Source: a virus
IMG/VR virus record: IMGVR_UViG_3300045988_163643
Span: 32,001-96,000 of that record
Length of the DNA stretch: 64,000 nucleotides
Direction: 5' to 3' (one strand)
Each line of letters opens with the position of its first letter. The stretch's first letter is position 1. Position numbers and translations under genes: made by a program. A model generated the notes under the pieces. The model had not been told where the DNA came from. It did no database searches and saw only the letters and a program-made list of their open reading frames with translations. Positions 1 through 64,000 of the stretch are shown one piece after another.

Positions 1-1604
1 TCACAAACCATACGTTGTGCTATTGCTGAAACACTTCCTAAATCTCCACTACATCCACTACTTTCATGACCGAAGAATACCTTTTCACTTACTGCTCCTC
101 CAAGAGATACTATCATACTATTTATTAGGTCTTCTTTTGTTCTTATAAATCTATCATCTTCTTCATGATATAAGCAGTAACCTAAAGCATCTGCATGTGG
201 TATGATTGTACATTTACTTAATTTCTTATTATTTAATATTTCTGACATCATTAAATGTCCAACTTCATGATAAGCAGTTATTTTCTTTTCTCTATCTATC
301 ATGACTGTAGATTTTCTTTCTAGTCCAGCTATTTGTCTATCTATTGCTCTTAATAACATATTTTGAGTTATTTCATCGGCATCTTCTCTTATTGCTATCA
401 TTGCACCTTCTGTTAATATAGCTTCCATATCAGCACTAGCCATACCATGTGTTTGACTAGCTATAATTTCTAAATCAACATCTTCTGCTAAAGGTCTACC
501 AGTAGCATATAATTTTAATATTTCTAATCTTGTTTTTTTATCAGGGTTAGGTATGTATATATGTCTACTTAATCTACCTTGTCTTTTTAAAGCTGGGTCT
601 AATATATCACTTCTATTTGTTGCACCTATTACTAATATATCCTCATTATCAGGACTTGCTAATTCAACTAATAATTGATTTAATGTGGCATTATGCTCTT
701 TATTATTTTCTTCTTCTCTTTTTCCACCAACTGCATCAATTTCATCTATAAATATAACGGCAGGTCTATTATTTCTAGCTTTTTTAAATAAATCTCTTAC
801 TCTTGAAGCACCAACACCAACGTATTTTTCATTAAATTCAGAACCAGCCATTGAATAAAATACTGCATCTGTTTCTCCTGCTATGGCTCTAGCTAATAAA
901 GATTTACCATTACCTGGTTCACCTTCTAATAACACTCCTCTCGGAGGAGTAACTTTAAATTTCTTAAATTTCTCTTTATCATTAAAACCAGCTATTAGTT
1001 CCATAAGTTCAATTTTAACTTCTTCTAATCCAGCTACATCTTTTAAAGTAGTATTAGATTTTTCACCACCATCGAAATTTTCAGTTTGTTTTTTTATTTT
1101 AGAATTAAATTTAGATGTGTCAAAAGTAAAAAGTCCCATATCTATTTCTTCTTTTTCATCATCGTCATCTGTTTCTTTAGGATTTCTTATTTCATCAAAT
1201 AAATCTTCTATTTTTTTCATACTGCCTTCTATTTCTTTTCTTTCTTTTTCAATTTTTCTTTCTTCATCTTTTATTGATTGTTCTACTTGAAATATTAATA
1301 TATCAACATAACTATCTGCAATATCTTCTGCTACTGATAACGCTTTTTCATTAGGTTCTGCTATTTGAAATAATAATTCCCTAGCTTCAAATTTTGTTTC
1401 TATTGATTCAACATCTTTTATGCTTAAGCTATCTATGTCTACATCATCTTTTAATGTGTCTTTTAGAGTACATGGTGAGCAAACTAAATAATAACCCCTT
1501 ACACTAGGATAAAATAAAGCACTACCATAAGTAAAAATTATATCCATAAAATAACTTTTTTGTTCTTCTCCATTTTTTCTTATTATAACCTTATTCCTTT
1601 TCAT
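1..1604 (-). CDS. FtsH-like AAA+ ATPase fused to M41 zinc metalloprotease, no TM segment (3' end lies beyond window start)
   Basis: Not in ORF track because it is open at the window edge. My translation from ATG 1604 (GGAGAG SD upstream) gives VTPPRGVLLEGEPGNGKSLLARAIAGE (Walker A, ~885-955), AVIFIDEIDAVGG (Walker B) and ITAYHEVGHLMM (HExxH, ~241-281). The N-terminal ~200 aa are acidic/coiled with no hydrophobic helix. Confidence 0.85.
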   Translation of the reverse strand, partial: MKRNKVIIRKNGEEQKSYFMDIIFTYGSALFYPSVRGYYLVCSPCTLKDTLKDDVDIDSLSIKDVESIETKFEARELLFQIAEPNEKALSVAEDIADSYVDILIFQVEQSIKDEERKIEKERKEIEGSMKKIEDLFDEIRNPKETDDDDEKEEIDMGLFTFDTSKFNSKIKKQTENFDGGEKSNTTLKDVAGLEEVKIELMELIAGFNDKEKFKKFKVTPPRGVLLEGEPGNGKSLLARAIAGETDAVFYSMAGSEFNEKYVGVGASRVRDLFKKARNNRPAVIFIDEIDAVGGKREEENNKEHNATLNQLLVELASPDNEDILVIGATNRSDILDPALKRQGRLSRHIYIPNPDKKTRLEILKLYATGRPLAEDVDLEIIASQTHGMASADMEAILTEGAMIAIREDADEITQNMLLRAIDRQIAGLERKSTVMIDREKKITAYHEVGHLMMSEILNNKKLSKCTIIPHADALGYCLYHEEDDRFIRTKEDLINSMIVSLGGAVSEKVFFGHESSGCSGDLGSVSAIAQRMVC

Positions 1605-1648
1605 AAATATCTCTCCAATCTTTTTATAATTTATTTTATTTTATATAT

Positions 1649-1677
1649 ATTATACTATAAAACTTATTAAAAGTCAA
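1649..1677 (-). promoter_or_regulatory. class I cassette promoter
   Basis: TTGACT-17-TATAAT on the minus strand, upstream of the FtsH-like gene. Confidence 0.6.
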
Positions 1678-1712
1678 ATAATTTTCTGAAAATTTATTTT
1701 ATTTATAATATC

Positions 1713-2267
1713 CTACAATTTATCTAATTCCTCTTGTAATCTTTTTATTTGGTTTTCTATGTCTTTTATCTTTGCTTTTCTTTTTTCTTCTTCTTGGTCT
1801 ACTTTTATTTTATAAAATTTATCTTTATAATCCCATAAATCTTTTTGTTTTCCATTAAACTCTTTACAACCTAAATCATATGCTTTCTCTATACCAATAA
1901 ATGGTGCATCCCAATCGCAATGTTCACCTGTACATCCATATCTATAGTCATAACCTTTATCGTTTTCAGTGCAATAACAATATCCTTCCATAATTTCTTT
2001 GTATCCAAAAACTAATCTATATTGATAAAGAAAGCTATCATTACTATCATATATATTTACAAAAAATATAAATTCCTCAAAAGGATTATCTGAAGTCATT
2101 GAATTAACATTATACCCATAATTTTCCATATCATAAAATAAATTTGCGAAACAATCATCATTCTCATATTGTTCTACAACTGCTAAATAAAATGAGGGTT
2201 CTATATTGTTTCTCATCAAATGTCTGTGAATTTCTTTTTTTAATTTACTCTTAATTTCTTCATTCAT
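1713..2267 (-). CDS. hypothetical protein, Cys/aromatic-rich
   Basis: 184-aa ORF with AAAGGAGAG SD before ATG and its own class I promoter. Contains CYCTENDKGYDYRYGCTGEHCDWD. No family recognised. Confidence 0.6.
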   Translation of the reverse strand: MNEEIKSKLKKEIHRHLMRNNIEPSFYLAVVEQYENDDCFANLFYDMENYGYNVNSMTSDNPFEEFIFFVNIYDSNDSFLYQYRLVFGYKEIMEGYCYCTENDKGYDYRYGCTGEHCDWDAPFIGIEKAYDLGCKEFNGKQKDLWDYKDKFYKIKVDQEEEKRKAKIKDIENQIKRLQEELDKL

Positions 2268-2297
2268 ATTAATCTCTCCTTTATCTTATTTACTTAT

Positions 2298-2326
2298 ATT
2301 ATACTATGCTTTTTATTAAAAGTAAA
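2298..2326 (-). promoter_or_regulatory. class I cassette promoter
   Basis: TTTACT-17-TATAAT plus the conserved ATAAGTAAATAAGATAAAGGAGAG leader. Confidence 0.55.
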
Positions 2327-2385
2327 TAAATAAAATAAACTTTTTACTTATTTTTAACACTTTTAATTAAAAGTAAAATAATAAA

Positions 2386-2404
2386 ATCCCCTACAAGAGG
2401 GGAA
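2386..2404 (-). terminator. intrinsic terminator
   Basis: CCCCT-cttgt-AGGGG followed by a U-run on the minus strand. Confidence 0.6.
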
Positions 2405-2427
2405 TTTACTACCATTTATCTTCTTTT

Positions 2428-2556
2428 TTAATAAATAAATAATAAAAGAAATCCTACCAACAACATTACTACGCCAAGAATCATTTCACCAACCATTAAA
2501 CTTATTATTCCTATAACCATGTTGCATATACCTACAGCAATACGAAACTTATCCAC
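2428..2556 (-). CDS. small hydrophobic peptide (42 aa)
   Basis: Hand-translated: AGGAGG then GTG, giving VDKFRIAVGICNMVIGIISLMVGEMILGVVMLLVGFLLLFIY. Paralog of 2567..2683. Below the track cutoff. Confidence 0.35.
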   Translation of the reverse strand: MDKFRIAVGICNMVIGIISLMVGEMILGVVMLLVGFLLLFIY

Positions 2557-2566
2557 TTTATACCTC

Positions 2567-2683
2567 CTAATTAATAAACAATAAAAGAAATACTGCTAAA
2601 AACATTGTAATAGCTAAACCTATTTTACCACACATTAAATCTATCACTCCTAGAATAACACAAGCCATAATTATTAAAAACAT
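2567..2683 (-). CDS. small hydrophobic peptide (38 aa)
   Basis: Hand-translated: AGGAGGG directly after the stop of 2700..3734, ATG at 2683, giving MFLIIMACVILGVIDLMCGKIGLAITMFLAVFLLLFIN. Shares the FLLLFI end with its neighbour. Confidence 0.4.
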   Translation of the reverse strand: MFLIIMACVILGVIDLMCGKIGLAITMFLAVFLLLFIN

Positions 2684-2699
2684 ATCCAATTTCCCTCCT

Positions 2700-3734
2700 T
2701 TATTGATTCTTATATTCTCTTTCAACTAACCACAATAAGCAAGAGTTTGCTAAGTCTAATATAGTATCGTCAATCTTTTTTACTCTTTGTTCAGGTATAT
2801 TTGGGTCACATAATGTTAATAATTTATTATATTCGTCAGTGATTCTTACTAAGAATGACACACAACCAAATTTTTCATAAGTATCAGCAAAACTATTCCC
2901 ATAATCATTATTTTTAGCTTTATATGTTTCTTCTAAATTGTTTAATAAATATTGGTATATACCTAATCTATCCATTTTAGGCGTTGTAGATTCTTTTATC
3001 TCGACAGGTTCTAACATATCTTTATGCCATGAATAATAATTTGTATCCTCAGGGTTAGCTATAGATTTTAAGCTATAATCTCCATCAAAATCTATATCAA
3101 CTATAACATACATTTTTCCTCTATATTCTAACATAGTCTCTAAAACTTCACAACCCCCATATATTTCCCCTTTTTGTAAGCCCTCTCTTACTTTTACAAT
3201 ATCACCTATTTCATATTCCATATTATTTTTCTCCTTTATTTCATGTTTTAAATCATCTTTCATTGTAACAGGTTCTACCATGTCCTTATGCCATACATAA
3301 GTATTATCTTTATCAGATAAATATAAATCACCAACTGTATCTATATAATATATTGTGTCAGTTGTTCCTCTATATTTTAACATACCCTCTACAACATAAC
3401 AATCACCATATTTTTCTCCCTCTTTTAAATTATCTTTTATTCTAACAATATCTCTTATTTTATAGTCCATATTATTTCCCTCCTTTATTCCATCTATATT
3501 AGTAGATTCTTTTAAATCATCTTTTATTACAACAGGTTCTAACATGTCTTCACTCCACACATAAGGATTATTATTATTCGCTAAATGGTAATTTCCATCT
3601 TCATCTATATTTTCTATAATATCAAGTGTTCCTCTAAACTTTAACATGTCATTTATAGAACTACATCCCCCATACATTTTATCTTCTTGTAAATCATCTC
3701 TTACTTTAACTAAATCACCTATTTTATATTTCAT
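2700..3734 (-). CDS. three tandem SH3-like beta modules fused to a DUF1599/MazG-like helical domain (tentative)
   Basis: 344-aa ORF with three ~83-aa repeats (YKIGDLVKVRDDL..YGG..MLKFRG..W..DMLEPV). C-terminal YKAKNNDYGNSFADTYEKFG..RITDEYNKL resembles the DUF1599/NTP-pyrophosphohydrolase-like fold. Confidence 0.75.
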   Translation of the reverse strand: MKYKIGDLVKVRDDLQEDKMYGGCSSINDMLKFRGTLDIIENIDEDGNYHLANNNNPYVWSEDMLEPVVIKDDLKESTNIDGIKEGNNMDYKIRDIVRIKDNLKEGEKYGDCYVVEGMLKYRGTTDTIYYIDTVGDLYLSDKDNTYVWHKDMVEPVTMKDDLKHEIKEKNNMEYEIGDIVKVREGLQKGEIYGGCEVLETMLEYRGKMYVIVDIDFDGDYSLKSIANPEDTNYYSWHKDMLEPVEIKESTTPKMDRLGIYQYLLNNLEETYKAKNNDYGNSFADTYEKFGCVSFLVRITDEYNKLLTLCDPNIPEQRVKKIDDTILDLANSCLLWLVEREYKNQ

Positions 3735-3764
3735 ACTAATCTCTCCTTTATCTTATTTACTTAT

Positions 3765-3793
3765 ATTATACTACACTTTTTATAAAAAGTAAA
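3765..3793 (-). promoter_or_regulatory. class I cassette promoter
   Basis: TTTACT-17-TATAAT plus the conserved leader. Confidence 0.55.
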
Positions 3794-3818
3794 GAGATAA
3801 AATAAAATTTATCTCTTT
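3791..3818 (-). terminator. intrinsic terminator after the helicase
   Basis: 11-bp stem AAAGAGATAAA/TTTATCTCTTT. Confidence 0.6.
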
Positions 3819-5391
3819 ATTGCATTAACATTCCTGTACTTACTTTTCCAGCATATCCATATTCTGTTAATCTTCCGAAACTATCCATTTGATACAATAA
3901 TACAAAATCTGTTCTTCCACTACGATTCTTATCACAAAATAACATTATATAATTTTTACTTTTATCTAAATAACCTTTCTTGTATTCATTTTGTTTATCT
4001 GTACCACCATTTTGACTATTGATTATTTTAAATTTCTTTTGTTTAAATGTTTTTTCAAATTTATTATATTCATAATAAAATGGGTCAATAAAGGCTTTGT
4101 TTTCAGGGTCTAATTCCCAAGGTCTAACCCTTCTTGCTAATAAAACACTATGAGCAACATCTAATACTTGTTTAGCAAAAGCAAGTTGAGAACCAGTTAG
4201 ATATGAAACTTTATCAGTACTTTTTAATAGTTGCATTGTCATAACTACTCCATATCCATTTTTTCTTCCCCATTTATCAAGTATTTTAGAATTATTAACC
4301 ATTTCTATCATCGCACTATCCATATCATCACTCTTAAAAGTATCAACCATTAAATAGTTATATCCTTCTGTCATTCCTAATTTATTAAAAACTTTAGTTA
4401 TTTTTTCAAAATTAAATTCTTCAACACAAACAAAAGTCATTTTTCCTTCAAATTTTTCTTTTATAAAATCATTAGCTTTTTCAAATATTTTATATTCTTC
4501 ATCTGTCAAATCTGCTTCAATTAACTTTTGTCTTGTAATAGTTTTACAATGGAATACATTGCTACATACATAACTAACCATAAGTCTTTTTAAATATATT
4601 GATTCAAATTCATTTGACACATACATAACTTTATTTCCACTTTCAACTAATGCCATAGCTACATTGCATAACATAGTAGATTTACCAACTCCTGTTGTTG
4701 ATGCTATTACATGAATACCTAATCCTCTTGATAAGCCCACCAATTCTTTATCTAAATATTTAAATGATTGTATATATCTATCTTCATTTTCTTCAGTCTT
4801 CCATGTCATTGCTATATCGAAATGAGAAGTATCACTAATTTCTTTTTCTCTTACTTTTCTTTTTTCTTCTTCAGTAAAATGTAAACTCTGTAATTTAAAT
4901 TCTTGAAATTCAACATCTACTCCAACATCTAATATAATTGACTGCATAAGGCTACTAAATTGAGTGCAATTTAAATATGGTGCTTCCTCTATTGGTATTA
5001 TATTTCTTCCACTTATTTCATATTTTCTTTCCAAATTAATACCTAAATCAATATATCTTTCTATTAATATCATTTTTTTCAAACTATCAATATATGATTC
5101 TATATTCTCTACATTAGCTTTTAAGTTTAATAAGTTTTCTATTCTTTCATATCCACCATAATTATTAAAAACTTCAATTAATCCATTACTTCCAACAAAT
5201 CCACTAACAGATAATTCATCAATTTCTTTTACCTTTTTAGCTAACTCATAAGCTAATGAAAAGAAAAATCTTGTATCATTTAAAGAAAAATATTCTGACC
5301 TTAATTCATATTCACTTGTTAATGTTAAATCTTGGTATATACAAGATAGTATAGCACATTCAGTATCTAATCTTTCTTTTGAAATTTTCAT
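3817..5391 (-). CDS. DnaB-like replicative helicase
   Basis: 524-aa ORF with Walker A ASTTGVGKST, YLMVDTF Walker-B-like motif, MTMQLLKS and a DnaB-type N-terminal helical domain. Confidence 0.7.
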   Translation of the reverse strand: MKISKERLDTECAILSCIYQDLTLTSEYELRSEYFSLNDTRFFFSLAYELAKKVKEIDELSVSGFVGSNGLIEVFNNYGGYERIENLLNLKANVENIESYIDSLKKMILIERYIDLGINLERKYEISGRNIIPIEEAPYLNCTQFSSLMQSIILDVGVDVEFQEFKLQSLHFTEEEKRKVREKEISDTSHFDIAMTWKTEENEDRYIQSFKYLDKELVGLSRGLGIHVIASTTGVGKSTMLCNVAMALVESGNKVMYVSNEFESIYLKRLMVSYVCSNVFHCKTITRQKLIEADLTDEEYKIFEKANDFIKEKFEGKMTFVCVEEFNFEKITKVFNKLGMTEGYNYLMVDTFKSDDMDSAMIEMVNNSKILDKWGRKNGYGVVMTMQLLKSTDKVSYLTGSQLAFAKQVLDVAHSVLLARRVRPWELDPENKAFIDPFYYEYNKFEKTFKQKKFKIINSQNGGTDKQNEYKKGYLDKSKNYIMLFCDKNRSGRTDFVLLYQMDSFGRLTEYGYAGKVSTGMLMQ

Positions 5392-5393
5392 AA

Positions 5394-5954
5394 TTATTTA
5401 TCCCCTTTCTTTTTACTATCTATTATTTTAAATATATTATTTGAATTTTTATCTGCATTCCTTCTTTGTCTTTCTAATCTTTCAAATATATCGCTATCAT
5501 CTTCATATTTTAAATTTATAATTATATCATCATTAGTATTTATTTCAGTTGTGCCAAAATTTGCCGTATCATCTTTAATTTTGTTTCTAATACAAGCAAA
5601 TATATAACTTATTTTTCCATATTCATCTTGTATATTTTTCATTTCTAAATATCTTTTAATTTCTTCTTTATTGTTTTCTATACAGTTGTATATTTGTTCT
5701 CTTGTATATTCTTTTTCCAATTCCTTTAATTCATTAACCTTCACTTTAGATACAGATGTATAACCTAATATATCATCTATACTAATAAGAAGTTTTTTCC
5801 ATAGACTTTTTAAATATTTATCTCTTTCAAATTCTTCTTTAGAACAATAATATGAATTTGTTTTTTTATTTGTTTCTTCATTAATTTTTGTTATAACATA
5901 TGCTTCATTTTTTTCTATTTTATTTTTACAAATCTTACAAGTTACCTTAGCCAT
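5394..5954 (-). CDS. zinc-ribbon protein translationally coupled to the helicase (loader position, function unknown)
   Basis: Track ORF is 5394..5963. I moved the start to ATG 5954 (GAGGGGGTGA SD 5 nt upstream). CKICKNK..YYCS motif. Its stop lies 3 nt before the helicase ATG. Confidence 0.6.
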   Translation of the reverse strand: MAKVTCKICKNKIEKNEAYVITKINEETNKKTNSYYCSKEEFERDKYLKSLWKKLLISIDDILGYTSVSKVKVNELKELEKEYTREQIYNCIENNKEEIKRYLEMKNIQDEYGKISYIFACIRNKIKDDTANFGTTEINTNDDIIINLKYEDDSDIFERLERQRRNADKNSNNIFKIIDSKKKGDK

Positions 5955-6000
5955 TTTAATCACCCCCTCTTTATAAGTCTAAAATTCATTTCTTATTTAT

Positions 6001-6029
6001 ATTATACTATGTTTTTTATAAAAAGTAAA
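6001..6029 (-). promoter_or_regulatory. class I cassette promoter
   Basis: TTTACT-17-TATAAT. Confidence 0.55.
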
Positions 6030-6035
6030 TAAAAA

Positions 6036-6054
6036 CGACTGAAAAAATCAGTCG
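6036..6054 (-). terminator. intrinsic terminator
   Basis: CGACTGA-5 nt-TCAGTCG plus a U-run. Confidence 0.65.
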
Positions 6055-6066
6055 CTTTTATATTAA

Positions 6067-6177
6067 TTATAAATTTTCTTTTTTTACAGTCACAACTTCT
6101 CCATCTTCAGTTTCCACTATATAATAAATTAATTTTTCTTTATTATAATACTCAGCTAATATTTTATAATTATTCAT
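6067..6177 (-). CDS. possible 36-aa protein
   Basis: MNNYKILAEYYNKEKLIYYIVETEDGEVVTVKKENL. Its ATG overlaps the stop of 6170..6709 (ATGAATAA) and it is followed by terminator 6036-6054. Confidence 0.3.
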   Translation of the reverse strand: MNNYKILAEYYNKEKLIYYIVETEDGEVVTVKKENL

Positions 6178-6709
6178 TATTATCCCCCTCTTTATCATCA
6201 TCGTTATAGCTAAACACATCATTGAATCTATCCAAATCTAACAAATTATTTCTTTTTAAGACTTTCAAAACTGAAATCATTCTGCAACTATCATCATTAC
6301 AATTTACATATAAATTATTTATCATACAATCATTACAAGGGTCAAAATCAATTGAATATGTAACTTCATTGAAAAAATTTGCAAGTGCTTTTCGTGAATG
6401 TTCTGTTTCACGTGTACAACGATATTCTTCAACTAATTGCTCTTTAGTTTTTCCACAATCAGCTAATAAATAATTTAACAAATCATCCGTACTATATTCT
6501 ACTAACTCAAGCATTGCAAAAGAATAAGTAAATGGATAATATTTAGAATCAAGTATTCTACAACTTCTATGTTTTTCATCTACTTCTGTAGCAGTAAATA
6601 CCTTATCTTCAAATTGTGTCATACTATCTAAATAAACAATTCCATCATAACTTTCACCTACAACTAAACCATCTTTTAATCTAACTTTATCACCATTTTT
6701 TATTTTCAC
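6170..6709 (-). CDS. hypothetical protein with N-terminal SH3-like module
   Basis: 179-aa ORF with GTG start 8 nt after GGAG. IKNGDKVRLKDGL..YDG..M is paralogous to the repeats of 2700..3734. Confidence 0.65.
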   Translation of the reverse strand: MKIKNGDKVRLKDGLVVGESYDGIVYLDSMTQFEDKVFTATEVDEKHRSCRILDSKYYPFTYSFAMLELVEYSTDDLLNYLLADCGKTKEQLVEEYRCTRETEHSRKALANFFNEVTYSIDFDPCNDCMINNLYVNCNDDSCRMISVLKVLKRNNLLDLDRFNDVFSYNDDDKEGDNNE

Positions 6710-6734
6710 AATATCATCTCCTAATAATTATTTT

Positions 6735-7115
6735 CTATTCATTATAATTACTTACATCTATTATCTCACCACATTTTGGACATCTTAGTTCAACAATAGT
6801 TATCACATTAGTTGGTGTAACTGTGTATACAAAACTTCTATGTCCTGTTTCACATTTTTTATAATGTTCATGTTGAAATTCTTTTGCTCTTTCCCTTTGT
6901 TCATCACTTAATACAACTAGACTATTTCTTTTGTAAAAATCTAACTCTTCTTTTAGTCTTTTTATTTCTTCATTCTCAAATTTTTCATCTTTAATTTTCA
7001 AATATGCTTTTCTACAATCTTCTTTATCTTCTTGGAGTATGTCTATTTGAGTTTCTAATTCTTTTAATGTTTCCTTTATATCTTTACCTCTAAGAACTGT
7101 AGTTTTCCAATCCAT
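6735..7115 (-). CDS. coiled-coil protein with C-terminal zinc ribbon
   Basis: Track ORF is 6735..7136. I moved the start to ATG 7115 (AGGAGGGTG SD 6 nt upstream). CPKCGE near the C-terminus. Confidence 0.6.
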   Translation of the reverse strand: MDWKTTVLRGKDIKETLKELETQIDILQEDKEDCRKAYLKIKDEKFENEEIKRLKEELDFYKRNSLVVLSDEQRERAKEFQHEHYKKCETGHRSFVYTVTPTNVITIVELRCPKCGEIIDVSNYNE

Positions 7116-7141
7116 ATTATTCACCCTCCTACACAATCATA

Positions 7142-7465
7142 TTACATCAATTTAATACCATGAATATCTTGTAAGTCTTTTAACTCATAATACAAATCAA
7201 ATACTTCATCCTTGCTTAATTCATTAGGTACATCAATTTGATATGTTTTATCAAAGTCATCAACCCAAATAGCAAATTCAGTTGGTGGAGTATACATTAA
7301 GGGTTTACCTTCTAGTAATATTAAGAAGAATCCAGTTTTCTCTTGTAATAATAAACTTATATGTTCTAACTCACTAATGGCTTCAGGCTCTAAGATAACT
7401 GTCTCAGAGTCACCATTTATAATACTTTCTAAGTAAGTTCTCAAGTTAAAATCTTTAAATCTCAT
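7142..7465 (-). CDS. hypothetical acidic protein
   Basis: 107-aa ORF with GAAGGAGA SD. Confidence 0.55.
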   Translation of the reverse strand: MRFKDFNLRTYLESIINGDSETVILEPEAISELEHISLLLQEKTGFFLILLEGKPLMYTPPTEFAIWVDDFDKTYQIDVPNELSKDEVFDLYYELKDLQDIHGIKLM

Positions 7466-7643
7466 ATTATTTATCTCCTTCTAAATAATTATCTACAAAC
7501 TCACATAAATTTATTTTATGTCTATTTCATCGTATCCTCTTTCACCTAATGGCTACTCAAGTTGGTATGACACTCCAAGGGCGTGAATTCGGGATTGAAC
7601 TTTCCTACATATTAATTTGTTTTTATTATTTTTTATAGGATTT

Positions 7644-8216
7644 TTATAAATTTTCATAATAATTTAAAATTTCACCTAAGCAGTAATCCAATTCTTCCCA
7701 ATTGTCAACTCTAGTATGAATACTAGATTTTATACTTTTATTATGTGGTGCTGAAAATAATATTGTATATGCAAGAGGATGATATTTTTTATAATTATCT
7801 AAATTTCCTATATAATCATCCACTAAAACATCAGCTGATACAATATGTTTACAATCAGTATTTACAAATTTATCAAAGTATTTATCTATATTATATTTTC
7901 TTAATAATTCAACTTTTTTATCAAAAGTATTATTTTCTTCAGTAGCTGAAACTAATATGAAGTGCACACCTTTATTATGATATTTTTCTAAAACATCTTT
8001 TATAATTTCACTTTTTATTTTCATCTCAAGTATAATGTTAGGGTCTTCTAATAATTGAAATAATCCATGTGTAAACTTTGTATTATCTATTTTCCAATCT
8101 GTTACATCATTTTCAACAGTAAAATTTGTTCCGTATTTTTCATTGTATTTATCTACTAAAGTTGGTATAAAATTTATAAGAACATCATCATTATCTAAAG
8201 CTACAATCAAATCCAT
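7644..8216 (-). CDS. 5'(3')-deoxyribonucleotidase (HAD/NT5C family)
   Basis: 190-aa ORF. N-terminal ALDNDDVLINF (DxD) and VLVDDY..N are typical of NT5C. Confidence 0.65.
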   Translation of the reverse strand: MDLIVALDNDDVLINFIPTLVDKYNEKYGTNFTVENDVTDWKIDNTKFTHGLFQLLEDPNIILEMKIKSEIIKDVLEKYHNKGVHFILVSATEENNTFDKKVELLRKYNIDKYFDKFVNTDCKHIVSADVLVDDYIGNLDNYKKYHPLAYTILFSAPHNKSIKSSIHTRVDNWEELDYCLGEILNYYENL

Positions 8217-8226
8217 ATCATCACCC

Positions 8227-8637
8227 CTAACTAAATTTTTCTATTTCATAATCTAGTAACATAAATTTCTCATTTGTTAATTGTGGTAAACTTTTAATCC
8301 AATTATGTAGTTCATTCCATGTTATCAATAGTAATTGTTCTTTTGTAAATAATTCAACTTCTTCTTTACTATAATATCTTCTTATTGTCATTAAATCATT
8401 ATCATCAATAGTCCAATTATCTGGAATAGTTTTTGCATATAGTTTTAATCTAAATCCTCCTATGGTGTTAAACTTTATATATGTCCCCATGTGATATATG
8501 CCATTATCTGTTTCAAAAAATTCTTTAATATGTCCTTCACAACAGAAGTCTGTAAAATATCCCATTTCATTTAATGTAATTATATCATCTGCTATATTAT
8601 CATCTAGTTCAAATACTTTAGTTTCTTTAATCAACAT
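8227..8637 (-). CDS. hypothetical protein
   Basis: Track ORF 8227..8646 starts at a GTG abutting the SD. ATG 8637 lies 9 nt after AAGGGGAA. Confidence 0.55.
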
Positions 8638-8658
8638 ACACATCACTTCCCCTTATTT

Positions 8659-8964
8659 TTAATCTAAATATTTTGAATCTAAATTTTTTATTCTTCTCAT
8701 TGGTAAGTTTTTATATTTCTTTAATATTTCTTTATTAGACATTAATCTTAAGTGCCCTTCACCTGATTCTTTATCTTTCTCAGATATTAATTTTACTCCT
8801 TTAACTTTATTGCATTTTACACAATATTCACATAAAAAGTAACCATTTACTTCATCAACATATACTAAACATTCTTTGTATTCATGTTTATGACCTGATT
8901 TCTTAACTGTTTTATTTTTCTTCTTTTTATACTTTGGTATTTCATTTTCATTATAGTTTTTCAT
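8659..8964 (-). CDS. hypothetical Cys/His-cluster protein
   Basis: 101-aa ORF with a basic N-terminus and HKHEYKECL..CEYCVKCNK. Confidence 0.55.
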   Translation of the reverse strand: MKNYNENEIPKYKKKKNKTVKKSGHKHEYKECLVYVDEVNGYFLCEYCVKCNKVKGVKLISEKDKESGEGHLRLMSNKEILKKYKNLPMRRIKNLDSKYLD

Positions 8965-8994
8965 TTACATCTCTCCTTTATCTTATTTACTTAT

Positions 8995-9023
8995 ATTATA
9001 CTATTGATATTATTAAAAGTCAA
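8995..9023 (-). promoter_or_regulatory. class I cassette promoter
   Basis: TTGACT-17-TATAAT plus the conserved leader. Confidence 0.65.
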
Positions 9024-9040
9024 TGATTATTTTTAAAAAA

Positions 9041-9060
9041 ACTGAGAAAATTTTCTCAGT
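9041..9060 (-). terminator. cassette terminator
   Basis: Palindrome ACTGAGAAAATTTTCTCAGT plus U7. Confidence 0.7.
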
Positions 9061-9335
9061 TATATTGCTAACCAAAGCAATGCAAACATTATTACTATGA
9101 TTGCTACTATTATAAAAGTAATTGCTTTTACAATAAGATAAATTTGTTGATACAACATATCATCATCTAAATCTATATCTTTTTCTTTACAATAATCTAC
9201 AATTTCATTTGAAATTTTTTTATATAACTCACTTTCTTCACCATCTATAAATAACTTTATACAAGGTAATAAGAAAAAAAATATTAAATAGGCTACAACT
9301 CCAATAAAGCAAAGTATTAATAAAAATTTTAACAT
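9060..9335 (-). CDS. membrane protein (2 TM)
   Basis: 91-aa ORF with two long hydrophobic helices. Confidence 0.6.
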   Translation of the reverse strand: MLKFLLILCFIGVVAYLIFFFLLPCIKLFIDGEESELYKKISNEIVDYCKEKDIDLDDDMLYQQIYLIVKAITFIIVAIIVIMFALLWLAI

Positions 9336-9348
9336 ATATTCATCTCTC

Positions 9349-10404
9349 CTATTTATTATAATTTTTATATTCTTTAATTAGTTTCTTTGTATAATTGAAT
9401 AAACTATTCGAATCTTTTCTTTGTATTTCAACATCATACCACTCCATAGGTGTTCTTGAATAAAAATCTCCAAACCCTCCTGGTGCAACATGACCATTAT
9501 GTACTCCCATACCTATTTCAGTACCATAATATATACATATATCATTATTTTTAAAAGAGAACATTATTTCCAAAGCCTGTTTTATTTTATTAATATCATG
9601 ATTAAAACTTACAGATATTCTCGTTTGGTCGTGATTATCGAGAAAAATAACAGACCTTTCTTCATTATTGTCAATAACTAAATGTTGTTTATTTATAACA
9701 GTATTTTTAACCCACCCCGATTCCTGGAAGTTAAATGTCTTCATACCTGTTTCTCTTGCATACATATCACTTACTTCAAAACTATCCCATGCTTCCCCTA
9801 CAAGATAAGCATTAGGTTTTATTGAATAAACCATATCACAGAACCATTTCCAAAATTCAATTTTATCGCCACTTGCAAAAATAATAGCATCAAGTCTAAA
9901 TCCATCTACTTTATGTTCTAATAACCAAAATCTAATTACACTCTCAATCATTTCTCTAACTTTTTCAGATTGATTATTAAGCTGGGGCATCTGTTCTGAC
10001 CACGGAGCTAAATACCATTTTTTATTACTGTAACAGTATTTCCATTGGTTATCTATTTGATAATCATTCCAAAAGTAGCAGTCATTTTTTCCTTCTATAC
10101 TCTCTTGAAATAATTTATGATGATATCCAGTATGACATAAAACTAAATCTAATAATACTTCTAAACCATTTTCATGTGCCTTTTTAATAAAATTATCAAA
10201 ATCTTCTAAAGTCCCATATTGTTCTCTAATTTTAAAATATGAATCTACAGAATACCCATGTTCATTATCAGATGGATGAATAGGAGTTAACCATAAAGTT
10301 GTAATTCCCAATTCTACAAAATAAGGTATTTTTTCAGTTAAATCTTTAAAATCTCTACAGAATGATGGGAAAAATATTTCGTATATTATTCTTTTTTTAT
10401 TCAT
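9349..10404 (-). CDS. GH13 alpha-amylase-family catalytic domain protein
   Basis: 351-aa ORF carrying all four GH13 regions: DLVLCHTG (I), DGFRLDAI (II), LVGEAW (III), FLDNHDQTR (IV). No signal peptide and no C-terminal beta domain. Confidence 0.8.
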   Translation of the reverse strand: MNKKRIIYEIFFPSFCRDFKDLTEKIPYFVELGITTLWLTPIHPSDNEHGYSVDSYFKIREQYGTLEDFDNFIKKAHENGLEVLLDLVLCHTGYHHKLFQESIEGKNDCYFWNDYQIDNQWKYCYSNKKWYLAPWSEQMPQLNNQSEKVREMIESVIRFWLLEHKVDGFRLDAIIFASGDKIEFWKWFCDMVYSIKPNAYLVGEAWDSFEVSDMYARETGMKTFNFQESGWVKNTVINKQHLVIDNNEERSVIFLDNHDQTRISVSFNHDINKIKQALEIMFSFKNNDICIYYGTEIGMGVHNGHVAPGGFGDFYSRTPMEWYDVEIQRKDSNSLFNYTKKLIKEYKNYNK

Positions 10405-10436
10405 ACAATCATCTCCATTTATCTTTATTTACTTAT

Positions 10437-10465
10437 ATTATACTATTGCTCTTATTAAAAGTCAA
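10437..10465 (-). promoter_or_regulatory. class I cassette promoter
   Basis: TTGACT-17-TATAAT. Confidence 0.65.
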
Positions 10466-10481
10466 TGATTATTTTAAAAAA

Positions 10482-10506
10482 ATAGAAAGAATAATTTTCT
10501 TTCTAT
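10482..10506 (-). terminator. intrinsic terminator
   Basis: ATAGAAAGAA/TTCTTTCTAT stem plus a U-run. Confidence 0.7.
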
Positions 10507-10518
10507 TTTTACTAAATA

Positions 10519-10776
10519 TTATTTAGTCACCTTCTTATACTCTTCTTTTGTTATTCTAACAAAATTACCACATCTAATACATTTTGCAAAATAATGAGTT
10601 GGCACAAATAACATTAATATAGCTAATATAAAACATATTAAAGCACCTATCCACCCTATTATTGGAATACACATCATAAACACACCTGCTAATATGAATA
10701 TCGGAGTATAACTTCCTTTACCCATTTTACAATACTCCATATCACCATTACATTTTTTACATTTACGTCTTGTCAT
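10519..10776 (-). CDS. membrane protein flanked by zinc knuckles
   Basis: 85-aa ORF. CKKCNG and CIRCGNF flank two TM helices. Confidence 0.6.
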   Translation of the reverse strand: MTRRKCKKCNGDMEYCKMGKGSYTPIFILAGVFMMCIPIIGWIGALICFILAILMLFVPTHYFAKCIRCGNFVRITKEEYKKVTK

Positions 10777-10812
10777 TTATATCACTCCCTTTTTATTATC
10801 TTATTTACTTAT

Positions 10813-10841
10813 ATTATACTATTTTTATTATTAAAAGTCAA
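10813..10841 (-). promoter_or_regulatory. class I cassette promoter
   Basis: TTGACT-17-TATAAT. Confidence 0.65.
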
Positions 10842-10857
10842 TAATTACTTAAAAAAA

Positions 10858-10881
10858 ATAGGAAGAAAATTATCTTCCTAT
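10858..10881 (-). terminator. intrinsic terminator
   Basis: ATAGGAAGA/TCTTCCTAT stem plus a U-run. Confidence 0.7.
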
Positions 10882-10895
10882 TTTTATTTATTATC

Positions 10896-11294
10896 TTATT
10901 TATTATTTGTAATTTTAACTGGTTTAATCATTTCAGGCAAGAAGTTGACTTCATATTGATATTGACTTACGTTAGCACCACTTACATCTTCTACTGTATA
11001 AATTGTATATTCATTTAAATAAATATAATGTTTCTTATATTCATTTTTACCAGTTTGACAAGTTACTTCCAATTCATTTTCTGAATTATTATCTATTGAA
11101 AATACTCCAACCAATTCAAACACTGGTTTATCTGTTCTAGCATTAATTACAACAAGCCTTCTTAAAACATTAAAATTATCTGCTTCTTTACTTATGTTAT
11201 AACTAACTCTCTTTGATTCTCTACATCCATTTAATCCTACCATAGTCATACATAACATACCACATAATAATAAACATTTAATTTTTTTATTCAT
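10896..11294 (-). CDS. putative lipoprotein
   Basis: 132-aa ORF with a signal peptide ending in the lipobox-like LNGC. Confidence 0.6.
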   Translation of the reverse strand: MNKKIKCLLLCGMLCMTMVGLNGCRESKRVSYNISKEADNFNVLRRLVVINARTDKPVFELVGVFSIDNNSENELEVTCQTGKNEYKKHYIYLNEYTIYTVEDVSGANVSQYQYEVNFLPEMIKPVKITNNK

Positions 11295-11311
11295 TACATA
11301 CTCTCCTTCTA

Positions 11312-11404
11312 TTATTTAAATATTTCAGCTACACTAACTGCAAACATAAATAGACATCCAACACATAAAACACTTACTACTACTGCACCTAACATTTGTA
11401 ACAT
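11312..11404 (-). CDS. small hydrophobic peptide (30 aa)
   Basis: MLQMLGAVVVSVLCVGCLFMFAVSVAEIFK with GGAG SD 8 nt upstream. Paralog at 18408-18500. Confidence 0.35.
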   Translation of the reverse strand: MLQMLGAVVVSVLCVGCLFMFAVSVAEIFK

Positions 11405-11456
11405 ATTATCATCTCCTTTTTAATCTTCATTTTATCTTATTTACTTATATTAAAAA

Positions 11457-11609
11457 TCAATAATTATTTTTTTTATTATTTTCTTTTATTTTTTCTACAT
11501 CTTTCTTAATTTCTACACAACGACTAATCGAATTACAAAACATCGAAATAAATCCAACACAAATCCAAAGTACAATTGATAATCCTATGCACCATCCGAA
11601 AAATTCCAT
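11457..11609 (-). CDS. small membrane protein (50 aa)
   Basis: MEFFGWCIGLSIVLWICVGFISMFCNSISRCVEIKKDVEKIKENNKKNNY with GGAG SD 8 nt upstream. Confidence 0.4.
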   Translation of the reverse strand: MEFFGWCIGLSIVLWICVGFISMFCNSISRCVEIKKDVEKIKENNKKNNY

Positions 11610-11624
11610 ATTATCATCTCCTTA

Positions 11625-11792
11625 TTAATCTTCATTATCATAAATGAATACTTGAATAAAACAATTGCAATTTTTACATTCAAAAGAATATACCATTCCG
11701 TCATATCCTCTTATACCTTCATCATATAATGTTTTCTCATCTACTAATACCAACTCTCCATCACAATTTATACATCTTTTGTTATTATCCAT
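11625..11792 (-). CDS. mini zinc-ribbon protein (55 aa)
   Basis: MDNNKRCINCDGE...FECKNCNCF with GGAGGA SD. Packed tightly between its neighbours. Confidence 0.5.
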   Translation of the reverse strand: MDNNKRCINCDGELVLVDEKTLYDEGIRGYDGMVYSFECKNCNCFIQVFIYDNED

Positions 11793-11803
11793 GTTATATC
11801 CTC

Positions 11804-12244
11804 CTATTTTGAAACTTTATAACCTTTATCTACAACTCTTTCCAATTTTCTACCACATATCGGACAATAGTTTATTTCTACATCTGTCAATCCATCTAAG
11901 TTACTATCAATCTTAAGTCTATTACCGTTTACTATATCTATTGTTCCATTCTTTGTCAACATAAATTTTTTAGTTTCACAAAGAAAACAAGATTCTATTG
12001 GATTTTCCGTTTTATCAATATCTCCATTAGCAATCTTTCCTTCAAACATTTCTCCTGCCCAAGAAAAATCTACATCTTTTAATTTAAAAAAAATATCAGT
12101 TTTATCAATTTTATCAATTTTATCAATAACTTGTATAGTACCCGAATATTTATTCATAAATTTATTAAAACAACAACCACTATAAAAACTATCTATTTCC
12201 AAATCATCTCTTATTTTAACAACATCACCAACACGATAAATCAT
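11804..12244 (-). CDS. SH3-like module plus C-terminal zinc ribbon
   Basis: 146-aa ORF with YRVGDVVKIRDDL..YSG and CFLC..CPICG. Confidence 0.65.
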   Translation of the reverse strand: MIYRVGDVVKIRDDLEIDSFYSGCCFNKFMNKYSGTIQVIDKIDKIDKTDIFFKLKDVDFSWAGEMFEGKIANGDIDKTENPIESCFLCETKKFMLTKNGTIDIVNGNRLKIDSNLDGLTDVEINYCPICGRKLERVVDKGYKVSK

Positions 12245-12248
12245 TGTA

Positions 12249-12449
12249 TCACTCCTTTATTATAACATAATTCATATGAATTTTTTTGATTTTATTATCT
12301 TTTATATAATAAATATAATCCTTTTCAAATTTCAAACCTTCATATATCTCAGTATTACATTCAGAACAATGAGGTTGTGCATTAAAACTTATAGCAGTTT
12401 CTATACATGACCTACATTCACTCAAGCTAGGTCTTATTTTAAATCTCAT
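12249..12449 (-). CDS. mini zinc-ribbon protein
   Basis: 66-aa ORF with CRSC..CSEC and GGAGGGA SD. Confidence 0.6.
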   Translation of the reverse strand: MRFKIRPSLSECRSCIETAISFNAQPHCSECNTEIYEGLKFEKDYIYYIKDNKIKKIHMNYVIIKE

Positions 12450-12452
12450 ATT

Positions 12453-12680
12453 TTAATCCCTCCATTTAGTCCATTGAAATTCTATTACTGCTTTAGAATT
12501 TTCATCTTTCTTAAATTCATATTCTAAAAATACTCTTTTACATTCTGAACAATAAATTTTATCAAGATACATTCCTTTATCGTCCCATCTATAATCTATA
12601 TCGTGTTCAGCTACAACTACACCACCACATTTATTACAAGGAAAACTAAATTCTTTTTGATATGTTGAATCCTCAAACAT
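12453..12680 (-). CDS. mini zinc-ribbon protein
   Basis: 75-aa ORF with CNKCGG..CSECKR and GGAGGA SD. Confidence 0.6.
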   Translation of the reverse strand: MFEDSTYQKEFSFPCNKCGGVVVAEHDIDYRWDDKGMYLDKIYCSECKRVFLEYEFKKDENSKAVIEFQWTKWRD

Positions 12681-12697
12681 AATATATCATCCTCCAA

Positions 12698-12865
12698 TTA
12701 CTTCTGTTGCTTATTATTTTCATAGTATCTATAATACTTACATGAATATGCTCTATGAACATCGTAATTAATATTATGACCATCAACGTAACACAAATTT
12801 TTTACACTGTAAAAACAATCTTTACAATTTTTAGTATGTGTTAAGGTTATTAATCTTATTAACAA
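12698..12865 (-). pseudogene. possible 5'-truncated mini zinc-ribbon gene abutting the tnpB 3' flank
   Basis: Open frame ending TAA 12698 just before the SD of 12453..12680. Encodes ..NCKDCFYSVKNLCYVDGHNINYDVHRAYSCKYYRYYENNKQQK. No ATG/GTG or SD at its 5' end. Confidence 0.3.
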
Positions 12866-12910
12866 ACATTAATATTTCAATAAAATTAATTTATCAATCA
12901 ATTTATCTAA

Positions 12911-14128
12911 CTACAATAAATCTACCTTGAATGGATGTAACCCTACACCCTCTATTCCATCAGCAAATGCTTTAGGAAATACTTTTTTAATAATCTGATA
13001 AGAACCATTTACATCAGCATTTATTTTTATACCTTTATTACTTACAAATAATCCCCTATGTCTTCTTCTATTCTTATTATAATTCTCCTTAATAGGCAAT
13101 TCATTATCTAAAAATGAAGTCCCACTTGTATAACTTTCTTCAGTAATAATAACTTGTATTCCAAATTCTTCTGCTTTATATTGTACCTTCTGAATAAAAC
13201 TATAATAAGGTATACTAATAAAATTTTGATTAACTTTTTTACTCATTTTACTATTTTGTTTCCAATTCTTATTATTACCTATGATAATAGTATTAATTTC
13301 ATTATTTCTACAATAATCAACTACAAATCTACTAGCTTTATGAATATAATCTTCAACTTTATTATTTCTCTTAAATGTTAATTCTCTCATTCTATTAGTA
13401 TAATCTAACTTATTCATTTTCTTTGCTATTGATTTATAATAAGCTATTTGCTTATTATAATATTGATTTATTGATTTTAGACCCTTACCATTTATTACTA
13501 ATGGGATTAATTCACAATTATTAGTTATAGTTACAAAGTTATCTAAACCTAAATCAATACCTATATATCTATCATTATCAATCAATTCTTTAACATCATC
13601 AATTTTATAAACTACTTCAGCAACAATATATTTGTCTTTAGGTATAAATCTCACTTGTTGTAAATTATTTACTTTAGATTTCAAATAAAAACCTTTGAAT
13701 GATTTAGGAAATTTAATTATACCTTTATTAATTTTACAATTTACATAAGTTAATATTAGAATATTTCTATCATTTTTAGATTTATACTTAGGTAATTTAG
13801 GTCTACCTAAGTATTTATTTGGGTTTTTATTATAATCTTTTATACTAGCGAAAAATGATTTCCAATTTTTATCTAATAATCTTAAACACTGTTGGCTTGT
13901 TGCAGAGGATGGCATATTTCTATAATCAAAATCTTTACCTTCTTGTTTTAATATTTTGTCTAATTCATTATATCTTAACCATTTATTGTTATTTATAAAT
14001 TCTTGTCTAATGATATAATTCGCATAATTATATAGATTTTTAGATTTATAACAAAATTCATCTAGTAGACTATAATATTTATTATTTTGTTTAATAATAT
14101 GTTTTTCAACTCTATTGATTTTTATCAC
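12911..14128 (-). CDS. tnpB: TnpB (IS200/IS605-family OrfB RNA-guided nuclease), zinc-finger-less, no tnpA
   Basis: 405-aa ORF with RuvC-I IGIDLGLDNF, RuvC-II ITEESYTSG and RuvC-III NADVNGSYQI. There is no CxxC..CxxC between II and III. The GTG start abuts the SD, so the exact start is uncertain. Confidence 0.8.
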   Translation of the reverse strand: MIKINRVEKHIIKQNNKYYSLLDEFCYKSKNLYNYANYIIRQEFINNNKWLRYNELDKILKQEGKDFDYRNMPSSATSQQCLRLLDKNWKSFFASIKDYNKNPNKYLGRPKLPKYKSKNDRNILILTYVNCKINKGIIKFPKSFKGFYLKSKVNNLQQVRFIPKDKYIVAEVVYKIDDVKELIDNDRYIGIDLGLDNFVTITNNCELIPLVINGKGLKSINQYYNKQIAYYKSIAKKMNKLDYTNRMRELTFKRNNKVEDYIHKASRFVVDYCRNNEINTIIIGNNKNWKQNSKMSKKVNQNFISIPYYSFIQKVQYKAEEFGIQVIITEESYTSGTSFLDNELPIKENYNKNRRRHRGLFVSNKGIKINADVNGSYQIIKKVFPKAFADGIEGVGLHPFKVDLL

Positions 14129-14140
14129 CTCCTTTATTAT

Positions 14141-14169
14141 ATGATACTAAAATAAGTAATAAAAGTCAA
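14141..14169 (-). promoter_or_regulatory. class I-like promoter in front of tnpB
   Basis: TTGACT-17-TATCAT, then AAAGGAGG. Confidence 0.5.
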
Positions 14170-14314
14170 TAGTATTTAATAAAAATTTTAATATATTTTA
14201 CATATAATTAACATTTATTTGTATTATAATTACTTTATTTTTATTTTTAGGAGTAAACTACCAACAAACTTTAGCTTGTTAGATTCCTAGGTTTAAAGGG
14301 TCATTTCAGCTCTA

Positions 14315-14782
14315 CTAATTAATAATAGTTCCTTCTTTAGCATCAATAGTCATAAAAGGTCTACCTTGATTCATGTCATAACATCTTAGTTTTACTTCAG
14401 TTGTCACATCATATAATTTCTTTATATCACTCACTAACGACTCCATGTCTTTTGTAAATCCAGTATCAACTAAAATTCTTTGTCTTTGAGTTTTGCTTAT
14501 ATCATATAAATCCAACTCTTTATCTACAATTGATATTATCACACAATCTTTTTCATAATGTGAATTTACATCAACAATGTATTTTGTCTTTGGAAACTTA
14601 TCATTTAATATAGATTTCACTATTGAATTTGAAATATCATTAAATGTTTTTGTCTTTTGTTGTTCTACCCTTTGTTCTTCAATTTGTGTCTTTTGTTCTA
14701 AGTTAACTTTGTGTTGACATATCGCATATCCACAACCCATTGATACTATTAAACAAGTAGGTATAACAACTTTTTTATTCAT
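14315..14782 (-). CDS. secreted or lipoprotein-like hypothetical protein
   Basis: 155-aa ORF with N-terminal VVIPTCLIVSMGCGYAIC. The AUG has no adjacent SD. Confidence 0.6.
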   Translation of the reverse strand: MNKKVVIPTCLIVSMGCGYAICQHKVNLEQKTQIEEQRVEQQKTKTFNDISNSIVKSILNDKFPKTKYIVDVNSHYEKDCVIISIVDKELDLYDISKTQRQRILVDTGFTKDMESLVSDIKKLYDVTTEVKLRCYDMNQGRPFMTIDAKEGTIIN

Positions 14783-14791
14783 AAAATTATT

Positions 14792-14869
14792 GCAAGGAAA
14801 TACATTATTTTTAGATGATGAAAGGAATTATAATTTTAAGCAATATTCCCGTTTCCTTGCTTCTCCTTT
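14792..14869 (-). promoter_or_regulatory. 5'-UTR hairpin separating an SD-like GAAAGGAGAA from the AUG of 14315..14782
   Basis: Perfect 9-bp stem GCAAGGAAA (14792-14800) / TTTCCTTGC (14852-14860). The SD-like element lies at 14861-14869 and the AUG at 14782. Confidence 0.5.
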
Positions 14870-14898
14870 CTAAATTATTAATTTGTTTATTTACTTAT

Positions 14899-14927
14899 AT
14901 TATACTATTCCTATTATCAAAAGTCAA
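14899..14927 (-). promoter_or_regulatory. class I cassette promoter
   Basis: TTGACT-17-TATAAT. Confidence 0.65.
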
Positions 14928-14939
14928 CATTTTTTATTT

Positions 14940-16589
14940 TTAAAATTTATTAGCTTTCCATTCTTCCCTCAATTCTTTTAATAAGTCTTTAAATTCGTCT
15001 TCTTCATGATAATTATTAAAATCCATATCAAAATCTATTTCATTTTGTTCGTTTTGAACAACTTTTCTACCTAATATTTCGTTTTCAACTTCTCGCATAA
15101 TTTCTAATTTGTCTTTCTTAAATTTATTTGTTTTAATTTTATCTAAATTTTTATAATCATGATTTTGTATAAGAAAAACTATTTCACTTATATCGTCCAA
15201 TTTATATCCTAATCTTAATAACACTTCCATACTTAAATAAGCAGATATTTTACTATTACCTCTTAAATCATTGAAACATAATGGTTTTCCACAATCATGC
15301 AATGCAATTGCCATTAATGTATTTTTATTTTTAGTTAATTTAGCACCTTCTTTTAATGATTTATACAAATGATTATTTAAATAATAATTTCCATCTTTAT
15401 CTATATGTTCATCACTCATATGAAAACCTATATTATTTTTTAATCCTACTTTTTTTAATAATCTATTAAATTCTATAAAATCAATGTTAGTAAACTTATT
15501 ATCAATATTGTATGTAATTTCATTATTGGAATTATCTACATATCTTATCTCATCAAATCCTTCATTTATATCAGGCAAATTAAAAAATCTTAATTTTTTA
15601 TAAATATACTCATAATCTTTATTATAATTCACTATACAATCATCAAAATTTTTATATATAAACACACCAATTATTTTAGATGCTAAACAACCTAATTTAT
15701 CGATTAATGATTTTCTATTGTGCTTATTCATATTACACATATCAATTATCACGTTTTTACATTGCATTAAAAGTTCACTAGCTTCAGAAATCATAGTTTG
15801 AAATAAATTTTCTTCTTTAACTCCTTGTTTTCTTAATTTATTAGCAGATATAATAAATATAGAGTCAAATTCAACTTCTAATTGTTTACAATATAATGTT
15901 TTACCCGAATTAGGAAGTCCTGTTAATATAAATAATTGTCTTTTATTAGCATAAACATTAGATAACTTTTTTAACGCCTTTTGCTCTAATCTAGTAACGT
16001 GACTTCTATCTACACCTAATAAAGTAGCTACTTCTTGTTGAGTAGGAAAATTTTCTCCATATCTTAAATTTATAACTTTTTGTTCAGCGTTAGTTAATAC
16101 TTCTTTCATACTTTCACGTATTTCTTTATTTAGAAGATTATTTTCAGCAGATTCTTGAACATTTATTTTTTCATCAAAAAGACAATCTTCTATAACAACC
16201 GAGTCATCATCTTTTTTGGTTTCTATTGTGGTATTCATACTACACTCTTTATATTTAGCTCTTTTCACATAATTAGCAGTACGCAAAACCATTCTTAGTT
16301 CATTAGAAACACACGTTGCTAAATATGTACTCCAATTTGTATCTCCCAATATATCATATGTGTCTACAGCTTTTAACAACCCTATCATTCCAGTTTGTAT
16401 AAAATCTTCCCTATCTTGTTCATTCAATACAAATTTATTAACTATCTTAGATACTAATTTTGTATTATGTAAAATTATGTTATCCCTAATTTCTTTTGAC
16501 CCAGTTTCATTATATTCTTTTAACAAATCCATCATTTCATCTTTAGTTAAATTTTTATATTCAAACAAGTCTTTATTCAATTTAATCAT
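14940..16589 (-). CDS. sigma-70-family factor fused to a P-loop (polynucleotide-kinase-like) domain and an HD phosphohydrolase domain
   Basis: Track ORF is 14940..16691. I moved the start to ATG 16589 (AAAGGGGA SD). Sigma regions 2-4: DFIQTGMIGLLKAVDTYD and QQEVATLLGVDRSHVTRLEQKALKKL. Then LFILTGLPNSGKT and VIIDMCN. Then FHMSDEH, ALHDCGKP, QNHD. Confidence 0.8.
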   Translation of the reverse strand: MIKLNKDLFEYKNLTKDEMMDLLKEYNETGSKEIRDNIILHNTKLVSKIVNKFVLNEQDREDFIQTGMIGLLKAVDTYDILGDTNWSTYLATCVSNELRMVLRTANYVKRAKYKECSMNTTIETKKDDDSVVIEDCLFDEKINVQESAENNLLNKEIRESMKEVLTNAEQKVINLRYGENFPTQQEVATLLGVDRSHVTRLEQKALKKLSNVYANKRQLFILTGLPNSGKTLYCKQLEVEFDSIFIISANKLRKQGVKEENLFQTMISEASELLMQCKNVIIDMCNMNKHNRKSLIDKLGCLASKIIGVFIYKNFDDCIVNYNKDYEYIYKKLRFFNLPDINEGFDEIRYVDNSNNEITYNIDNKFTNIDFIEFNRLLKKVGLKNNIGFHMSDEHIDKDGNYYLNNHLYKSLKEGAKLTKNKNTLMAIALHDCGKPLCFNDLRGNSKISAYLSMEVLLRLGYKLDDISEIVFLIQNHDYKNLDKIKTNKFKKDKLEIMREVENEILGRKVVQNEQNEIDFDMDFNNYHEEDEFKDLLKELREEWKANKF

Positions 16590-16680
16590 CCCCTTTACAC
16601 TTATAACATATTTTTTTAATAAATAATTTAAGCATATTATAAATAGAATAGCAATTTTACTATTATTACTTCTATTACAA

Positions 16681-18282
16681 TTAATTTTCATAGAAAACTT
16701 TATATAATTTATATGTTTCTATTAAATCACGTTTACTAATTATTTCCATTGGACTATGCATGCCTAATGTAGACACTCCAGCATCCATTGTCTCCATACC
16801 TCTTATTCCAAAGAACATAGCAACCGTTCCCCCACCGCCTTCACTAACTTTAACTGTATCAACTTGATATTTCACATCATTATCAATACATAAATCTTTT
16901 ATATATTCTCTCATTTCTATACTTGCATCATTTCCTCTTTTTAATCCAGTAAATGGCACTAAGGCAACACCATTGCCACATACTGCTTTTGCACTATCTT
17001 CAAAATGACTACTATAATTACTATCAAATCCACCAGTTACATCTGCACTAATTACCTTTGTATTTCTCATAAATTCTCTAGCTAATAACATATTTCCATT
17101 TGCTAAAGTAAGGAATATATCATCTATAAATTGAGTTTCAGCACCACTCATTTGTCCACTTCCAGTTTCTTCATAAGCAGTAAATAAAGCTATCTTTGTT
17201 ATTTTATTAGGTTTACTAGTTAATATAGCTTCTAATTCAGCATAAGCACAACTCTTATCATCATGTCCATATCCCATTAATAAATCTTTATCTAATCCCA
17301 TTTCTAATGTTTTAAAATAAGGTACAAAACTTAAGTCAGCTAATTCAAAATTCTCTTTTGTTATTCCATATTCTTTTTCTAACATTTCAAATAGTTCTTC
17401 TTTATTTCCATTACTCATTCTTACTAATAATTTATCATAAGATAAGTCTTTCACTTCTTTTCTACCTTTTAGGTGAGGTAATAAACTAGTTATAGAAAAT
17501 AAATGTCCTTTTTCTCCAGTATTTATATATTTTATTTCATCATCTACTTTTATTTTCCCAACCATTACAAATGGTCTATCTAACCATAATTGTGGTATTA
17601 TTCCACCATATGGTTGTGTTTTTATAAAAGTACCATCATCATTAGATACAATTGGATTACCTACTATAACATCTAATCTAGGACTATCAATATGACTTAC
17701 TATTAAATTAGCACCTTTTGATATGTCCTCGCCTATTTCTATTAAAGCTATCAATTTATCTCTAAATTCAAATATAACCTTATCTCCTACATTAAAGTAT
17801 TTTGAATGATTATAAGATTTATATCCTACATCTTCTGCTTTATCCTTTATATATTTTAATACTTGTGTTTCATGCAATCCTTCTTCTAATAAATATTTAT
17901 ATTCATCTATAAAATTATCTTCTTCATTATTATCTTGTGTTTTATACAATATTTTTCCTAATAAATATTTTACTTCTTCATCAATTATTTCTTTTAAGGT
18001 ATCATATTTTATATCAGGTGAACATTTTGAATATACAACATTATCTCTAAATATTATTTTTGTTCTTGATTCTTTAGCTACAATAGTACGAGTGTTTAAG
18101 TCATAAATCTTTTTCCATTGAGTTGGTAATTCTTTTCCATTCACCCAATGATAACCTAATTCTTCTAATGATATTAACACTTGTTCAATAATTTCTTTAT
18201 CATTGTTGACTTCAATTATAATTTGTTTATCATTTTTTTCACTTAATTCTTCTATTAAATTTGTTAGTCTTTTTATACTCAT
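16681..18282 (-). CDS. M18-family aminopeptidase with extra N-terminal domain
   Basis: ATG 18282 is 8 nt after AAAGGAGAG. Motifs VSHIDSPRLDV, GYGHDDKSCAYA, YEETGS, LGMHSPMEI. About 125 aa of unassigned N-terminus. Confidence 0.7.
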   Translation of the reverse strand: MSIKRLTNLIEELSEKNDKQIIIEVNNDKEIIEQVLISLEELGYHWVNGKELPTQWKKIYDLNTRTIVAKESRTKIIFRDNVVYSKCSPDIKYDTLKEIIDEEVKYLLGKILYKTQDNNEEDNFIDEYKYLLEEGLHETQVLKYIKDKAEDVGYKSYNHSKYFNVGDKVIFEFRDKLIALIEIGEDISKGANLIVSHIDSPRLDVIVGNPIVSNDDGTFIKTQPYGGIIPQLWLDRPFVMVGKIKVDDEIKYINTGEKGHLFSITSLLPHLKGRKEVKDLSYDKLLVRMSNGNKEELFEMLEKEYGITKENFELADLSFVPYFKTLEMGLDKDLLMGYGHDDKSCAYAELEAILTSKPNKITKIALFTAYEETGSGQMSGAETQFIDDIFLTLANGNMLLAREFMRNTKVISADVTGGFDSNYSSHFEDSAKAVCGNGVALVPFTGLKRGNDASIEMREYIKDLCIDNDVKYQVDTVKVSEGGGGTVAMFFGIRGMETMDAGVSTLGMHSPMEIISKRDLIETYKLYKVFYEN

Positions 18283-18315
18283 ATTCATCTCTCCTTTATT
18301 AACTTATTTACTTAT

Positions 18316-18344
18316 ATTATACTATTATTCTTATTAAAAGTCAA
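18316..18344 (-). promoter_or_regulatory. class I cassette promoter
   Basis: TTGACT-17-TATAAT. Confidence 0.65.
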
Positions 18345-18363
18345 TAATTATTTAATAAAAAAA

Positions 18364-18395
18364 TAGAAGTAGTAATTTTATAACTACTACTTCTA
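18364..18395 (-). terminator. intrinsic terminator (duplicated module)
   Basis: TAGAAGTAGTA/TACTACTTCTA stem. The same module recurs at 19358-19389. Confidence 0.65.
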
Positions 18396-18407
18396 CTGCG
18401 ATAATTA

Positions 18408-18500
18408 TTATCTAAATAATTCACTTACACTAACTACAAACATAAAAATTGCACCTACTGTCAAAATACTTATTAGTAATACACCAAATACACTAATAAT
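18408..18500 (-). pseudogene. paralog of peptide 11312..11404 with ATG replaced by ATT
   Basis: GGAGATGAT then ATT ATT AGT..., giving ISVFGVLLISILTVGAIFMFVVSVSELFR. No canonical start in frame. Confidence 0.25.
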
Positions 18501-18509
18501 ATCATCTCC

Positions 18510-18605
18510 TTACAAAAATATTCTAATTAATTTAAATAACGACAATACACTTATAACTACTAAAATTATGTATTTTACTATCATCAACCGATACGAGTCT
18601 TCCAA
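18510..18605 (-). CDS. small membrane peptide (31-34 aa)
   Basis: GGAG SD. TTG 18605 or ATG 18614 gives ..EDSYRLMIVKYIILVVISVLSLFKLIRIFL. The stop overlaps the next SD. Confidence 0.3.
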   Translation of the reverse strand: MEDSYRLMIVKYIILVVISVLSLFKLIRIFL

Positions 18606-18619
18606 ATTTATCATCTCCT

Positions 18620-19282
18620 TTAATAATTTATAGCATTTTGTTTATTCATAAAGAAGTGTATCCCACTTGCACATTCATACCATCTGTTTTCATCAAAATT
18701 ATCTACTTTTACTATTTCTCCAACTTTATATATAAAATTAATATCATAATCACTAGGAGTACTTTCTATTTTTTCACCTGTATCTATTTTTTCTATGTCT
18801 AATACTTTAGCTTTATCACATCTACACTTAAGAGTTGTAGCACTACTTCTTTTGCTATCTTCTAATATTAATAATTTAACGATATACTTTCCAGCTTTTT
18901 TATATCCTATGAAACTACCTTCTTCAGGACAAGCTAAATTATATCCTATAGTATACATATTTGTTTTAATATTAGTTAAATTTGCATTATTTAAATTAGA
19001 ACTATATAAATTAGTACCATTTAAATTAGCACCACTTAAATTAGCATTATATAAACTAGCACCACTTAAATTAGCACTATTTAAATTAGCATATTTTAAA
19101 TCAGCGTATCTTAAATCAGCACTATATAAATCAGCACATCTTAAATCAATATTATTTAAATTAGCATATCTTAAATCAACACCTTTTAAATTAGCACCTC
19201 TTAAATCAGCACATTCTCCACCTTCACCATTTAACCATAATTCATGATTCTTTAATATTTTATCTAATTTTTCTCTTTCCAT
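18620..19282 (-). CDS. pentapeptide-repeat protein with globular C-terminal domain
   Basis: 220-aa ORF with ~17 consecutive A(D/N)LxX repeats (ADLRGANLKGVDLRYANLNNIDLRCADLYSADL...). The C-terminal ~110 aa end in CASGIHFF. Confidence 0.85.
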   Translation of the reverse strand: MEREKLDKILKNHELWLNGEGGECADLRGANLKGVDLRYANLNNIDLRCADLYSADLRYADLKYANLNSANLSGASLYNANLSGANLNGTNLYSSNLNNANLTNIKTNMYTIGYNLACPEEGSFIGYKKAGKYIVKLLILEDSKRSSATTLKCRCDKAKVLDIEKIDTGEKIESTPSDYDINFIYKVGEIVKVDNFDENRWYECASGIHFFMNKQNAINY

Positions 19283-19312
19283 TTAACACCTCTCCTTTAT
19301 TAATTTACTTAT

Positions 19313-19341
19313 ATTATACTATTTCTATTATTAAAAGTCAA
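19313..19341 (-). promoter_or_regulatory. class I cassette promoter
   Basis: TTGACT-17-TATAAT. Confidence 0.65.
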
Positions 19342-19357
19342 TAGATAAAATAAAAAA

Positions 19358-19389
19358 TAGAAGTAGTAATTTTATGACTACTACTTCTA
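19358..19389 (-). terminator. intrinsic terminator (duplicated module)
   Basis: Same 11-bp stem as 18364-18395. Confidence 0.65.
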
Positions 19390-19469
19390 CTAGAACTACT
19401 ATTATCTAAATAATTCACTTATATTGATAAATATCTAGTAAAGAAAGTAAATTTATATAGATAATACAA

Positions 19470-20381
19470 TTAATGTTTAACATTTATATAATCTAAAACT
19501 TCATTTAATCCTAAGTGTTCCATACAATATTTATACAATTTAGGATGAGTTTGACTTAATCTCTGAAATCTATTAGGCTCTTTTTCTAAATGGCATCCAA
19601 ATCCACAGAATATACAACCTGTTCTTTTCTCACCAGTAGTTCTCAACATTCCATCTTCACCTTTAATTATGTCTCCATAAACACTCGCTATTTCTAAATT
19701 ATTTTCAACTATATACTGAAGTATATCTTGTTCAGTCCAAAATCCCATTGGCTGACTTCTACCTGTATTAAAAGCATTGCATCCTGTCATAAGATATGCA
19801 GATTCTCTTTGTTGTCCTTCTTCTGCCATAGTTGCTATGAAAGGTACTTTTCCACTTTTCTTTTCATATTTTTTAAATGGTTTTTTCTTTAATTCATTGC
19901 AACATTCATCAGAAATTTTAAATGGAGCATCTAATAAAAATTCCCATTTTCCCTTATTAAACCTAGACCCCTTTTCTAATCCTCGTATTTGTCTTACTCT
20001 TAATGTGTTTTTTCCTTCTTTTATATTTTTTCTAGCCAATCTAACACAGTTTGCAACTGACTTACTTATAATTGGATATCCTTTTTCTTCTACAACTTGT
20101 TTAAATGTTTTTTCAGGTTTAATTATTGTTACATTTTCTTTTGTTTTAACAAATTCTCTTATTTCAGGAAATTCTAATCCAGTATCACTAAATACTGCTT
20201 CAACATCAGGATACATTTCTCTTACTATATGTAAAAGAACTGTACTATCTTTTCCACCACTAAAACTTATATACACCTCTCCATTATAATGTTCATACCA
20301 TTCCCTTATGCGTAATTTTGTTTTTTCGACTTTCATCCATAATGGATACGCTTGTAACATTCTTAATTCATCCTTGGTCAT
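19470..20381 (-). CDS. PAPS-reductase/DndC-like PP-loop protein
   Basis: 303-aa ORF with SFSGGKDST PP-loop and C-terminal CIFCGFGCH cluster. Confidence 0.8.
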   Translation of the reverse strand: MTKDELRMLQAYPLWMKVEKTKLRIREWYEHYNGEVYISFSGGKDSTVLLHIVREMYPDVEAVFSDTGLEFPEIREFVKTKENVTIIKPEKTFKQVVEEKGYPIISKSVANCVRLARKNIKEGKNTLRVRQIRGLEKGSRFNKGKWEFLLDAPFKISDECCNELKKKPFKKYEKKSGKVPFIATMAEEGQQRESAYLMTGCNAFNTGRSQPMGFWTEQDILQYIVENNLEIASVYGDIIKGEDGMLRTTGEKRTGCIFCGFGCHLEKEPNRFQRLSQTHPKLYKYCMEHLGLNEVLDYINVKH

Positions 20382-20454
20382 GACATTATCCCTCCTAAAA
20401 TTTTATTTTCTATTATATATTTTATGTGAAAATTTTAATATATTTTATCTAAAA

Positions 20455-20486
20455 ATCTTAAGAAGAAAAATTGTTCTTCCTAAGAT
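20455..20486 (-). terminator. intrinsic terminator
   Basis: 13-bp stem with one mismatch (ATCTTAAGAAGAA/TTCTTCCTAAGAT) plus a U-run. Confidence 0.6.
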
Positions 20487-20497
20487 TTTTTATTATT

Positions 20498-21556
20498 TTA
20501 TTTATTTTCTTTTATTAAGTCTTTCATTTCTTCTATACATAATTCTAATGCTTCGGCATTATCTTGTATTGCTTCATCTAATGTTCTTTGTATTCCTTCT
20601 GAATCTGTACCTAATGCTTTATTCATAATCAATATAGCTTTATCTCTTAATCCTAATTCAGCACATTCTCCACCTAATTTAATTACATCTTCTTTTATTT
20701 CATCTATATCTCTATATCTTTCTGTAAATTCTCCTATTGTAGCTTGTTTTCTTTCTGTTGTTACGTTATCTTCACCAAAACCTTTTATTGCTTTTTCTAC
20801 CTCTGCCCATACTTTCTTAGCACTATCTTTTTCATTTTCTTCTAATTCTATTTCTAATGGCATTCTTACATATTTATTAGTTTTATTCTTACCAAAACAA
20901 GTTTTACATTCATCGGTTATTAAAAATCTATGAACATTTCCTTCATCATCATATCTTTTATCTATAAACCAAACATAATCCATTTCTTTTTTCAATATAT
21001 CTAAAATTCTTTTATTAGATTGTGGTTCATATCTTAAATAACTATGTCCTTTGTTATCAGTTAATTCTTCTACAGTAGCATGACAAGTCCATACAATATT
21101 CCAACCAGCAGATTTTATAGGGTCAAATATTTCATCAAAGTATCTAGTTACTAAAGAATAACCAGCATTCCATTTTTTTACTTCATCCATAAATTGTTTC
21201 CCTGCTCTTGATAATATATATGATTCTATATATGAACCAACTTTAGTAGCAGTATCGACAATTAATGTTGAAAATCCTAATTCTTCAATACTTCCTGGGT
21301 CAGATAAAACTTTTGACATTTCTTTTAAACTTTTAAATGATGCAATTTCTATTTCATTTGCACAAAGACAAGCTTTTGCACCATATTCAGTAGCTAACAT
21401 TAAATGTTTTCCTTCAAACATACCACTAACTAATGATGTTTTTCCACCATCAGGTAAAGAATAAACCAAATAAGAATAAGAACGTGGGTCTATACTTACC
21501 TTTTTCTCTTTATTTTCTTGAGTTCTTTTTTTAATATCATTTAGATTTAATGCCAT
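20498..21556 (-). CDS. RecA-like AAA_24/Sak4-type ATPase
   Basis: 352-aa ORF with LPDGGKTS (deviant Walker A), TLIVDT and TCHA. Sits in a recombination-module context. Confidence 0.55.
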   Translation of the reverse strand: MALNLNDIKKRTQENKEKKVSIDPRSYSYLVYSLPDGGKTSLVSGMFEGKHLMLATEYGAKACLCANEIEIASFKSLKEMSKVLSDPGSIEELGFSTLIVDTATKVGSYIESYILSRAGKQFMDEVKKWNAGYSLVTRYFDEIFDPIKSAGWNIVWTCHATVEELTDNKGHSYLRYEPQSNKRILDILKKEMDYVWFIDKRYDDEGNVHRFLITDECKTCFGKNKTNKYVRMPLEIELEENEKDSAKKVWAEVEKAIKGFGEDNVTTERKQATIGEFTERYRDIDEIKEDVIKLGGECAELGLRDKAILIMNKALGTDSEGIQRTLDEAIQDNAEALELCIEEMKDLIKENK

Positions 21557-21593
21557 ATATCATCTCTCCTTTTTATTTATCTTATTTACTTAT

Positions 21594-21622
21594 ATTATAC
21601 CACTACTCTTATTAAAAGTCAA
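21594..21622 (-). promoter_or_regulatory. class I cassette promoter
   Basis: TTGACT-17-TATAAT. Confidence 0.65.
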
Positions 21623-21639
21623 TATTTATTTTAAAAATT

Positions 21640-22116
21640 TTATAATTCAAACATGATTTCTAATTCTAACATCTTCTTTATTCGTAAAAGATAACCTAAC
21701 GCATAGTCGCCCATATTAACTTCTCTCAAATTATCTTTTTCATTTTTCACATATTCTCTTAGATTATACATATTAATATAATATAACTTATCTACTTCAG
21801 ATAAGTAATAAAACATTACATCACATTTTGTCTTCTCAAAACAACCTTTTGTACCATAATGCTTATTACTCATGTATTCATATACTATATTCTTAGAGAG
21901 ATGTGCTTGAGTATCAGTTTTCACTTCTATCTTTAACAAATCTCCATTTTTACAAATTAATATAAAATCGACATCGTTATCTCTCCAAAATTTATCATCT
22001 CTGACGTCTATTATATCTTGTGTAAAATTTTCCTTTTGTAAATATTCTATTGTTTTTATCTCTCCTATTTCACCAGTTTTAAGGTCTATTAAAAATTTAT
22101 CGTTATTATTCCCCAT
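21640..22116 (-). CDS. PD-(D/E)xK nuclease-like protein
   Basis: Track ORF is 21640..22158. ATG 22116 follows GGAGAGG. Motif DVDFIL..KIEVKTD. Confidence 0.55.
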   Translation of the reverse strand: MGNNNDKFLIDLKTGEIGEIKTIEYLQKENFTQDIIDVRDDKFWRDNDVDFILICKNGDLLKIEVKTDTQAHLSKNIVYEYMSNKHYGTKGCFEKTKCDVMFYYLSEVDKLYYINMYNLREYVKNEKDNLREVNMGDYALGYLLRIKKMLELEIMFEL

Positions 22117-22142
22117 AATTCCTCTCCAATACTTTATAAAAA

Positions 22143-22171
22143 TAGAGATAGGAATCAATCAGCTATCTCTA
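22143..22171 (-). terminator. intrinsic terminator after the SSB-like gene
   Basis: TAGAGATAG/CTATCTCTA stem plus a U-run. Confidence 0.6.
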
Positions 22172-22200
22172 TTTTTATTTTATATTATACTATTTTTATA

Positions 22201-23208
22201 TTAGAATGGTAAATCTGTTGAAGCTTTTTTACCAAATCCTTTATGTGCAGTAAAATCTTTTGGTTGGTCTTGTTTAAGTTCTTCTAATTTTTTTTCATAT
22301 TCTTCTACACCTTTACTATATAATTCTAAGTTAAATGCATTGTCTCCCTCATATTCTTCTTCTTCAAGTGGGAAACCACCTATTGCTCTTATTTCTCTTA
22401 CAACTTTTGTAGAAGGTGTAAATTCAACTTTTTTACCAAATCCTCTTTTACTAGTTGGTGTTTCTTCTTCAACTGCAACTACTTTTACTGTTGGTACTAT
22501 TGAAGTTGATACAACTACATTTTCTTCAAATTCACTTTCTACGAAATCTTTAGCACCTTCAAATTCTTCATCACTACCAAAATCTTCTTTTTTCATTACT
22601 ATTTCAAATTTATCAACTGCTACACTTTCTTCTCTGTCACCCCATGCATTTCTATATTCAGGAACTGTTAATTCAAATTTTAGATATTCTCCATCGCTAT
22701 CTTCTAATACAACTGGAACTTTACTTACTACACCTATTAATTCACCTTCTAAATAAGGTTCTTTAGCATCTGTTTCTTTTGCTCTATTTACAAAGTTTAC
22801 AGATAATCTAAAGTTTGAATTTAATTGACCATCTCTCATATAATGATTCATTGAAATTTTAATACCTTTATTAGCATATACAAAGTCACATTCTTCTAAA
22901 CTACCTACTGTTGTTGCTACATCTATTTCAGGTTTTGCATCACTATTCATTCTTTTATTTGTTATTGTACTATCCAAAGATTTATATTCATCTTTTATAG
23001 TTTTTAAAGCTTGATAAGATTTATTTGCACTACCTGTTGATGTAAATTCATTTGCAAATATAGTTAAGTCAACTTCTTGATTTTCAGCAACTCTTAATTT
23101 TAATTGTCCCATCATCCAATTTTTCTTAGTTTCTCTGTTTACGCCTAACATTATATTTTTACTTATTAAATAACCACCACATTTTATTCTATTACATTCT
23201 AAAGCCAT
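22201..23208 (-). CDS. atypical ssDNA-binding-like protein with SSB-type C-terminal tip
   Basis: 335-aa ORF with an acidic linker, ending ..GFGKKASTDLPF (SSB D-(I/L)-P-F tip). The N-terminal fold is not canonical by eye. Confidence 0.45.
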   Translation of the reverse strand: MALECNRIKCGGYLISKNIMLGVNRETKKNWMMGQLKLRVAENQEVDLTIFANEFTSTGSANKSYQALKTIKDEYKSLDSTITNKRMNSDAKPEIDVATTVGSLEECDFVYANKGIKISMNHYMRDGQLNSNFRLSVNFVNRAKETDAKEPYLEGELIGVVSKVPVVLEDSDGEYLKFELTVPEYRNAWGDREESVAVDKFEIVMKKEDFGSDEEFEGAKDFVESEFEENVVVSTSIVPTVKVVAVEEETPTSKRGFGKKVEFTPSTKVVREIRAIGGFPLEEEEYEGDNAFNLELYSKGVEEYEKKLEELKQDQPKDFTAHKGFGKKASTDLPF

Positions 23209-23254
23209 TATACATCTCTCCTTTTTATTTTTATTTATTTATTATTTTACTTAT

Positions 23255-23283
23255 ATTATACTATTAATCTTATTAAAAGTCAA
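23255..23283 (-). promoter_or_regulatory. class I cassette promoter
   Basis: TTGACT-17-TATAAT. Confidence 0.65.
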
Positions 23284-23287
23284 TACT

Positions 23288-23533
23288 TTAATAAAAAATC
23301 ATTTTAGAAAAAAAACTATTAATCATTTCTTCATCTATAAATTCTATTAGCTTATTCTTATCATCCTTATAAGTATGTATTTTCATTACTTTTTCATTAT
23401 TTTCGTCATATCCTAATGTTACTACATAGCTATTCTTACCATTATATCCTATTTTTACTACATTCTTACTTCTTATTGGTATAAATTTACCATCATATAT
23501 AGTTATTGCTCTAGGTTCTCTCACATACATCAA
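23288..23533 (-). CDS. hypothetical protein
   Basis: 81-aa ORF. The start is ambiguous (TTG/ATG/GTG within 12 nt of AGGAG). Confidence 0.5.
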   Translation of the reverse strand: MMYVREPRAITIYDGKFIPIRSKNVVKIGYNGKNSYVVTLGYDENNEKVMKIHTYKDDKNKLIEFIDEEMINSFFSKMIFY

Positions 23534-23536
23534 CTC

Positions 23537-23719
23537 CTACTTATTTTTATCTAAATATATTTTAAAATCATCTGATACTACTTGATAATACTTGCCATCC
23601 ATTTTCATAGAACTATTATTTAACATTTTACAAAGTTCATTTGCGTATTCTTCATCTACTCCCATACAAAATAATTCGTCAGGTTTCATTTTATACAAAT
23701 CTCTAACTAAGATTTTCAT
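23537..23719 (-). CDS. hypothetical protein
   Basis: 60-aa ORF with ATGA overlap to the upstream gene. Confidence 0.5.
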   Translation of the reverse strand: MKILVRDLYKMKPDELFCMGVDEEYANELCKMLNNSSMKMDGKYYQVVSDDFKIYLDKNK

Positions 23720-24048
23720 TTTTTATCACCCACCAATTCTTTTAAAATTCTATTTTCTAATTCATTAGTTGTCATATTTAAGACATCTTTTATCAGATGA
23801 CCGAACATTCTAGTTTTTTCTAAATCTATTATTTCTACTGAAGCATTTTTATCTTTTCTAAAAAATGTTACCTTACAGTCTTTTCCAGCTATGACACAAT
23901 AACCAATTAATGTTCTTGCTCTGATTGATGATTCTGAATGAGAATAGGTAAATCCTTTTTGTAGTAAAACATCATCCAAACTTCTTGATAAAACATAATA
24001 GTCATTAGTATTAAACAAGTCTTTGAAATCTTTTTGTTCTTCTATCAT
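23716..24048 (-). CDS. hypothetical protein
   Basis: 110-aa ORF with AGGAGAAAAATA SD. Confidence 0.55.
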   Translation of the reverse strand: MIEEQKDFKDLFNTNDYYVLSRSLDDVLLQKGFTYSHSESSIRARTLIGYCVIAGKDCKVTFFRKDKNASVEIIDLEKTRMFGHLIKDVLNMTTNELENRILKELVGDKK

Positions 24049-24082
24049 TATTTTTCTCCTTTAATTTATCTTATTTACTTAT

Positions 24083-24111
24083 ATTATACTAATAATCTTA
24101 TTAAAAGTCAA
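24083..24111 (-). promoter_or_regulatory. class I cassette promoter
   Basis: TTGACT-17-TATAAT. Confidence 0.65.
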
Positions 24112-24128
24112 TAATTATTTTAAAAAAT

Positions 24129-25490
24129 TTATTCATAACTTACTTCATCTTTTTCAAATCTACATCTTTTAAAGACAGGAAAGCGAAGACTTAATTCTCC
24201 TTTTTCATTATTTGTCTCTTCAAAATACTGGATTTCGATAATTTTATTTAAATATTTATCTTTATTATTCCATATTTCATCTCTCATATCATCTGAAAAT
24301 CCACTACCTACCCCTAAATCATATCCTTTATAATCACAAATAATTTTACCTAAAGTTCCTTTAAGTTTTCCGTCCCCTTCTTCAAATCCAATTACCTTAA
24401 GGTCGCAAGTACTCATTACTTTTAATTTTAATAAAACTTTACTACGTTTAAAATCATAAGGTCTATCTATGTTAATCATCGCACCTTCTGCACCTTTATT
24501 TCTCAAATCATTTAAAATTCTAAGTACTTCCTTATCGTCGACACCTTCATATAATATTGGAGTTATATTTATATATTTAGTGTCTTTTATTGTATTTAAT
24601 AAATTTCTTCTTTCAGAATATTTCATTTTACCTTTTTTATTATCAAATTCTACCAATGGAACGATATCGAATATTTGATATTTAATACCATGTTTTTCTT
24701 TATCTTTAGTAGATACAATTTTCATAGTATCTTTATATACTGTTTCATATGGACTTTCTATTGATAATAATTCACCATCTAAGCATATATTATCTAGTCC
24801 TAATTTAATTATTGAATCCTCAATATCAACTAACCCTTCAAAGATTTTATTTTGTCTACTTTTCATTATTATTTTTCCATCTCTTATTTGAGTAAAACAT
24901 CTGACACCATCATACTTCTCAGTTATAAATTTATTTCCTTTGGGTAATTTATTTAAATCACCCTTACTACCTAACATTATATCAAATGAAGGTATTAAAT
25001 TAGGTATAGCTTTATTAACTCCTTTTACATCTATTCCTATCTTCAATGATTTTGTAAATAAACCTATGCAAAATTCCTTATTGGTATCAATTTGTTTATT
25101 ACAAAATTCTCTTACAATAGCAATATCCACATCTCTACCACTATTATGTACTTTCAAGTATTCCATAACCTCTCTAATTGTATCTAATTTAAGTTCATCA
25201 TTGTCTAATGGTATATTTTTATTTATTTTTTTCTCACTTAATTCAGTTACTATATCACTATCCAAGAAAAGCTTCAAGTATTCTATGAATAATTCATTGT
25301 CTAATGGTACATTTTTATTTATTTTTTTCTTACTTAATCCAGTTACTATATTACTATCTAATAAAAATTTCAAACATTCTATAAATAATTCATTGTCTTT
25401 ATTTTTTTTAACTATTTTAATTTTGTCATTTTTACCACTAGTCTTTGTTATTAAGTCAAATATTTCAACAACTTCATTTAAATTTTCCAT
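24129..25490 (-). CDS. ATP-dependent DNA ligase
   Basis: 453-aa ORF with motif I EKYDGVRC, III LDGEL, IV QIFDI, V EGAMIN..LLKLK and an OB domain. The N-terminus carries a 32-aa tandem duplication. Confidence 0.85.
   Translation of the reverse strand: MENLNEVVEIFDLITKTSGKNDKIKIVKKNKDNELFIECLKFLLDSNIVTGLSKKKINKNVPLDNELFIEYLKLFLDSDIVTELSEKKINKNIPLDNDELKLDTIREVMEYLKVHNSGRDVDIAIVREFCNKQIDTNKEFCIGLFTKSLKIGIDVKGVNKAIPNLIPSFDIMLGSKGDLNKLPKGNKFITEKYDGVRCFTQIRDGKIIMKSRQNKIFEGLVDIEDSIIKLGLDNICLDGELLSIESPYETVYKDTMKIVSTKDKEKHGIKYQIFDIVPLVEFDNKKGKMKYSERRNLLNTIKDTKYINITPILYEGVDDKEVLRILNDLRNKGAEGAMINIDRPYDFKRSKVLLKLKVMSTCDLKVIGFEEGDGKLKGTLGKIICDYKGYDLGVGSGFSDDMRDEIWNNKDKYLNKIIEIQYFEETNNEKGELSLRFPVFKRCRFEKDEVSYE
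25206..25397 (-). repeat. in-frame 96-bp tandem duplication inside the ligase gene
   Basis: DNELFIECLKFLLDSNIVTGLSKKKINKNVPL / DNELFIEYLKLFLDSDIVTELSEKKINKNIPL. The DNA units are ~85-90 percent identical by eye. Confidence 0.8.
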
Positions 25491-25521
25491 ATCTTTTCTC
25501 CTATCCTATTTATTATTATTA

Positions 25522-25550
25522 ATTATACTAAAATTCTTATAAAAAGTCAA
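25522..25550 (-). promoter_or_regulatory. class I-variant promoter
   Basis: TTGACT-17-TATAAT. Confidence 0.6.
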
Positions 25551-25565
25551 TATATTTTAAAAAAT

Positions 25566-26426
25566 TTATATTTTTCTTTTTAGATTATATACAGAATATA
25601 CATTTGCTTTTATATTCATATTATTTAATAAACCTTTGATTTGTTTTTCACTTAATTCAATTCCAGTTTCAAGTTCAAAGTTTTTGATTTTATCTGCAAC
25701 ATAAGAATTATATAAAGAAGTAGTTGATATTCCTTCAACATCTATTCTTCTTAATATTCTATTTATTTTATCTCTACCTGCATTTTCTTTAATCTTATCT
25801 AATCCGTCATTATTAAATTTATTTTTTCTATTTTTCCATAGATATGAATTATTTTCATTATAGTAGTAGTAATCATAATTACTTTTTTCTTTAACATACA
25901 TTTTATATCCACGTTCTTTGGATGCTTTATCAATTATTCCCATAGTATAATCATCTAAAGTTATAGTTTTATCTTCTAATTTTATTTCATTTCTATCAAC
26001 ATTAATATCATTCATTTTTATATTAATGATTTCTTCACCTTTTAATCCATTTCTTAATAATAGTACTATAGCTTTATCTAAATAATTTTCAAATATATTA
26101 ACACCCATTATAACTTCTTCATAAGGGATATATCTTAATGTTCCATTTTCTATATCTAATAAATCATTTTTATTTATATCTCTATATACTTTATTTCCTA
26201 TAAAGATTAAATATTTCTTTAATAAACTCCATTTAACTGCTAATGTATTATATTTTCTACAGTCTAAAGAAGATAACATATTTAAACAATCTTCTTTACT
26301 CCAATCTTCTATTGTTCTGTTTATTGTTGTTTCATGTGCTTCTATATTTTTGAACAATGTAATATATGATTTTCTAGTACTTTCACTCATTTCTTTTTCT
26401 TTTAAAAATCTACTTATATTATTCAT
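25566..26426 (-). CDS. tyrosine-recombinase-fold protein lacking the H-x-x-R and His catalytic residues
   Basis: 286-aa ORF with SAM-like N-domain (KWSLLKKYLIFIGNK) and LLLRNGL (Arg I kept). ISTTSLYNSYV stands where HxLRH is expected. Confidence 0.6.
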   Translation of the reverse strand: MNNISRFLKEKEMSESTRKSYITLFKNIEAHETTINRTIEDWSKEDCLNMLSSLDCRKYNTLAVKWSLLKKYLIFIGNKVYRDINKNDLLDIENGTLRYIPYEEVIMGVNIFENYLDKAIVLLLRNGLKGEEIINIKMNDINVDRNEIKLEDKTITLDDYTMGIIDKASKERGYKMYVKEKSNYDYYYYNENNSYLWKNRKNKFNNDGLDKIKENAGRDKINRILRRIDVEGISTTSLYNSYVADKIKNFELETGIELSEKQIKGLLNNMNIKANVYSVYNLKRKI

Positions 26427-26443
26427 AACATTCTCTCCTTTTA

Positions 26444-27325
26444 TTAATTATTTGCCTTTTGTTTGGTCATATTTCTAATATCATAAACATTTTTAGTGAT
26501 ACCAAATTCATATTTTAAATAATCCCTTAATTCACTTTGAGTTAAATTTCTTTCTATTTTATGTTGATGTTCAATTACTTTATCAACTACATGACTAAGG
26601 GTAAGGTTACTTAATATGATAGTGTTATCATTTAATTCTTCTTTTATTTTTTGAAGTCTACCTCTCATGCCACTTATTTTTAAGTGTGATAATCCATCAT
26701 TAGTCCATTTAGTTCTTCTAGTCTTAAATAAATATTCACTATCCATATTATATACTATTATTTTTTCATAACTTCCTAATGCTACATATTCTTTTTCTTC
26801 TGTTGCTCTTTTAACTAGATACATTGTATAGTCGTCTATTTTCTTATTATATATCATATTTCTTTTAAAATCAATATCTTTTACTTTTAATTTTACTAAA
26901 TCTTCTGCTTCAAATTTCATTCCTATACCATTTCTAGCTAAAAACAATAAAGCTTTATCAGAATAGTTTTCTAATTTGCTAACTAATTTTATTAAATCTT
27001 CTTTATAAATATATCTTTTTTCTTCATATTCTTTATTGATTTCTATGATTTTATTCAAATCTTTTTTTGTAATTAATTTTATATTTTTATTTCCTATGAA
27101 GTCATAATATCTTTTTAATAAACTCCATTTGCTATTGATAGAATTATATGTACCCTTATCTATGCAATGATTAAGTAATAATGTAAATTCTTCTTTAGTT
27201 TCAATATCTTCTATGTTTTTATTCAATACTTTTTCTAATTCTGTCATTTTTGTAAATAAACCTTCATACATGTTATATGTATTTTCATTATTAATTGTTG
27301 CTAAAAATATTTCTCTACACTTCAT
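26444..27325 (-). CDS. paralogous degenerate tyrosine-recombinase-fold protein
   Basis: Track ORF is 26444..27334. ATG 27325 is 9 nt after AAGGAG. KWSLLKRYYDFIGNK, FLARNGI, and LTLSHVV in place of HxxR. Confidence 0.6.
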   Translation of the reverse strand: MKCREIFLATINNENTYNMYEGLFTKMTELEKVLNKNIEDIETKEEFTLLLNHCIDKGTYNSINSKWSLLKRYYDFIGNKNIKLITKKDLNKIIEINKEYEEKRYIYKEDLIKLVSKLENYSDKALLFLARNGIGMKFEAEDLVKLKVKDIDFKRNMIYNKKIDDYTMYLVKRATEEKEYVALGSYEKIIVYNMDSEYLFKTRRTKWTNDGLSHLKISGMRGRLQKIKEELNDNTIILSNLTLSHVVDKVIEHQHKIERNLTQSELRDYLKYEFGITKNVYDIRNMTKQKANN

Positions 27326-27426
27326 ATATACCACTCCTTTTATATTTTATCTATATTATAGACAAATTTTAGAAGGGATATACAAAATGATAAAGATTTT
27401 TTTATTTTTTTATCTTATTTACTTAT

Positions 27427-27455
27427 ATTATACTATTGTTCTTATTAAAAGTCAA
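27427..27455 (-). promoter_or_regulatory. class I cassette promoter
   Basis: TTGACT-17-TATAAT. Drives the two degenerate recombinase genes. Confidence 0.65.
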
Positions 27456-27463
27456 TAAAAAAA

Positions 27464-27481
27464 GAGAGAAAATTTTCTCTC
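27464..27481 (-). terminator. cassette terminator
   Basis: GAGAGAAAATTTTCTCTC palindrome plus a U-run. Confidence 0.7.
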
Positions 27482-27491
27482 ATTTTAAAAT

Positions 27492-28424
27492 TTATAAATC
27501 AAATATATTTATTTTTTCCATAGATTCTTGTATATCCTTACGTTGTTGGATGTAGTATTTCATTGATGTATTGATTGTCGAGTGTCCAAGCGTATCCTTT
27601 ATTTCTTGTAAAGTGATATTTGGATTTTCTCCCATTTTTGTACCTATTGTATGTCTTACATTATGAAAATGAACTCTAGGAACTCCAGCTATGTCACAAC
27701 AGTCATACCAAATTTTTCTTATGCCTTGCGTTTTTAATTGATTAAAATTTCTATCTGTAAGCAAATATTCTCTATTTGGGTTATATGATACTAATTCTTT
27801 TATAAGTTCAACAACTTCATTATTACAATTTGTGCTACGACCAATACGACCCTTGTTACCTTTAGAACGCACCATTATTTTATTATTATCTTCTAATTTT
27901 AAATCTTCTATTTTTATTCTACTCATTTCTCCAATTCTTAATGCAGTTGAAAATACTAATTTTACAATTACTTTATTTCTTAAATTTATATAATTACCAT
28001 GACAATTAAATTCTTCTTTATCTGTTGCTTGTAATATTGCTCTTATAATATCGTCATTAAATGCTTTATCTCCTTTATAATCATTTTCCCCTTTTTCATT
28101 AATCTTAGGAAATCTATATAGGCAATTGTCTTTTAAAAATTCTTCATTGACTAGAAAATTATAAAAACTACTCATTTGTTTTATTTTTTTATTTATTGTT
28201 GCTATTGAAATATCATCTTCATCTTTTTGTTTATTAATCCAATTAAACCAAAACTCCTTATCCATATTAATGAATTCACTAACTTCATTTATTTTTTCAT
28301 CTTTAACAAATTTTTGTAGTGTACTAACATAACTTTTAATTGTAGCTTCGCTTTTGTTTAATAAATTTAAATATTTTACATATTTAAATACACAATTATC
28401 CATACTCATATTTTTATCTAACAC
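27492..28424 (-). CDS. tyrosine recombinase / integrase (XerC/D-like), catalytic residues intact
   Basis: FSTALRIGE (Arg I), HFHNVRHTIGT (HxxR), LGHSTINTSMKYY (His, Tyr). Start is GTG 28424 (9 nt after AAGGAG) or 28433/28409. Confidence 0.85.
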   Translation of the reverse strand: MLDKNMSMDNCVFKYVKYLNLLNKSEATIKSYVSTLQKFVKDEKINEVSEFINMDKEFWFNWINKQKDEDDISIATINKKIKQMSSFYNFLVNEEFLKDNCLYRFPKINEKGENDYKGDKAFNDDIIRAILQATDKEEFNCHGNYINLRNKVIVKLVFSTALRIGEMSRIKIEDLKLEDNNKIMVRSKGNKGRIGRSTNCNNEVVELIKELVSYNPNREYLLTDRNFNQLKTQGIRKIWYDCCDIAGVPRVHFHNVRHTIGTKMGENPNITLQEIKDTLGHSTINTSMKYYIQQRKDIQESMEKINIFDL

Positions 28425-28458
28425 ATCAACCACTCCTTTTATTTATTTATCTATAATA

Positions 28459-28487
28459 ATTATAACAGGTTATTTATATAGTGTCAA
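28459..28487 (-). promoter_or_regulatory. promoter of the intact integrase
   Basis: TTGACA-17-TATAAT. Confidence 0.6.
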
Positions 28488-28490
28488 GTA

Positions 28491-28652
28491 TTATCTAAAA
28501 ACTCTTTTGATTTTTATATTTCTTTCTTTGCAATAAGGACAATATGATATTTCTACTTTATAAATTTTATCTTCTGTGTATAATTTGTAATATGTTTTAT
28601 CTTTTGCAATATAAGTTACTAAACAATCTTTACACCTTCTAATACCAAACAC
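28491..28652 (-). CDS. mini zinc-ribbon protein (53 aa)
   Basis: GGAGTGGTGA SD then GTG, giving FGIRRCKDCLVTY...ISYCPYCKERN. Below the track cutoff. Confidence 0.45.
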   Translation of the reverse strand: MFGIRRCKDCLVTYIAKDKTYYKLYTEDKIYKVEISYCPYCKERNIKIKRVFR

Positions 28653-28736
28653 CTAATCACCACTCCTTATTATTTATTTTTATACTTATAATATACTATT
28701 ACTCTTATATAAAGTCAATAGAAATTCATAAAAAAA

Positions 28737-28756
28737 CTAGAGAAAATTTTCTCTAG
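28737..28756 (-). terminator. cassette terminator
   Basis: CTAGAGAAAATTTTCTCTAG palindrome plus a U-run. Confidence 0.7.
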
Positions 28757-29163
28757 TCATTTTGTTTTAATAAATCTTTATTTTCGTATATATTCCCTAC
28801 CACTTCAACTTCGTAAAAACACATGCAACCGTATAAACTGTCTTCCCATTCTCCTTCCTTAATTAAAAGATATTCCCCCATATCAATATCATATTTTACA
28901 TACAAATTAATTGTCTCACCATCAGATTTAACTTTTAATATATCTCCTTCATATATTTCTTTTCCATTTTTATCTTTTAAATTTGTATATTGTCCAACGG
29001 TTTCAGGGTCTACTTTTGTAAAATCAATATATGATATTTCCGAATCATATTGCACAATATATACTTTTTTTTCATCTCTTTTAACATATCCACCATATAC
29101 AAAAGGCATTCTTACTTCCATAAGACCTTCTATTGGTTTCCCTCTAAATTTTATTTCTCTCAT
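28753..29163 (-). CDS. YopX-family protein
   Basis: MREIKFRGK..VGQYTNLKDKNGKEIYEGDILKV. Start moved to ATG 29163 (GGAGGGTGA SD). Confidence 0.85.
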   Translation of the reverse strand: MREIKFRGKPIEGLMEVRMPFVYGGYVKRDEKKVYIVQYDSEISYIDFTKVDPETVGQYTNLKDKNGKEIYEGDILKVKSDGETINLYVKYDIDMGEYLLIKEGEWEDSLYGCMCFYEVEVVGNIYENKDLLKQND

Positions 29164-29181
29164 ATTTATCACCCTCCAATT

Positions 29182-29718
29182 TTAATACTCTCCTAAATCT
29201 TCTTTTAGATTTTTTATTATTTTCTCAATAGATGCTAATTCTTTTATTTTTTCTTCTCTTTCATTTTTTAATTCATTCATTCTTTTCTTTTTATAACAAA
29301 TTTCTAATCCAATTTTAGGATTGAAAATATCATCTTCATGACATCTAGCAGTGAAGACATTGAAATCTTCAGCTATCGCTATTACTTCAGGATTATTTAC
29401 TATTAACACTTTAATCCCAAAAGATTTTAAAAGACTACAAGAATCATTGGCATCTTGTCTATATATTTCCATTTTATTATTTTTTGTTATAGGCTCTAAC
29501 ATACTCTTGCTAAAGCAATATGGATTATAATAATCATCCGAATCAAGTTTTATTATATATCTAATGCGTTCTTCGTTTCTTGATATCCTTACAATTTCTC
29601 CCACTTTGCCTAAAGTATCCTTCATATCACTTATAAATTTACATCCATCATCGTAAAATGTATCAACTATTAAGTCGTTTTTAACTCTTATTTTATCTCC
29701 AATTTTGAATTTTTCCAT
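29182..29718 (-). CDS. hypothetical protein with N-terminal SH3-like module
   Basis: 178-aa ORF with FKIGDKIRVKNDL..YDDG..M..GEIV. Confidence 0.65.
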   Translation of the reverse strand: MEKFKIGDKIRVKNDLIVDTFYDDGCKFISDMKDTLGKVGEIVRISRNEERIRYIIKLDSDDYYNPYCFSKSMLEPITKNNKMEIYRQDANDSCSLLKSFGIKVLIVNNPEVIAIAEDFNVFTARCHEDDIFNPKIGLEICYKKKRMNELKNEREEKIKELASIEKIIKNLKEDLGEY

Positions 29719-29739
29719 TTTATCATCTCCTTTAAATTT

Positions 29740-30312
29740 TTAATATAATTCCAAATATTTATGTTTTATTTTTTTTATTGCTCTATTGAAAATTTGATTT
29801 ACATTTTGTTTTGATAAATGTAAAATATTACCCATTTCCTCAAAAGTATAACCAGCTAAAAATAATCTTATAATTTGCCCACTTCTTTCACTTATTAAAT
29901 CTGCACATTTTATTATTTCTTTAATTAAATCTTTTTTATACATAGTTTCTACAACTTCATTTTCTAAATCATAATCATATTCTATTAATTCTAATAATGT
30001 TTTACTTTCTTCTTCATGTACAATTTTTCTATCTAAACTATCAACTATTGAATCTCCTTTTCTTTTCATTGTATTTTTATTTTGATAAAATTTTTTACAA
30101 CTCCATTTAATAGAATTTTCTATAAAAACAGATTTTCCCATTACTTCATCTAATTTATCAAGGTCTTTTAATAAGTTCAATGTTATTTCTGATTTTAAGT
30201 CCTCAAGACTAAAATAATTATTTTTTGCATTACCATAATAAAACATTCTCGCATATTTATCTATCAGCATTTCATAATCATTAATTATATTAACCTTTAA
30301 TTCATTATTCAT
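29740..30312 (-). CDS. sigma-70-family (ECF-like) factor
   Basis: Region 4 HTH SGQIIRLFLAGYTFEEMGNILHLSKQNVNQIFNRAIKKIK. ATG 30312 is 9 nt after GGAGA. Confidence 0.65.
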   Translation of the reverse strand: MNNELKVNIINDYEMLIDKYARMFYYGNAKNNYFSLEDLKSEITLNLLKDLDKLDEVMGKSVFIENSIKWSCKKFYQNKNTMKRKGDSIVDSLDRKIVHEEESKTLLELIEYDYDLENEVVETMYKKDLIKEIIKCADLISERSGQIIRLFLAGYTFEEMGNILHLSKQNVNQIFNRAIKKIKHKYLELY

Positions 30313-30337
30313 ATACACACATCTCCATTTATAATTT

Positions 30338-30592
30338 TTATTTTTCTAATATGTACTCTACTACACAGTATTCTCCTCCTAATAAAGTAGCATACTTAAC
30401 TTTATAGCCTTCTGATAATTTATTTTCCAATTCTTCATAACCATATTTATTGGTTCTGACCACAATCTGACTAGCATTTTTATTTTCTTTTATTGTTTCA
30501 TCACTTGTTTTTATAGGTGAAACTTCTTTTGATTTATAACCAAATACATCAAATCCATAATCATGATTATATAAATCTTTTTCAAAATCCAT
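30338..30592 (-). CDS. hypothetical protein
   Basis: 84-aa ORF with AAAGGGG SD. Confidence 0.55.
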   Translation of the reverse strand: MDFEKDLYNHDYGFDVFGYKSKEVSPIKTSDETIKENKNASQIVVRTNKYGYEELENKLSEGYKVKYATLLGGEYCVVEYILEK

Positions 30593-30625
30593 TTTATCAA
30601 CCCCTTTATTATCTTATTTACTTAT

Positions 30626-30654
30626 ATTATACTATTATTCTTATTAAAAGTCAA
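30626..30654 (-). promoter_or_regulatory. class I cassette promoter
   Basis: TTGACT-17-TATAAT. Confidence 0.65.
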
Positions 30655-30670
30655 TACTAATTTAAAAAAA

Positions 30671-30692
30671 TTAAGGAGAAATTTCTCCTTAA
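30671..30692 (-). terminator. cassette terminator
   Basis: TTAAGGAGAAATTTCTCCTTAA plus a U-run. Confidence 0.7.
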
Positions 30693-30922
30693 TCTTCTTC
30701 AACAGTAAGTTTTGCATTAGGCATAAGAATTAAAACTAAAAACCAGAACAATCCATTCAGTCCGTTATTATCATTTAGCATAGGTGCTAGCCAACTCAAC
30801 CAAGGGATACCACTGACATTTGCATTAGTTATATCTAAAATCCAAATTATGTAAATTGCCATTTTAACTAAACTAACTAAAGTATTAAATACAAAACATA
30901 TAAAAATATTTCTATATCTCAT
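30689..30922 (-). CDS. membrane protein
   Basis: Track ORF is 30689..30937. ATG 30922 is 9 nt after GGAG. Two or three hydrophobic helices. Overlaps the end of the upstream gene. Confidence 0.5.
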   Translation of the reverse strand: MRYRNIFICFVFNTLVSLVKMAIYIIWILDITNANVSGIPWLSWLAPMLNDNNGLNGLFWFLVLILMPNAKLTVEED

Positions 30923-31301
30923 TTTCATCTTCTCCAATCTCCTTTAAATATTCTCCAAATTTAATAAAAACTTTTAAATCTCTTAAAGATTCATCAATAT
31001 AATTAGAAGTTTTTATATTTACCTTTTCTAATTTTTCATTTTCACATCGTAATTTATCTATTTCATATTTAATCCTATCACCCTTCTCATCAATTGATTC
31101 ACAATAATATACATCAATTACATATGGAACTTTATAATCAACTCTAACTTTCAATCCTTCTATTTTTCCATTTACAATATGATTTTGTAAACGTCTAAAG
31201 GCTTCTATACCTAGTGTAACCTTATTGCAACGTTTACTATGTGACATATTATATAATTTAATATTCACTACTAATTCATCATAATAACTATATTCCTTCA
31301 T
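30912..31301 (-). CDS. hypothetical protein
   Basis: 129-aa ORF with a coiled-coil C-half. Confidence 0.55.
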   Translation of the reverse strand: MKEYSYYDELVVNIKLYNMSHSKRCNKVTLGIEAFRRLQNHIVNGKIEGLKVRVDYKVPYVIDVYYCESIDEKGDRIKYEIDKLRCENEKLEKVNIKTSNYIDESLRDLKVFIKFGEYLKEIGEDENEI

Positions 31302-31313
31302 ACTATCACCATC

Positions 31314-32099
31314 CTAATCATTAAATTTGAAAGATACTTTCATATCAGCTTTAGTGCAAGTGGCTTGAGCATTATATTTTTTATTTAATAAATTATATTT
31401 TATTGTATATTTGTTACATCCTAAAGTTTTACAAGCTATTAAATAATTGTCAAATACTTTATGATAACCATCGTTATTAAATACAATTACTTCTTTATCT
31501 TCTATTTTATCATTTTCATCTTCATAATCATATTCATTAATACTTAATTCTTCTTTATTTTTTATTAATTCTTTTCTTAATTTTATTATTAGTTGTTGAA
31601 CTCTTTGTTTACTTATTCCCATTTTACTACCTATTTCCTCGTAGTTATAACCATTCATAAGCATTATAGCTATATCATATAATCTTTTATCTTTTAAAGT
31701 TTTAATATAATTTAATATTTCATTTCTATAAATACCAGTAAAATCATCTAATCTTCCAACAGTTCTATCTCTAACTTTTTCAGTATCTTCGTCCATACCT
31801 TCGTTTTCATGTATTTTTTTCTCTCCACCTTTTTGGACATATTTATATAAATCATTATTAATAAAACTTAGCATTTTATTTCTAATTGATTTAACTGCTA
31901 AAGTACTAAGTTTTCCTTTACTTTCATCATAAGATTTAATTACACTATATAAAGTTATCATTCCGACTTGTCTTAAGTCAGCATATACATCATATTCAGT
32001 TATTGTAGTATAGAAAAATCTTTGTATTACCCAATCTACTAAATTTTCATTTTCCATTAACATTTCTTCTATTCTTATTTCATTTTCAAATTTTTCCAT
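31314..32099 (-). CDS. sigma-70-family factor with C-terminal NUMOD1-like HTH extension
   Basis: DLRQVGMITLYSVIKSYD (region 2). DIAIMLMNGYNYEEIGSKMGISKQRVQQLIIKLRKEL (region 4). C-terminal VIVFNNDGYHKVFDNYLIACKTLGCNKYTIKYNL. Confidence 0.7.
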   Translation of the reverse strand: MEKFENEIRIEEMLMENENLVDWVIQRFFYTTITEYDVYADLRQVGMITLYSVIKSYDESKGKLSTLAVKSIRNKMLSFINNDLYKYVQKGGEKKIHENEGMDEDTEKVRDRTVGRLDDFTGIYRNEILNYIKTLKDKRLYDIAIMLMNGYNYEEIGSKMGISKQRVQQLIIKLRKELIKNKEELSINEYDYEDENDKIEDKEVIVFNNDGYHKVFDNYLIACKTLGCNKYTIKYNLLNKKYNAQATCTKADMKVSFKFND

Positions 32100-32131
32100 C
32101 TTTAATTTCCCCCATTCTTTATTATATAATA

Positions 32132-32160
32132 ATTGTATTACATTTTTTATTCATTGTCAA
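32132..32160 (-). promoter_or_regulatory. promoter of sigma gene 31314..32099
   Basis: TTGACA-17-TACAAT. Confidence 0.6.
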
Positions 32161-32188
32161 CAATTATCACCAACTTTATTTTTATTTT

Positions 32189-32938
32189 TTATTTATCTTC
32201 CCACATGAAGTTTATTTTCTTATTCAAAGTTTTACTTTTAGCACTTTTCCTTAATCCTTGACATATTTTCCTAATAGAGTTCTTATCAATACCTAATTCA
32301 TCACTAGCCATTTGGAGATTATCATATTTTTTATAAAATTTTTCATCTATAAAAGCTATAACACCACCTTTACTTTTTCTAATTTCATATCTTATATTGA
32401 AATTTTCTTTTAAGTTTTCTTTTATAAATAATATTTTTTTATTTATAATACGATAATTCTTATTTAATATTCCACTTATCTCCTTTCCATTGTATCCTCT
32501 TAACATATAACAAAATACTATATAATAATCTTCACCTAATTTCTTTACGTATTTTAAATATGCTTCAATATATAAAGTTGTTTCATCGTCATAACTACCT
32601 AAAATATCTTCAAGAGTTAATTTTTTATCTTCTTCATTATGTATAACTTCATTAAGTGATAAAATATTTTTACTATTTATTGTATATTTACTTCTAATGT
32701 AGGTTATAATAGAATTATAGATACATTTACTACAATAGCAGATAAAGGATTTTTCATTATCTATATTATCAATAGGTTTATAAGAAGTATATGCTTTTAC
32801 AATAGCCATTCTACCTTCTTGTAATAAATCATCATAATCATTACTATAAATAAAATTCGAAAAATGCCTTTTAATATTGGATTTAATTAGATATTCATAT
32901 TTAATTATAACTTCATTTAAATCAACTGTACTATCCAT
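32189..32938 (-). CDS. sigma-70-family factor with C-terminal NUMOD1-like HTH extension
   Basis: Start ATG 32938 (AGGGGGA SD). DLLQEGRMAIVKAYTSY (region 2), MLRGYNGKEISGILNKNYRIINKKI (region 4), VIAFIDEKFYKKYDNLQMASDELGIDKNSIRKICQG. Confidence 0.65.
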   Translation of the reverse strand: MDSTVDLNEVIIKYEYLIKSNIKRHFSNFIYSNDYDDLLQEGRMAIVKAYTSYKPIDNIDNEKSFICYCSKCIYNSIITYIRSKYTINSKNILSLNEVIHNEEDKKLTLEDILGSYDDETTLYIEAYLKYVKKLGEDYYIVFCYMLRGYNGKEISGILNKNYRIINKKILFIKENLKENFNIRYEIRKSKGGVIAFIDEKFYKKYDNLQMASDELGIDKNSIRKICQGLRKSAKSKTLNKKINFMWEDK

Positions 32939-32974
32939 TTTCAATCCCCCTATCATTCTTATTTACTTACTTAT

Positions 32975-33003
32975 ATTATACTATTTTTCTTATTAAAAGT
33001 CAA
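32975..33003 (-). promoter_or_regulatory. class I cassette promoter
   Basis: TTGACT-17-TATAAT. Confidence 0.65.
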
Positions 33004-33018
33004 TAATAAAAAATAAAA

Positions 33019-33038
33019 AAGGAGAAAATTTTCTCCTT
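33019..33038 (-). terminator. cassette terminator
   Basis: AAGGAGAAAATTTTCTCCTT plus a U-run. Confidence 0.7.
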
Positions 33039-33044
33039 ATAAAT

Positions 33045-33359
33045 TTATAAATAAGTTATTTCTAATCCTAAATTTTTAGCAACCCCAATAATTTGATAAA
33101 CTTCCTCATCTCTCTCAGGAAGTACATAAACTTCGTCAGCAAAGGTTAATATTTTTAATGAATAATTTATCAATTCATCCTTGTCAATGTCCTTAGAAAG
33201 CCAACCAACGGCTTTCAATGGACTTATATATAATATATGTTTTCTTCCATTTTTCAAATCATCCCTAATCAATTCCCTAATTAAGGATTCTATTGCTTTT
33301 TCTTGTCCCTCAGTATTACTACCCGTAATAAATATAACCTTATAATCATCTAATTTCAT
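33045..33359 (-). CDS. DUF4406 / nucleoside 2-deoxyribosyltransferase-like protein (tentative)
   Basis: 104-aa ORF with KVIFITGS..ILYISP..FADEVYVLPE..AKNLGLEITYL pattern. TAATG overlap with the upstream gene. Confidence 0.4.
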   Translation of the reverse strand: MKLDDYKVIFITGSNTEGQEKAIESLIRELIRDDLKNGRKHILYISPLKAVGWLSKDIDKDELINYSLKILTFADEVYVLPERDEEVYQIIGVAKNLGLEITYL

Positions 33360-34024
33360 TATTTATCCTCCCCTTGTAAATTATTAGTTTTAAATCTTAT
33401 TAATTTCATTGCCATATTGTCAAGATGTTGAAATGATTCTCTTAATGTTTTAGAAAAATATTGTTCTTTTCCTAATTCTTTTTCTCCTAATTTAACTACA
33501 CTACCAACAAAATCAGTCTCTTCAAGTTTTTCATTTTCATCTAAACAATTTACCATTTTATTATATGAAACATCTGTCATAATTAATACTTCTTTATATT
33601 GTATTTCAAATACTAATTTCCATTTTCTTTTATCTTCAGTTCCATTTTTATTAATTTTAAGAGTTAGATAATCATTTACTTTATCTTTTATAGGTAAAAT
33701 TTCTATTAAACTTCTTTCAACAGATTTTTGTATATTATTATATGTTCTATATATATTACTATCATTTTCCATATTTCTCATTAACCATTTTTCATGAGCC
33801 TTAACATGACAAACACCAAACATTATATTAAGTGAATGGAATAACCATTTATTTTCTTTTTTACTTTGGTTTATTATTATTCTTATTTTAGATTTAAAGC
33901 TATTTTCTTTTGCTATTCTTCTTGTACCTTGATTACCATGTTGTTTATATTCTTCATAACTATCTAATTTTCTATAATCTCTTTCTTCTTTTACATTTAC
34001 ATTAGTTTCTAATTCTTTTTTCAT
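33359..34024 (-). CDS. hypothetical protein
   Basis: 221-aa ORF with AAAGGGGAG SD. Confidence 0.6.
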   Translation of the reverse strand: MKKELETNVNVKEERDYRKLDSYEEYKQHGNQGTRRIAKENSFKSKIRIIINQSKKENKWLFHSLNIMFGVCHVKAHEKWLMRNMENDSNIYRTYNNIQKSVERSLIEILPIKDKVNDYLTLKINKNGTEDKRKWKLVFEIQYKEVLIMTDVSYNKMVNCLDENEKLEETDFVGSVVKLGEKELGKEQYFSKTLRESFQHLDNMAMKLIRFKTNNLQGEDK

Positions 34025-34053
34025 AACTATTCTCCCCTTTTTATAATTTATTT

Positions 34054-34425
34054 TTATTTTTTACTTTTACTTTTATCCTTTAATTCTGATTCTTTTTCTT
34101 TTTCAGCTTTTTTTGATTTTTTAAGTTCTTCAAAATAAATTGGTAATATTTGTTTCATTTTTTTTCTAAATTCTTTTGCAAAATATTCTTTAATTTCTTT
34201 AACTTCTTTTTCTATTTCTTTAGGTATTTCATCACTTACATCAACATCTTTTAATATATCAAGATGTAATTTTCCAAAGTCATTATTATATCTTGCACTT
34301 TCTGCCCTAGTTTCGCTAAATCTAACTAGGTATTTATTTGTATATTCTTCGTTAAAACAGTATTTATATGCATCGACTTGTCTGTCAACAAAGTTATCTA
34401 ATTTTTCTTTATCACTTTTTTTCAT
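34054..34425 (-). CDS. hypothetical Lys/Glu-rich protein
   Basis: 123-aa ORF with AAAGGGAGAG SD. Confidence 0.55.
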   Translation of the reverse strand: MKKSDKEKLDNFVDRQVDAYKYCFNEEYTNKYLVRFSETRAESARYNNDFGKLHLDILKDVDVSDEIPKEIEKEVKEIKEYFAKEFRKKMKQILPIYFEELKKSKKAEKEKESELKDKSKSKK

Positions 34426-34491
34426 AACTATCTCTCCCTTTTTATAATTTATTATATTTTAATTTTATTTTTTTATTTCTTATTTACTTAT

Positions 34492-34520
34492 ATTATACTA
34501 TCATTCTTATTAAAAGTCAA
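34492..34520 (-). promoter_or_regulatory. class I cassette promoter
   Basis: TTGACT-17-TATAAT. Confidence 0.65.
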
Positions 34521-34522
34521 TA

Positions 34523-35296
34523 TTAATTGTAAAAAAAATCTAATGCATTTATTACTTTTTCTTCGAGATTTTCAACATTATGAAAAGTTTTATGAATTAC
34601 TTCTAATGCTTCTATTTTATTTTTAGAAACTTCCATTATATCATAAATCTTTTTACATGATTTTCTTTTGAAATTTTTTCTTAATAATTTTATAACCAAT
34701 TCACATTTATTTGTTTTCAATTCCATACTATCAAAATAATAATCTAATATTTCATTAATTGCGTTTTTTATATCTATATTCTTGTAATATTTCATTAATT
34801 TCTCATTTGCATCTTTTCTATTTTCAGAATCTTTAATTATTTTCACTACTTTTATGCAAGTTTTTCTTTTATTAGCAACCTTTTTTAAATAATTTATCAT
34901 ATTTTTACTTCTTCTATATTCTTTAGGGTTAATTTTTCTTTCAATAGTTTCAAACAACCCAACACTTCTACCAGTACAGTTATATATAAGATTTATGGCA
35001 CTTAAGAATCCCTTATCTCCACTTATAATGTTATACTCACAATGTTCATTATTACCGATTAATAAACCAAGATAAGATACCAATTGAAAATCTAAACTAT
35101 TTTTTCCTTTTATTTGAGAAGTCATTTTTAATATTTTAGCTTTCGTAATTGATTTCTCAAATTCTAATTCTTTTTCATTAATTACTGAAAACTCACTGTC
35201 AAATAATATTATTACATCATCTTCTTTTAATAATTCACTTCCTAATAATCCACCTTCACTAACATTTTCATAATCAATTAAAAAACATCTTTTCAT
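34523..35296 (-). CDS. NYN/PIN-like (LabA-type) domain protein
   Basis: Start ATG 35296. CFLIDYENV and ISGDKGF motifs. Confidence 0.5.
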   Translation of the reverse strand: MKRCFLIDYENVSEGGLLGSELLKEDDVIILFDSEFSVINEKELEFEKSITKAKILKMTSQIKGKNSLDFQLVSYLGLLIGNNEHCEYNIISGDKGFLSAINLIYNCTGRSVGLFETIERKINPKEYRRSKNMINYLKKVANKRKTCIKVVKIIKDSENRKDANEKLMKYYKNIDIKNAINEILDYYFDSMELKTNKCELVIKLLRKNFKRKSCKKIYDIMEVSKNKIEALEVIHKTFHNVENLEEKVINALDFFYN

Positions 35297-35330
35297 AATT
35301 TTAATACCTCCCATTTATTTTTATACTATT

Positions 35331-35359
35331 ATTATAGTATAGTTTTTATATTATGTCAA
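35331..35359 (-). promoter_or_regulatory. class II cassette promoter
   Basis: TTGACA-17-TATAAT (TTGACATAATATAAAAACTATACTATAATAATAGTATAAAAATAAAT). Confidence 0.65.
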
Positions 35360-35376
35360 TAAATTTTAAAAAAACT

Positions 35377-35399
35377 GAGAAGAAAAAAATCTTCTTCTC
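35377..35399 (-). terminator. cassette terminator (CTCAGTTTTTTT type)
   Basis: GAGAAGAA/TTCTTCTC stem, then AGUUUUUUU. Confidence 0.7.
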
Positions 35400-35400
35400 T

Positions 35401-35688
35401 TTATAGATTTTCATATAGTTCTATGCAAATTCTACTTATTAGATTATCTATTTCTATTAAGTTGTCACTACATACAACATCCGTGTACTTCATTAGGTTA
35501 GTTAATGCATTTAAGACTCCTTTAATTTCTTCTTTTGATTTAAATATTATTCCATTTTTAACTCTATTATAAAGGAATAATAAATAATATTCGTCGTCAC
35601 TACTAAAACCTTTACCATATTTATTTAATGTTTTTCTTATAACATCTCCTAACATTTCACTTTCTACTAAATCTAAATTATATTTCAT
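35401..35688 (-). CDS. hypothetical protein
   Basis: About 95-aa ORF. Start is ATG 35688 or GTG 35697. Confidence 0.5.
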   Translation of the reverse strand: MKYNLDLVESEMLGDVIRKTLNKYGKGFSSDDEYYLLFLYNRVKNGIIFKSKEEIKGVLNALTNLMKYTDVVCSDNLIEIDNLISRICIELYENL

Positions 35689-35766
35689 AATCCCCACAAC
35701 TCCTTTTTATTTTATTATTTTTTGTTGCTAACTGAGAAGAAAAATTTTCTTCTCTTTTAATTTAAA

Positions 35767-36066
35767 TTATAAGTTGACCATTTGTAAGAATGTATTAATT
35801 AAAAATATTACCATTATTATCACTCCCACAATCCCTAAAAACGCTCTCATTCTACTAAATTTGATTTGTTCTTCCATTGCCCATATTAATCTTTCTTTAT
35901 CCTCTTGTGCAGTGAATCCATCTTCTCTCATTTCTTCTATAAGAATATCTATATCGGCTGAGTATTCATTGTAGCATCTTCTATCTCTAATGTAATTAAC
36001 AATAGGTGAAAACGCTAAGTAAATACCAAATAATTCTAATGCACTACTTAATAATAATAATTTCAT
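35767..36066 (-). CDS. membrane protein (2 TM)
   Basis: 99-aa ORF with GGAGG SD preceded by a conserved 5'-UTR stem-loop. Confidence 0.6.
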   Translation of the reverse strand: MKLLLLSSALELFGIYLAFSPIVNYIRDRRCYNEYSADIDILIEEMREDGFTAQEDKERLIWAMEEQIKFSRMRAFLGIVGVIIMVIFLINTFLQMVNL

Positions 36067-36135
36067 ATAAATACCTCCAAGTTTAAAGTCCTATGGACTA
36101 TTTATTTTTTTTATTTTTATTTCTTTTATACTATT

Positions 36136-36164
36136 ATTATATAATAGTTTTTATGTTATGTCAA
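36136..36164 (-). promoter_or_regulatory. class II cassette promoter
   Basis: TTGACA-17-TATAAT. Confidence 0.65.
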
Positions 36165-36182
36165 GTACTTTTGTAAAAAACT

Positions 36183-36203
36183 GAGAAGAAATTTTTTCTT
36201 CTC
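36183..36203 (-). terminator. cassette terminator
   Basis: GAGAAGAA/TTCTTCTC stem, then AGUUUUUU. Confidence 0.7.
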
Positions 36204-36204
36204 T

Positions 36205-36804
36205 TTAAAATTCTAAGTTTAATAAACTTATTTGTTCTATTGTTTCTTTATCGTCAGTTAGGAAAACTTTTTTTCTTCTGTCATACAAAACGACATGACT
36301 ACCACATTTCTTACAACTCGCACCTCTAAATGCTTCTCTTTTACTTTCTGTTAATCTGCTAACTGTTCCTATGATACCATGTTTTGGACATATTACATAA
36401 TATTTATCATTTTTCTCTTTATATTCTACTTTCATTTTTAGGCTATCTGATATCTCTAAATGCTTACATACTTCTTTCCATCTATTATCATGATTACAAT
36501 TATCGTCATGTAATTCATTAGCTATATAATGTGCCAATTCATGTTTTAATACGTACTCAAGTCTTTCATCAGTTGTATTTCTAAAAAATGTTTTAGATAT
36601 TTCTATATCATAAGGTATTATTTTCTTTTCTCTATCTTTTATAAAATAAAATCTGTAACAAGCTATTTTTTTTCTATATCTTCCATTAAGATTTATGTCT
36701 TTTTCAAATAATGGTATTTCATTTCCTGTTTTCTCATTAAACATTTTTATGTTTCTATCTAAGAATTCCTTTACATCATTAACATTTTTTATTCTTCTTT
36801 CCAT
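36205..36804 (-). CDS. SprT-like zinc metalloprotease with C-terminal zinc ribbon
   Basis: LKHELAHY (HExxH) and CKKCGSH. ATG 36804 is 6 nt after AGGGGGA. Confidence 0.7.
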   Translation of the reverse strand: MERRIKNVNDVKEFLDRNIKMFNEKTGNEIPLFEKDINLNGRYRKKIACYRFYFIKDREKKIIPYDIEISKTFFRNTTDERLEYVLKHELAHYIANELHDDNCNHDNRWKEVCKHLEISDSLKMKVEYKEKNDKYYVICPKHGIIGTVSRLTESKREAFRGASCKKCGSHVVLYDRRKKVFLTDDKETIEQISLLNLEF

Positions 36805-36851
36805 TTTCATTCCCCCTATAAATTTTTTATTTTTATTTCTTTTATACTTAT

Positions 36852-36880
36852 ATTATATATTAGAATTTATCTATTGTCAA
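36852..36880 (-). promoter_or_regulatory. class II cassette promoter
   Basis: TTGACA-17-TATAAT. Confidence 0.6.
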
Positions 36881-36898
36881 GTGTTTTTGAAAAAAACT

Positions 36899-36917
36899 GA
36901 GAAGAAATTTTCTTCTC
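36899..36917 (-). terminator. cassette terminator
   Basis: Same GAGAAGAAA stem. Confidence 0.7.
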
Positions 36918-37511
36918 TTATTTAATTCTAACCTCTATTTCTATTTTTATGAAGAGCTCTATTATTTCCTTTTCATATTTGTTGAAAAGTCTAACTGCTT
37001 TTTTATCTGCAATTCTTTCACACTCAATATTTCTATAATGTTCCATTTGCGTTTTACCATTCAACAATTCATTATAATAATATTCGCTTTGACTTTCAAT
37101 ATATATTTTATTATACCCATGAATATCAATAGATTTATTCATTGTTATAATGTGTCCTATCTCGTGTAATATAGATATCATACAATATACTTGATAGAAA
37201 TTCATTTCATATTTTTTCATTACATATAAATAATTGAATCCATAATGTTTTAAATAATCTACAAAATATTCATGACTTTTAACTACATCCCTTTTTTCAC
37301 TATAAACATTTTCAGGAACAAATAATATATTATATCTATTAAGTTCGTTTTGACCGCTACATGCAAATGATTTTCTTGAAAATTTTTTCATACAATAAGG
37401 TATTCCTTTTTTCAATTCCTTTTTTTCTATGAAAAACTTAAATATTGAATTCATAAAATCCTCTGTAATGTTTATATGTTTTTCTTGTTTTATAATTTTT
37501 TTACCTTCCAT
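36918..37511 (-). CDS. putative HExxH metallopeptidase
   Basis: 197-aa ORF with ISILHEIGHI. Confidence 0.45.
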   Translation of the reverse strand: MEGKKIIKQEKHINITEDFMNSIFKFFIEKKELKKGIPYCMKKFSRKSFACSGQNELNRYNILFVPENVYSEKRDVVKSHEYFVDYLKHYGFNYLYVMKKYEMNFYQVYCMISILHEIGHIITMNKSIDIHGYNKIYIESQSEYYYNELLNGKTQMEHYRNIECERIADKKAVRLFNKYEKEIIELFIKIEIEVRIK

Positions 37512-37543
37512 TTATCTTCCCCCTTATTTATTTTTATACTATT

Positions 37544-37572
37544 ATTATATAATAGTTTTTATGTTATGTCAA
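37544..37572 (-). promoter_or_regulatory. class II cassette promoter
   Basis: TTGACA-17-TATAAT. Confidence 0.65.
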
Positions 37573-37590
37573 TAATTATTGAAAAAAACT

Positions 37591-37609
37591 GAGAAGAAAT
37601 TTTCTTCTC
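37591..37609 (-). terminator. cassette terminator
   Basis: Same GAGAAGAAA stem. Confidence 0.7.
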
Positions 37610-37611
37610 TT

Positions 37612-37737
37612 TTAGAAAAATTTTTCTTTAATATAATCCTTTATTTCAATTAGTATTACTCCTATTAGTCCTACAGTCAATATTAGTGTTACAACTGCCA
37701 TGCATATCAATATAATATTTATACAAATATTCATCAT
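37612..37737 (-). CDS. small membrane peptide (41 aa)
   Basis: GGGAGTGG SD, giving MMNICINIILICMAVVTLILTVGLIGVILIEIKDYIKEKFF. Confidence 0.4.
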   Translation of the reverse strand: MMNICINIILICMAVVTLILTVGLIGVILIEIKDYIKEKFF

Positions 37738-37752
37738 GAGCAACCACTCCCT

Positions 37753-37965
37753 TTATATAAAATTAACTTCAGCATTTAAATCTTTCCACGTATCTAATTG
37801 ATAGGCTACATTATCATATAATTTTCCACTTTCCATTTCGTCCCTTGAATAAACGCAAATTTTATTTTCTAATTTATATGCAACTAAGTCGCATCTTTTT
37901 TCCAAGTATTCAACTAGCATTTTGAAAGTATGTTCATCTTTACATTTTATTTTCATTATATACAT
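37753..37965 (-). CDS. hypothetical protein
   Basis: 70-aa ORF with AAGGGAG SD. Confidence 0.55.
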   Translation of the reverse strand: MYIMKIKCKDEHTFKMLVEYLEKRCDLVAYKLENKICVYSRDEMESGKLYDNVAYQLDTWKDLNAEVNFI

Positions 37966-37999
37966 AACAACAACTCCCTTTTATTTCTTATTTACTTAT

Positions 38000-38028
38000 A
38001 TTATACTATTGCTCTTGGTAAAAGTCAA
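38000..38028 (-). promoter_or_regulatory. class I cassette promoter
   Basis: TTGACT-17-TATAAT. Confidence 0.65.
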
Positions 38029-38031
38029 GTA

Positions 38032-38634
38032 CTATTTTTTTAAAGAAATTTTCTTTATAGTATGATTTTTACCTTTCATGTATTCTACTTGTTCTTTAGT
38101 ATCTATTATATGCAATTCTCCATGACATTTATGACAATGGCAATTATGAATCCAATTCTCAAAAGTACTTTTTCTTAATCTATTTCTACGGTATTCGTAT
38201 CCACACTTTTGACATTTGCCAATGTATCTTTCTTCTACTTTAGATTTTGCAGTGAAATAAGTTTCATCTGAGATTCCTAGCATTCTACAATATTGTTTAA
38301 ACATCTTATCATGTCCATGATTTTCTTGTTTGTAAACATTTACTATAAAGTGTACACACTCATGTCTTATAGTTTGGATAATATCTTCATCATGATAATC
38401 ATTTAAAAGAGATTTTGAAATTTTAATTCCAACAGGTTCTATTGTAGTTTTACCTTTTTCCTTTGTAATTCTGAATTCAAATTTACCTTTTGCTACAGTC
38501 ATTCTAGTTGATATTGTTATTTGACAACTTTCTAATTCTCTTGTTGTTTCATATATATCTTTTCCTAATACCTTTCTAGTATGTTGAGCAAATTCATTTA
38601 CTTCTTTTTGTACTCTTTTTAAATTCCATTCCAT
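38032..38634 (-). CDS. SprT-like zinc metalloprotease with C-terminal zinc ribbon
   Basis: IRHECVHF (HExxH) and CQKCGYEY..CHCHKCHGE. Paralog of 36205..36804. Confidence 0.7.
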   Translation of the reverse strand: MEWNLKRVQKEVNEFAQHTRKVLGKDIYETTRELESCQITISTRMTVAKGKFEFRITKEKGKTTIEPVGIKISKSLLNDYHDEDIIQTIRHECVHFIVNVYKQENHGHDKMFKQYCRMLGISDETYFTAKSKVEERYIGKCQKCGYEYRRNRLRKSTFENWIHNCHCHKCHGELHIIDTKEQVEYMKGKNHTIKKISLKK

Positions 38635-38667
38635 TTTTCATTCCCCTTTTCTTTTATTTATACTATA

Positions 38668-38696
38668 ATTATATCATATACTTTATCCATTGTCAA
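38668..38696 (-). promoter_or_regulatory. class II cassette promoter
   Basis: TTGACA-17-TATAAT. Confidence 0.65.
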
Positions 38697-38713
38697 GTAC
38701 TTTTGAAAAAACT

Positions 38714-38734
38714 GAGAAGAAAAATTTTCTTCTC
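38714..38734 (-). terminator. cassette terminator
   Basis: Same GAGAAGAAA stem. Confidence 0.7.
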
Positions 38735-38792
38735 TTAAAAGTTTTCGCACGATTGTGGGCTACGTCTGTCTAAAAATGGGCGACCCCTATAC

Positions 38793-39374
38793 AATATTCC
38801 AATTTTATTACAATTTTTTAATCATATAATGCATAATTTTTCTTTTTCCTTTTTTCTTTCTTTTTAAATCATATCCATGCTCTTTTAATATTCTTTCTAA
38901 AGTCGGTAAACCTATTAATCTATTTCTATTATCTCTAAGATTATTTTTAATAATTATATCATTAAAAACAATATCTCTAGTAATCCATTTATTAAGTAGA
39001 TTATCTTCAATAGAAAGGTCAATTTTTATATGTTTATGTTTTCTATGAACAACACTAAGATGACAATGTATACATAATGTTTTATAAGTATAAAACAAGT
39101 GTTTTCCTAATACTTTTTCTTCTATGTTTTTCAACTCTAATTCTGTATAATTATCTATTGTTTTATATTCTTCTAGTCCTAACTCAACTAAAGTATCTTT
39201 TACCATATTAGCAAATGGATAAATGTGATGGACTTGTAAGTCTTCAATTCCACCACATTGTTCACATTTATCCTTCTTAACTAACTTTACAAACTTATGC
39301 CAAATTCTTATCCTTATATAATTATTTAATGTTTGTTTTCTTTTTTTCATTATTTAACATTCCTTTTTAATCAT
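38793..39374 (-). mobile_element. free-standing HNH cassette flanked by a 17-bp direct repeat
   Basis: AATATTCCAATTTTATT occurs at 38793-38809 and at 39375-39391, each at the stop of the gene to its right. Confidence 0.45.
38808..39350 (-). CDS. HNH endonuclease
   Basis: CEQCGGIEDLQVHHIYP...CIHCHLSVVH. Confidence 0.75.
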   Translation of the reverse strand: MKKRKQTLNNYIRIRIWHKFVKLVKKDKCEQCGGIEDLQVHHIYPFANMVKDTLVELGLEEYKTIDNYTELELKNIEEKVLGKHLFYTYKTLCIHCHLSVVHRKHKHIKIDLSIEDNLLNKWITRDIVFNDIIIKNNLRDNRNRLIGLPTLERILKEHGYDLKRKKKGKRKIMHYMIKKL

Positions 39375-39386
39375 AATATTCCAATT

Positions 39387-40454
39387 TTATTCTCTATTAT
39401 AAATATACATTTTATAGAAATTATCCCAAATTTGATAATATTCTTCAGAATATTGAAGTTGTCTTAATCTGCTTTCTTTCATAAGAATAGCATATTCAAC
39501 ATTGAATCCATTTCTAGATTTTATTTTTTCATCAATAGTTTTTTTATTTTTATCTTGTCTTCTTTGTGCTAAAGACTTCCTAATTTCATATATATCATTT
39601 TTAATTATATCTACATCAAAACCATTTAAATAGTTTTCCTTAATATATTCTATATTTTTAGTTAGAAAAATTTGAAATGCTTCATAAGTATATTTATAAC
39701 CTAATTCACAAGTTAATTCAAAACTCAATTCTTTATCAAAATCTTTCAATTTTTGAATATTACATTTTATATTTTCTCTTCTATTACCATATACTAAATC
39801 ATTTCTACTTGTAATATTATATTTTTCACATATTCTATTTTCAATATCTATTACTTTTCTTAATTGTATGGAATTTGTATTAAGATACACTTCGTTATTT
39901 TCCAAATCTACTGCAATTTTCACCTTATACCATTTTATTAAATTATCTTTTTTTTCAAGTTTATTTAAAGCAGATAAAAAATTTGAATATAAAGCAGAAT
40001 TTTCAACAGAGAAAAAATCTTTTTTAATTATATCTTCATCACTTAAGATAGGATATTGATAATTAATATTCTTTTTTTCAATTGGATACAACATTTCTAC
40101 CAAAGCCATACTAGTTAACCAATTGTCAAATGTTCTCACACAATATGTCTCATCCCTAAAATTACAATAACCTATAATAGAATTTAATAAAGTTTGTTTC
40201 ATTAAAAAACTCATACTCTTTTCATCCTCCTTAATATCATATACTTTCCTTTTGGCACTATCGAACTCTATCCCATTGCTCCCCATAAGAGTATAATATA
40301 CTCTATTTCCTATTTTATTTTTTTCCACTGCACATACTTTGGAAAGTTTATTGATTAAAGTTTTTTCTTTTTTTCTAAAATTATTATAACTGTAATCACA
40401 AAGTTCACAAAGTTCTTTTGATGTATAAGTTCCGTCTTGTAATATTACTTTCAT
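39387..40454 (-). CDS. hypothetical protein (possible DNA-binding/initiator, speculative)
   Basis: Track ORF is 39387..40484. ATG 40454 is 10 nt after AGAGGAGA. The 5' UTR carries the 17-bp IR 40476-40561. Confidence 0.6.
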   Translation of the reverse strand: MKVILQDGTYTSKELCELCDYSYNNFRKKEKTLINKLSKVCAVEKNKIGNRVYYTLMGSNGIEFDSAKRKVYDIKEDEKSMSFLMKQTLLNSIIGYCNFRDETYCVRTFDNWLTSMALVEMLYPIEKKNINYQYPILSDEDIIKKDFFSVENSALYSNFLSALNKLEKKDNLIKWYKVKIAVDLENNEVYLNTNSIQLRKVIDIENRICEKYNITSRNDLVYGNRRENIKCNIQKLKDFDKELSFELTCELGYKYTYEAFQIFLTKNIEYIKENYLNGFDVDIIKNDIYEIRKSLAQRRQDKNKKTIDEKIKSRNGFNVEYAILMKESRLRQLQYSEEYYQIWDNFYKMYIYNRE

Positions 40455-40475
40455 ATCATCATCATCTCCTCTTTT

Positions 40476-40561
40476 GTCCCCCAAACAGTTCTCTGTGTGT
40501 TATATATTATATTATTATATATTATATATATATATATATATTATAGAACTGTTTGGGGGAC
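40476..40561. repeat. 17-bp perfect GC-rich inverted repeat around a 52-bp TA-rich spacer
   Basis: GTCCCCCAAACAGTTCT (40476-40492) / AGAACTGTTTGGGGGAC (40545-40561). Confidence 0.9.
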
Positions 40562-40584
40562 ATTATTTTTATATGTTTATATAT

Positions 40585-40613
40585 ATTATACTATAAATAT
40601 TATTAAAAGTCAA
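40585..40613 (-). promoter_or_regulatory. class I cassette promoter
   Basis: TTGACT-17-TATAAT. Its transcript runs through the IR 40476-40561. Confidence 0.6.
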
Positions 40614-40630
40614 TAGTAAAAAACAAAAGA

Positions 40631-40652
40631 GAAAGGCTATTTTAAACCTTTC
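40631..40652 (-). terminator. intrinsic terminator
   Basis: GAAAGG/CCTTTC stem plus a U-run. Confidence 0.5.
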
Positions 40653-40662
40653 CCTTTTATAA

Positions 40663-41301
40663 TTAAATATTAAATGCTAAGTCACCTAAGCATAAAAGAA
40701 AATCTTTTTCTAATTGCCAATTATCAAATATCATAACGGTTTTATTTTCATTTTCATTTTCATAGCCATATTCATTTTTTGTATATCCTTCATATCCTTT
40801 TTCACAATATAACCAAGTTACTAATTCACCATTTATTTCATAAGTTGAACTATGTGCCACTACTGTTTTTAAATAAGTTGTTTCATGTAAAAAATCTTCA
40901 TTCTTTAAATCTTCTTCAGTTAATTTATCTTTTGCTATTTTTAAAACAAATATATCATTACAGGTTTCTATATCTTCATCTTTATAACCAAAAGTCACTG
41001 TTGCTTCATAGCTATCATCCAATTCTTCTATGTCTACATTAATCTTGTCTATGTCTTTAGCTGAATTTAAATACAATTTTTTGTTATCATTCAATTCATT
41101 ATATTGTGGCTGATATTCTTCAATATTTTTTTCGATTTCATTTTGTATATTTTCTTTTAATAATTCTTCGGCTTGTTCTATTTTGTTAGAGCATCCTATC
41201 ATAGACATAGCCATTAGACCTCCTAAAATCAATCCTAAGCCCTTTCTAAATACTTTCACGATAAATTCCTCCTTTAACTTTTTAAATTCATTTAAATTCA
41301 T
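40663..41301 (-). CDS. putative lipoprotein
   Basis: 212-aa ORF with GGLMAMSMIGCSNK lipobox-like motif. Confidence 0.6.
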   Translation of the reverse strand: MNLNEFKKLKEEFIVKVFRKGLGLILGGLMAMSMIGCSNKIEQAEELLKENIQNEIEKNIEEYQPQYNELNDNKKLYLNSAKDIDKINVDIEELDDSYEATVTFGYKDEDIETCNDIFVLKIAKDKLTEEDLKNEDFLHETTYLKTVVAHSSTYEINGELVTWLYCEKGYEGYTKNEYGYENENENKTVMIFDNWQLEKDFLLCLGDLAFNI

Positions 41302-41357
41302 TATATCCCATTATAGGAAATAATATACAACTGAGGAGAATATTCCCCTCTTTTATT

Positions 41358-41999
41358 TTATAAATATTTACTGTATTCTTTTTCAAGTTCTTTAAATGCA
41401 TTATATTTTTCTTCTCTTATTTCTTTTCCTTTTATTCTAGTTTTTTCCATTATTTCATTTTCTTCTATTTGATATTCACGTAATTTGTTTTTAAGTTCTC
41501 CTATTACCATTTTAATACCTTCTATTTGATTTGTTAATTCTTCTATTTTATCTTTTTTTCTTGATAATTTTTTGCGTTTTTCAAAAGCTTTTATTGTATC
41601 TAATAAATGAAGATGGCAATCACATAAATTATTATAATTATATTCTTCTTTTAATTTTTCTATTTGTGTTTTTTCATCATCATATAAATCAACCTTAAAT
41701 TTATCATTTTCATTTGTAACAACTTCTGCCTTAGCAAATAATTCTTCACCTTTAATTTTACAAAAGCTTTTTATTCTTTCTAAATTTTTTCCCATTGTTA
41801 TATAGTAATTAATGTTATCAGTTGTACTCATTAGACTACCACATTGTATTACTTCGCCTTTAGAATTTATTGTTACATTAAATTTATTCCATATAGTTTC
41901 ACTATCATCTATTATAAAAGATAAATCAAGTAAATTTTCATTTGAATTATTCCAACTATTTCTCATATCTCTAATTTCAAAACCATTTAATTTATTCAT
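41358..41999 (-). CDS. hypothetical coiled-coil protein
   Basis: 213-aa ORF with GGAGG SD preceded by a conserved 5'-UTR stem-loop. Confidence 0.6.
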   Translation of the reverse strand: MNKLNGFEIRDMRNSWNNSNENLLDLSFIIDDSETIWNKFNVTINSKGEVIQCGSLMSTTDNINYYITMGKNLERIKSFCKIKGEELFAKAEVVTNENDKFKVDLYDDEKTQIEKLKEEYNYNNLCDCHLHLLDTIKAFEKRKKLSRKKDKIEELTNQIEGIKMVIGELKNKLREYQIEENEIMEKTRIKGKEIREEKYNAFKELEKEYSKYL

Positions 42000-42051
42000 A
42001 TAAACCTCCAGTTTAAAGTCCTTAAGACTATTTATTTTTTATATTATTATT

Positions 42052-42080
42052 ATTATATCATGCAGTTTATATTATGTCAA
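42052..42080 (-). promoter_or_regulatory. class II cassette promoter
   Basis: TTGACA-17-TATAAT. Confidence 0.65.
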
Positions 42081-42137
42081 GTGAAAACCTAAAAATAAAT
42101 TTTAAATTTTCATAACTGAGGATATTAAATATCCTCT

Positions 42138-42410
42138 TTATATCATATCTTCTTCATATTCTTTTAAGGTAAAAGGAAAATCATAATTATATGGCTCTTC
42201 TATTATATTCATATATATTTCTTTTTTTAAATTATCTATCACTATTCCATATAAATCTCCGTCTTTATCATAAAGTAAATCAAATTCAGTTTCTCCACAA
42301 GTCCAATTATAAATCTTATTAATATATTCACCATGTAAATATTGATTTAATTCTTTTTCTTTTTTATTTTCATTTATGATAATTCCATTCATTTTCATTA
42401 TTTTTCTCAT
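42138..42410 (-). CDS. hypothetical protein
   Basis: 90-aa ORF with AGGAGGGTGA SD. Confidence 0.55.
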   Translation of the reverse strand: MRKIMKMNGIIINENKKEKELNQYLHGEYINKIYNWTCGETEFDLLYDKDGDLYGIVIDNLKKEIYMNIIEEPYNYDFPFTLKEYEEDMI

Positions 42411-42442
42411 TTATAATCACCCTCCTATATTTTTATACTATT

Positions 42443-42471
42443 ATTATAGTATAGTTTTTATATTATGTCAA
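42443..42471 (-). promoter_or_regulatory. class II cassette promoter
   Basis: TTGACA-17-TATAAT. Confidence 0.65.
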
Positions 42472-42557
42472 TAGATTTTAAAAAAATATTTTGAATTTTT
42501 TATTTTATTTTTATGTTAATAACTGAGGATATATTAAATATCCTCTTTACACTATAT

Positions 42558-42586
42558 ATTATATATTAGATTATATATTATGTCAA
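42558..42586 (-). promoter_or_regulatory. class II promoter placed between a stop codon and its cassette hairpin (no ORF before the next promoter)
   Basis: TTGACA-17-TATAAT directly abutting the stop of 42590..43042. Hairpin 42525-42545 follows about 5 nt after the predicted start. Confidence 0.5.
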
Positions 42587-42589
42587 TAA

Positions 42590-43042
42590 CTATTTTTCAC
42601 TTTTTATATACAAAATTATAAAATTTTCAAAATTAGTTTCAAAACTGAAACAGAACTTATTTTTAAATGTATTAAATAAATTACTATTTATTGTATCCAA
42701 TTTTTCCATTTTCTCATTCAGTTCCTTATATTTCATAGTATTATTATAATTATCATACATTTCTATTTTTAACATTTCTATTTCATTTTTATTATATGTT
42801 ATTGTTTTCATAAAGTCAATTATAAATAAAAAAGAATCTTCACTTATAATACTTAAATCTTCTATATCTATTTTTAATATGTCATTAGTTAATACTAAGT
42901 TGTAACTTTCAAATATTGTTGTTGTTATTAAATTTATTGGAGTTACTTCTGTTGATATTGAATTAATGTAATAGTCGGCTAAGTTTATTTCTCCTAAGCT
43001 ATCATTATAAACTATTAAATTATGTTTAAAATTTAAAAACAT
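42590..43042 (-). CDS. hypothetical protein
   Basis: 150-aa ORF with GAAGGTGA SD. Confidence 0.55.
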   Translation of the reverse strand: MFLNFKHNLIVYNDSLGEINLADYYINSISTEVTPINLITTTIFESYNLVLTNDILKIDIEDLSIISEDSFLFIIDFMKTITYNKNEIEMLKIEMYDNYNNTMKYKELNEKMEKLDTINSNLFNTFKNKFCFSFETNFENFIILYIKSEK

Positions 43043-43153
43043 ATAATCACCTTCTTATTTTATTTGTTATATATATTATATATTATATTATATATATTGT
43101 CAACATAATATTAAAAAATATAGAGAAAAAATTTCTCTATATTTTTCGTGAAC

Positions 43154-43993
43154 TTATGCTAATTGTTGTAAATCAGTTTTATTTATTTCTATTTTTAAAA
43201 TTTTACTTAATGCCATTATGCCTTTAGGAGTGATTTTAAGATTGCTATAATTATGACCTTCTTTCTCTCCGACTAGTATTTTAAACCATGTTTTATCAAC
43301 TTCAGAATAGGGAAGCCAATTTTTGCCTTGCTTGAATATAATTCTATTTTCGTTTAATACTTTGTTAAATTGCTGAGCAGATTTAAATTTAAATAATTTG
43401 GCAACTTGAGTTGATGTATATAATCCATTGCTATTCATAAAATCATCATACCAATTTACTTTTGGTTTTTGTATTTCTATTGTTTCAAGTAGTGGTTTTT
43501 TTTCTAGTTCTGCTAGTTGTTTAGATGCTACTACTCCTTCTTGTCCACCATTATAAATGTCTAATAATAATTTGGCTTTTAATTGTTCATCAGAATTTAT
43601 TACTTCTCTCATTGCAAAATATTCTCTTCTTAATTGTTTTCTTATTTCTTTTGCTTTTTCAGTTTTCATAAAACCAACTAATAACATATATCCTTGTTCA
43701 GATAATAAATAAATATTTTTAGCTCTGTTTAAAGCATTTTGAGTATATAATCCGTTATGGAGAATCTCCATCTCGAAAACTGAATTCCCTTTTAAGTCTA
43801 ATAAATCAACGCCTGTTTCAAACTCGTCTATATGTTCATTTATTTTTCTGTTAATTTCTGATAATTCGGTTTTATGTATTTCAGATATTGTTTTAGCTAA
43901 TACAACCTTTTTGTCTTCACCAAACCCACCTTCTATAATAGGTATTTCTTTACCCATAAAATCTTGTGTGCCATTAATTTTTAATTTATTCAT
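43154..43993 (-). CDS. phage antirepressor (ORF6N-like N-domain plus KilAC C-domain)
   Basis: KKVVLAKTISEIHKTELSEINRKI and NGLYTSTQVAKLFKFKSAQQFNKVLNENRII. Start ATG 43993. Confidence 0.7.
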   Translation of the reverse strand: MNKLKINGTQDFMGKEIPIIEGGFGEDKKVVLAKTISEIHKTELSEINRKINEHIDEFETGVDLLDLKGNSVFEMEILHNGLYTQNALNRAKNIYLLSEQGYMLLVGFMKTEKAKEIRKQLRREYFAMREVINSDEQLKAKLLLDIYNGGQEGVVASKQLAELEKKPLLETIEIQKPKVNWYDDFMNSNGLYTSTQVAKLFKFKSAQQFNKVLNENRIIFKQGKNWLPYSEVDKTWFKILVGEKEGHNYSNLKITPKGIMALSKILKIEINKTDLQQLA

Positions 43994-44027
43994 ATTTACC
44001 AACTCCTTTTATTTCTTATTTACCTAT

Positions 44028-44056
44028 ATTATACTTATACCTTTATTAAAAGTCAA
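44028..44056 (-). promoter_or_regulatory. class I cassette promoter
   Basis: TTGACT-17-TATAAT. Confidence 0.65.
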
Positions 44057-44111
44057 TAAAAACCTAAAAATAAATTTTAGGTTTCCATAACTGAGGATAT
44101 TAAATATCCTC

Positions 44112-44510
44112 TTATTTTACTTTATGTCCATTGATGCTTATTGTATGAGTTTTACCTTTATTATCTATTCCTTTTACTACTACTTTATAAGTTCTATATT
44201 CTTTTAAGTCTTTTTCTATATTTGTTCCATGTAATTTGTTAGCTACTTGTTTTACTATCTTTTTAGTTTTAGAACTACTTAGGTTACTTCTAAATTTAAC
44301 TACATATTGTTTACTATTCATTCTTAAGTTATAACTTGTAATTCCAAAATATTTTAATACTTCTTTATTTTCTCTTTTTTCTATACTGTCAAGTGTTATG
44401 TAAGTTCTTCCTTTAGTTCCTTGAATTACTTTTGCTTGTGTCATACAAGGTACACTTATTAATATACTTGTTACCATAGCAAATACTAAACCTTTAATTA
44501 ATTTTTTCAT
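44112..44510 (-). CDS. secreted hypothetical protein
   Basis: 132-aa ORF with signal peptide MKKLIKGLVFAMVTSILISVPCMTQA. Confidence 0.6.
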   Translation of the reverse strand: MKKLIKGLVFAMVTSILISVPCMTQAKVIQGTKGRTYITLDSIEKRENKEVLKYFGITSYNLRMNSKQYVVKFRSNLSSSKTKKIVKQVANKLHGTNIEKDLKEYRTYKVVVKGIDNKGKTHTISINGHKVK

Positions 44511-44572
44511 AAAAACAACACTCCTTTTTATTTTTAATTATATTTTTCACCCTTTGAGGTGATAACTGAGGA

Positions 44573-44797
44573 TTATGCAATCCTCTTAAAATAGAAGTTG
44601 AAGTTAATTCTATTAATGTCGTCATGTATTATGTCGTCATTGACTTTTACCCATTCAGCTGATACACTATTTAATAAATCTTCTATTCCTTCATTGAAAT
44701 AATTTAAGTAAAAATCATCAAATTTAATCGCATTCATGTCTAGTTCTCTATTGTCGGAAAACATATTATTTTTTGGTTCTATTGTTAATAGTAACAT
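44573..44797 (-). CDS. hypothetical protein
   Basis: 74-aa ORF with AAGGGAG SD. Stop sits inside a cassette hairpin. Confidence 0.5.
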   Translation of the reverse strand: MLLLTIEPKNNMFSDNRELDMNAIKFDDFYLNYFNEGIEDLLNSVSAEWVKVNDDIIHDDINRINFNFYFKRIA

Positions 44798-44832
44798 TAT
44801 ACCAACTCCCTTTTATTTATCTTTATATTATC

Positions 44833-44861
44833 ATTATATACTAGTATTTATATATTGTCAA
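44833..44861 (-). promoter_or_regulatory. class II cassette promoter
   Basis: TTGACA-17-TATAAT. Confidence 0.65.
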
Positions 44862-44923
44862 TAGAAAACCTAAAAATAATTTTTATTTTTAGGTTTCAGT
44901 AACTGAGGATATTAAATATCCTC

Positions 44924-45178
44924 TTAATACCATTTACCATACCTGCTTTCATATTCAACTAGTGTTATTATACTAAAATCAATCTCTGAATCTACTTCTG
45001 ATATTTCAACTATATAAGGTTTTCTATTGATAAAAACTTTTGTATCTGAAACATATTTTATATTGTCTAAAACCTTTTTTAAATTTTGTTTATTAAGTTT
45101 ATCTAGTATATTATCATATATACCTAATGTATACCCTTCACTTTTTATTTTATTTATTATAACCTCTTTATTTTTCAT
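44924..45178 (-). CDS. hypothetical protein
   Basis: 84-aa ORF with AGGAGGA SD. Confidence 0.55.
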   Translation of the reverse strand: MKNKEVIINKIKSEGYTLGIYDNILDKLNKQNLKKVLDNIKYVSDTKVFINRKPYIVEISEVDSEIDFSIITLVEYESRYGKWY

Positions 45179-45213
45179 TTTTTAAAATCCTCCTAATTAA
45201 TTTTTATACTATA

Positions 45214-45242
45214 ATTATATCATAGTACTTATCTATTGTCAA
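45214..45242 (-). promoter_or_regulatory. class II cassette promoter
   Basis: TTGACA-17-TATAAT. Confidence 0.65.
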
Positions 45243-45290
45243 GTAAAAATTTAAATTTTATTTTTAAATTTTCATAACTGAGGATTATAA

Positions 45291-45710
45291 TTAATCCTCT
45301 AAAGATATCAATATTTGTTTGAATATATTATTATCATTTAAATCTTTTATTATATTCTTTAAGTTATCATTTTTATTGCTATCTCTTACTATTAATTCTA
45401 TGTCTTCTTCTATGTAGTCAATAGAATCATAAACATATTCTTCATAGTCATATTGTGTATAACTTATTAATTCTCCATTGTCATTAAAATGGAATAAATC
45501 ATCATTAGAATTAAAGTTACCTTTTTCAACTTGTTCTATTAATTCTAATGGGTCTAGTTCTTCCATTAATTCATTGAATTCTTCTATGTCATGAACCATT
45601 AACCAATCTAAGTAAAAACTATTATAACTTATAACTTCAACAAGTTCTAATAAATCAGTATAATTATTTCTATCCTCTAAAGTTTTTCTTAAAGATTCAA
45701 ATTTATTCAT
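45291..45710 (-). CDS. strongly acidic hypothetical protein (DNA-mimic candidate)
   Basis: 139-aa ORF. About a quarter of residues are D/E by my count. Ends ..SLED with the stop in a cassette hairpin. Confidence 0.55.
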   Translation of the reverse strand: MNKFESLRKTLEDRNNYTDLLELVEVISYNSFYLDWLMVHDIEEFNELMEELDPLELIEQVEKGNFNSNDDLFHFNDNGELISYTQYDYEEYVYDSIDYIEEDIELIVRDSNKNDNLKNIIKDLNDNNIFKQILISLED

Positions 45711-45759
45711 AATAACAACTCCCTTTTATTTATTTTTTTTATTTATCTTTATACTATGT

Positions 45760-45788
45760 ATTATATACTAGTGATTATATTATGTCAA
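45760..45788 (-). promoter_or_regulatory. class II cassette promoter
   Basis: TTGACA-17-TATAAT. Confidence 0.65.
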
Positions 45789-45869
45789 GTGAAAATCTAA
45801 ATTTTATTTTTAAATTTTCATAAAAGTATTTGACTTTCAGTAACTGAGAATATAAAATTATATTCTCTT

Positions 45870-46199
45870 TTATATATTTAAAAATTCATTATCTTCTAAC
45901 ATTGTTACTTTATAATCATAATATTTTTTTATGACATCAATATCTTTTTCATCATATGCTATTATATAAGTATTACCTTCTACTTCTGCAACTTCTCCAA
46001 TGATAAAATTATTAAATCGTTCCAATGTTAAATCTTCCAATACAGAATCATCTTCTTCAAATAATTTTTCTTTTTCTTTTTCATCTTTTGCTAATAAATC
46101 AACTAAACATTCAAAATGTAAACTATTTTCTATGAGTTTTCCATTAGCTATGACAAAAGCATTTTTTCTATATAATTCATAATCATATTCTATTTTCAT
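45870..46199 (-). CDS. hypothetical acidic protein
   Basis: Start ATG 46199, 9 nt after AAAGGGGA. Confidence 0.55.
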   Translation of the reverse strand: MKIEYDYELYRKNAFVIANGKLIENSLHFECLVDLLAKDEKEKEKLFEEDDSVLEDLTLERFNNFIIGEVAEVEGNTYIIAYDEKDIDVIKKYYDYKVTMLEDNEFLNI

Positions 46200-46235
46200 A
46201 TTTATCAATCCCCTTTTATTTATCTTTATACTATG

Positions 46236-46264
46236 ATTATATATAGATAATTATATATTGTCAA
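46236..46264 (-). promoter_or_regulatory. class II cassette promoter
   Basis: TTGACA-17-TATAAT. Confidence 0.65.
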
Positions 46265-46278
46265 TAGAAAATAAAAAA

Positions 46279-46304
46279 ATCCATATATTTTTACATATAT
46301 GGAT
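46279..46304 (-). terminator. intrinsic terminator
   Basis: ATCCATATAT/ATATATGGAT stem plus a U-run. Confidence 0.7.
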
Positions 46305-46314
46305 TTTAAATATT

Positions 46315-47247
46315 TTATTTAAAATAATAATTCATATTATTTACAATTAAATCGGTAACATATAATAAGCCTTTTTTAGTTATGTAGATACCCTTAGAAT
46401 TATTATTTTTTTCATACATAAATAAATTTTTCTTTTTATTTCTATCTGTTAACCTTTCACTTGTTTTAAATTGCTTTTGTTTTATCATAAATTTATTAAA
46501 TAATGTTATCCCTATTTTCTTATGATAAAATTCATATTTATTAAATAAGTCTATATATTCTTTTTTACTCATAGTTGTATTATCATCTAAACTATTTAAA
46601 TAGGTTTTAAACTTATCTAAGTTAGTTATATTAATTATTGTTACATCATTATTTTTAGTGGTTAGATTTTTAGAGTTCTTATTTAAATCATCAATTTTAT
46701 CAGATAAATCTTTTATTATTTTAGATAATTCATTTATTGTTTTATTTTGTTCTTCTATTTTATTGAATAATTCTGTATTGTTTATTATTAGTGTTTCATT
46801 ATCAGAATTTTCATTTAAAATTATGCTAAGTATTTTACCTCTTATTTCTTGAGCAACTTTACTATCTCTTAATAACATAGCTATATTTAAAAAACATCTT
46901 TTATTTACTAATGTATTACTTTTATTGGCAAATCTTCTATCATCTGATATAAAATAACCTCTGTAGTTAGTAAGGAGTATTTTGTTCTCTACTAAAATTT
47001 TTCTTGTTTTATTGCCATTTAATATTAATAAACCATTATTAATTAATTCTTCTTTATGTCTTTGTATTAATCTTTTTATGCAATCATAATCGACTTCAAA
47101 ATATTCAGCCACTCTGTCAAGTGTTTCATATTCCATATTATTAATTGTAGTTATAGTTTTATATTTATTCATTATATTTAAACTTTTATTGTTATTTAAT
47201 ATCTCTCGTCTTAATTCTTCTTTTTCTAAAATATCATTTAATACCAT
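46315..47247 (-). CDS. putative DNA-binding regulatory protein with coiled coil
   Basis: Start ATG 47247. N-terminal ETLDRVAEYFEVDYDCIKRLIQRHKEEL looks HTH-like. Confidence 0.5.
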   Translation of the reverse strand: MVLNDILEKEELRREILNNNKSLNIMNKYKTITTINNMEYETLDRVAEYFEVDYDCIKRLIQRHKEELINNGLLILNGNKTRKILVENKILLTNYRGYFISDDRRFANKSNTLVNKRCFLNIAMLLRDSKVAQEIRGKILSIILNENSDNETLIINNTELFNKIEEQNKTINELSKIIKDLSDKIDDLNKNSKNLTTKNNDVTIINITNLDKFKTYLNSLDDNTTMSKKEYIDLFNKYEFYHKKIGITLFNKFMIKQKQFKTSERLTDRNKKKNLFMYEKNNNSKGIYITKKGLLYVTDLIVNNMNYYFK

Positions 47248-47278
47248 TATTACCAACTCCTTTTATATATTTGCTTAT

Positions 47279-47307
47279 ATTATACTTAATGTTTTATTAA
47301 AAGTCAA
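47279..47307 (-). promoter_or_regulatory. class I cassette promoter
   Basis: TTGACT-17-TATAAT. Confidence 0.65.
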
Positions 47308-47626
47308 TAAATACTCATAAAAATATTTAATTTTCCATAAATATTTAGAGGTTTCCCTTTTTAAAAGGGAAAACAAAATATCTTTAGCTTTAATTAATGT
47401 TTTATTATATATTATTCCCTTCCCTTTTTAAAGGGAGGCAAAATATATTAACATAAAAATACTCATAAAAATATTTAATTTTCCATAAAAATATACTTCT
47501 CTAAGCTATTTAAATGGATTCTAAGGCAGTTGTAACTGTTCAATGGATAAGTTATTCATTGAACTACAAACTCATATTTAAAATTAACTTTTGTCAAATT
47601 TTGTCGATTAATACCAAATAAAAAAA

Positions 47627-47656
47627 CCCAAAGTTAAATTTAATTTTAACTTTGGG
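47627..47656 (-). terminator. intrinsic terminator
   Basis: 12-bp stem CCCAAAGTTAAA/TTTAACTTTGGG plus U7. Confidence 0.7.
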
Positions 47657-47671
47657 TTAACTGAGGATTAA

Positions 47672-48019
47672 TTAAAACCCTCTATTTGGGAAGGATAGAC
47701 TTCTACAGCCTATTATTCTTCCCTTTTCGTCACGTACTGATTGATTAACAAGTGCTAAATCAGTTCTAGTTTTACAAGCATTGGCAACCATAGCTGATAC
47801 AATTAATATAGTGTCGTCTTGTTGTGGAGGTAATCCTACAACATCACCAAAAGTATTATCAGTTATTGGAATTGATATTCCATTTACTAATAATGAACCA
47901 GCATCAGTTGTTGTTTGTGATACTCTTATAAGAGTGTTAGAAGATGGTACAGTAAGTATAATATTATTATCACTATCCATTATATTTATGTCATGTGGTG
48001 TACAGTTTAATATTTTCAT
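47672..48019 (-). CDS. hypothetical protein
   Basis: Track ORF 47672..48046 starts in the conserved leader. The true ATG 48019 follows TAGGAGGGTTTTATAT. Confidence 0.6.
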   Translation of the reverse strand: MKILNCTPHDINIMDSDNNIILTVPSSNTLIRVSQTTTDAGSLLVNGISIPITDNTFGDVVGLPPQQDDTILIVSAMVANACKTRTDLALVNQSVRDEKGRIIGCRSLSFPNRGF

Positions 48020-48062
48020 ATATAAAACCCTCCTAAATATTTTCATTTTTAAATTTAATTAT

Positions 48063-48118
48063 CATGAAAGTTTTTAACTTTCACGATTACTGAAGAAGAA
48101 ACTTATTTCCTTCTTCTT
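48063..48118 (-). other. paired stem-loop boundary cassette (hairpin2-CAGT-hairpin1), no U-tract
   Basis: hp1 48063-48085 (10 bp including a G-U pair valid only on the minus-strand RNA), ACTGA linker, hp2 48092-48118. Confidence 0.6.
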
Positions 48119-48135
48119 AAACTTCTATTTTATCC

Positions 48136-48459
48136 TTATAATTCAAAATATCCTTGTTGTATTCTTTCATTTAGAAGTTTTAAACCATCCGTTAATATTT
48201 TTTTACTTCTTGTGCTTCTTTTTAATACATTTACTTTTTTTATGTTGTCTATATTAGCCACATATATATCTCCATCAGCTTTTTTATATTCAAGTTTCAT
48301 ATAATGTTCATAAGTTCTTCCACAACGTTCTGCATATCTTATAGCATTCATTTTACCTTCAACTATTTGTCCATCTGTAAAAGTTATTTGTATTAAATCA
48401 CCTTTTTTTAATTCCATTTCGTATATATCTTTAACCATTTTATAAAATCTCTCTCTCAT
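48136..48459 (-). CDS. hypothetical protein
   Basis: 107-aa ORF with TAGGAGGG SD. Confidence 0.55.
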   Translation of the reverse strand: MRERFYKMVKDIYEMELKKGDLIQITFTDGQIVEGKMNAIRYAERCGRTYEHYMKLEYKKADGDIYVANIDNIKKVNVLKRSTRSKKILTDGLKLLNERIQQGYFEL

Positions 48460-48502
48460 AATATAAACCCTCCTAAAAATTTAATTTATATTTATTAACT
48501 AT

Positions 48503-48531
48503 ATAATAACATAGTGTTTATATAAAGTCAA
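48503..48531 (-). promoter_or_regulatory. class III cassette promoter
   Basis: TTGACTTTATATAA..-17-TATTAT. Confidence 0.55.
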
Positions 48532-48547
48532 TAAATATTTTAATTAT

Positions 48548-48595
48548 CATGAAAGTTTTTAACTTTCACGATAACTGAGGATTAATATAATCCTC
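48548..48595 (-). other. paired stem-loop boundary cassette
   Basis: hp1 48548-48570 is identical to 48063-48085. hp2 is GAGGATTAATATAATCCTC at 48577-48595. Confidence 0.6.
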
Positions 48596-48834
48596 TATAA
48601 ATAATATTTGTAATTAATTTTACTGTTATTATAACAAGCTTTAGCAGTTTTATAAGCTGATAAACTTCTACTTATATGTATACCAAAAGTTTTATTTGCT
48701 ATTTTAACCGCTTGATTAAGACTTAATATTTTGTTGTTTACTGCAAAGTATAAACAAGGATATAATGTAACTATTGCCCATTTATTACTCTTAGCATTAA
48801 CCTTTTTACCATTAACAATATATATTTTATTCAT
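48595..48834 (-). CDS. hypothetical protein
   Basis: Track ORF 48595..48861 starts in the conserved leader. True ATG is 48834. Confidence 0.55.
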   Translation of the reverse strand: MNKIYIVNGKKVNAKSNKWAIVTLYPCLYFAVNNKILSLNQAVKIANKTFGIHISRSLSAYKTAKACYNNSKINYKYYL

Positions 48835-48919
48835 ATATAAAACCCTCCTAAATATTTTCATTTTTCTAATTAATTTTCACAAAACCTTTTAACTTTCAGC
48901 AATAACTGAGGATTTATAA

Positions 48920-49099
48920 TTAATCCTCTACAAATATTTCTAAGATATCCTCTTTAAAATCCCACGCTTCAAGATGCTTATAGCTTACATTATGCTCTTT
49001 TGCCTCTTCTCCAACGTCTAAATCGGATATTCCTTTTATACTGTATCTATCTACTAAATTTTTAAATGTTTCAGTTACTTTAAATTGATATCTTTTCAT
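48920..49099 (-). CDS. hypothetical protein (59 aa)
   Basis: Hand-translated MKRYQFKVTETFKNLVDRYSIKGISDLDVGEEAKEHNVSYKHLEAWDFKEDILEIFVED with GGAGGA SD. One codon under the track cutoff. Confidence 0.55.
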   Translation of the reverse strand: MKRYQFKVTETFKNLVDRYSIKGISDLDVGEEAKEHNVSYKHLEAWDFKEDILEIFVED

Positions 49100-49148
49100 A
49101 ATATAAAATCCTCCTAAATTTTCATTTTTTTATTTAACTTTCATTTAT

Positions 49149-49177
49149 ATTATATATCAGCTTTTATATAAAGTCAA
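49149..49177 (-). promoter_or_regulatory. class III cassette promoter
   Basis: TTGACT-17-TATAAT. Confidence 0.6.
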
Positions 49178-49242
49178 TAAATGATATAAATGAAATTCCA
49201 AAGTTAGATTTAATTTTAACTTTGGAAATAACTGAAAAAGGA

Positions 49243-49509
49243 TTAATAAGTTAAAAATCCCTTTTCTTTATAACTTGTCATTTTAAAACCTAATTTTTCA
49301 TTTAATGTTTCTATATTGTCTAATATAAAAATTTTATCATTATGATTTAAATAAGATATTTCATACTCTTTTTCATTGTTTATACTCCAAGATAATATTA
49401 TATTATGTTCTTCCAGAGCATTTAATATAATATTAATATCCTTATAATCCTTTTCCTCTGCATAAAATACTTTTAAGTCTATTTTATTTATATTTATTTC
49501 TTTTTTCAT
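49243..49509 (-). CDS. hypothetical protein
   Basis: 88-aa ORF with TAGGAGGG SD. Confidence 0.55.
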   Translation of the reverse strand: MKKEININKIDLKVFYAEEKDYKDINIILNALEEHNIILSWSINNEKEYEISYLNHNDKIFILDNIETLNEKLGFKMTSYKEKGFLTY

Positions 49510-49587
49510 ATATAACCCTCCTAAATAATTTCATTTTTTTAATTAATTTTCACAAAAGTTTTTAATTTTTGCTAACTGAGGATTATA

Positions 49588-49953
49588 TTAATCCTCTTCT
49601 ATTATTTCTTCATATTCTGCAATTGTAACTTCATTGTATATTTCATTTACCATGTACTCAAAAGCTAACCAACTTAGGTTATTAGCATCTACTTCAAAGT
49701 TAGGACTTAAGTTGTCTTTTACATTATTATATATTTCAAATATTTCTTCCATATGTTTAATAAAAAAGCATTTAGTTTCAGATAAGTAAATTAACTCTGA
49801 AACCATACCACTTGAACAACCATATTGAAGAACTTCTTCTAAAAATGCCATTGGATTTTCATAATCATCAATATGATTAAGAATTATATCAATAACATTA
49901 TCCTTTAGTTCGTTTTCTCCATACATATTTTCTAAAAAAGTATTTAATTTCAT
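49588..49953 (-). CDS. acidic protein, paralog family A
   Basis: 121 aa. About 70 percent identical by eye to 53777..54133 (LYGE.ELKD.VIDIILN..YGC.SG...ELIY..ETKCFFIKH.EEIF.IYN). Confidence 0.6.
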   Translation of the reverse strand: MKLNTFLENMYGENELKDNVIDIILNHIDDYENPMAFLEEVLQYGCSSGMVSELIYLSETKCFFIKHMEEIFEIYNNVKDNLSPNFEVDANNLSWLAFEYMVNEIYNEVTIAEYEEIIEED

Positions 49954-49994
49954 ATAAAACCCTCCTAAATATTTTCATTTTTTTATTTAATTTT

Positions 49995-50043
49995 CATAAA
50001 AGTAATTAACTTCTATGAGCAACTGAGGATTATATTAATCCTC
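49995..50043 (-). other. paired stem-loop boundary cassette
   Basis: hp1 49995-50017 (9 bp with a G-U pair on the minus RNA). hp2 50025-50043 is identical to 49578-49596. Confidence 0.6.
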
Positions 50044-50385
50044 TATGCTATACGCCATGCACATATTAAAATCATCTTTACTGAAATCTATTATTATAAA
50101 ACTACCATTTTTATTATTATGTTTATACCATGTTGTGCCTGTTAGTCCATTTAGCCATGATTTTTTACCTTTTTTTTCGCCTTCTAATATTTCAAATACT
50201 ACTTCATTGTTACTGTATCGAATTCCTTTTCTCTTGCATATGTTTTTAGTTAATGAAACATATTTTTCATTTTCCATATTTAATAAACTTTCAGCTTTTT
50301 CTAGGTTAACATATCCATTTAAAACTAATTTTGATATACTCTCTCTTAATTCTATCATACCTTGTTTTTTAGTTATTTTATTCAT
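50035..50385 (-). CDS. hypothetical protein
   Basis: 116-aa ORF with TAGGAGGG SD. Confidence 0.55.
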   Translation of the reverse strand: MNKITKKQGMIELRESISKLVLNGYVNLEKAESLLNMENEKYVSLTKNICKRKGIRYSNNEVVFEILEGEKKGKKSWLNGLTGTTWYKHNNKNGSFIIIDFSKDDFNMCMAYSIED

Positions 50386-50419
50386 ATTATACCCTCCTAA
50401 AATTTTAATTATTAACTAT

Positions 50420-50447
50420 ATTATAGTTTAAGAGCTATATAAAGTCA
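50420..50447 (-). promoter_or_regulatory. class III cassette promoter
   Basis: TTGACT-16-TATAAT. Confidence 0.55.
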
Positions 50448-50466
50448 ATAAATATTTTAATTTTCA

Positions 50467-50514
50467 TGAAAGTTTTTAACTTTCAGGAATAACTGAGGAT
50501 TAATTAAAACCCTC
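50467..50514 (-). other. paired stem-loop boundary cassette
   Basis: hp1 50467-50485. hp2 50495-50514 has the same sequence as 47663-47682. Confidence 0.6.
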
Positions 50515-50532
50515 TATATTAGATAATACTAT

Positions 50533-50730
50533 TTAAAAGTTTACATTTATAACCTTATATTCTAGTATTAAACCTTTTCTACTTGTTATTTCAGCATGTA
50601 CTTTATAACCTTTTCTCTCTATTATAAAGCTTTTAGAAAAATTACTATCTTTAGTTTTTCCACTCATAGAAATTAACTTGAAACCGTCATTTTGTAATTC
50701 TTTAAAAAAATCATTTTCTTTCATTATCAT
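50533..50730 (-). CDS. hypothetical protein
   Basis: 65-aa ORF with TAGGAGGG SD. Confidence 0.5.
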   Translation of the reverse strand: MIMKENDFFKELQNDGFKLISMSGKTKDSNFSKSFIIERKGYKVHAEITSRKGLILEYKVINVNF

Positions 50731-50763
50731 ATTATACCCTCCTAAATTTTATTTATTAACTAT

Positions 50764-50792
50764 ATTATAATATAATGCTTATATAAAGTCAA
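50764..50792 (-). promoter_or_regulatory. class III cassette promoter
   Basis: TTGACT-17-TATAAT. Confidence 0.6.
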
Positions 50793-50846
50793 TAAATATT
50801 TTAATTCTCATGAAAAATTTTAACTCTGAGCAACTGAAGAAGGATT

Positions 50847-51182
50847 TTATTTTCCTTCTTCTACTTCTTTATTAAATAAGCTTTTTATTTTTTTAGAAAA
50901 CTTTTTATCCTTTGTCACGTCATAAAATCTAAATTCATTATAAAAAGTATATTCTTTTATAGCTTCTAAATGCGAATTAATCGCTTGAGTTGTAGAACTT
51001 GTATCATAATTACAATTATCAACTATTATTTTATTTTCAAGAGTATCAATAATCATAATGATATTTCCATGATATGTTAAATAGTAACTATCTTGAAGTT
51101 TTTCCATTTTATGATTACCTACTTTAATCATAATATCACCATTCATAATAGATTTAAATATTTTTTCACTATATTTTCTCAT
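50847..51182 (-). CDS. hypothetical protein
   Basis: 111-aa ORF. Ends EEGK with the stop in a hairpin loop. Confidence 0.55.
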   Translation of the reverse strand: MRKYSEKIFKSIMNGDIMIKVGNHKMEKLQDSYYLTYHGNIIMIIDTLENKIIVDNCNYDTSSTTQAINSHLEAIKEYTFYNEFRFYDVTKDKKFSKKIKSLFNKEVEEGK

Positions 51183-51218
51183 AATAAAAACCCTCCTAAA
51201 TATTCATTTATTAACTTC

Positions 51219-51247
51219 ATTGTAACATAATGTTTATATAAAGTCAA
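51219..51247 (-). promoter_or_regulatory. class III cassette promoter
   Basis: TTGACT-17-TACAAT. Confidence 0.6.
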
Positions 51248-51304
51248 TAAATATTTTAATTTTTACCAAAAGTTTTTTAAACTTTCAGTTACTGAAGAAG
51301 GATT

Positions 51305-51523
51305 TTATTTTCCTTCTTCTAATTTTTCATTTATATTATTCAACCAATCAAATATTTTGTCTTGTTGGTCGTATAAATCATTATTGAAAGGGTACTGCTC
51401 TGTAATTAATTCATTTATATTAATATTGTTTTCCCTTTCAGCTTTTTCTAATTGCATTGTAAAAATATATAAACTTTCCTTCAATTCTGAAATACTATTC
51501 ATTAATTCTTTTTTATTTTTCAT
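51305..51523 (-). CDS. hypothetical protein
   Basis: 72-aa ORF. Ends EEGK with the stop in a hairpin loop. Confidence 0.5.
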   Translation of the reverse strand: MKNKKELMNSISELKESLYIFTMQLEKAERENNININELITEQYPFNNDLYDQQDKIFDWLNNINEKLEEGK

Positions 51524-51556
51524 ATTATACCCTCCTAAAACTCATTTATTAACTTT

Positions 51557-51585
51557 ATTGTAGTATAACTATTATATAAAGTCAA
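51557..51585 (-). promoter_or_regulatory. class III cassette promoter
   Basis: TTGACT-17-TACAAT. Confidence 0.6.
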
Positions 51586-51602
51586 TAAATATTTTAATTT
51601 TC

Positions 51603-51654
51603 ACAAAAGTTTTTTTAACTTTTGTTACTGAAAAAGAGAATTAATTCTCTTTTT
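51603..51654 (-). other. paired stem-loop boundary cassette
   Basis: hp1 ACAAAAGTT/AACTTTTGT at 51603-51625. hp2 at 51631-51654. Confidence 0.6.
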
Positions 51655-51961
51655 CTTTTCTAAAACGGAATTCAATTATATTTTTATCTCTATGATTTTT
51701 TATTAGATTTATTTCAGCTTCAGCTTGTTGGTCGTTGTCATACATGAATAACTTGTCAATGTCTGTTCTGTGGTTTAAACAATAAACTAAAAAACCGACT
51801 CTTGTTGCACCTTCATATTGAAAATAAATTAATTCATTTTCAAGATTAATTCTAACTTTAGTTATCCATATTTTTTCATTTATTTTCTTTTCATATTTTA
51901 TCATGTCGATTATTTTATCCATATTCTTTAATAATTCACTTCTTATTTCTTTTTTATTCAT
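51641..51961 (-). CDS. hypothetical protein
   Basis: Track ORF 51641..51991 starts in the leader. True ATG is 51961 after TAGGAGGGTTTTGT. Confidence 0.55.
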   Translation of the reverse strand: MNKKEIRSELLKNMDKIIDMIKYEKKINEKIWITKVRINLENELIYFQYEGATRVGFLVYCLNHRTDIDKLFMYDNDQQAEAEINLIKNHRDKNIIEFRFRKEKEN

Positions 51962-51988
51962 ACAAAACCCTCCTAAAAATTTCATTTT

Positions 51989-52046
51989 CAAGATTAATTT
52001 TAATTTTAATCTTGTAACTGAAAAGGGGAAACTTAATTCCCCTTTT
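51989..52046 (-). other. paired stem-loop boundary cassette
   Basis: hp1 CAAGATTAA/TTAATCTTG at 51989-52014. hp2 AAAAGGGGAA/TTCCCCTTTT at 52021-52046. Confidence 0.6.
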
Positions 52047-52047
52047 C

Positions 52048-52230
52048 TTAAAGTGTATCTAAAAAATCATTAACCATTGTAACTTCTTCAGGAGATAATA
52101 ATATCTCCATATGGCAATAATTAGAGTTAATATAACTATTTTCAAAAGTTATATTAATTTCATGTAAAAAGTTCATTAATAAATTAGCTTCTTTTTTACT
52201 TAATTCAATATTATAATATTTTTTATTCAT
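52048..52230 (-). CDS. hypothetical protein
   Basis: 60-aa ORF with TAGGAGGG SD. Confidence 0.5.
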   Translation of the reverse strand: MNKKYYNIELSKKEANLLMNFLHEINITFENSYINSNYCHMEILLSPEEVTMVNDFLDTL

Positions 52231-52261
52231 ATATAAAACCCTCCTAAAATTTTAATTATTA

Positions 52262-52290
52262 ACTATAATATAATCATTATATAAAGTCAA
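52262..52290 (-). promoter_or_regulatory. class III cassette promoter
   Basis: TTGACT-17-TATAGT. Confidence 0.55.
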
Positions 52291-52355
52291 TAAATATTTT
52301 AATTCTCATGAAAAATTTTAATTCTGAGCAACTGAAGAAGGAAAAACCCTTCTTC

Positions 52356-52595
52356 TTATAAATTTTCAACTTCTATGCTTATAATTGTATTACAGTTACA
52401 AGTTATTAAGAATCCTACTTTACTTTTTAAAGACTTTACAAATAGTCCTTGAAAATAATCACCTTTACAATATGAATTTTTAGGACTATAGCCTATAGTA
52501 TTCATAAAAGGTATTATTCTTTTTTCACCTTTTGCAATATTTATTTCTTTTATTTCCTCTTCATTAAATTTTTCCATTAATTCATAATTTTTCAT
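52356..52595 (-). CDS. hypothetical protein
   Basis: 79-aa ORF with TAGGAGGG SD. Confidence 0.5.
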   Translation of the reverse strand: MKNYELMEKFNEEEIKEINIAKGEKRIIPFMNTIGYSPKNSYCKGDYFQGLFVKSLKSKVGFLITCNCNTIISIEVENL

Positions 52596-52673
52596 ATATA
52601 AAACCCTCCTAAATTTTTAATTATCATGAAAGTAATTAACTTTCAGCAACTGAAGAAGGAAAAACCTTTCTTC

Positions 52674-52853
52674 TTAGTCAATGAAAAAATCAATTGAATT
52701 TTTAGAAAATAATACATTAAATTTATGAAAAAATTCAATATCTATTTGAGAATTTTTTTCATTGAAAAATGATTGAATATTATAATCTTCAAAATATACT
52801 TTTGTATTTACTACTATTGTTAATAATAATATTATATTTATTATTTTTTTCAT
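52674..52853 (-). CDS. hypothetical protein with N-terminal hydrophobic segment (59 aa)
   Basis: Hand-translated MKKIINIILLLTIVVNTKVYFEDYNIQSFFNEKNSQIDIEFFHKFNVLFSKNSIDFFID with TAGGAGGG SD. Confidence 0.5.
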   Translation of the reverse strand: MKKIINIILLLTIVVNTKVYFEDYNIQSFFNEKNSQIDIEFFHKFNVLFSKNSIDFFID

Positions 52854-52884
52854 ATATAAAACCCTCCTAAAATTTTAATTTATT

Positions 52885-52933
52885 CAGTAATTTAAATTAC
52901 TGTAACTGAAGAAGAAAATTAAATTTCTTCTTC
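52885..52933 (-). other. paired stem-loop boundary cassette
   Basis: hp1 CAGTAATTTAAATTACTG at 52885-52902. hp2 GAAGAAGAAA/TTTCTTCTTC at 52908-52933. Near-identical copy at ~53745-53795. Confidence 0.6.
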
Positions 52934-53713
52934 TTCCATACTTTCTATATTATTTACTTTATTTTCAATAATCAAAAAGAATTCGTTTGCTATTGATTCA
53001 AAAGTTGCCCATACTATTTCAGTATAATTGAATTTATTGATAGATATTTCATCTTTTTCAATTAATGTATTAAAGTAATTTTGTATTTCATCTAAATTAT
53101 TTATGAAGAATTTTTTTATATTAGTATTATATTTTAACTCAAATATTGCTTCAGAGCAACCATTTTTTCTAAATTCATCTATGAATTCTTTAACATGATT
53201 TAAGCATTCAAAAGTCTTAATATATTTTTCTAATATATCTAATACTTCATTTTTTAAATTACTTTTACTTCTTAATTCTTCTTCCATTGTAATTAATAAA
53301 GTGTCCATTTTTTTATTATTGTCTATGTCTTCTTCCATGCTCTCGACAAAATTTATTTCATCTTCTATTTCATAGAAAAATTCTTTTGCTATGAATTCAA
53401 AAGTTACGGAAGCTATTTCAGTATAATTGAATTCATAGATAGATATTTCACCTTTTTCAATTAATGTATTAAAGTAATTTTGTATTTCATCTAAATTATT
53501 TATGAAGAATTCTTTTCTATTATTATAACGCATTAATTCAGGTATTACACCTATTAAGCTGACACCTTCCATAAAGTCCCTAACTTCTTCTAAATCTTTA
53601 CATTCTTTAATATGATTTATTAACATATCTAATACTTCATTTTTCAAATTACTTTCTTCCTTCATGTCTTCTATACCATTTAATAACATTTCTATTTTTT
53701 CACTATTTCTCAT
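52919..53713 (-). CDS. tandem two-domain member of paralog family A
   Basis: 264 aa. Two copies of the family A domain, with near-identical DNA stretches at ~53055-53110 and ~53455-53510. Confidence 0.6.
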   Translation of the reverse strand: MRNSEKIEMLLNGIEDMKEESNLKNEVLDMLINHIKECKDLEEVRDFMEGVSLIGVIPELMRYNNRKEFFINNLDEIQNYFNTLIEKGEISIYEFNYTEIASVTFEFIAKEFFYEIEDEINFVESMEEDIDNNKKMDTLLITMEEELRSKSNLKNEVLDILEKYIKTFECLNHVKEFIDEFRKNGCSEAIFELKYNTNIKKFFINNLDEIQNYFNTLIEKDEISINKFNYTEIVWATFESIANEFFLIIENKVNNIESMEEEEI

Positions 53714-53776
53714 ATAAAACCCTCCTAAAAATTTAATTTATTCAGTAATTTAAATTACTGTTACTGAAGAAGAAAA

Positions 53777-54133
53777 TTAAACTTCTTCTTCTTCCATTGT
53801 TTCAACTTCATTATATATTATACTTGTCATATATTCAAAAGCTAACCAACTTAAATTATTTGCGTTTACTTCAAAATCAGGACTTAAATTATCTTTAAGT
53901 TGATTGTAAATGTCGAATATTTCTTCTATATGTTTAATGAAGAAACATTTTGTTTCATTAAAGTATATTAATTCAGGCACTGTACCACTAATACAACCGT
54001 AATTCATAACATCTTCTAAAAATCCTTTTTCTACTTCATAATTTTCTATATTGTTTAAGATTATATCAATAACACTATCCTTTAATTCGCTTTCTCCATA
54101 TAAATTATTTAATAATTCACTATATTTTTTCAT
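53777..54133 (-). CDS. acidic protein, paralog family A
   Basis: 118 aa. See 49588..49953. Confidence 0.6.
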   Translation of the reverse strand: MKKYSELLNNLYGESELKDSVIDIILNNIENYEVEKGFLEDVMNYGCISGTVPELIYFNETKCFFIKHIEEIFDIYNQLKDNLSPDFEVNANNLSWLAFEYMTSIIYNEVETMEEEEV

Positions 54134-54249
54134 AATAAAAACCCTCCTAAAAATTATAAATTTTATTCAGAGCAACTCAAATATCAATTTTGAATTACTG
54201 TTACTGAAAAAGTATAGGACTTATAAAATCCCTTGTTTTTTCTATATTC

Positions 54250-54582
54250 TTATTCTTCAATTTTAAAATTCTTTATCTCAAGTCCATAATTGACTTGAGA
54301 CTTTCTATTTGTGTATTTTTTAACTTTTGCCCTAAATGTCAACTTTTGTCCTTCTTTAATGTTTTCCTTAAATATTTTCTTTGTAACACTACTTATCATG
54401 TCACAAAGACAATGACAACATATAAAATCATTGTTTTGATATATATTGTTTATCAATGCAACTTTTCTACACCCTCTTTTTTCAATTCGGTTAAAAGTTC
54501 CTTTGAATTCGACAATACTATCATTTAGTTTTTCAAGTTCTTTTCTATATTCATATCTTCCGTTTTTAGAATTAATATACAT
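54250..54582 (-). CDS. first gene of the leftward early region, hypothetical
   Basis: 110-aa ORF with AAGGGGGA SD. Cys-rich centre FICCHCLCD. Confidence 0.55.
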   Translation of the reverse strand: MYINSKNGRYEYRKELEKLNDSIVEFKGTFNRIEKRGCRKVALINNIYQNNDFICCHCLCDMISSVTKKIFKENIKEGQKLTFRAKVKKYTNRKSQVNYGLEIKNFKIEE

Positions 54583-55047
54583 TTAAAATCCCCCTTTTTT
54601 TAACAAACAAGGGATTTTATAATTCCTATACCTTTTCCTATAACTGAAAAGGAAAAAATCCTTTTCCGTTTTTTTTAGGAGGAGGGAACATATTTAATTA
54701 TATAATAGGATTTTTATCATTGACCTCCTATGCCCTTGTAAATAGTCAATGACTGTTAAGTACTAAAACCTAACTTTTGATTATTACCTTATAACCCTCT
54801 GAGCACTTTTCAAAAGTTCCGACTTAAAAAGTATGAGTTCGTAAGTACTTATTAGAATTAATCTAACAGTTTACCTATATAACCTTTGATAATAGGGTTT
54901 TTATCAAAAGCACCTTTTAAGTTTTCCCTTTTGCCAGTTACCTAAAAGTTGTAAGATAATGCTTAATTCTATCAGGTGATATATTAAGCTTCTATTATAT
55001 ACCCTAAGCGTATAGCTTAAGGATTTTTTATTTCTTTTATTACCTTA

Positions 55048-55076
55048 ATTGTATCAGGTCTTTTATTTAATGTCAA
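55048..55076 (-). promoter_or_regulatory. early leftward promoter P1 of a tandem triplet
   Basis: TTGACA-17-TACAAT with an A/T-rich upstream tract. Confidence 0.65.
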
Positions 55077-55150
55077 GTACTTTTTAAAAATCTTTTAAAA
55101 CTTTTTAAGTAGCTCCTAAGTTGTTTTCCTAAGTTGTTATTTATACTTAT

Positions 55151-55179
55151 ATATTATCATGTCTTTTATCTAATGTCAA
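55151..55179 (-). promoter_or_regulatory. early leftward promoter P2
   Basis: TTGACA-17-TAATAT. Part of a ~100-bp tandem unit. Confidence 0.6.
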
Positions 55180-55249
55180 CTATTTTTTTTAAAAAACTTT
55201 TAAAACTTTTTAAGTGCTTTCCTAAGTTGTTATTTATTTTATTAACTTA

Positions 55250-55278
55250 ATTGTATTTAACCTCTTATCTAATGTCAA
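55250..55278 (-). promoter_or_regulatory. early leftward promoter P3
   Basis: TTGACA-17-TACAAT. Part of a ~100-bp tandem unit. Confidence 0.65.
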
Positions 55279-55467
55279 CTATTTTTTTTATGTTTTTTTA
55301 TGTTTTTTGTATACATTAAAATGAATATTGTATTTTTTATATTGTATACATTATTTTGTATATTGTATTTTGAATAATGAATTTTGTATATTGTTTAATG
55401 TATACAGTATACCTATACTCTTTTATATTGATTTTCAAAATTCATATTTCTATTTTATTTTTTTCTA

Positions 55468-55569
55468 ATATTGCCGTGTGACGTGATATAAGGCAATTTA
55501 AGGATTTTCAGAGCAGTTACTGTATAATTTATTCAATTGATTAATATATCCTCTTATATTGCCTTATAT
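55468..55569. promoter_or_regulatory. ATTGCC boxes upstream of rightward gene 1
   Basis: ATATTGCC (55468-55475), inverted GGCAAT (55492-55497), CTCTTATATTGCCTTATAT (55551-55569). Confidence 0.4.
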
Positions 55570-55596
55570 GGATACATGAAAACTTTTAAAAAATTA

Positions 55597-55624
55597 TTGA
55601 CATTAAATAAAGTTATGCTATCAT
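55597..55624 (+). promoter_or_regulatory. rightward promoter of 55668..55865
   Basis: TTGACA-16-TATCAT. Confidence 0.5.
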
Positions 55625-55667
55625 TATATTAAATATTAATAAAATTAAATAAAGGTGGTTGATTGAA

Positions 55668-55865
55668 TTGAAGAAATATAGTATAGAAATAAAAGGCAAT
55701 ATATGGACAAGAGAATTAATTATAAATATATGCAGGGAAAAATCAATTAAATATAATGTAACAGAGTTATTAAGTGGATTAAAATATTGTATGCAATTAA
55801 ATGATTTAGGCTTTTGGGACTATCATTATTTCAATAGACTTAAAAAAATAGAAGAGAAAAAATAG
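55668..55865 (+). CDS. small rightward gene (65 aa), hypothetical
   Basis: Track ORF is 55659..55865. TTG 55668 is 9 nt after AAAGGTGG. Own promoter 55597-55624 and terminator 55863-55890. Confidence 0.45.
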   Translation: MKKYSIEIKGNIWTRELIINICREKSIKYNVTELLSGLKYCMQLNDLGFWDYHYFNRLKKIEEKK

Positions 55866-55890
55866 TAGAGACTGCTCTGCTATTTTTTTT
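55863..55890 (+). terminator. terminator of 55668..55865
   Basis: TAGTAGAG-actg-CTCTGCTA (one G-U pair) plus T8. Confidence 0.6.
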
Positions 55891-55898
55891 ATTGTATA

Positions 55899-55916
55899 TA
55901 TGAATAACTGTTCATA
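55899..55916. promoter_or_regulatory. 18-bp palindromic operator, LexA(Cheo)-box-like core
   Basis: TATGAATAACTGTTCATA with core GAAT-AACT-GTTC. Confidence 0.5.
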
Positions 55917-56141
55917 TGTTTATATGTTTAATTGTATGCAATATACTATATAATGCATCATGTATACAATATAATATATCATGTATTGTTTATTATGTAT
56001 AGTGTATAATGTATGCAATATTATGCATATTGTATCTTGTATGCAATATATAATATACTGTATGTAATATTATGTATATTGTATTATATTAGTTAACTTG
56101 TAAACTATTATCATATTGATAATAAATAATACTTGACAAAT

Positions 56142-56153
56142 AAACAGTTGTTC
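56142..56153. promoter_or_regulatory. Cheo-box-like site (11/12)
   Basis: Reverse complement reads GAAC-AACT-GTTT. Sits just downstream of TTGACA 56133-56138. Confidence 0.35.
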
Positions 56154-56529
56154 TGTAATCGAACGTAGCATATTTTATAATGTTTGTCAACAGTTATTTT
56201 TAGCTAAAAAGTTTAGTATAAGTAAACAATGCAAGTGTGAAACCATTGAAAATACTATATTATCATATTGATAAATTTACAAATACTAAGAAAAAATCAT
56301 GACCCATTTAAATCGATTCTAAGAGGGCGAACAAAATCCCTCTTTATAGTTAATCCTTTATATGAAGTCACTCTATACAGAGCTTTAAAATCGACGGTAA
56401 AAGGTCGGTATATATTTTTAAAAAGGTGACTATACATTTTATTGTATGTAATATATTGTATACAATTTATTATCATAATGATAATATATGAATAGATATT
56501 CAGGTATTCATATATAGAATTGTATAACA

Positions 56530-56547
56530 TATGAATAACTGTTCATA
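56530..56547. promoter_or_regulatory. 18-bp palindromic operator
   Basis: TATGAATAACTGTTCATA. About 21 nt are identical to site 55899 with its flanks. Confidence 0.5.
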
Positions 56548-56571
56548 TGTTTAATTATTCAATCGTATTAG

Positions 56572-56599
56572 TTGATTTGTGAACTACTATCAATATGAT
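56572..56599 (+). promoter_or_regulatory. candidate rightward promoter followed by palindromic operator 56604-56621
   Basis: TTGATT-16-TATGAT. Confidence 0.4.
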
Positions 56600-56603
56600 A
56601 ACA

Positions 56604-56621
56604 TATGAGTGATTGTTCATA
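56604..56621. promoter_or_regulatory. 18-bp palindromic operator (variant)
   Basis: TATGAGTGATTGTTCATA. Confidence 0.45.
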
Positions 56622-56662
56622 TAATATGTATAATGTATACAATATAATGTACTATGTATACG

Positions 56663-56680
56663 TATGAGTAACTGTTCATA
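56663..56680. promoter_or_regulatory. 18-bp palindromic operator (variant)
   Basis: TATGAGTAACTGTTCATA. Confidence 0.45.
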
Positions 56681-56717
56681 TATTCATATATATACTGTAT
56701 AGTGTATAATGTTTATT

Positions 56718-56778
56718 GTATACAATATAATATACTATGTATGATATATTATGTATGTTGTACTATGTATACAATATA
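56718..56778. repeat. 61-bp direct repeat, copy 1
   Basis: GTATACAATATAAT..GTATACAATATA. 59/61 identical to 56837-56897. Confidence 0.85.
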
Positions 56779-56836
56779 ATGTATAGTGTACTATGTACTA
56801 TGTATGGTGCATGATATGTAGTGTACTATGTATGGT

Positions 56837-56897
56837 GTATACAATATAATGTACTATGTATGATATACTATGTATGTTGTACTATGTATACAATATA
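56837..56897. repeat. 61-bp direct repeat, copy 2
   Basis: See 56718-56778. Confidence 0.85.
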
Positions 56898-56898
56898 G

Positions 56899-56926
56899 TT
56901 GATAAGTGAACTATTATCAATATGAT
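56899..56926 (+). promoter_or_regulatory. candidate rightward promoter followed by palindromic operator 56931-56948
   Basis: TTGATA-16-TATGAT. Copy of the 56572 unit. Confidence 0.4.
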
Positions 56927-56930
56927 AACA

Positions 56931-56948
56931 TATGAGTTACTGTTCATA
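56931..56948. promoter_or_regulatory. 18-bp palindromic operator (variant)
   Basis: TATGAGTTACTGTTCATA. Confidence 0.45.
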
Positions 56949-56966
56949 CGTTCATATGATAGTATG

Positions 56967-56984
56967 ATAGAACAACTGTTCCTA
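56967..56984. promoter_or_regulatory. perfect GAAC-N4-GTTC (Cheo/LexA-box core)
   Basis: ATAGAACAACTGTTCCTA with the core at 56970-56981. Confidence 0.5.
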
Positions 56985-57094
56985 TGATGTTCTATGTTAG
57001 TAGAACATATGGTACAATAATCGAACTGCATAGAATTGATTGTAAGGCGTTTGCGTGATGTTCTTCTTATGTTACATCGTTGATAGTGTTCCTT

Positions 57095-57117
57095 CTCTTA
57101 TATTGCCTTGTATTGCC
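57095..57117. promoter_or_regulatory. ATTGCC boxes upstream of rightward gene 2
   Basis: CTCTTATATTGCCTTGTATTGCC, two direct TATTGCC. Confidence 0.4.
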
Positions 57118-57173
57118 TCATAAGGTTACATTGAAAAAATTAGTGTATTAGAGAAAAAATTTTCATAGGATTG

Positions 57174-57202
57174 TTGACACGGAAAAGGGTAACTGCTATA
57201 AT
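57174..57202 (+). promoter_or_regulatory. rightward promoter of 57240..57401
   Basis: Perfect TTGACA-17-TATAAT. Confidence 0.7.
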
Positions 57203-57239
57203 TATGTTAATAAAAGATAAATAAAAGGGAGTTGATAGT

Positions 57240-57401
57240 ATGAAGAAGTTATTATTTGTTTTGGTGATTTTAGGAGTTATGGTGATTTTTAAGGACTGCT
57301 TATTAATAGGTTTAATGGATATTGTTGATTTTGTGGGTAACTTGTTTAACTTGAATACCGTTGTATTAATTGACTTCTTAAATAATTTATATTATTTATA
57401 A
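57240..57401 (+). CDS. small rightward hydrophobic protein (53 aa)
   Basis: Hand-translated MKKLLFVLVILGVMVIFKDCLLIGLMDIVDFVGNLFNLNTVVLIDFLNNLYYL. AAAAGGGAG SD, perfect TTGACA-17-TATAAT promoter, 13-bp-stem terminator. Confidence 0.55.
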   Translation: MKKLLFVLVILGVMVIFKDCLLIGLMDIVDFVGNLFNLNTVVLIDFLNNLYYL

Positions 57402-57405
57402 GAGG

Positions 57406-57443
57406 AATAAGTGGGATATATTTTATCCCACTTATTTTTTTAT
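57406..57443 (+). terminator. terminator of 57240..57401
   Basis: 13-bp stem AATAAGTGGGATA/TATCCCACTTATT plus T7. Confidence 0.8.
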
Positions 57444-57688
57444 GAAATATGCTCAGGTGATTTTATGTATATTGTATGGTGTGTGGTGAATAGTGTATAC
57501 AGTATTTTTTATTATGTATAATGTATTGTTTATTGTATTGTATATTGTATTATGTATTGTATTATGTTTATTGTATAATGTATTGTATAATGTATAATGT
57601 ATATTATGTATATATGGTGATATAAAAGAATTTTATATATTTTTATAAAATATTATATTTTAAAAAGCCAGTGCTCTGTATAAAATTT

Positions 57689-57750
57689 TAGGGAATTTTG
57701 TGGGGAATTTTAGGGAATTTTAGGGAATTTTAAGGATTTTATAGGGGGAC
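57689..57750. repeat. 10-bp iteron array TAGGGAATTT
   Basis: GGGAA starts at 57691, 57703, 57713 and 57723, with degenerate units at 57733 and 57744 (spacing 12, 10, 10, 10, 11). Confidence 0.8.
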
Positions 57751-57780
57751 TCTGAAAATTTTGTGGGATATATAATAGGG

Positions 57781-57803
57781 GGTGGGTCGGGAAAAATCCC
57801 ACC
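57781..57803. repeat. GC-rich hairpin/IR
   Basis: GGTGGG-tcgggaaaaat-CCCACC. Confidence 0.7.
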
Positions 57804-57832
57804 AAGGATTTTATATGTACAGGATTTTAAAA

Positions 57833-57853
57833 AACAGTTCTTAGAGAACTATT
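57833..57853. repeat. palindrome sharing the AACAGTTCT half-site with IR 40476-40561
   Basis: AACAGTTCT-TAG-AGAACTATT. Confidence 0.7.
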
Positions 57854-58409
57854 TACAAATTCGACACGAAGGGGGTAGTTTATGTATAATTCGACAAAAT
57901 TCTACACAAATATGAGTCTAGTCCCTTTATCTACACACTATTAAATTTCATCAAAATATTATTAAATTTCACTAATATTTCATCAATATTAAATTTACAA
58001 GATTAATCATATATAAAAATAATACTCTAAAACGCACTATAAAAATACATCACATTGTATACACAACATTGTATACACGATTGTACATTACCACACCACC
58101 ATCCATACACCACCTATTCCCCTATAACAAGCAATGAAATAAAAAGGAGGGGGGTACTTTATGATAATATCAATTATCAAATCAATAATATCACTTCCCC
58201 TTATATACACTATCCCAATAAAATCCAATAAAAATAACTTAAAAATAACTATAAAAAACGTACTATTTTAAATCAATTTCAGTATATTTTTAATCAAAAA
58301 CATACCATTTTCGACCAATTTTGTTACATTTTTGTACCATTTTAACCTAAAATAATCATAAAATATACGATATACCATATAAAAAGTAATGTATCAAAAT
58401 CATATAAAG

Positions 58410-58454
58410 TTATCCACAATTTCAACAAAGTTATCCACAGAATAATGTGGATTA
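58410..58454. promoter_or_regulatory. DnaA-box cluster
   Basis: Perfect TTATCCACA at 58410-58418 and at 58431-58439. Inverted TGTGGATTA (8/9) at 58446-58454. Confidence 0.6.
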
Positions 58455-58681
58455 AAAATAACGATAAATCACGAAAATATTAATATGTCTATTTTTATAA
58501 TCCCTCAAATCTCATTTTTTAAAGGTAAATAAAAAAAATGTACGGTTAACCGAATAAGAAAAAATCCTACAAAAAATACATGGTTAACCGTACTCAAGAA
58601 ATTAAAACAAATAAAATACATGATTAATGATATATAAAAACGATATAACATTATTGATGCTTAAAAAGAGTAAAAAAATAA

Positions 58682-58699
58682 CCTACTTATAATAGTAGG
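58682..58699 (-). terminator. terminator of the late (tail-fibre) operon
   Basis: CCTACT-tataat-AGTAGG followed by AUUUUUUU on the minus strand, about 50 nt after the stop at 58750. Confidence 0.55.
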
Positions 58700-58749
58700 C
58701 TATCTTAATTTATCTTTTTTCTTACGCAATTGATTCATATTGTGTAAAT

Positions 58750-61700
58750 TTATTCACTTGTTGTAAAATCACCTGTTCCTAAATTATTATAATAAATCTT
58801 ATTTACAGTATCATACATACAAATAACATTAGCTTTAGTCTTTACAGGTATTAAGTCTAATATCTGTTGCCCATTTCTAGTTATTGTACAAGCATATAAT
58901 TTCATTGCACATTTTGTACTATTTTCACAACTTCCATTACTTGAATGTTGTCCGAATAAATATAAAGATAGTGTATTGTTGTCATTAAGTAATTGACAGT
59001 TATAAGTTTGACCATTGAATGATATTACTCTATTATTTAATGAATACTCATCAATATCATTAGAAATAGTTTCATCATAAGTGTTTGTGCTTACCATATC
59101 AATTCTATATTTATTATTAATAACTACTAATTGGCATCCCTGGTTCTCAAGACCATTACCATAAGCATCACCAAAAGGTATTGACGTTTTTATAAAGTTT
59201 AAAGGTTTAAATTTCACATACAAGCTATCTGTGTCAAAATTCAAAGTAACTCCAGTATCTATATATTGATTTCCATCACTTTGAATATAATTTAATTGAG
59301 TAAAATCATCTGATGTAATAGTACTTTTACAAGACACATTTATTACTATATCTCCGGTAACATTATTTATATTAATATTTCCTTGTGAATAAACTGTACT
59401 TGTAATATCAGTTCCACCCATAGTTACTGTTACTGTGTCATAAGTGCATCCACTGACAGGTGTGATTGTTGCACTATAAGACCCCCCTATTTTACAATAA
59501 GTACTATTGTTACTTGTTGTACATTTATTTAAAGTATTAACTACTTTTGCAAAAGTACCGTTTTTACTTGTTTCATATAAATACATTTTATTTAATTCTT
59601 CACTAGTTAAAACCCTATTATATATTTCATGTGAATAATAAATAAAGTTTACCCCTTCTCCTATTTTACCAATTATAAAATCAAGAGTGTTATCTGTAGT
59701 TAATGAATATCTATCATTTGTTCCTTCGTATTTTAATTCGCCATTCACATACACTTTACCACTATTCCCTTGTCTAGTCATTGCAATACTCATAAATCTA
59801 TCATATTTCATATCGCTTAAAGGATTATTACCCTCGTTTTCTCCATTTATGAACACAGGAGAAGTGACGCCGGTTTGCATAGCTTTCAATGACCATCCTG
59901 ATTCCGAAGCAGATTGATTAGCTCTTTTACCACATATAATGTGAGTAGCATTACTAAAACCGTGTACATTTATAATTACTGTAAAATCATTAGTTCCAAA
60001 ATTAAAATTATCACCAAAATTAATAGTTGCACTTGAATTTGTTAAATCTAAACCTCCCTTAGTCAATGTAGTTCCTATATAAGAACCTGTTCCAACAATT
60101 GAAGAATTTACTTTATCAACAATTTTATTTGTACTGAAATCATAATCTTCAACATCACAATGTCCTATTAGCCCTTGCGATACAAAACTATTAGATATTC
60201 CACTAACAGTAATATTACAAGTTGCACTTTGACTTCCACAAGTTGCAGTAATAGTACATTGTCCATTTGATGTAGGTGTCACAACTCCATTTTCAACAGT
60301 ACATATACCAGTAGGATTTGCTGACCAAATAACTTCGTCTGTAGTATCACTAGGAGTTAATGTAGCAGTTATCGTTTGTGGTGTTGTATCAGTAAATGTT
60401 AAAGTATTATTATTTAATACAATATTAGTACAAGGCTTATCTTCTTTAACTCCACTTACAGTAACATTACAAGTAGCAGTTTTAGTTCCACAAGTAGCAG
60501 TAATAGTACAATTTCCATCTTTAATCGGTGTTACAACACCTTTATTGACAGTTACTATACCAGTAGGAGTTACACTCCATGTAACTGTATCTGTTGTATT
60601 AGTAGGAGCTAATGTAGCGGTTAATGTTTGACTGTCTGTTGTTGTAAATGATAATGTTGTATTATTTAAAGTTATATTAGTACAAGCTACAGTTTCTTTA
60701 TATTTATTGTCTAAATAAGATATTCTTTGTTTAATCCACGTATACATACTATCAATATCATCTGTTTTATTAATTCTATTTGACCATTTACTTCTTTCTT
60801 TGGTTATATTTTCAGTCCCCCAAATTGATTGAAATGCTCTAAATTGATTTATAATCCTACTTACATTTATTGTCCCATTATTTCTTAATTCCCAATATCT
60901 TTGGCTTATTTCATTAAAATAATTACTATATAATTTATTCCATACTGGATTAGTCTTAGTATATTGACAATTAAGTAAATCTGTTGTAGGTTTGCTTGGA
61001 TGATAAGATATACCAGCATTTTGGAATAACCCAAATATTATGTCTAAATCATACCAGCACATATACCATTTTGACCCATCCCATGTAGCAATAGTCCAAT
61101 TGTTAATCATACTATCAGTTGCACAAGCTAAATCTGCAAATACCCAATAATTAATCGCATTTTGTAAAATTAGATGTTCCTCAAAATGTGCTTTAAAATC
61201 ACTATCACTTGAATTATTTATAAAATTTAGCAAATCAGTTAATTTACCTTGAATTTCTGATGTTTCAGTTCCATCACTTCTATATTCAAAATTAGATAAT
61301 ACTAGACTTCCTAAACCACTTCTATATACTATATTTGTTAATGGATTTTTTTTACTGTTCATTCCAAATAAATCATCATCCTGTTTTATATTAAGAGTAT
61401 AACACCCATTAAATTCTCCGTTTAAATATAAAATAACAGGCTTAGATTTTACTGTAATCGGAGCGTCTACTGGAAATGTAGTATTATCAAAATCCCACAC
61501 CATTTGTGCTCCTACAGAATTTCTTACCATTGAATAATCAGCATAATTACATTTTAAATGGTATGTGCTTGTAGCATAATCAAATATTTTTATTTTTTTC
61601 TTATTTCCTTCAACGTCTTTAAGTTTTAAACTTAAATTTTTATTAGGATATTGTAAACTTCCGCTACCTTGCCATGTGGTTGTTGATTTTCCTTGAAATA

Positions 61701-61989
61701 CTGTAGAACCATATTCATCAACATACAAAATATCTAATTGTACTGGATTAGTTTTGCTTATACCTGTAGTATCACCATCTAAATAAATTATTCCACATGG
61801 ATATGATTGAATTTTAGGTACTATACCATTCTCAACTTTCTTCGCAATATCTTTATATTGCGTATTAAGTTTGTCAACATCACTTTTAATATTATTTATG
61901 TCAGTTTTAATATTATCTAATCCTTCAATATTATTATTTGAATTCTCATTATTATTAATAAAACCAAATTTATTATCTTTATCAAACAT
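58750..61989 (-). CDS. tail fibre / receptor-binding protein: CotH-like domain, two Big_2 domains, LamG-like lectin domain
   Basis: 1079-aa ORF with CotH motif WTIATWDGSKWYMCWYDLDIIFG. Two Big_2 repeats (..TLTATLAPTNTTDTVTWSV..TITATCGTKTATCNVTVSG). A LamG-type region (FTVIINVHGF..GWSLKA..VYVNGEL). Confidence 0.8.
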   Translation of the reverse strand: MFDKDNKFGFINNNENSNNNIEGLDNIKTDINNIKSDVDKLNTQYKDIAKKVENGIVPKIQSYPCGIIYLDGDTTGISKTNPVQLDILYVDEYGSTVFQGKSTTTWQGSGSLQYPNKNLSLKLKDVEGNKKKIKIFDYATSTYHLKCNYADYSMVRNSVGAQMVWDFDNTTFPVDAPITVKSKPVILYLNGEFNGCYTLNIKQDDDLFGMNSKKNPLTNIVYRSGLGSLVLSNFEYRSDGTETSEIQGKLTDLLNFINNSSDSDFKAHFEEHLILQNAINYWVFADLACATDSMINNWTIATWDGSKWYMCWYDLDIIFGLFQNAGISYHPSKPTTDLLNCQYTKTNPVWNKLYSNYFNEISQRYWELRNNGTINVSRIINQFRAFQSIWGTENITKERSKWSNRINKTDDIDSMYTWIKQRISYLDNKYKETVACTNITLNNTTLSFTTTDSQTLTATLAPTNTTDTVTWSVTPTGIVTVNKGVVTPIKDGNCTITATCGTKTATCNVTVSGVKEDKPCTNIVLNNNTLTFTDTTPQTITATLTPSDTTDEVIWSANPTGICTVENGVVTPTSNGQCTITATCGSQSATCNITVSGISNSFVSQGLIGHCDVEDYDFSTNKIVDKVNSSIVGTGSYIGTTLTKGGLDLTNSSATINFGDNFNFGTNDFTVIINVHGFSNATHIICGKRANQSASESGWSLKAMQTGVTSPVFINGENEGNNPLSDMKYDRFMSIAMTRQGNSGKVYVNGELKYEGTNDRYSLTTDNTLDFIIGKIGEGVNFIYYSHEIYNRVLTSEELNKMYLYETSKNGTFAKVVNTLNKCTTSNNSTYCKIGGSYSATITPVSGCTYDTVTVTMGGTDITSTVYSQGNININNVTGDIVINVSCKSTITSDDFTQLNYIQSDGNQYIDTGVTLNFDTDSLYVKFKPLNFIKTSIPFGDAYGNGLENQGCQLVVINNKYRIDMVSTNTYDETISNDIDEYSLNNRVISFNGQTYNCQLLNDNNTLSLYLFGQHSSNGSCENSTKCAMKLYACTITRNGQQILDLIPVKTKANVICMYDTVNKIYYNNLGTGDFTTSE

Positions 61990-62010
61990 TCTATTTCTCC
62001 TTTCTGTTTA

Positions 62011-63654
62011 TTATTCTTTAGGAACAAAAGTTTTACTAACTCCATTGATAGTAACTACTAGTTCTCCACTTTCATTAAAGGTAAACTGAGGTAAATTAGA
62101 AACTTTATCATCTACGTATTTTTTATGGGCTGGATTATAATCATTGGTTACATCGTATTCATATGTATTATCTGGACTAATTGAACTTAATTTTGTTTGC
62201 ATTAATTTCCATTTACCATTTTCTTTAGTTATACTTAAATATTTGCAATAATTGTTTATACAATTCATATTAATTGCTATAAATGTATCACTTTTTAATT
62301 GAATACATATTGAAGTACTAAGCATACTACTCCAACCAATTGTATTTGACCCATCGTCAACAGTGAACCAAGTTCCATCATCATTAGGTGCTTTTAAACT
62401 AACTTTAAAGAATCCACTAACTATTGATGAATTTACTCTATAATTAGTTCCCTTTTCTAAAGTTGTTATATCCACATATCCTTTAGGTAGATTTGGGTCA
62501 TCATATAATATAGTAGGTGTTTTAAAATAATAATCTCTACTATCATCTACATATTTTTTAGTAGTTAAATCTTTATCTTCAGTAGGAGTACCTTCTTGAG
62601 ATAATTTACCTGCATACCAAGCATTACCTTGCCAGTCTAAAGTATGAGCATTAGCTCTTTTCTTATCACTACTACCATTACCTACTATATGTGCATATTT
62701 ACCTTCAGTATCTTCTATATTATATTTACCTTGTACATGCTGGTTGATAGAAGAAGCTTTAGTATATTTACCTTCTGCATGAGAATTTTCACCTGAAGCT
62801 GTTGTACCATTACCTTCTGCATGTGAATACAAACCTGAAGATATTGCATTAAAACCTTCTGCATGTGAACAATAACTTGAAGCTACTGTATACCAACCTT
62901 CAGCGTGTGAAGAAGTACCTGAAGCTTTTGTTTTATGACCTTCTGCATGTGAATTATCAGCTGATGCAGTTGTATATTTACCTTCTGCATGTGAACCATA
63001 ATCACCTGAAGCTGTTGTATTCAGACCTTCAGCATGTGAACAGTTACCTGAAGCTATTGTAAAACATCCCATAGCAGTAGAATATTCACCTATTTTACTA
63101 TTAGGGTCACGTCGTATACTTAAACTATTATAAATATCAACATCTTTTCCAAGTAATAATGTATTAAATTTATTAATAGATATTTCAAATAATTTAATTC
63201 CTCCAGTAAATACAGGTGGTTTATTATCATTAATTCTATTTAGTACCATTAATGCTACATTCTCATTATACTCTTCTGTTTTATCATAAAAAGTCTGTAC
63301 ATCCCCTCCACCTATATTATTAACAGTATCATTTATGCCAAAAAATTCCATAATTACTCTAGTTTTATTTTGCTTAGTTAATTCTTTAGTATATACTGAA
63401 TCTAATCTGTAACGTTTATTATTAATTTCAATAAAAAACAAAGTATCGTCTTTAATTGTAAAATTAGGAATTTCAATATACATAGATGTATCATCACTAG
63501 CTTGGCACTCAGCCCATGCTTTATTTAATTGGTCTACTGTTATATTTAATAGTGCAGTTTCTGATTTAATATATGGTAAATCGGTATTCTTTATATTATT
63601 TGATTCATTATTGTTGTTAATAATAAATCCAAATTTATTATCTTTATCAAACAT
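62011..63654 (-). CDS. tail fibre with YadA-head-like (Hep_Hag) SHAEG repeats
   Basis: 547-aa ORF with 7-8 repeats of xxSHAEGxxTxASx at 14-15-aa period (~62740-63050). Its N-terminus MFDKDNKFGFI is shared with 58750..61989. Confidence 0.75.
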   Translation of the reverse strand: MFDKDNKFGFIINNNNESNNIKNTDLPYIKSETALLNITVDQLNKAWAECQASDDTSMYIEIPNFTIKDDTLFFIEINNKRYRLDSVYTKELTKQNKTRVIMEFFGINDTVNNIGGGDVQTFYDKTEEYNENVALMVLNRINDNKPPVFTGGIKLFEISINKFNTLLLGKDVDIYNSLSIRRDPNSKIGEYSTAMGCFTIASGNCSHAEGLNTTASGDYGSHAEGKYTTASADNSHAEGHKTKASGTSSHAEGWYTVASSYCSHAEGFNAISSGLYSHAEGNGTTASGENSHAEGKYTKASSINQHVQGKYNIEDTEGKYAHIVGNGSSDKKRANAHTLDWQGNAWYAGKLSQEGTPTEDKDLTTKKYVDDSRDYYFKTPTILYDDPNLPKGYVDITTLEKGTNYRVNSSIVSGFFKVSLKAPNDDGTWFTVDDGSNTIGWSSMLSTSICIQLKSDTFIAINMNCINNYCKYLSITKENGKWKLMQTKLSSISPDNTYEYDVTNDYNPAHKKYVDDKVSNLPQFTFNESGELVVTINGVSKTFVPKE

Positions 63655-63731
63655 TTTATTTTCTCCTTTCTATATAAAAAAAATAAAGGGAAATATATAG
63701 AATTATATCTATTATTTCCCTTTATATAAAA

Positions 63732-63995
63732 TTAATTTAACCCTATATATCTAACTTTTGAACCACTTTCAACAACAACTATTGATTCTATTACTACATT
63801 TCCTAAACTTAAAGTTTCATTAGCACGTATTAATATTTTATCTCCATCGTTAAATACAACGTTTATTTCTCCTTCGCCCATATTTTGGACTTGAACATTA
63901 GTTATTGATTCTATAGTTCCTTCGTTACCATCAGATAATACTTCTTGATATTCTCTTTCAGTTGTAACTACTTTACCTCTAACTTTAACTGCCAT
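63732..63995 (-). CDS. hypothetical late (virion-module) protein
   Basis: 87-aa ORF. The upstream region lies beyond the window. Confidence 0.5.
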   Translation of the reverse strand: MAVKVRGKVVTTEREYQEVLSDGNEGTIESITNVQVQNMGEGEINVVFNDGDKILIRANETLSLGNVVIESIVVVESGSKVRYIGLN

Positions 63996-64000
63996 TATAA

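Follow-up and report, generated by a model that had tools for sequence, protein, structure and literature searches.

18-bp palindromes in the control region of a 200-kb-class metagenomic phage look like sites of a phage-encoded regulator and not like LexA boxes

The DNA analysed here is a stretch of 64,000 nucleotides of a viral genome (IMG/VR record IMGVR_UViG_3300045988_163643, positions 32,001 to 96,000; hereafter "the window"), in which a family of 18-bp palindromes (hereafter 18-mers) sits in a gene-poor region of about 4 kb between the late (tail-fibre) and the early gene blocks. The host is an AT-rich Firmicute, probably of the clostridial kind, and the best relatives of the TnpB protein (64-65% identical) come from assorted Clostridia and other Firmicute metagenome-assembled genomes. 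The features of the region, and the genes elsewhere in the window that bear on its interpretation, are collected in Table 1; the second palindrome family, the long heptad array and the degenerate site 1b had been overlooked in an earlier note on this DNA.

Table 1. Features of the palindrome region and of the MrpR/SroF-like gene cluster (positions in the window)
Feature	Position	Strand	Remarks
Two tandem MrpR/SroF-like proteins	25566-27334 (25566-26426, 26444-27334)	-	integrase-fold, probably non-catalytic; candidate phage-encoded binders
Bona fide tyrosine integrase	27492-28433	-	precedes the MrpR/SroF-like genes in an apparent operon; promoter at 28487
Three tandem leftward early promoters	55048-55278	-	form TTGACATTA(G/A)ATAA...
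Further heptad arrays	55325-55404, 55949-56085, 57510-57603
65-aa protein gene	55668-55865	+	own promoter TTGACA-16-TATCAT (55597) and terminator
Palindrome site 1	55899-55916	+	TATGAATAACTGTTCATA; directly 3' of the 65-aa gene terminator
Second palindrome family, TATCA-N3-TGATA	56109, 56261, 56471, 56588, 56915 (span 56109-56927)	.
LexA-type box	56142-56153	-	GAACAACTGTTT; in the 15-nt spacer from TTGACA (56133) to TGTAAT
Site 1b, degenerate sixth family member	56487-56504	+	TATGAATAGATATTCAGG
Site 1b, extended	56487-56512	+	TATGAATA-N10-TATTCATA; extra TATTCATA arm at 56505-56512
Palindrome site 2	56530-56547	+	TATGAATAACTGTTCATA
Promoter-like TTGATT-16-TATGAT	56572-56599	+	-10 inside palindrome TATCAATATGATA
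Palindrome site 3	56604-56621	+	TATGAGTGATTGTTCATA; starts 4 nt past -10-like TATGAT
Heptad array, about 38 x ATGTATA	56626-56890	+
Palindrome site 4	56663-56680	+	TATGAGTAACTGTTCATA; within heptad array
Promoter-like TTGATA-16-TATGAT	56899-56926	+	duplicate of the 56572 unit (76-nt repeat, 79% identity; family D8)
Palindrome site 5	56931-56948	+	TATGAGTTACTGTTCATA; starts 4 nt past -10-like TATGAT
Most conserved non-coding block	56949-57022	.	68/74 columns invariant; rich in GAAC/GTTC words (9 in 160 bp)
Perfect LexA-type box	56970-56981	.	GAACAACTGTTC (AGAAC-AACT-GTTCC); 1 nt past a TATGAT hexamer
53-aa hydrophobic peptide gene	57240-57401	+	promoter TTGACA-17-TATAAT (57174), terminator; downstream of palindromes and LexA box
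DnaA-box trio	58410-58454	.	TTATCCACA twice, 21 bp apart, plus inverted TAATCCACA

A search of the window with the pattern TATGARTNNNTGTTCATA returns five exact matches, all on the plus strand, and thus recovers at the same positions the five copies within 1.05 kb from which the earlier note had started; shuffled sequences hold 0.10 matches on average, none of 100 shuffles reaches five, and no further match exists in the 64 kb with one mismatch allowed. Their description as two 8-bp arms around a 2-bp spacer is only approximately right: the dyad TGA...TCA is perfect and the outer TA/TA pair is strong, but the inner 8 bp are asymmetric (yet conserved), and every copy has the same orientation. 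With its flanks, the conserved frame reads A.A-TATGA(A/G)T(A/G)A.T(G/A)TTCATA-..(T/A)T, and the T at +4 is invariant, so that the motif is about 25 bp long. Since the centre of the palindrome is 2 bp, an RNA hairpin is ruled out, and the symmetry therefore points to recognition in double-stranded DNA. The start-to-start spacings are 43, 74, 59 and 268 bp. A literature search with the half-site strings found primers only, and cre, Rex, PrfA, Fur, chromosomal parS and dif/lox-type cores were rejected by eye on spacing or invariant bases.

Seven related phage genomes from metagenomes have retained the family, which makes eight genomes with that of the window (about 200 kb each) and 55 instances in all, and T1, T3, G4, A5, T7, T11, T14, C15 and A16 are invariant in every one of them. 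On average the sites differ pairwise by 0.05-0.10, compared with 0.12-0.18 for the heptad arrays next to them and 0.20 for the promoter of the 53-aa gene. Site 1b is present in all relatives with 24 of 26 columns invariant. At site 1, five relatives have TATGAATAACTGCTCATA (ending in ...CTGCTCATA), where GTTC has become GCTC, and at site 2 all seven have TATGAATACTTATTCATA, a perfect 8-2-8 palindrome in which GTTC has become ATTC; in both cases the outer frame is kept. Relatives also carry an extra unit of TATCAATATGATA plus palindrome (the site 5 unit), so copy number differs by whole units, as is typical of operator or iteron modules. Because all eight genomes form one shallow clade, this conservation reflects in part shared ancestry and recent duplication. 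Three contigs that share the proteins (L001-L003) are 100% identical over the gene-poor gap and hence uninformative, a clade at 57% identity (L289-L292) has sequence that stops short of it, and searches for more divergent relatives of the gap with two flanking early proteins gave only the same five IMG/VR contigs. The DNA of the gap matched no GenBank phage in INPHARED, in near or distant searches, and among 185,000 reference genomes none holds the conserved block as an exact copy.

The coupling of the palindromes to promoter-like sequences is as the earlier note described it: the two members of the duplicated promoter unit each end 4 nt before a palindrome (sites 3 and 5). In the 56572 element the -10 is invariant among the relatives, and the -35 is variable (TAAACA, TTGATA). 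These promoter calls are consensus matches in DNA of 24% G+C, where 50 were found and 46 are expected from shuffles. Five of the six window copies of TATCA-N3-TGATA fall within 56109-56927, against 0.35 expected. A conserved box (A/T)ATAGTATAAA, distinct from the 18-mer, follows most of the 17 early promoters. The DnaA-box trio comprises the only perfect DnaA boxes in the window and is conserved in relatives.

As for the smaller elements of the region, the 65-aa protein was considered as a possible binder or as a Sar/gp7-like factor and set aside; its homologues are restricted to the clade and match no Pfam or PHROG family. Its AlphaFold model (pLDDT 77), a beta-hairpin followed by three helices, contradicts a ribbon-helix-helix fold, matches no PDB fold (best E = 1.4), and the protein has no similarity to YopT. 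The conserved 260-nt segment 56166-56425 was likewise rejected as a structured RNA (the consensus fold is without covariation support, with a term of +0.13 and one compensatory pair); a 53-codon ORF inside it is without a ribosome-binding site, and its changes are mostly non-synonymous. An Rfam scan at gathering thresholds and a tRNA scan of the window returned nothing.

Beside the palindromes there are, on our reading of the sequence, two genuine LexA-type boxes and only two, both conserved and of clostridial type. The earlier note had drawn attention to each of them. The perfect GAAC-N4-GTTC at 56970-56981 is indeed there and is the sole such match in the window, which has no significance by itself, as at least one match occurs in 15 of 100 shuffles. 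The "11/12 copy" at 56142-56153 (AAACAGTTGTTC on the plus strand) turns out on the minus strand to be an exact clostridial GAAC-N4-GTTT. The weight-matrix scan that the note had proposed was run on the 64-kb window with a matrix built from 11 high-affinity C. difficile LexA operators (sites from PMC4234289), on whose scale unstably bound operators score about 10 bits and good or trained sites mostly 13-20 bits. It separates the candidates, with these two boxes high (15.3 bits, rank 2-3 of 128,000 positions, for 56970; 11.6 bits, rank 9, for 56142) and the 18-mers low. Both boxes have the form GAAC-N4-GTT(C/T), a purine before GAAC and scores within the range of bound operators; over the whole window GAAC-N4-GTTY occurs five times against 1.7 expected, a number that 7 of 100 shuffles reach. 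The 56970 box is invariant in six aligned genomes (12/12 columns), although it is not separable in this from its surroundings because the whole block is invariant; the block also contains the inverted repeat ATGTTCTA-N6-TAGAACAT. In the 56142 box the changes between genomes are confined to the N4 spacer, and the -10 of the promoter around it reads T(G/A)(T/C)AAT across genomes and TATAAT in four relatives.

The earlier note saw no CI-like repressor in the window. This statement is now outdated: a phage repressor candidate does exist, because the window encodes two homologues of the repressors MrpR and SroF. Pfam MrpR_N_CB (cut-off 27) scores 30.4 bits for the protein at 25566-26426 and 26.6 bits, just under the cut-off, for that at 26444-27334, while an identical database protein has precomputed matches to PF22822 and PF22823, MrpR_C_cat among them. 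In BLASTP the two proteins align to YopR of SPbeta over some 220 aa, with E = 1e-5 and 2e-6 respectively. The top PDB matches in Foldseek are YopR, MrpR and SroF (8bj6, 8a0a, 9rd5) at E of about 2e-5, from a poor model (pLDDT 59) that reaches a TM score of only about 0.3 to MrpR, and tblastn of an MrpR-like protein against phages gave no match. Both proteins have the integrase-like core-binding and catalytic-like domains and the sequence signature of the MrpR/SroF family. The catalytic Arg-I motif is replaced (GLKGEEI and GIGMKFEAEDL versus GLAHSEL in MrpR): in alignments to the XerC-like 4a8e and to YopR, one protein has K in place of the Arg-I of GLRxxEL and the other lacks it, and the C-terminal residues align unreliably.

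A comparison with the SPbeta/phi3T switch suggests itself, in which an integrase-fold master repressor MrpR (YopR, SroF) acts on SPBRE boxes and is countered by the LexA-controlled antirepressor Sar/YopT. The window resembles it in having two MrpR/SroF-like proteins beside an integrase, a YopX-family gene (present also in relatives, which in addition have a YorF-family gene) and, in the 18-mer, a long, asymmetric and uniformly oriented promoter motif that spans about 25 bp if the flanks are counted. SroF reads, as a monomer, a box that is likewise long and asymmetric, with 26 bp of which the protein reads 24 bp (bioRxiv 10.1101/2025.11.27.690993). A further likeness is the SOS box AGAAC-N4-GTTCC just past a -10-like hexamer; SPbeta has TATAAT-14 nt-AGAACGCACGTTCC upstream of yopT, a placement that we read from the SPbeta sequence ourselves. 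On the other side, the 18-mer is unrelated in sequence to SPBRE (derived here as CAAATAC-AAAAAATATGTATAT). Both the heptad and the palindrome arm look like the SPBRE core ATATGTATA, which is not enriched in the window (5 versus 5.2 expected). MrpR sites of SPbeta are spread over about ten promoters genome-wide (PMC10516654), whereas the 18-mers keep to about 1 kb of the 64 kb analysed. Nor was a Sar/YopT-like gene recognised here; about 29 kb, and not a single ORF, separate the LexA boxes from the MrpR-like genes, the genome has a size of about 198 kb, and its host is not a Bacillus.

We think that the 18-mers are operator-type sites at which a sequence-specific, phage-encoded DNA-binding protein would act on rightward promoters, and give this reading, drawn from sequence comparison, a probability of about one half. 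The earlier note had left open whether LexA or an unseen phage repressor binds the palindromes; the second option is the one we favour for the 18-mers, where LexA scores poorly. Seen from the rightward sigma-A-type promoters, at least three sites occupy about +1 to +20 or follow the -10 by 4 nt, so that a protein seated on them would block initiation or promoter escape. Transcription that runs rightward across the heptad arrays, the conserved GAAC-rich block and the gene of the 53-aa peptide, in the direction of the DnaA boxes, would thereby be shut down. The two MrpR/SroF-like proteins would be the most concrete candidates for the binder. Five exact copies where 0.1 are expected and none elsewhere, together with a -10 TATGAT that is invariant across genomes, argue for operators; their confinement to 1.05 kb of the 64 kb, unlike the dispersed sites of SPbeta, argues against operators of the MrpR type, and the (A/T)ATAGTATAAA box is no worse a candidate, if not a better one, for the operator of a master repressor. 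Like the operators of lambda (OR/OL), P22, 434 and P1 C1, the 18-mers are several sites of 17-18 bp that overlap promoters in an intergenic control region (the P1 C1 operators, too, are asymmetric, and control the promoter of the lytic replicon). They differ from these classical clusters in having no divergent repressor gene next to them, and in their number and arrangement: heptads and a second palindrome family are interspersed among the six to seven sites, which extend over 1 kb. The host LexA most likely acts, as in SPbeta-like phages, not on the 18-mers but on the two canonical boxes, through which by this analogy its input would be separate.

Alternatively, the 18-mers could belong to replication or partition, as sites of an initiator or of a centromere-binding protein in a plasmid-like prophage. 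We regard this as unlikely, for all that the setting recalls it: a gene-poor gap with two palindrome families, heptad arrays reminiscent of those of omega protein, the window's only perfect DnaA boxes 1.5 kb away, a GC skew that is positive only in 56001-58000, and a DnaB whose nearest relatives (31-36% identity) occur in the phiCD211 group of large phage-plasmids from C. difficile. Type Ia centromeres, moreover, typically show palindromes of 16-18 bp in clusters. Against it, a search of the 64 kb brought up no Rep, ParA or ParB gene, the 185,000 reference genomes yielded no prophage copy, and the tight coupling of the sites to -10-like hexamers suggests control of transcription.

Quite unlikely, in our opinion, are two more elaborate proposals, namely that the 18-mers are co-opted or hybrid host sites by which a large clostridial phage would sense the state of its host, with ArgR hexamers (arginine) on the ARG-box-like copies and LexA (DNA damage) on the neighbouring canonical boxes both acting on one promoter stack next to a DnaA-box origin, or that the second MrpR/SroF-like paralogue has evolved near-palindromic operators of its own, in a two-repressor switch outside Bacillus.

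That the 18-mers are plain ARG boxes for the host ArgR/AhrC, serving for an arginine-dependent input to transcription or in an architectural role as at ColE1 cer, has a distinctly low probability. There is nevertheless a likeness: ARG boxes are also 18-bp palindromes with TGAAT...ATTCA half-sites, the family's symmetric consensus, TATGAATA-NN-TATTCATA, fits the ARG-box consensus TNTGAATWWWWATTCANW (quoted in PMC5291005), and the invariant T3, G4, A5, T7, T14, C15 and A16 are specified ARG-box positions. The fit is 17/18 at site 2, and at site 4 in some relatives, and 16/18 at window sites 1, 1b and 2, and the end of site 1b (ATTCAAG) is like the B. subtilis consensus. This likeness was however noticed post hoc among many known motifs, and this A+T-rich consensus is no commoner in the window than chance predicts (31 matches with at most two mismatches versus 30.9 expected, none with at most one versus 2.3). 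Half of the 18-mer copies have 3-4 mismatches, among them the promoter-linked sites 3 and 5 (5' in relatives), while the symmetric copies have 1-2. Nor do the 18-mers form the customary tandem pairs, with about 21 bp from box to box and 2-3 bp between them, being 43 to 268 bp apart as given above. Copies with C at position 10 are common here, a base that real ARG boxes seldom have at that place, and in phage P1 a 16/18 match with C10 and an unusual A7 failed to bind ArgR (PMC2409434).

It is also improbable, to much the same low degree, that the 18-mers are by-products of recent duplication in a repeat-rich spacer, with no binding function of their own, even though they lie inside duplicated units (families D5, D7 and D8), the half-site TATGAAT resembles the heptad TATGTAT and all eight genomes are close kin. 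Nine positions invariant in 55 instances, neighbouring repeats that diverge two- to three-fold faster, a fixed 4-nt offset from the -10 and orthologous changes that keep or improve the dyad (as at site 2) all speak against it.

Finally, we consider it very improbable that the host LexA binds the 18-mers themselves and so exerts direct SOS control over lysogeny or early transcription, either alone or with a gp7-like co-factor on half-sites, as at dinBox1b of GIL01. The model behind the earlier note was that Bacillus thuringiensis tectivirus, in which LexA and gp7 act at dinBox1 and dinBox1b. In favour of the idea, each window copy has one intact GTTC half-site and deviates by one or two mismatches from the GAAC-N4-GTTC core (sites 1 and 2 by one base), GAAC/GTTC words are densest in 55890-57110 (14.8 versus 3.6 per kb), and the two canonical boxes adjoin the palindromes. 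In GIL01, LexA can bind a lone half-site weakly and gp7 stabilises this binding, and Cheo-type boxes with extra half-sites lie, much as here, just 3' of a phage promoter (PMC4551915). Yet the identification of the 18-mers as LexA (Cheo) boxes is not supported, since GAAC is absent from the left half in all 55 instances from the eight genomes: this half is always GAAT, GAGT or GATT, with T at position 7 where LexA needs C, and conforms neither to GAAC-N4-GTTC nor to the clostridial GAAC-N4-GTTT. Where orthologous sites have changed, as at sites 1 and 2 (in five and seven genomes), it is TATGA-N8-TCATA that is preserved and GTTC that is lost, and the invariant outer T1, T3 and A16 belong to no LexA consensus. 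On the C. difficile matrix the 18-mers score 0.7-5.1 bits (ranks 238-1461), below even the roughly 10 bits of unstable operators, and the base before the GAAC position is T, a feature shared with the rplR and rpoB operators, which LexA binds unstably. GIL01 differs in that its high-affinity site is nearly CGAAC-N4-GTTCG, where the 18-mers score as non-sites; a gp7-like small co-repressor, which the earlier note had advised looking for, was not identified, no homologue of gp7, gp1 or gp6 was found here, and the gp6 site GaCACAnnTGTGaC is unrelated to the 18-mer.

The main practical result is therefore a correction, that the 18-mers should not be annotated as LexA boxes, and the favoured reading involves no new regulatory principle. 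What deserves interest in this region is the pair of LexA-type boxes, the MrpR-like genes and the DnaA-box trio. If our interpretation is right, the region would be the control switch of an uncharacterised clade of phages of about 200 kb from gut and rumen-type metagenomes, and the MrpR/SroF integrase-fold system, with a separate LexA input through SOS boxes, would extend from the SPbeta-like phages of Bacillus to a distant lineage of clostridial type.

The cluster of five 18-bp palindromes described in the earlier note is real and conserved. Exactly five exact matches to TATGARTNNNTGTTCATA occur in the 64-kb window, all on the plus strand (see the table), against a mean of 0.10 in shuffled sequence, and there is no further match even with one mismatch allowed. 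The dyad symmetry is perfect solely at TGA...TCA and strong at the two outer pairs, and the inner 8 bp are conserved and asymmetric. Since, in addition, all copies lie in one orientation and the T found four bases downstream never varies, a motif of about 25 bp can be recognised. A sixth, degenerate member of the family, a second palindrome family (TATCA-N3-TGATA, five copies against 0.35 expected) and arrays of 7-bp units had been overlooked. The second family has a longer form, T(T)ATCA-N3-TGATA(A), and two of its copies contain the -10 hexamer TATGAT of promoter-like units.

A motif scan of IMG/VR, together with searches using the flanking proteins, recovered seven related genomes (metagenomic phage contigs L078/L128, L070/L127, L125, L126, L129/L101 and L130), roughly 80-90% identical in the palindrome region. 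They keep the architecture of the control region as a whole and carry one additional unit made of TATCAATATGATA and a palindrome. T1, T3, G4, A5, T7, T11, T14, C15 and A16 of the 18-mer are invariant in 55 instances (15 distinct sequences), and the mean pairwise difference is 0.05-0.10 in the 18-bp sites versus 0.12-0.18 in the adjacent heptad arrays.

The reading of these palindromes as Gram-positive LexA (Cheo) boxes, GAAC-N4-GTTC, is nevertheless wrong, and the label is right for two neighbouring boxes only. Position 7, where LexA needs C, is T in 55/55 instances, and orthologous sites lose the GTTC half and retain the outer frame: site 1 reads ...CTGCTCATA in five genomes, and in seven genomes site 2 reads TATGAATACTTATTCATA, which is more nearly palindromic and contains neither GAAC nor GTTC. 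On a weight matrix built from 11 C. difficile operators with high-affinity LexA binding (PMC4234289), the palindromes score 0.7-5.1 bits (rank 238-1461 of 128,000 positions), whereas unstably bound operators reach about 10 bits and good ones 13-20. The perfect Cheo box GAACAACTGTTC, the sole GAAC-N4-GTTC in the window, does hold up, with 15.3 bits and rank 2-3 (scored span 56968-56983), although its occurrence by itself is not significant, because 15/100 shuffles yield at least one such match. So does the second box (56142-56153), which reads CAGAACAACTGTTTAT on the minus strand (11.6 bits, rank 9). It lies in a promoter spacer, with TTGACA (56133) before it and a -10 hexamer after it (TATAAT in four relatives), and its differences between genomes are confined to the N4 spacer. 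The window holds 5 matches to GAAC-N4-GTTY where 1.7 are expected, a mild excess, and the density of GAAC/GTTC tetramers in 55890-57110 is four times that of the remainder, with nine of them inside the invariant block 56940-57100. The poor fit of the 18-mers and the good scores of the canonical boxes therefore make a LexA input to the region plausible through the latter alone.

Within 55890-57110 the window phage has GAAC/GTTC at about six positions where relatives have GTTAAC, ATTC, GCTC or GTCC, and about two such words of the relatives are missing from the window; this could be a lineage-specific gain of LexA half-sites. Two further sequences score well on the matrix, AGGAACAAAAGTTTTA (15.6 bits, 31 nt ahead of the start of the CotH/Big_2 gene) and AGGAACAGGTGATTTT (12.8 bits).

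Coordinates of features in the window
Feature	Position	Strand	Remarks
alpha-amylase-family protein	9349-10404		unusual phage cargo
TnpB (OrfB_IS605)	12911-14128		unusual phage cargo
sigma-70-like domain fused to P-loop kinase-like region	14940-16691		unusual phage cargo
M18 aminopeptidase	16681-18288		unusual phage cargo
MrpR/SroF-like ORFs	25566-26426, 26444-27334	-	tandem, adjoining integrase
bona fide tyrosine integrase	27492-28433	-
17 consensus sigma-A promoters	28487-55278	-	TTGACA-17-TA.AAT; terminator before most
tandem early promoters (three)	55278, 55179, 55076	leftward
heptad arrays (ATGTATA / TATAATG)	55325-55404, 55949-56085, 56626-56890, 57510-57603		up to 38 copies (about 38 ATGTATA at 56626-56890), nearly all in one orientation
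65-aa protein gene	55668-55865	+	own consensus promoter and terminator
18-bp palindromes, sites 1-5	start 55899, 56530, 56604, 56663, 56931	+
second palindrome family	56109-56927
promoter and non-coding segment	56133-56425		TTGACA-15-T(G/A)(T/C)AAT, GAAC-N4-GTTT box in spacer
second canonical box (GAAC-N4-GTTT)	56142-56153	-
degenerate 18-mer	56487-56504		extra TATTCATA arm 10 nt beyond
perfect Cheo box	56970-56981
53-aa hydrophobic peptide gene	57240-57401	+	own consensus promoter and terminator
AATTTTAGGG repeats (about six) and G-rich patch	57684-57900		in the gene-poor gap; kept in relatives
ACCATTTT-type repeats	58254-58343		adjoin DnaA boxes
DnaA-box trio	58410-58454		two perfect boxes 21 bp apart (sole perfect ones in window), inverted 8/9 box alongside; kept in all relatives
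AGGAACAGGTGATTTT	58765-58780	-
AGGAACAAAAGTTTTA	62020-62035

The window makes up about one third of a 197.7-kb metagenomic contig, has a G+C content of 22-28% and carries nearly all its genes on the minus strand, among them those for a DnaB-type helicase, an ATP-dependent DNA ligase, an AAA_24 protein, three sigma-70-like proteins, TnpB and a CotH/Big_2 tail-fibre-like protein. No genome related at the DNA level was present in the reference phage collection searched. The closest DnaB relatives (31-36% identity) are large C. difficile phiCD211-type phage-plasmids and the best TnpB relatives are found in Clostridia and other Firmicutes, which thus points to a clostridial-type host. The palindromes lie within a gap of some 4 kb that has few genes (54600-58750); to one side of it the tail-fibre operon ends, and to the other lie the tandem early promoters. 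The G-rich patch, striking in a 24% G+C genome, and its repeats might be, as one possibility, a packaging or terminus signal.

Sites 3 and 5 do stand at an operator position relative to the duplicated candidate promoters TTGAT(T/A)-16-TATGAT noticed earlier, each of which ends 4 nt before one of these palindromes. A conserved box, (A/T)ATAGTATAAA, directly follows most of the 17 early promoters; it might represent an operator or a start of transcription that is conserved, and competes with the 18-mers as candidate for the master-repressor operator. Downstream of the 56133 promoter there is a well-conserved 260-nt non-coding segment with a weak terminator at its end; covariation gave no support for a structured RNA in it.

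The earlier note had also seen no CI-like repressor in the window, but two proteins homologous to MrpR/YopR/SroF are encoded there; in SPbeta-like phages this integrase-fold protein is the master repressor. The two homologues score 30.4 and 26.6 bits with Pfam MrpR_N_CB and match SPbeta YopR by BLASTP over about 220 residues (E = 1e-5 and 2e-6); a database protein identical to an MrpR-like product has precomputed MrpR_N_CB and MrpR_C_cat matches, and the catalytic Arg-I motif is replaced. A model of poor quality (pLDDT 59) still has YopR, MrpR and DNA-bound SroF as its top PDB fold matches (E ~2e-5). The integrase and the two MrpR-like genes occur in identical order in a clade of pig-gut metagenomic contigs (L289-L292, about 57% identity). 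This suggests that 25566-28433 is a lysogeny module of the SPbeta type, here in a phage of about 198 kb that is not a Bacillus phage.

In SPbeta, about ten promoters carry a repeated 15-bp element to which MrpR binds (PMC10516654). In phi3T, SroF reads 24/26 bp as a monomer, and SOS induction passes through LexA on an SOS box upstream of the small antirepressor Sar/YopT (bioRxiv 10.1101/2025.11.27.690993). The SPbeta sequence has TATAAT-14 nt-AGAACGCACGTTCC upstream of yopT, and the SOS-type box AGAACAACTGTTCC of the window lies immediately 3' of a TATGAT hexamer. Because the window likewise combines genes for integrase-fold repressors with a long, asymmetric, promoter-associated box and with a canonical SOS box distinct from it, an SPbeta-like logic appears to be the most economical model. 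There are differences, however: the 18-mer motif is unrelated in sequence to the MrpR box (SPBRE), derived here as CAAATAC-AAAAAATATGTATAT, and its sites are clustered whereas those of SPbeta are dispersed. The heptad unit recalls the ATATGTATA core of SPBRE, and the heptad arrays recall in architecture the omega-protein arrays of pSM19035. We found no Sar-like gene, and no similarity to YopT could be detected in the 65-aa gap protein. One may speculate that each of the two paralogues has its own box.

The layout of the sites, their conservation and their scores are shown directly; binding of a protein to the 18-mers, the identity of that protein and the sign of the regulation we infer, as follows. 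A phage-encoded protein would occupy the 18-mers, each some 25 bp long when its flanks are counted, which would cover the start sites of a rightward promoter stack (56572, 56899 and probably weaker promoters preceding sites 2 and 4). It would thereby silence transcription towards the GAAC-rich conserved block, the gene for the 53-aa peptide and the DnaA-box region, while a DNA-damage input would come from LexA bound at 56970 and at the 56133 promoter. It is possible, alternatively, that the 18-mers serve replication or partition, as the DnaA boxes, a possible replication origin, and the many repeats of the gap would allow, although a Rep or Par gene is absent from the 64 kb. Binding of host ArgR has a low probability: the symmetric consensus TATGAATA-NN-TATTCATA agrees with the ARG-box consensus of 18 bp, TNTGAATWWWWATTCANW (as quoted by PMC5291005), at 17/18 positions in relatives and 16/18 in the window, but the window shows no enrichment of the ARG-box consensus (31 matches with at most two mismatches versus 30.9 expected, 0 versus 2.3 with at most one), the promoter-linked 18-mers have 3-4 mismatches to it, the 18-mers are unpaired, and a 16/18 match in phage P1, carrying the unusual C at position 10 that is seen here too, failed to bind ArgR (PMC2409434).

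We think that the feature is best regarded as a phage operator cluster, probably belonging to an SPbeta-type integrase-fold repressor system, in a phage lineage that is undescribed.

Follow-up and report, generated by a model that had tools for sequence, protein, structure and literature searches.

What could be the role of three DnaA boxes packed into 45 bp of non-coding DNA in the genome of a large phage? The cluster lies in a 64,000-nucleotide stretch (hereafter the window) of a metagenomic contig of ~197.7 kb with a GC content of 24%, and an earlier note on this DNA regarded it as part of a plasmid-prophage origin that depends on the host DnaA. To our knowledge, nothing is established about how SPbeta-like and phiCD211-like clostridial phages of 130-200 kb start their replication or persist, and several relatives are plasmid-prophages with toxin or fitness genes. 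A conserved DnaA-box module therefore offers an easily mutated handle on host-DnaA dependence, on the location of the origin and on the episomal state.

The phage and its affinities

All substantial open reading frames of the window lie on the minus strand (1-54582 and 58750-64000), and their PHROG and Pfam matches indicate a large tailed phage. The gene set includes an ATP-dependent ligase, a Sak4-type annealing protein, a DnaB-like helicase, Ant anti-repressors, a CotH/Ig tail-fibre-like protein and TnpB. Ligase and helicase are closest to those of phiCD211/LIBA2945-type C. difficile phages (36-44% identity, with 44% for the ligase) and of SPbeta-like phages; in PLSDB, relatives of the helicase at 25-36% identity are carried by ~130-kb C. 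difficile plasmid-prophages, a 139-kb C. tetani plasmid and a 203-kb C. botulinum group III plasmid. Matches to MrpR_N_CB at 25566-26426 and 26444-27334 adjoin a tyrosine recombinase gene, and the set typical of SPbeta-like and phiCD211-like phages is thus present: a recombinase-fold repressor of the MrpR type, a DnaB-like helicase, an ATP-dependent ligase and an SSAP (Sak4). MrpR is the recombinase-fold master repressor of SPbeta (PMC10516654). An assignment of the three recombinase-like genes to a recombinase-in-trio element was considered and rejected in view of the Pfam MrpR matches and the SPbeta literature; by analogy, these genes more likely represent a lysogeny module resembling yopP-yopR than an integration cassette. 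The protein similarities place the phage, a ~200-kb inhabitant of the human gut, among the relatives of SPbeta and phiCD211, and the MrpR-like repressors, the Ant proteins and the small genes equipped with promoters argue for a temperate phage. The family of ~200-kb gut phages carrying the box cluster is newly delineated here.

Four sigma-factor-like genes (14940-16691, 29740-30318, 31314-32099 and 32189-32956) suggest a multi-stage transcription programme encoded by the phage. TnpB of the IS605 family, with an OrfB/Cas12f-like TNB domain, is found at 12911-14128 on the minus strand of the window and twice in the related contig L002 (3725-4855 and 6606-7823), its copies occupying different places in different family members. 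Auxiliary genes unusual for a phage (7644-8216, 9349-10404, 16681-18288, 18620-19282 and 19470-20381 in the window; 10664-12508 in contig L240) have products that include an NT5C nucleotidase, a protein with an alpha-amylase catalytic domain, an M18 aminopeptidase, a pentapeptide-repeat/DUF5758 protein and a PAPS-reductase-like protein, and a gene for an FtsH-like AAA+/M41 protease, just left of the window, also belongs among them. No tRNAs were found, Rfam gave nothing credible at either gathering or permissive thresholds, and PADLOC gave no match on the spacer and the early ORFs.

A non-random cluster of DnaA boxes

Positions 58406-58454 read AAAGTTATCCACA-ATTTCAAC-AAAGTTATCCACA-GAATAA-TGTGGATTA, so that the true repeat unit around boxes 1 and 2 is 13 bp long and extends beyond the DnaA consensus TTATCCACA that it contains (Table 1). 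The two perfect boxes share their orientation and are set 21 bp apart, just as the earlier note had described, which from start to start is two helical turns and leaves a 12-nt gap between them; the inverted third box with its eight of nine matches is likewise present, its distance from box 2 being 6 nt (GAATAA in the window) and not the 7 given before. Boxes 2 and 3 together can form a weak hairpin, or palindrome, of 7 bp (-5.1 kcal/mol, z = -1.8). Inside the conserved block around the trio there are no further boxes with up to two mismatches except for a two-mismatch box at 58201.

The window holds only these two perfect copies of TTATCCACA, and shuffled sequences lead one to expect 1.10 per 64 kb, close to the earlier estimate of about one or fewer. 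Boxes with one mismatch show no overall enrichment (28 observed vs 26.6 expected), which means that the signal resides in clustering and not in density. Two perfect boxes within 50 bp of each other arose in 2 of 4000 composition-matched simulations, and with the addition of a third box having at most one mismatch the chance becomes ~2e-5 by an analytic estimate, which bears out the contention that such a triple cluster is improbable by chance. Perfect boxes are also scarce in the family loci, with just one other in ~337 kb. The cluster of DnaA boxes is real and non-random.

The near-box TTATCCATA forms two same-strand pairs elsewhere in the window, at 28258 and 28396, upstream of and inside the tyrosine recombinase region, and at 51862 and 51915, inside the ORF 51641-51991. 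Given that one-mismatch boxes are not enriched overall, these pairs are probably chance occurrences or paralog repeats.

Conservation across the phage family

Among 17 distinct family sequences, taken from contigs of 147-206 kb, none of the 27 box positions varies; 4 of the 18 inter-box positions do, as do 20% of the positions in 58250-58650. Variation extends to the 6-nt gap between boxes 2 and 3, which reads GAATAA, GAATGA or AGATAA depending on the relative. Five IMG/VR contigs (147-204 kb) and numerous contigs from human-gut metagenomes have the trio unchanged and with the same flanks, and it is carried by all relatives that were retrieved independently of the boxes, through the N-terminus of the tail fibre, the inverted repeat, an 82%-identical early protein or the DUF7222 profile. 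Metagenomes with the phage include ERZ28622108, SRR1930134 and ERZ27242481. The block that contains the trio is the conservation maximum of the spacer, with a three-way identity of 96% vs ~78% in the adjoining coding DNA. It persists while both of its flanks are exchanged or mosaic among the relatives, which marks it as a discrete, selected module, and the pattern of substitutions indicates purifying selection on the boxes across the phage family. All of these relatives belong to one fairly tight family, which limits the depth of the conservation footprint: searches for more distant relatives with the helicase, the first early protein or the DUF7222 profile returned only the same family, and neither megablast nor blastn found DNA-level relatives of the spacer in phage and plasmid collections.

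Homology among the relatives breaks sharply at ~58650, where the tail-fibre cassettes differ. In the window, the mosaic tail-fibre/receptor-binding cassette beside the block encodes a 1079-aa CotH/Ig/LamG protein; in relatives (L235-L239, about 1000-5900) it encodes YadA-head-like fibres together with a Glyco_transf_92 protein.

Members of the family assemble as autonomous contigs of 198-206 kb in which the trio module takes arbitrary positions, as expected of random breakpoints, and none of the 29 contig blocks of at least 50 kb with the family is in a contig longer than 1 Mb. This fits a circular or circularly permuted autonomous genome. Searches with the helicase and the first early protein found no isolate genomes carrying the phage. 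The phage-plasmid, or episomal, lifestyle proposed earlier is accordingly plausible on circumstantial grounds, the same contigs being equally expected from virion DNA or from replicating lytic DNA.

Architecture of the spacer

The trio occupies the best conserved part of a long control region at the junction of the late and early modules (Table 1).

Table 1. Position and character of the DnaA boxes and of the features surrounding them, in window coordinates
Feature	Position	Strand	Description
Three tandem recombinase-fold genes	25566-28433	-	Two with only the MrpR N-terminal core-binding domain (286 and 296 aa), one full tyrosine recombinase (313 aa)
Spacer, 4.1 kb	54583-58749		Non-coding control region containing the trio; repeat-rich, with small plus-strand units; runs from late-operon terminator to early promoters
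Three tandem near-consensus promoters	55048-55278	-	Inside ~100-bp direct repeats; drive the early operon starting at 54582
Least stable 40-mer	57620-57659		99.9th percentile of the window; 750 bp from the boxes; less AT-rich in relatives
G-rich array ('iterons')	57684-57746	+	AATTTTAGGG x6, 10-bp period; 664-726 bp from box 1; degenerate in relatives
Promoter-like site TCGACA-18-TATAAT (11/12)	57861-57890	+	Kept in most relatives; points towards the box block
Variable, insertion-tolerant stretch	57954-58139		ATTAAATTTCA and CATTGTATACAC repeats
Shine-Dalgarno GGAGGGGGG and small ORF	58146-58271	+	Strong Shine-Dalgarno at 58146-58154; ORF start at 58161
Conserved non-coding block with trio	about 58150-58650 (58152-58650)		Best conserved part of the spacer
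Helically phased T-tracts	58266-58343	+	Start-to-start 21, 21, 11, 10, 11 bp; ACCAtTTT repeats; conserved; upstream of the boxes
DnaA box 1	58410-58418	+	Perfect TTATCCACA; within 13-bp repeat AAAGTTATCCACA at 58406-58418
DnaA box 2	58431-58439	+	Perfect TTATCCACA; within 13-bp repeat AAAGTTATCCACA at 58427-58439
DnaA box 3	58446-58454	-	Inverted; plus strand reads TGTGGATTA, which is TAATCCACA on the minus strand; 8/9
A-tract repeats	58455-58479	+	AAAATAACG x2.7, 10-bp period; directly 3' of box 3; nearly invariant in the family
Perfect 12-bp inverted repeat	58540-58593		GTACGGTTAACC ... GGTTAACCGTAC, 30 nt between arms; fold z about -5; T-run follows on minus strand
Intrinsic terminator of late (tail-fibre) operon	58675-58706	-	Homology of relatives breaks just inside

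Within the block, the phased T-tracts upstream of the boxes are predicted to be intrinsically curved DNA. The perfect inverted repeat on the other side co-occurs with the trio in five of five IMG/VR family contigs and could be either a protein-binding site or a long-loop terminator. The small ORF starting at 58161, which the boxes follow at a distance of about 140-190 bp, encodes 36 aa in the window and a conserved hydrophobic peptide of 21 aa, MIISITKSIILPTLIYTIPIK, in 10 of 12 relatives.

The 'iterons' some 700 bp away, to which the earlier note had appealed, do exist as an array, and yet they are degenerate and are set apart from the boxes by the small ORF, the insertion-tolerant stretch and a promoter. 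Four relatives (L139, L184, L206 and L236) carry a plus-oriented HNH endonuclease gene inserted in the equivalent of the latter stretch, and in L139, L184 and L236 this insertion shifts the G-rich array ~850 bp further from the boxes. The inserted gene (L139, 875-1636; L236, 5688-6440; also L184 and L206) encodes a homing endonuclease matching PHROG 953 with E = 2e-44. The least stable 40-mer of the spacer is a candidate unwinding element.

The remainder of the spacer contains further small units. It holds a 68-aa plus-strand ORF with its own promoter and terminator, and between the tandem early promoters and the first early gene lies a conserved leader of ~450 nt (54583-55040). At 57174-57449 on the plus strand, a perfect sigma-70-type promoter (12/12 with TG) precedes a very hydrophobic 53-aa peptide and a strong terminator, an arrangement kept in relatives; the peptide may be a type I toxin or a membrane peptide expressed in lysogeny, to be compared with yonT/spbT in the corresponding region of SPbeta. 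The plus-strand segment 56100-56430 shows a three-way identity of 84-94%, promoter-like sites, two hairpins and a terminator-like end (56390-56418), and overlaps a basic 53-aa ORF with a TTG start (56268-56429) that is conserved in L139; it is a candidate for an sRNA, with no credible Rfam match, or for a small protein. A palindrome, AACATATGAA-TAACTG-TTCATATGTT, with arms of ~10 bp and a 6-bp spacer in the geometry of a recombinase core site, recurs at 55900-55920, 56526-56551, 56600-56627, 56660-56685, 56927-56952 and 56970-56986, and the overlapping stretch 56951-57000 is 100% identical in three relatives. By analogy with SPBRE, these palindromes are candidate operators for the MrpR-like repressors.

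Resemblance to replication origins

Does the locus have the anatomy of an origin? The basal unwinding system of bacterial origins consists of a box and, starting 0-16 bp 3' of it, three or more NAN trios (read as NTN on the strand of the box), usually with a second tandem box at most 3 bp away, a GC cluster and then an AT-rich element (PMC8287927). All three phage boxes fall within the two mismatches that such a system allows (two at 9/9 and one at 8/9). With the orientation of the trios calibrated on a bacterial locus (L190) that reads TTATCCACAtATCCACA-GGCC-CTACTACTACTATTA followed by AT-rich DNA, no DnaA-trios were found 3' of any of the three boxes, every frame yielding at most two consecutive NTN. 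The 12 bp between boxes 1 and 2 exceed the limit of 3 bp, and box 3 takes up the room 3' of box 2. Nor is there an exceptional AT-rich unwinding element adjoining the boxes: adjacent 40-mers reach only the 94th-96th stability percentile, and the sole extreme AT tract is 750 bp from the boxes and not conserved.

The comparison with plasmid-type origins runs a similar course. Of the resemblance to P1 oriR suggested in the earlier note, the DnaA boxes at the locus are borne out by the trio, and the rest of that anatomy is not present. Pfam and PHROG scans that covered the flanking genes, the spacer ORFs and, in relatives, 10 kb to the right found no Rep, ParA, ParM or TubZ genes within ~10 kb on either side, and no Rep or partition genes are among the ~65 ORFs scanned in the window and its flanks, which represent about one third of the 197-kb genome. 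No iterons adjoin the boxes, the only adjacent repeats being T-tract units of 10-11 bp, and an adjoining AT-rich element is likewise missing. The phage encodes a helicase, a ligase and Sak4; a recognisable origin-binding initiator was not found in the scanned ORFs. Third-codon-position skews (GC3/AT3) show no clean switch at the spacer, although they are noisy and only three genes lie on its right.

Genuine low-GC origins of bacteria (L169 and L199) do have the same layout of box, 12 nt, box, 6 nt and inverted box directly ahead of dnaA. It does not amount to a universal trio architecture, as 126 box pairs show no enrichment of inverted boxes at this offset, and capture from a host oriC was rejected as well, there being no similarity beyond the boxes for the origins sampled. 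Origin function is the most economical reading of the locus, though unproven.

What reads the boxes, and to what end?

A profile built from 49 DnaA proteins found no DnaA homologs, not even a stand-alone domain IV, among all ORFs of 40 aa or more from the window and the family loci, which leaves the host DnaA as the natural reader of the boxes. The trio probably binds it, and the phage probably uses it, most likely for replication. The earlier proposal of host-DnaA-dependent replication thus retains the conserved boxes and the lack of a phage DnaA in its favour, and loses the origin features of the oriC and P1 types that would have accompanied it.

We tentatively see the trio as a landing pad on which the host DnaA would initiate or control phage replication, a reading that we favour without quite calling it probable. 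The trio would constitute a high-affinity DnaA site within a conserved, bent block of ~500 bp at the junction of the late and early modules. Host DnaA would occupy boxes 1 and 2, whose two-turn spacing puts them on the same face of the helix, as well as the inverted box 3, and the phased T- and A-tracts on both sides would wrap the DNA. The resulting complex might recruit or position the replication machinery, through either the phage DnaB-like helicase or the host DnaD/DnaB/DnaI pathway, so that theta-type replication of the circular genome would be started or licensed, most plausibly during maintenance in the cell. The scheme builds on the boxes themselves, their conservation, the predicted bent-DNA context and the lack of a phage DnaA, and from these we infer both DnaA binding and replication as its outcome. 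The affinity of the helicase with those of clostridial plasmid-prophages supports it, as do the assembly of the family as autonomous contigs and the matching box layout of L169 and L199. It is weakened by the presence of only three boxes, with no unwinding module and no rep or par genes nearby, by third-codon-position skews without a clean switch, by the lack of such boxes in the related LIBA2945 and SPbeta, and by the neighbours of other viral box pairs with 21-bp spacing, which are rarely replication genes.

Another possibility is that bound DnaA serves as a switch or insulator of transcription, acting as a repressor or roadblock where the plus-strand unit converges on the late terminator and thereby linking the replication status of the host to phage gene expression or to antisense transcription that runs on into the late genes. 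DnaA is a transcription factor in Firmicutes, as in dnaA autoregulation and at sda, and the boxes do lie downstream of a conserved plus-strand promoter (57861) and of a small ORF with a strong Shine-Dalgarno sequence, with the convergent terminator downstream of them; the plus orientation shared by the inserted HNH gene implies transcription through the insertion-tolerant stretch, and the missing unwinding features would suit a role other than that of an origin. We nevertheless consider this unlikely: none of the conserved promoters reaches into the boxes, and the minus-strand candidate (~58480-58508) sits where the block is least conserved; moreover, both the window and L002 have a disrupted 21-aa ORF, and an obvious regulated gene downstream is absent. 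High-affinity consensus sites with no origin features nearby might, on the other hand, simply be a sink comparable to datA or to the Bacillus DnaA-box clusters. Amplification of the phage would then titrate the DnaA of the host and so damp or hijack initiation on the host chromosome, the total number of boxes presumably scaling with phage copy number. Known titration loci have five to nine or more boxes, and the three per phage genome fall short of a dense cluster of at least about 5-9; together with the strict spacing and the conserved bent-DNA context, which suggest a defined nucleoprotein complex, this makes a sink highly improbable.

The conserved block may alternatively have to do with packaging. 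Pac sites, such as that of SPP1, typically have bent DNA and inverted repeats, and the block combines predicted curvature with an inverted repeat. SPbeta-like phages have their genome opening point at an intergenic junction, with a conserved block of ~250 bp following it (bioRxiv 10.1101/2021.11.22.469490). If the phage block were a pac or genome-opening region of this kind, DnaA would be architectural or the boxes merely adjacent. The phage has MrpR-like repressor genes of the SPbeta type, the pac intergenic region of SPbeta contains G-rich repeats resembling the 'iterons', and terminases account for ~8 of 91 upstream neighbours of box pairs among the viral matches listed. Against this, SPbeta has no perfect DnaA box at the junction or in its first 80 kb, the window has no terminase genes close to the block, and we know of no precedent for DnaA in packaging, so that we regard this role of the block as rather improbable. 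The match to the DnaA consensus could also be a coincidence. Boxes 2 and 3 would then be the 9-bp arms, 6 bp apart, of a hairpin or of a site for a recombinase-fold phage protein, namely an MrpR-like repressor or the tyrosine recombinase, and box 1 would be an accessory copy. The invariant arms around a variable central 6 nt do match the geometry of tyrosine-recombinase core sites and of spacer palindromes such as that of AACATATGAA and TTCATATGTT, and the phage encodes two MrpR-like proteins and a tyrosine recombinase. We give this very little credence, since it is very unlikely that a repeat would fit the 9-bp consensus exactly in two copies by coincidence (at roughly 1e-5 per repeat family), the hairpin has little stability (z = -1.8) and the box sequence is unrelated to the other palindromes of the spacer.

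Box pairs in other viral genomes

Pairs of perfect boxes spaced exactly 21 bp apart occur in at least 120 IMG/VR contigs (L017-L136), far above the handful expected by chance. With at least 120 such loci, the pair without the third box proved too unspecific. None of the listed pair-bearing viral loci has dnaA, and 85 of them have only two to four boxes; the neighbours of the listed pairs are GP88-family proteins (13), terminases (~8), serine recombinases and HNH endonucleases, with replication genes being rare. Small DnaA-box clusters are therefore common in viral contigs, which makes the motif itself less novel and raises a broader question. The use of DnaA by phages may extend beyond the few plasmid-type examples known. 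It is a doubtful though attractive thought that the trio is one instance of DnaA landing pads that are portable, independent of Rep and widespread in phages, and that form a class not described before; if so, two to four consensus boxes at two-turn spacing, placed at module junctions, would couple the replication, maintenance or packaging of large temperate phages to the initiation potential of the host.

Comparison with known systems

Auxiliary DnaA boxes, one to five in number, are present at the iteron/Rep origins of P1 (oriR), F (oriS), pSC101, RK2 (oriV) and the Bacillus plasmid pBS72, and P1 has its own DnaB-type helicase, ban. The phage resembles the P1 oriR type in having a few consensus DnaA boxes on a mobile replicon that encodes a helicase of the DnaB type, with DnaA recruitment presumed. 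It differs in that its trio has no adjoining Rep gene, no iterons of 17-22 bp and no AT-rich element, the repeat array being 660 bp away across a transcription unit, and in the position of the trio at a junction of late and early genes. By analogy, the phage element would act like the auxiliary boxes of plasmid and P1 origins, though organised differently.

With bacterial oriC (PMC8287927, PMC6669920, PMC7561715) the trio shares perfect TTATCCACA boxes and their helical phasing, down to an identical layout in L169 and L199. The differences are again considerable: tandem boxes at most 3 bp apart, a GC cluster, a run of at least three trios, an unwinding element of the 27-mer type and dnaA/dnaN are all wanting in the phage, which has three boxes only and no sequence similarity to the sampled oriCs beyond them.

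The yonP-yonR junction of SPbeta, with its pac/opening point and MrpR/SPBRE, differs from the phage locus in gene order and orientation and has no DnaA boxes. The two nevertheless have in common a large intergenic control region, recombinase-fold repressor genes, G-rich repeats, a conserved non-coding block and small lysogeny-type genes, with a toxin-like peptide in each. LIBA2945 (L232-L234) carries, at about 125669-125752, three copies of TTATCAACA and one of TTATGCACA, spaced by 11 and 22 bp, in the intergenic DNA that precedes a gene for a luxR-family regulator. It has no perfect DnaA box and no DNA-level similarity to the phage. In their general character, however, the phiCD211/LIBA2945 phages of ~130 kb and the p1-type plasmid-prophages of C. 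botulinum group III are like the phage described here, being large, low in GC, temperate and siphophage-like, and genomes of both types have been deposited as circular plasmids.
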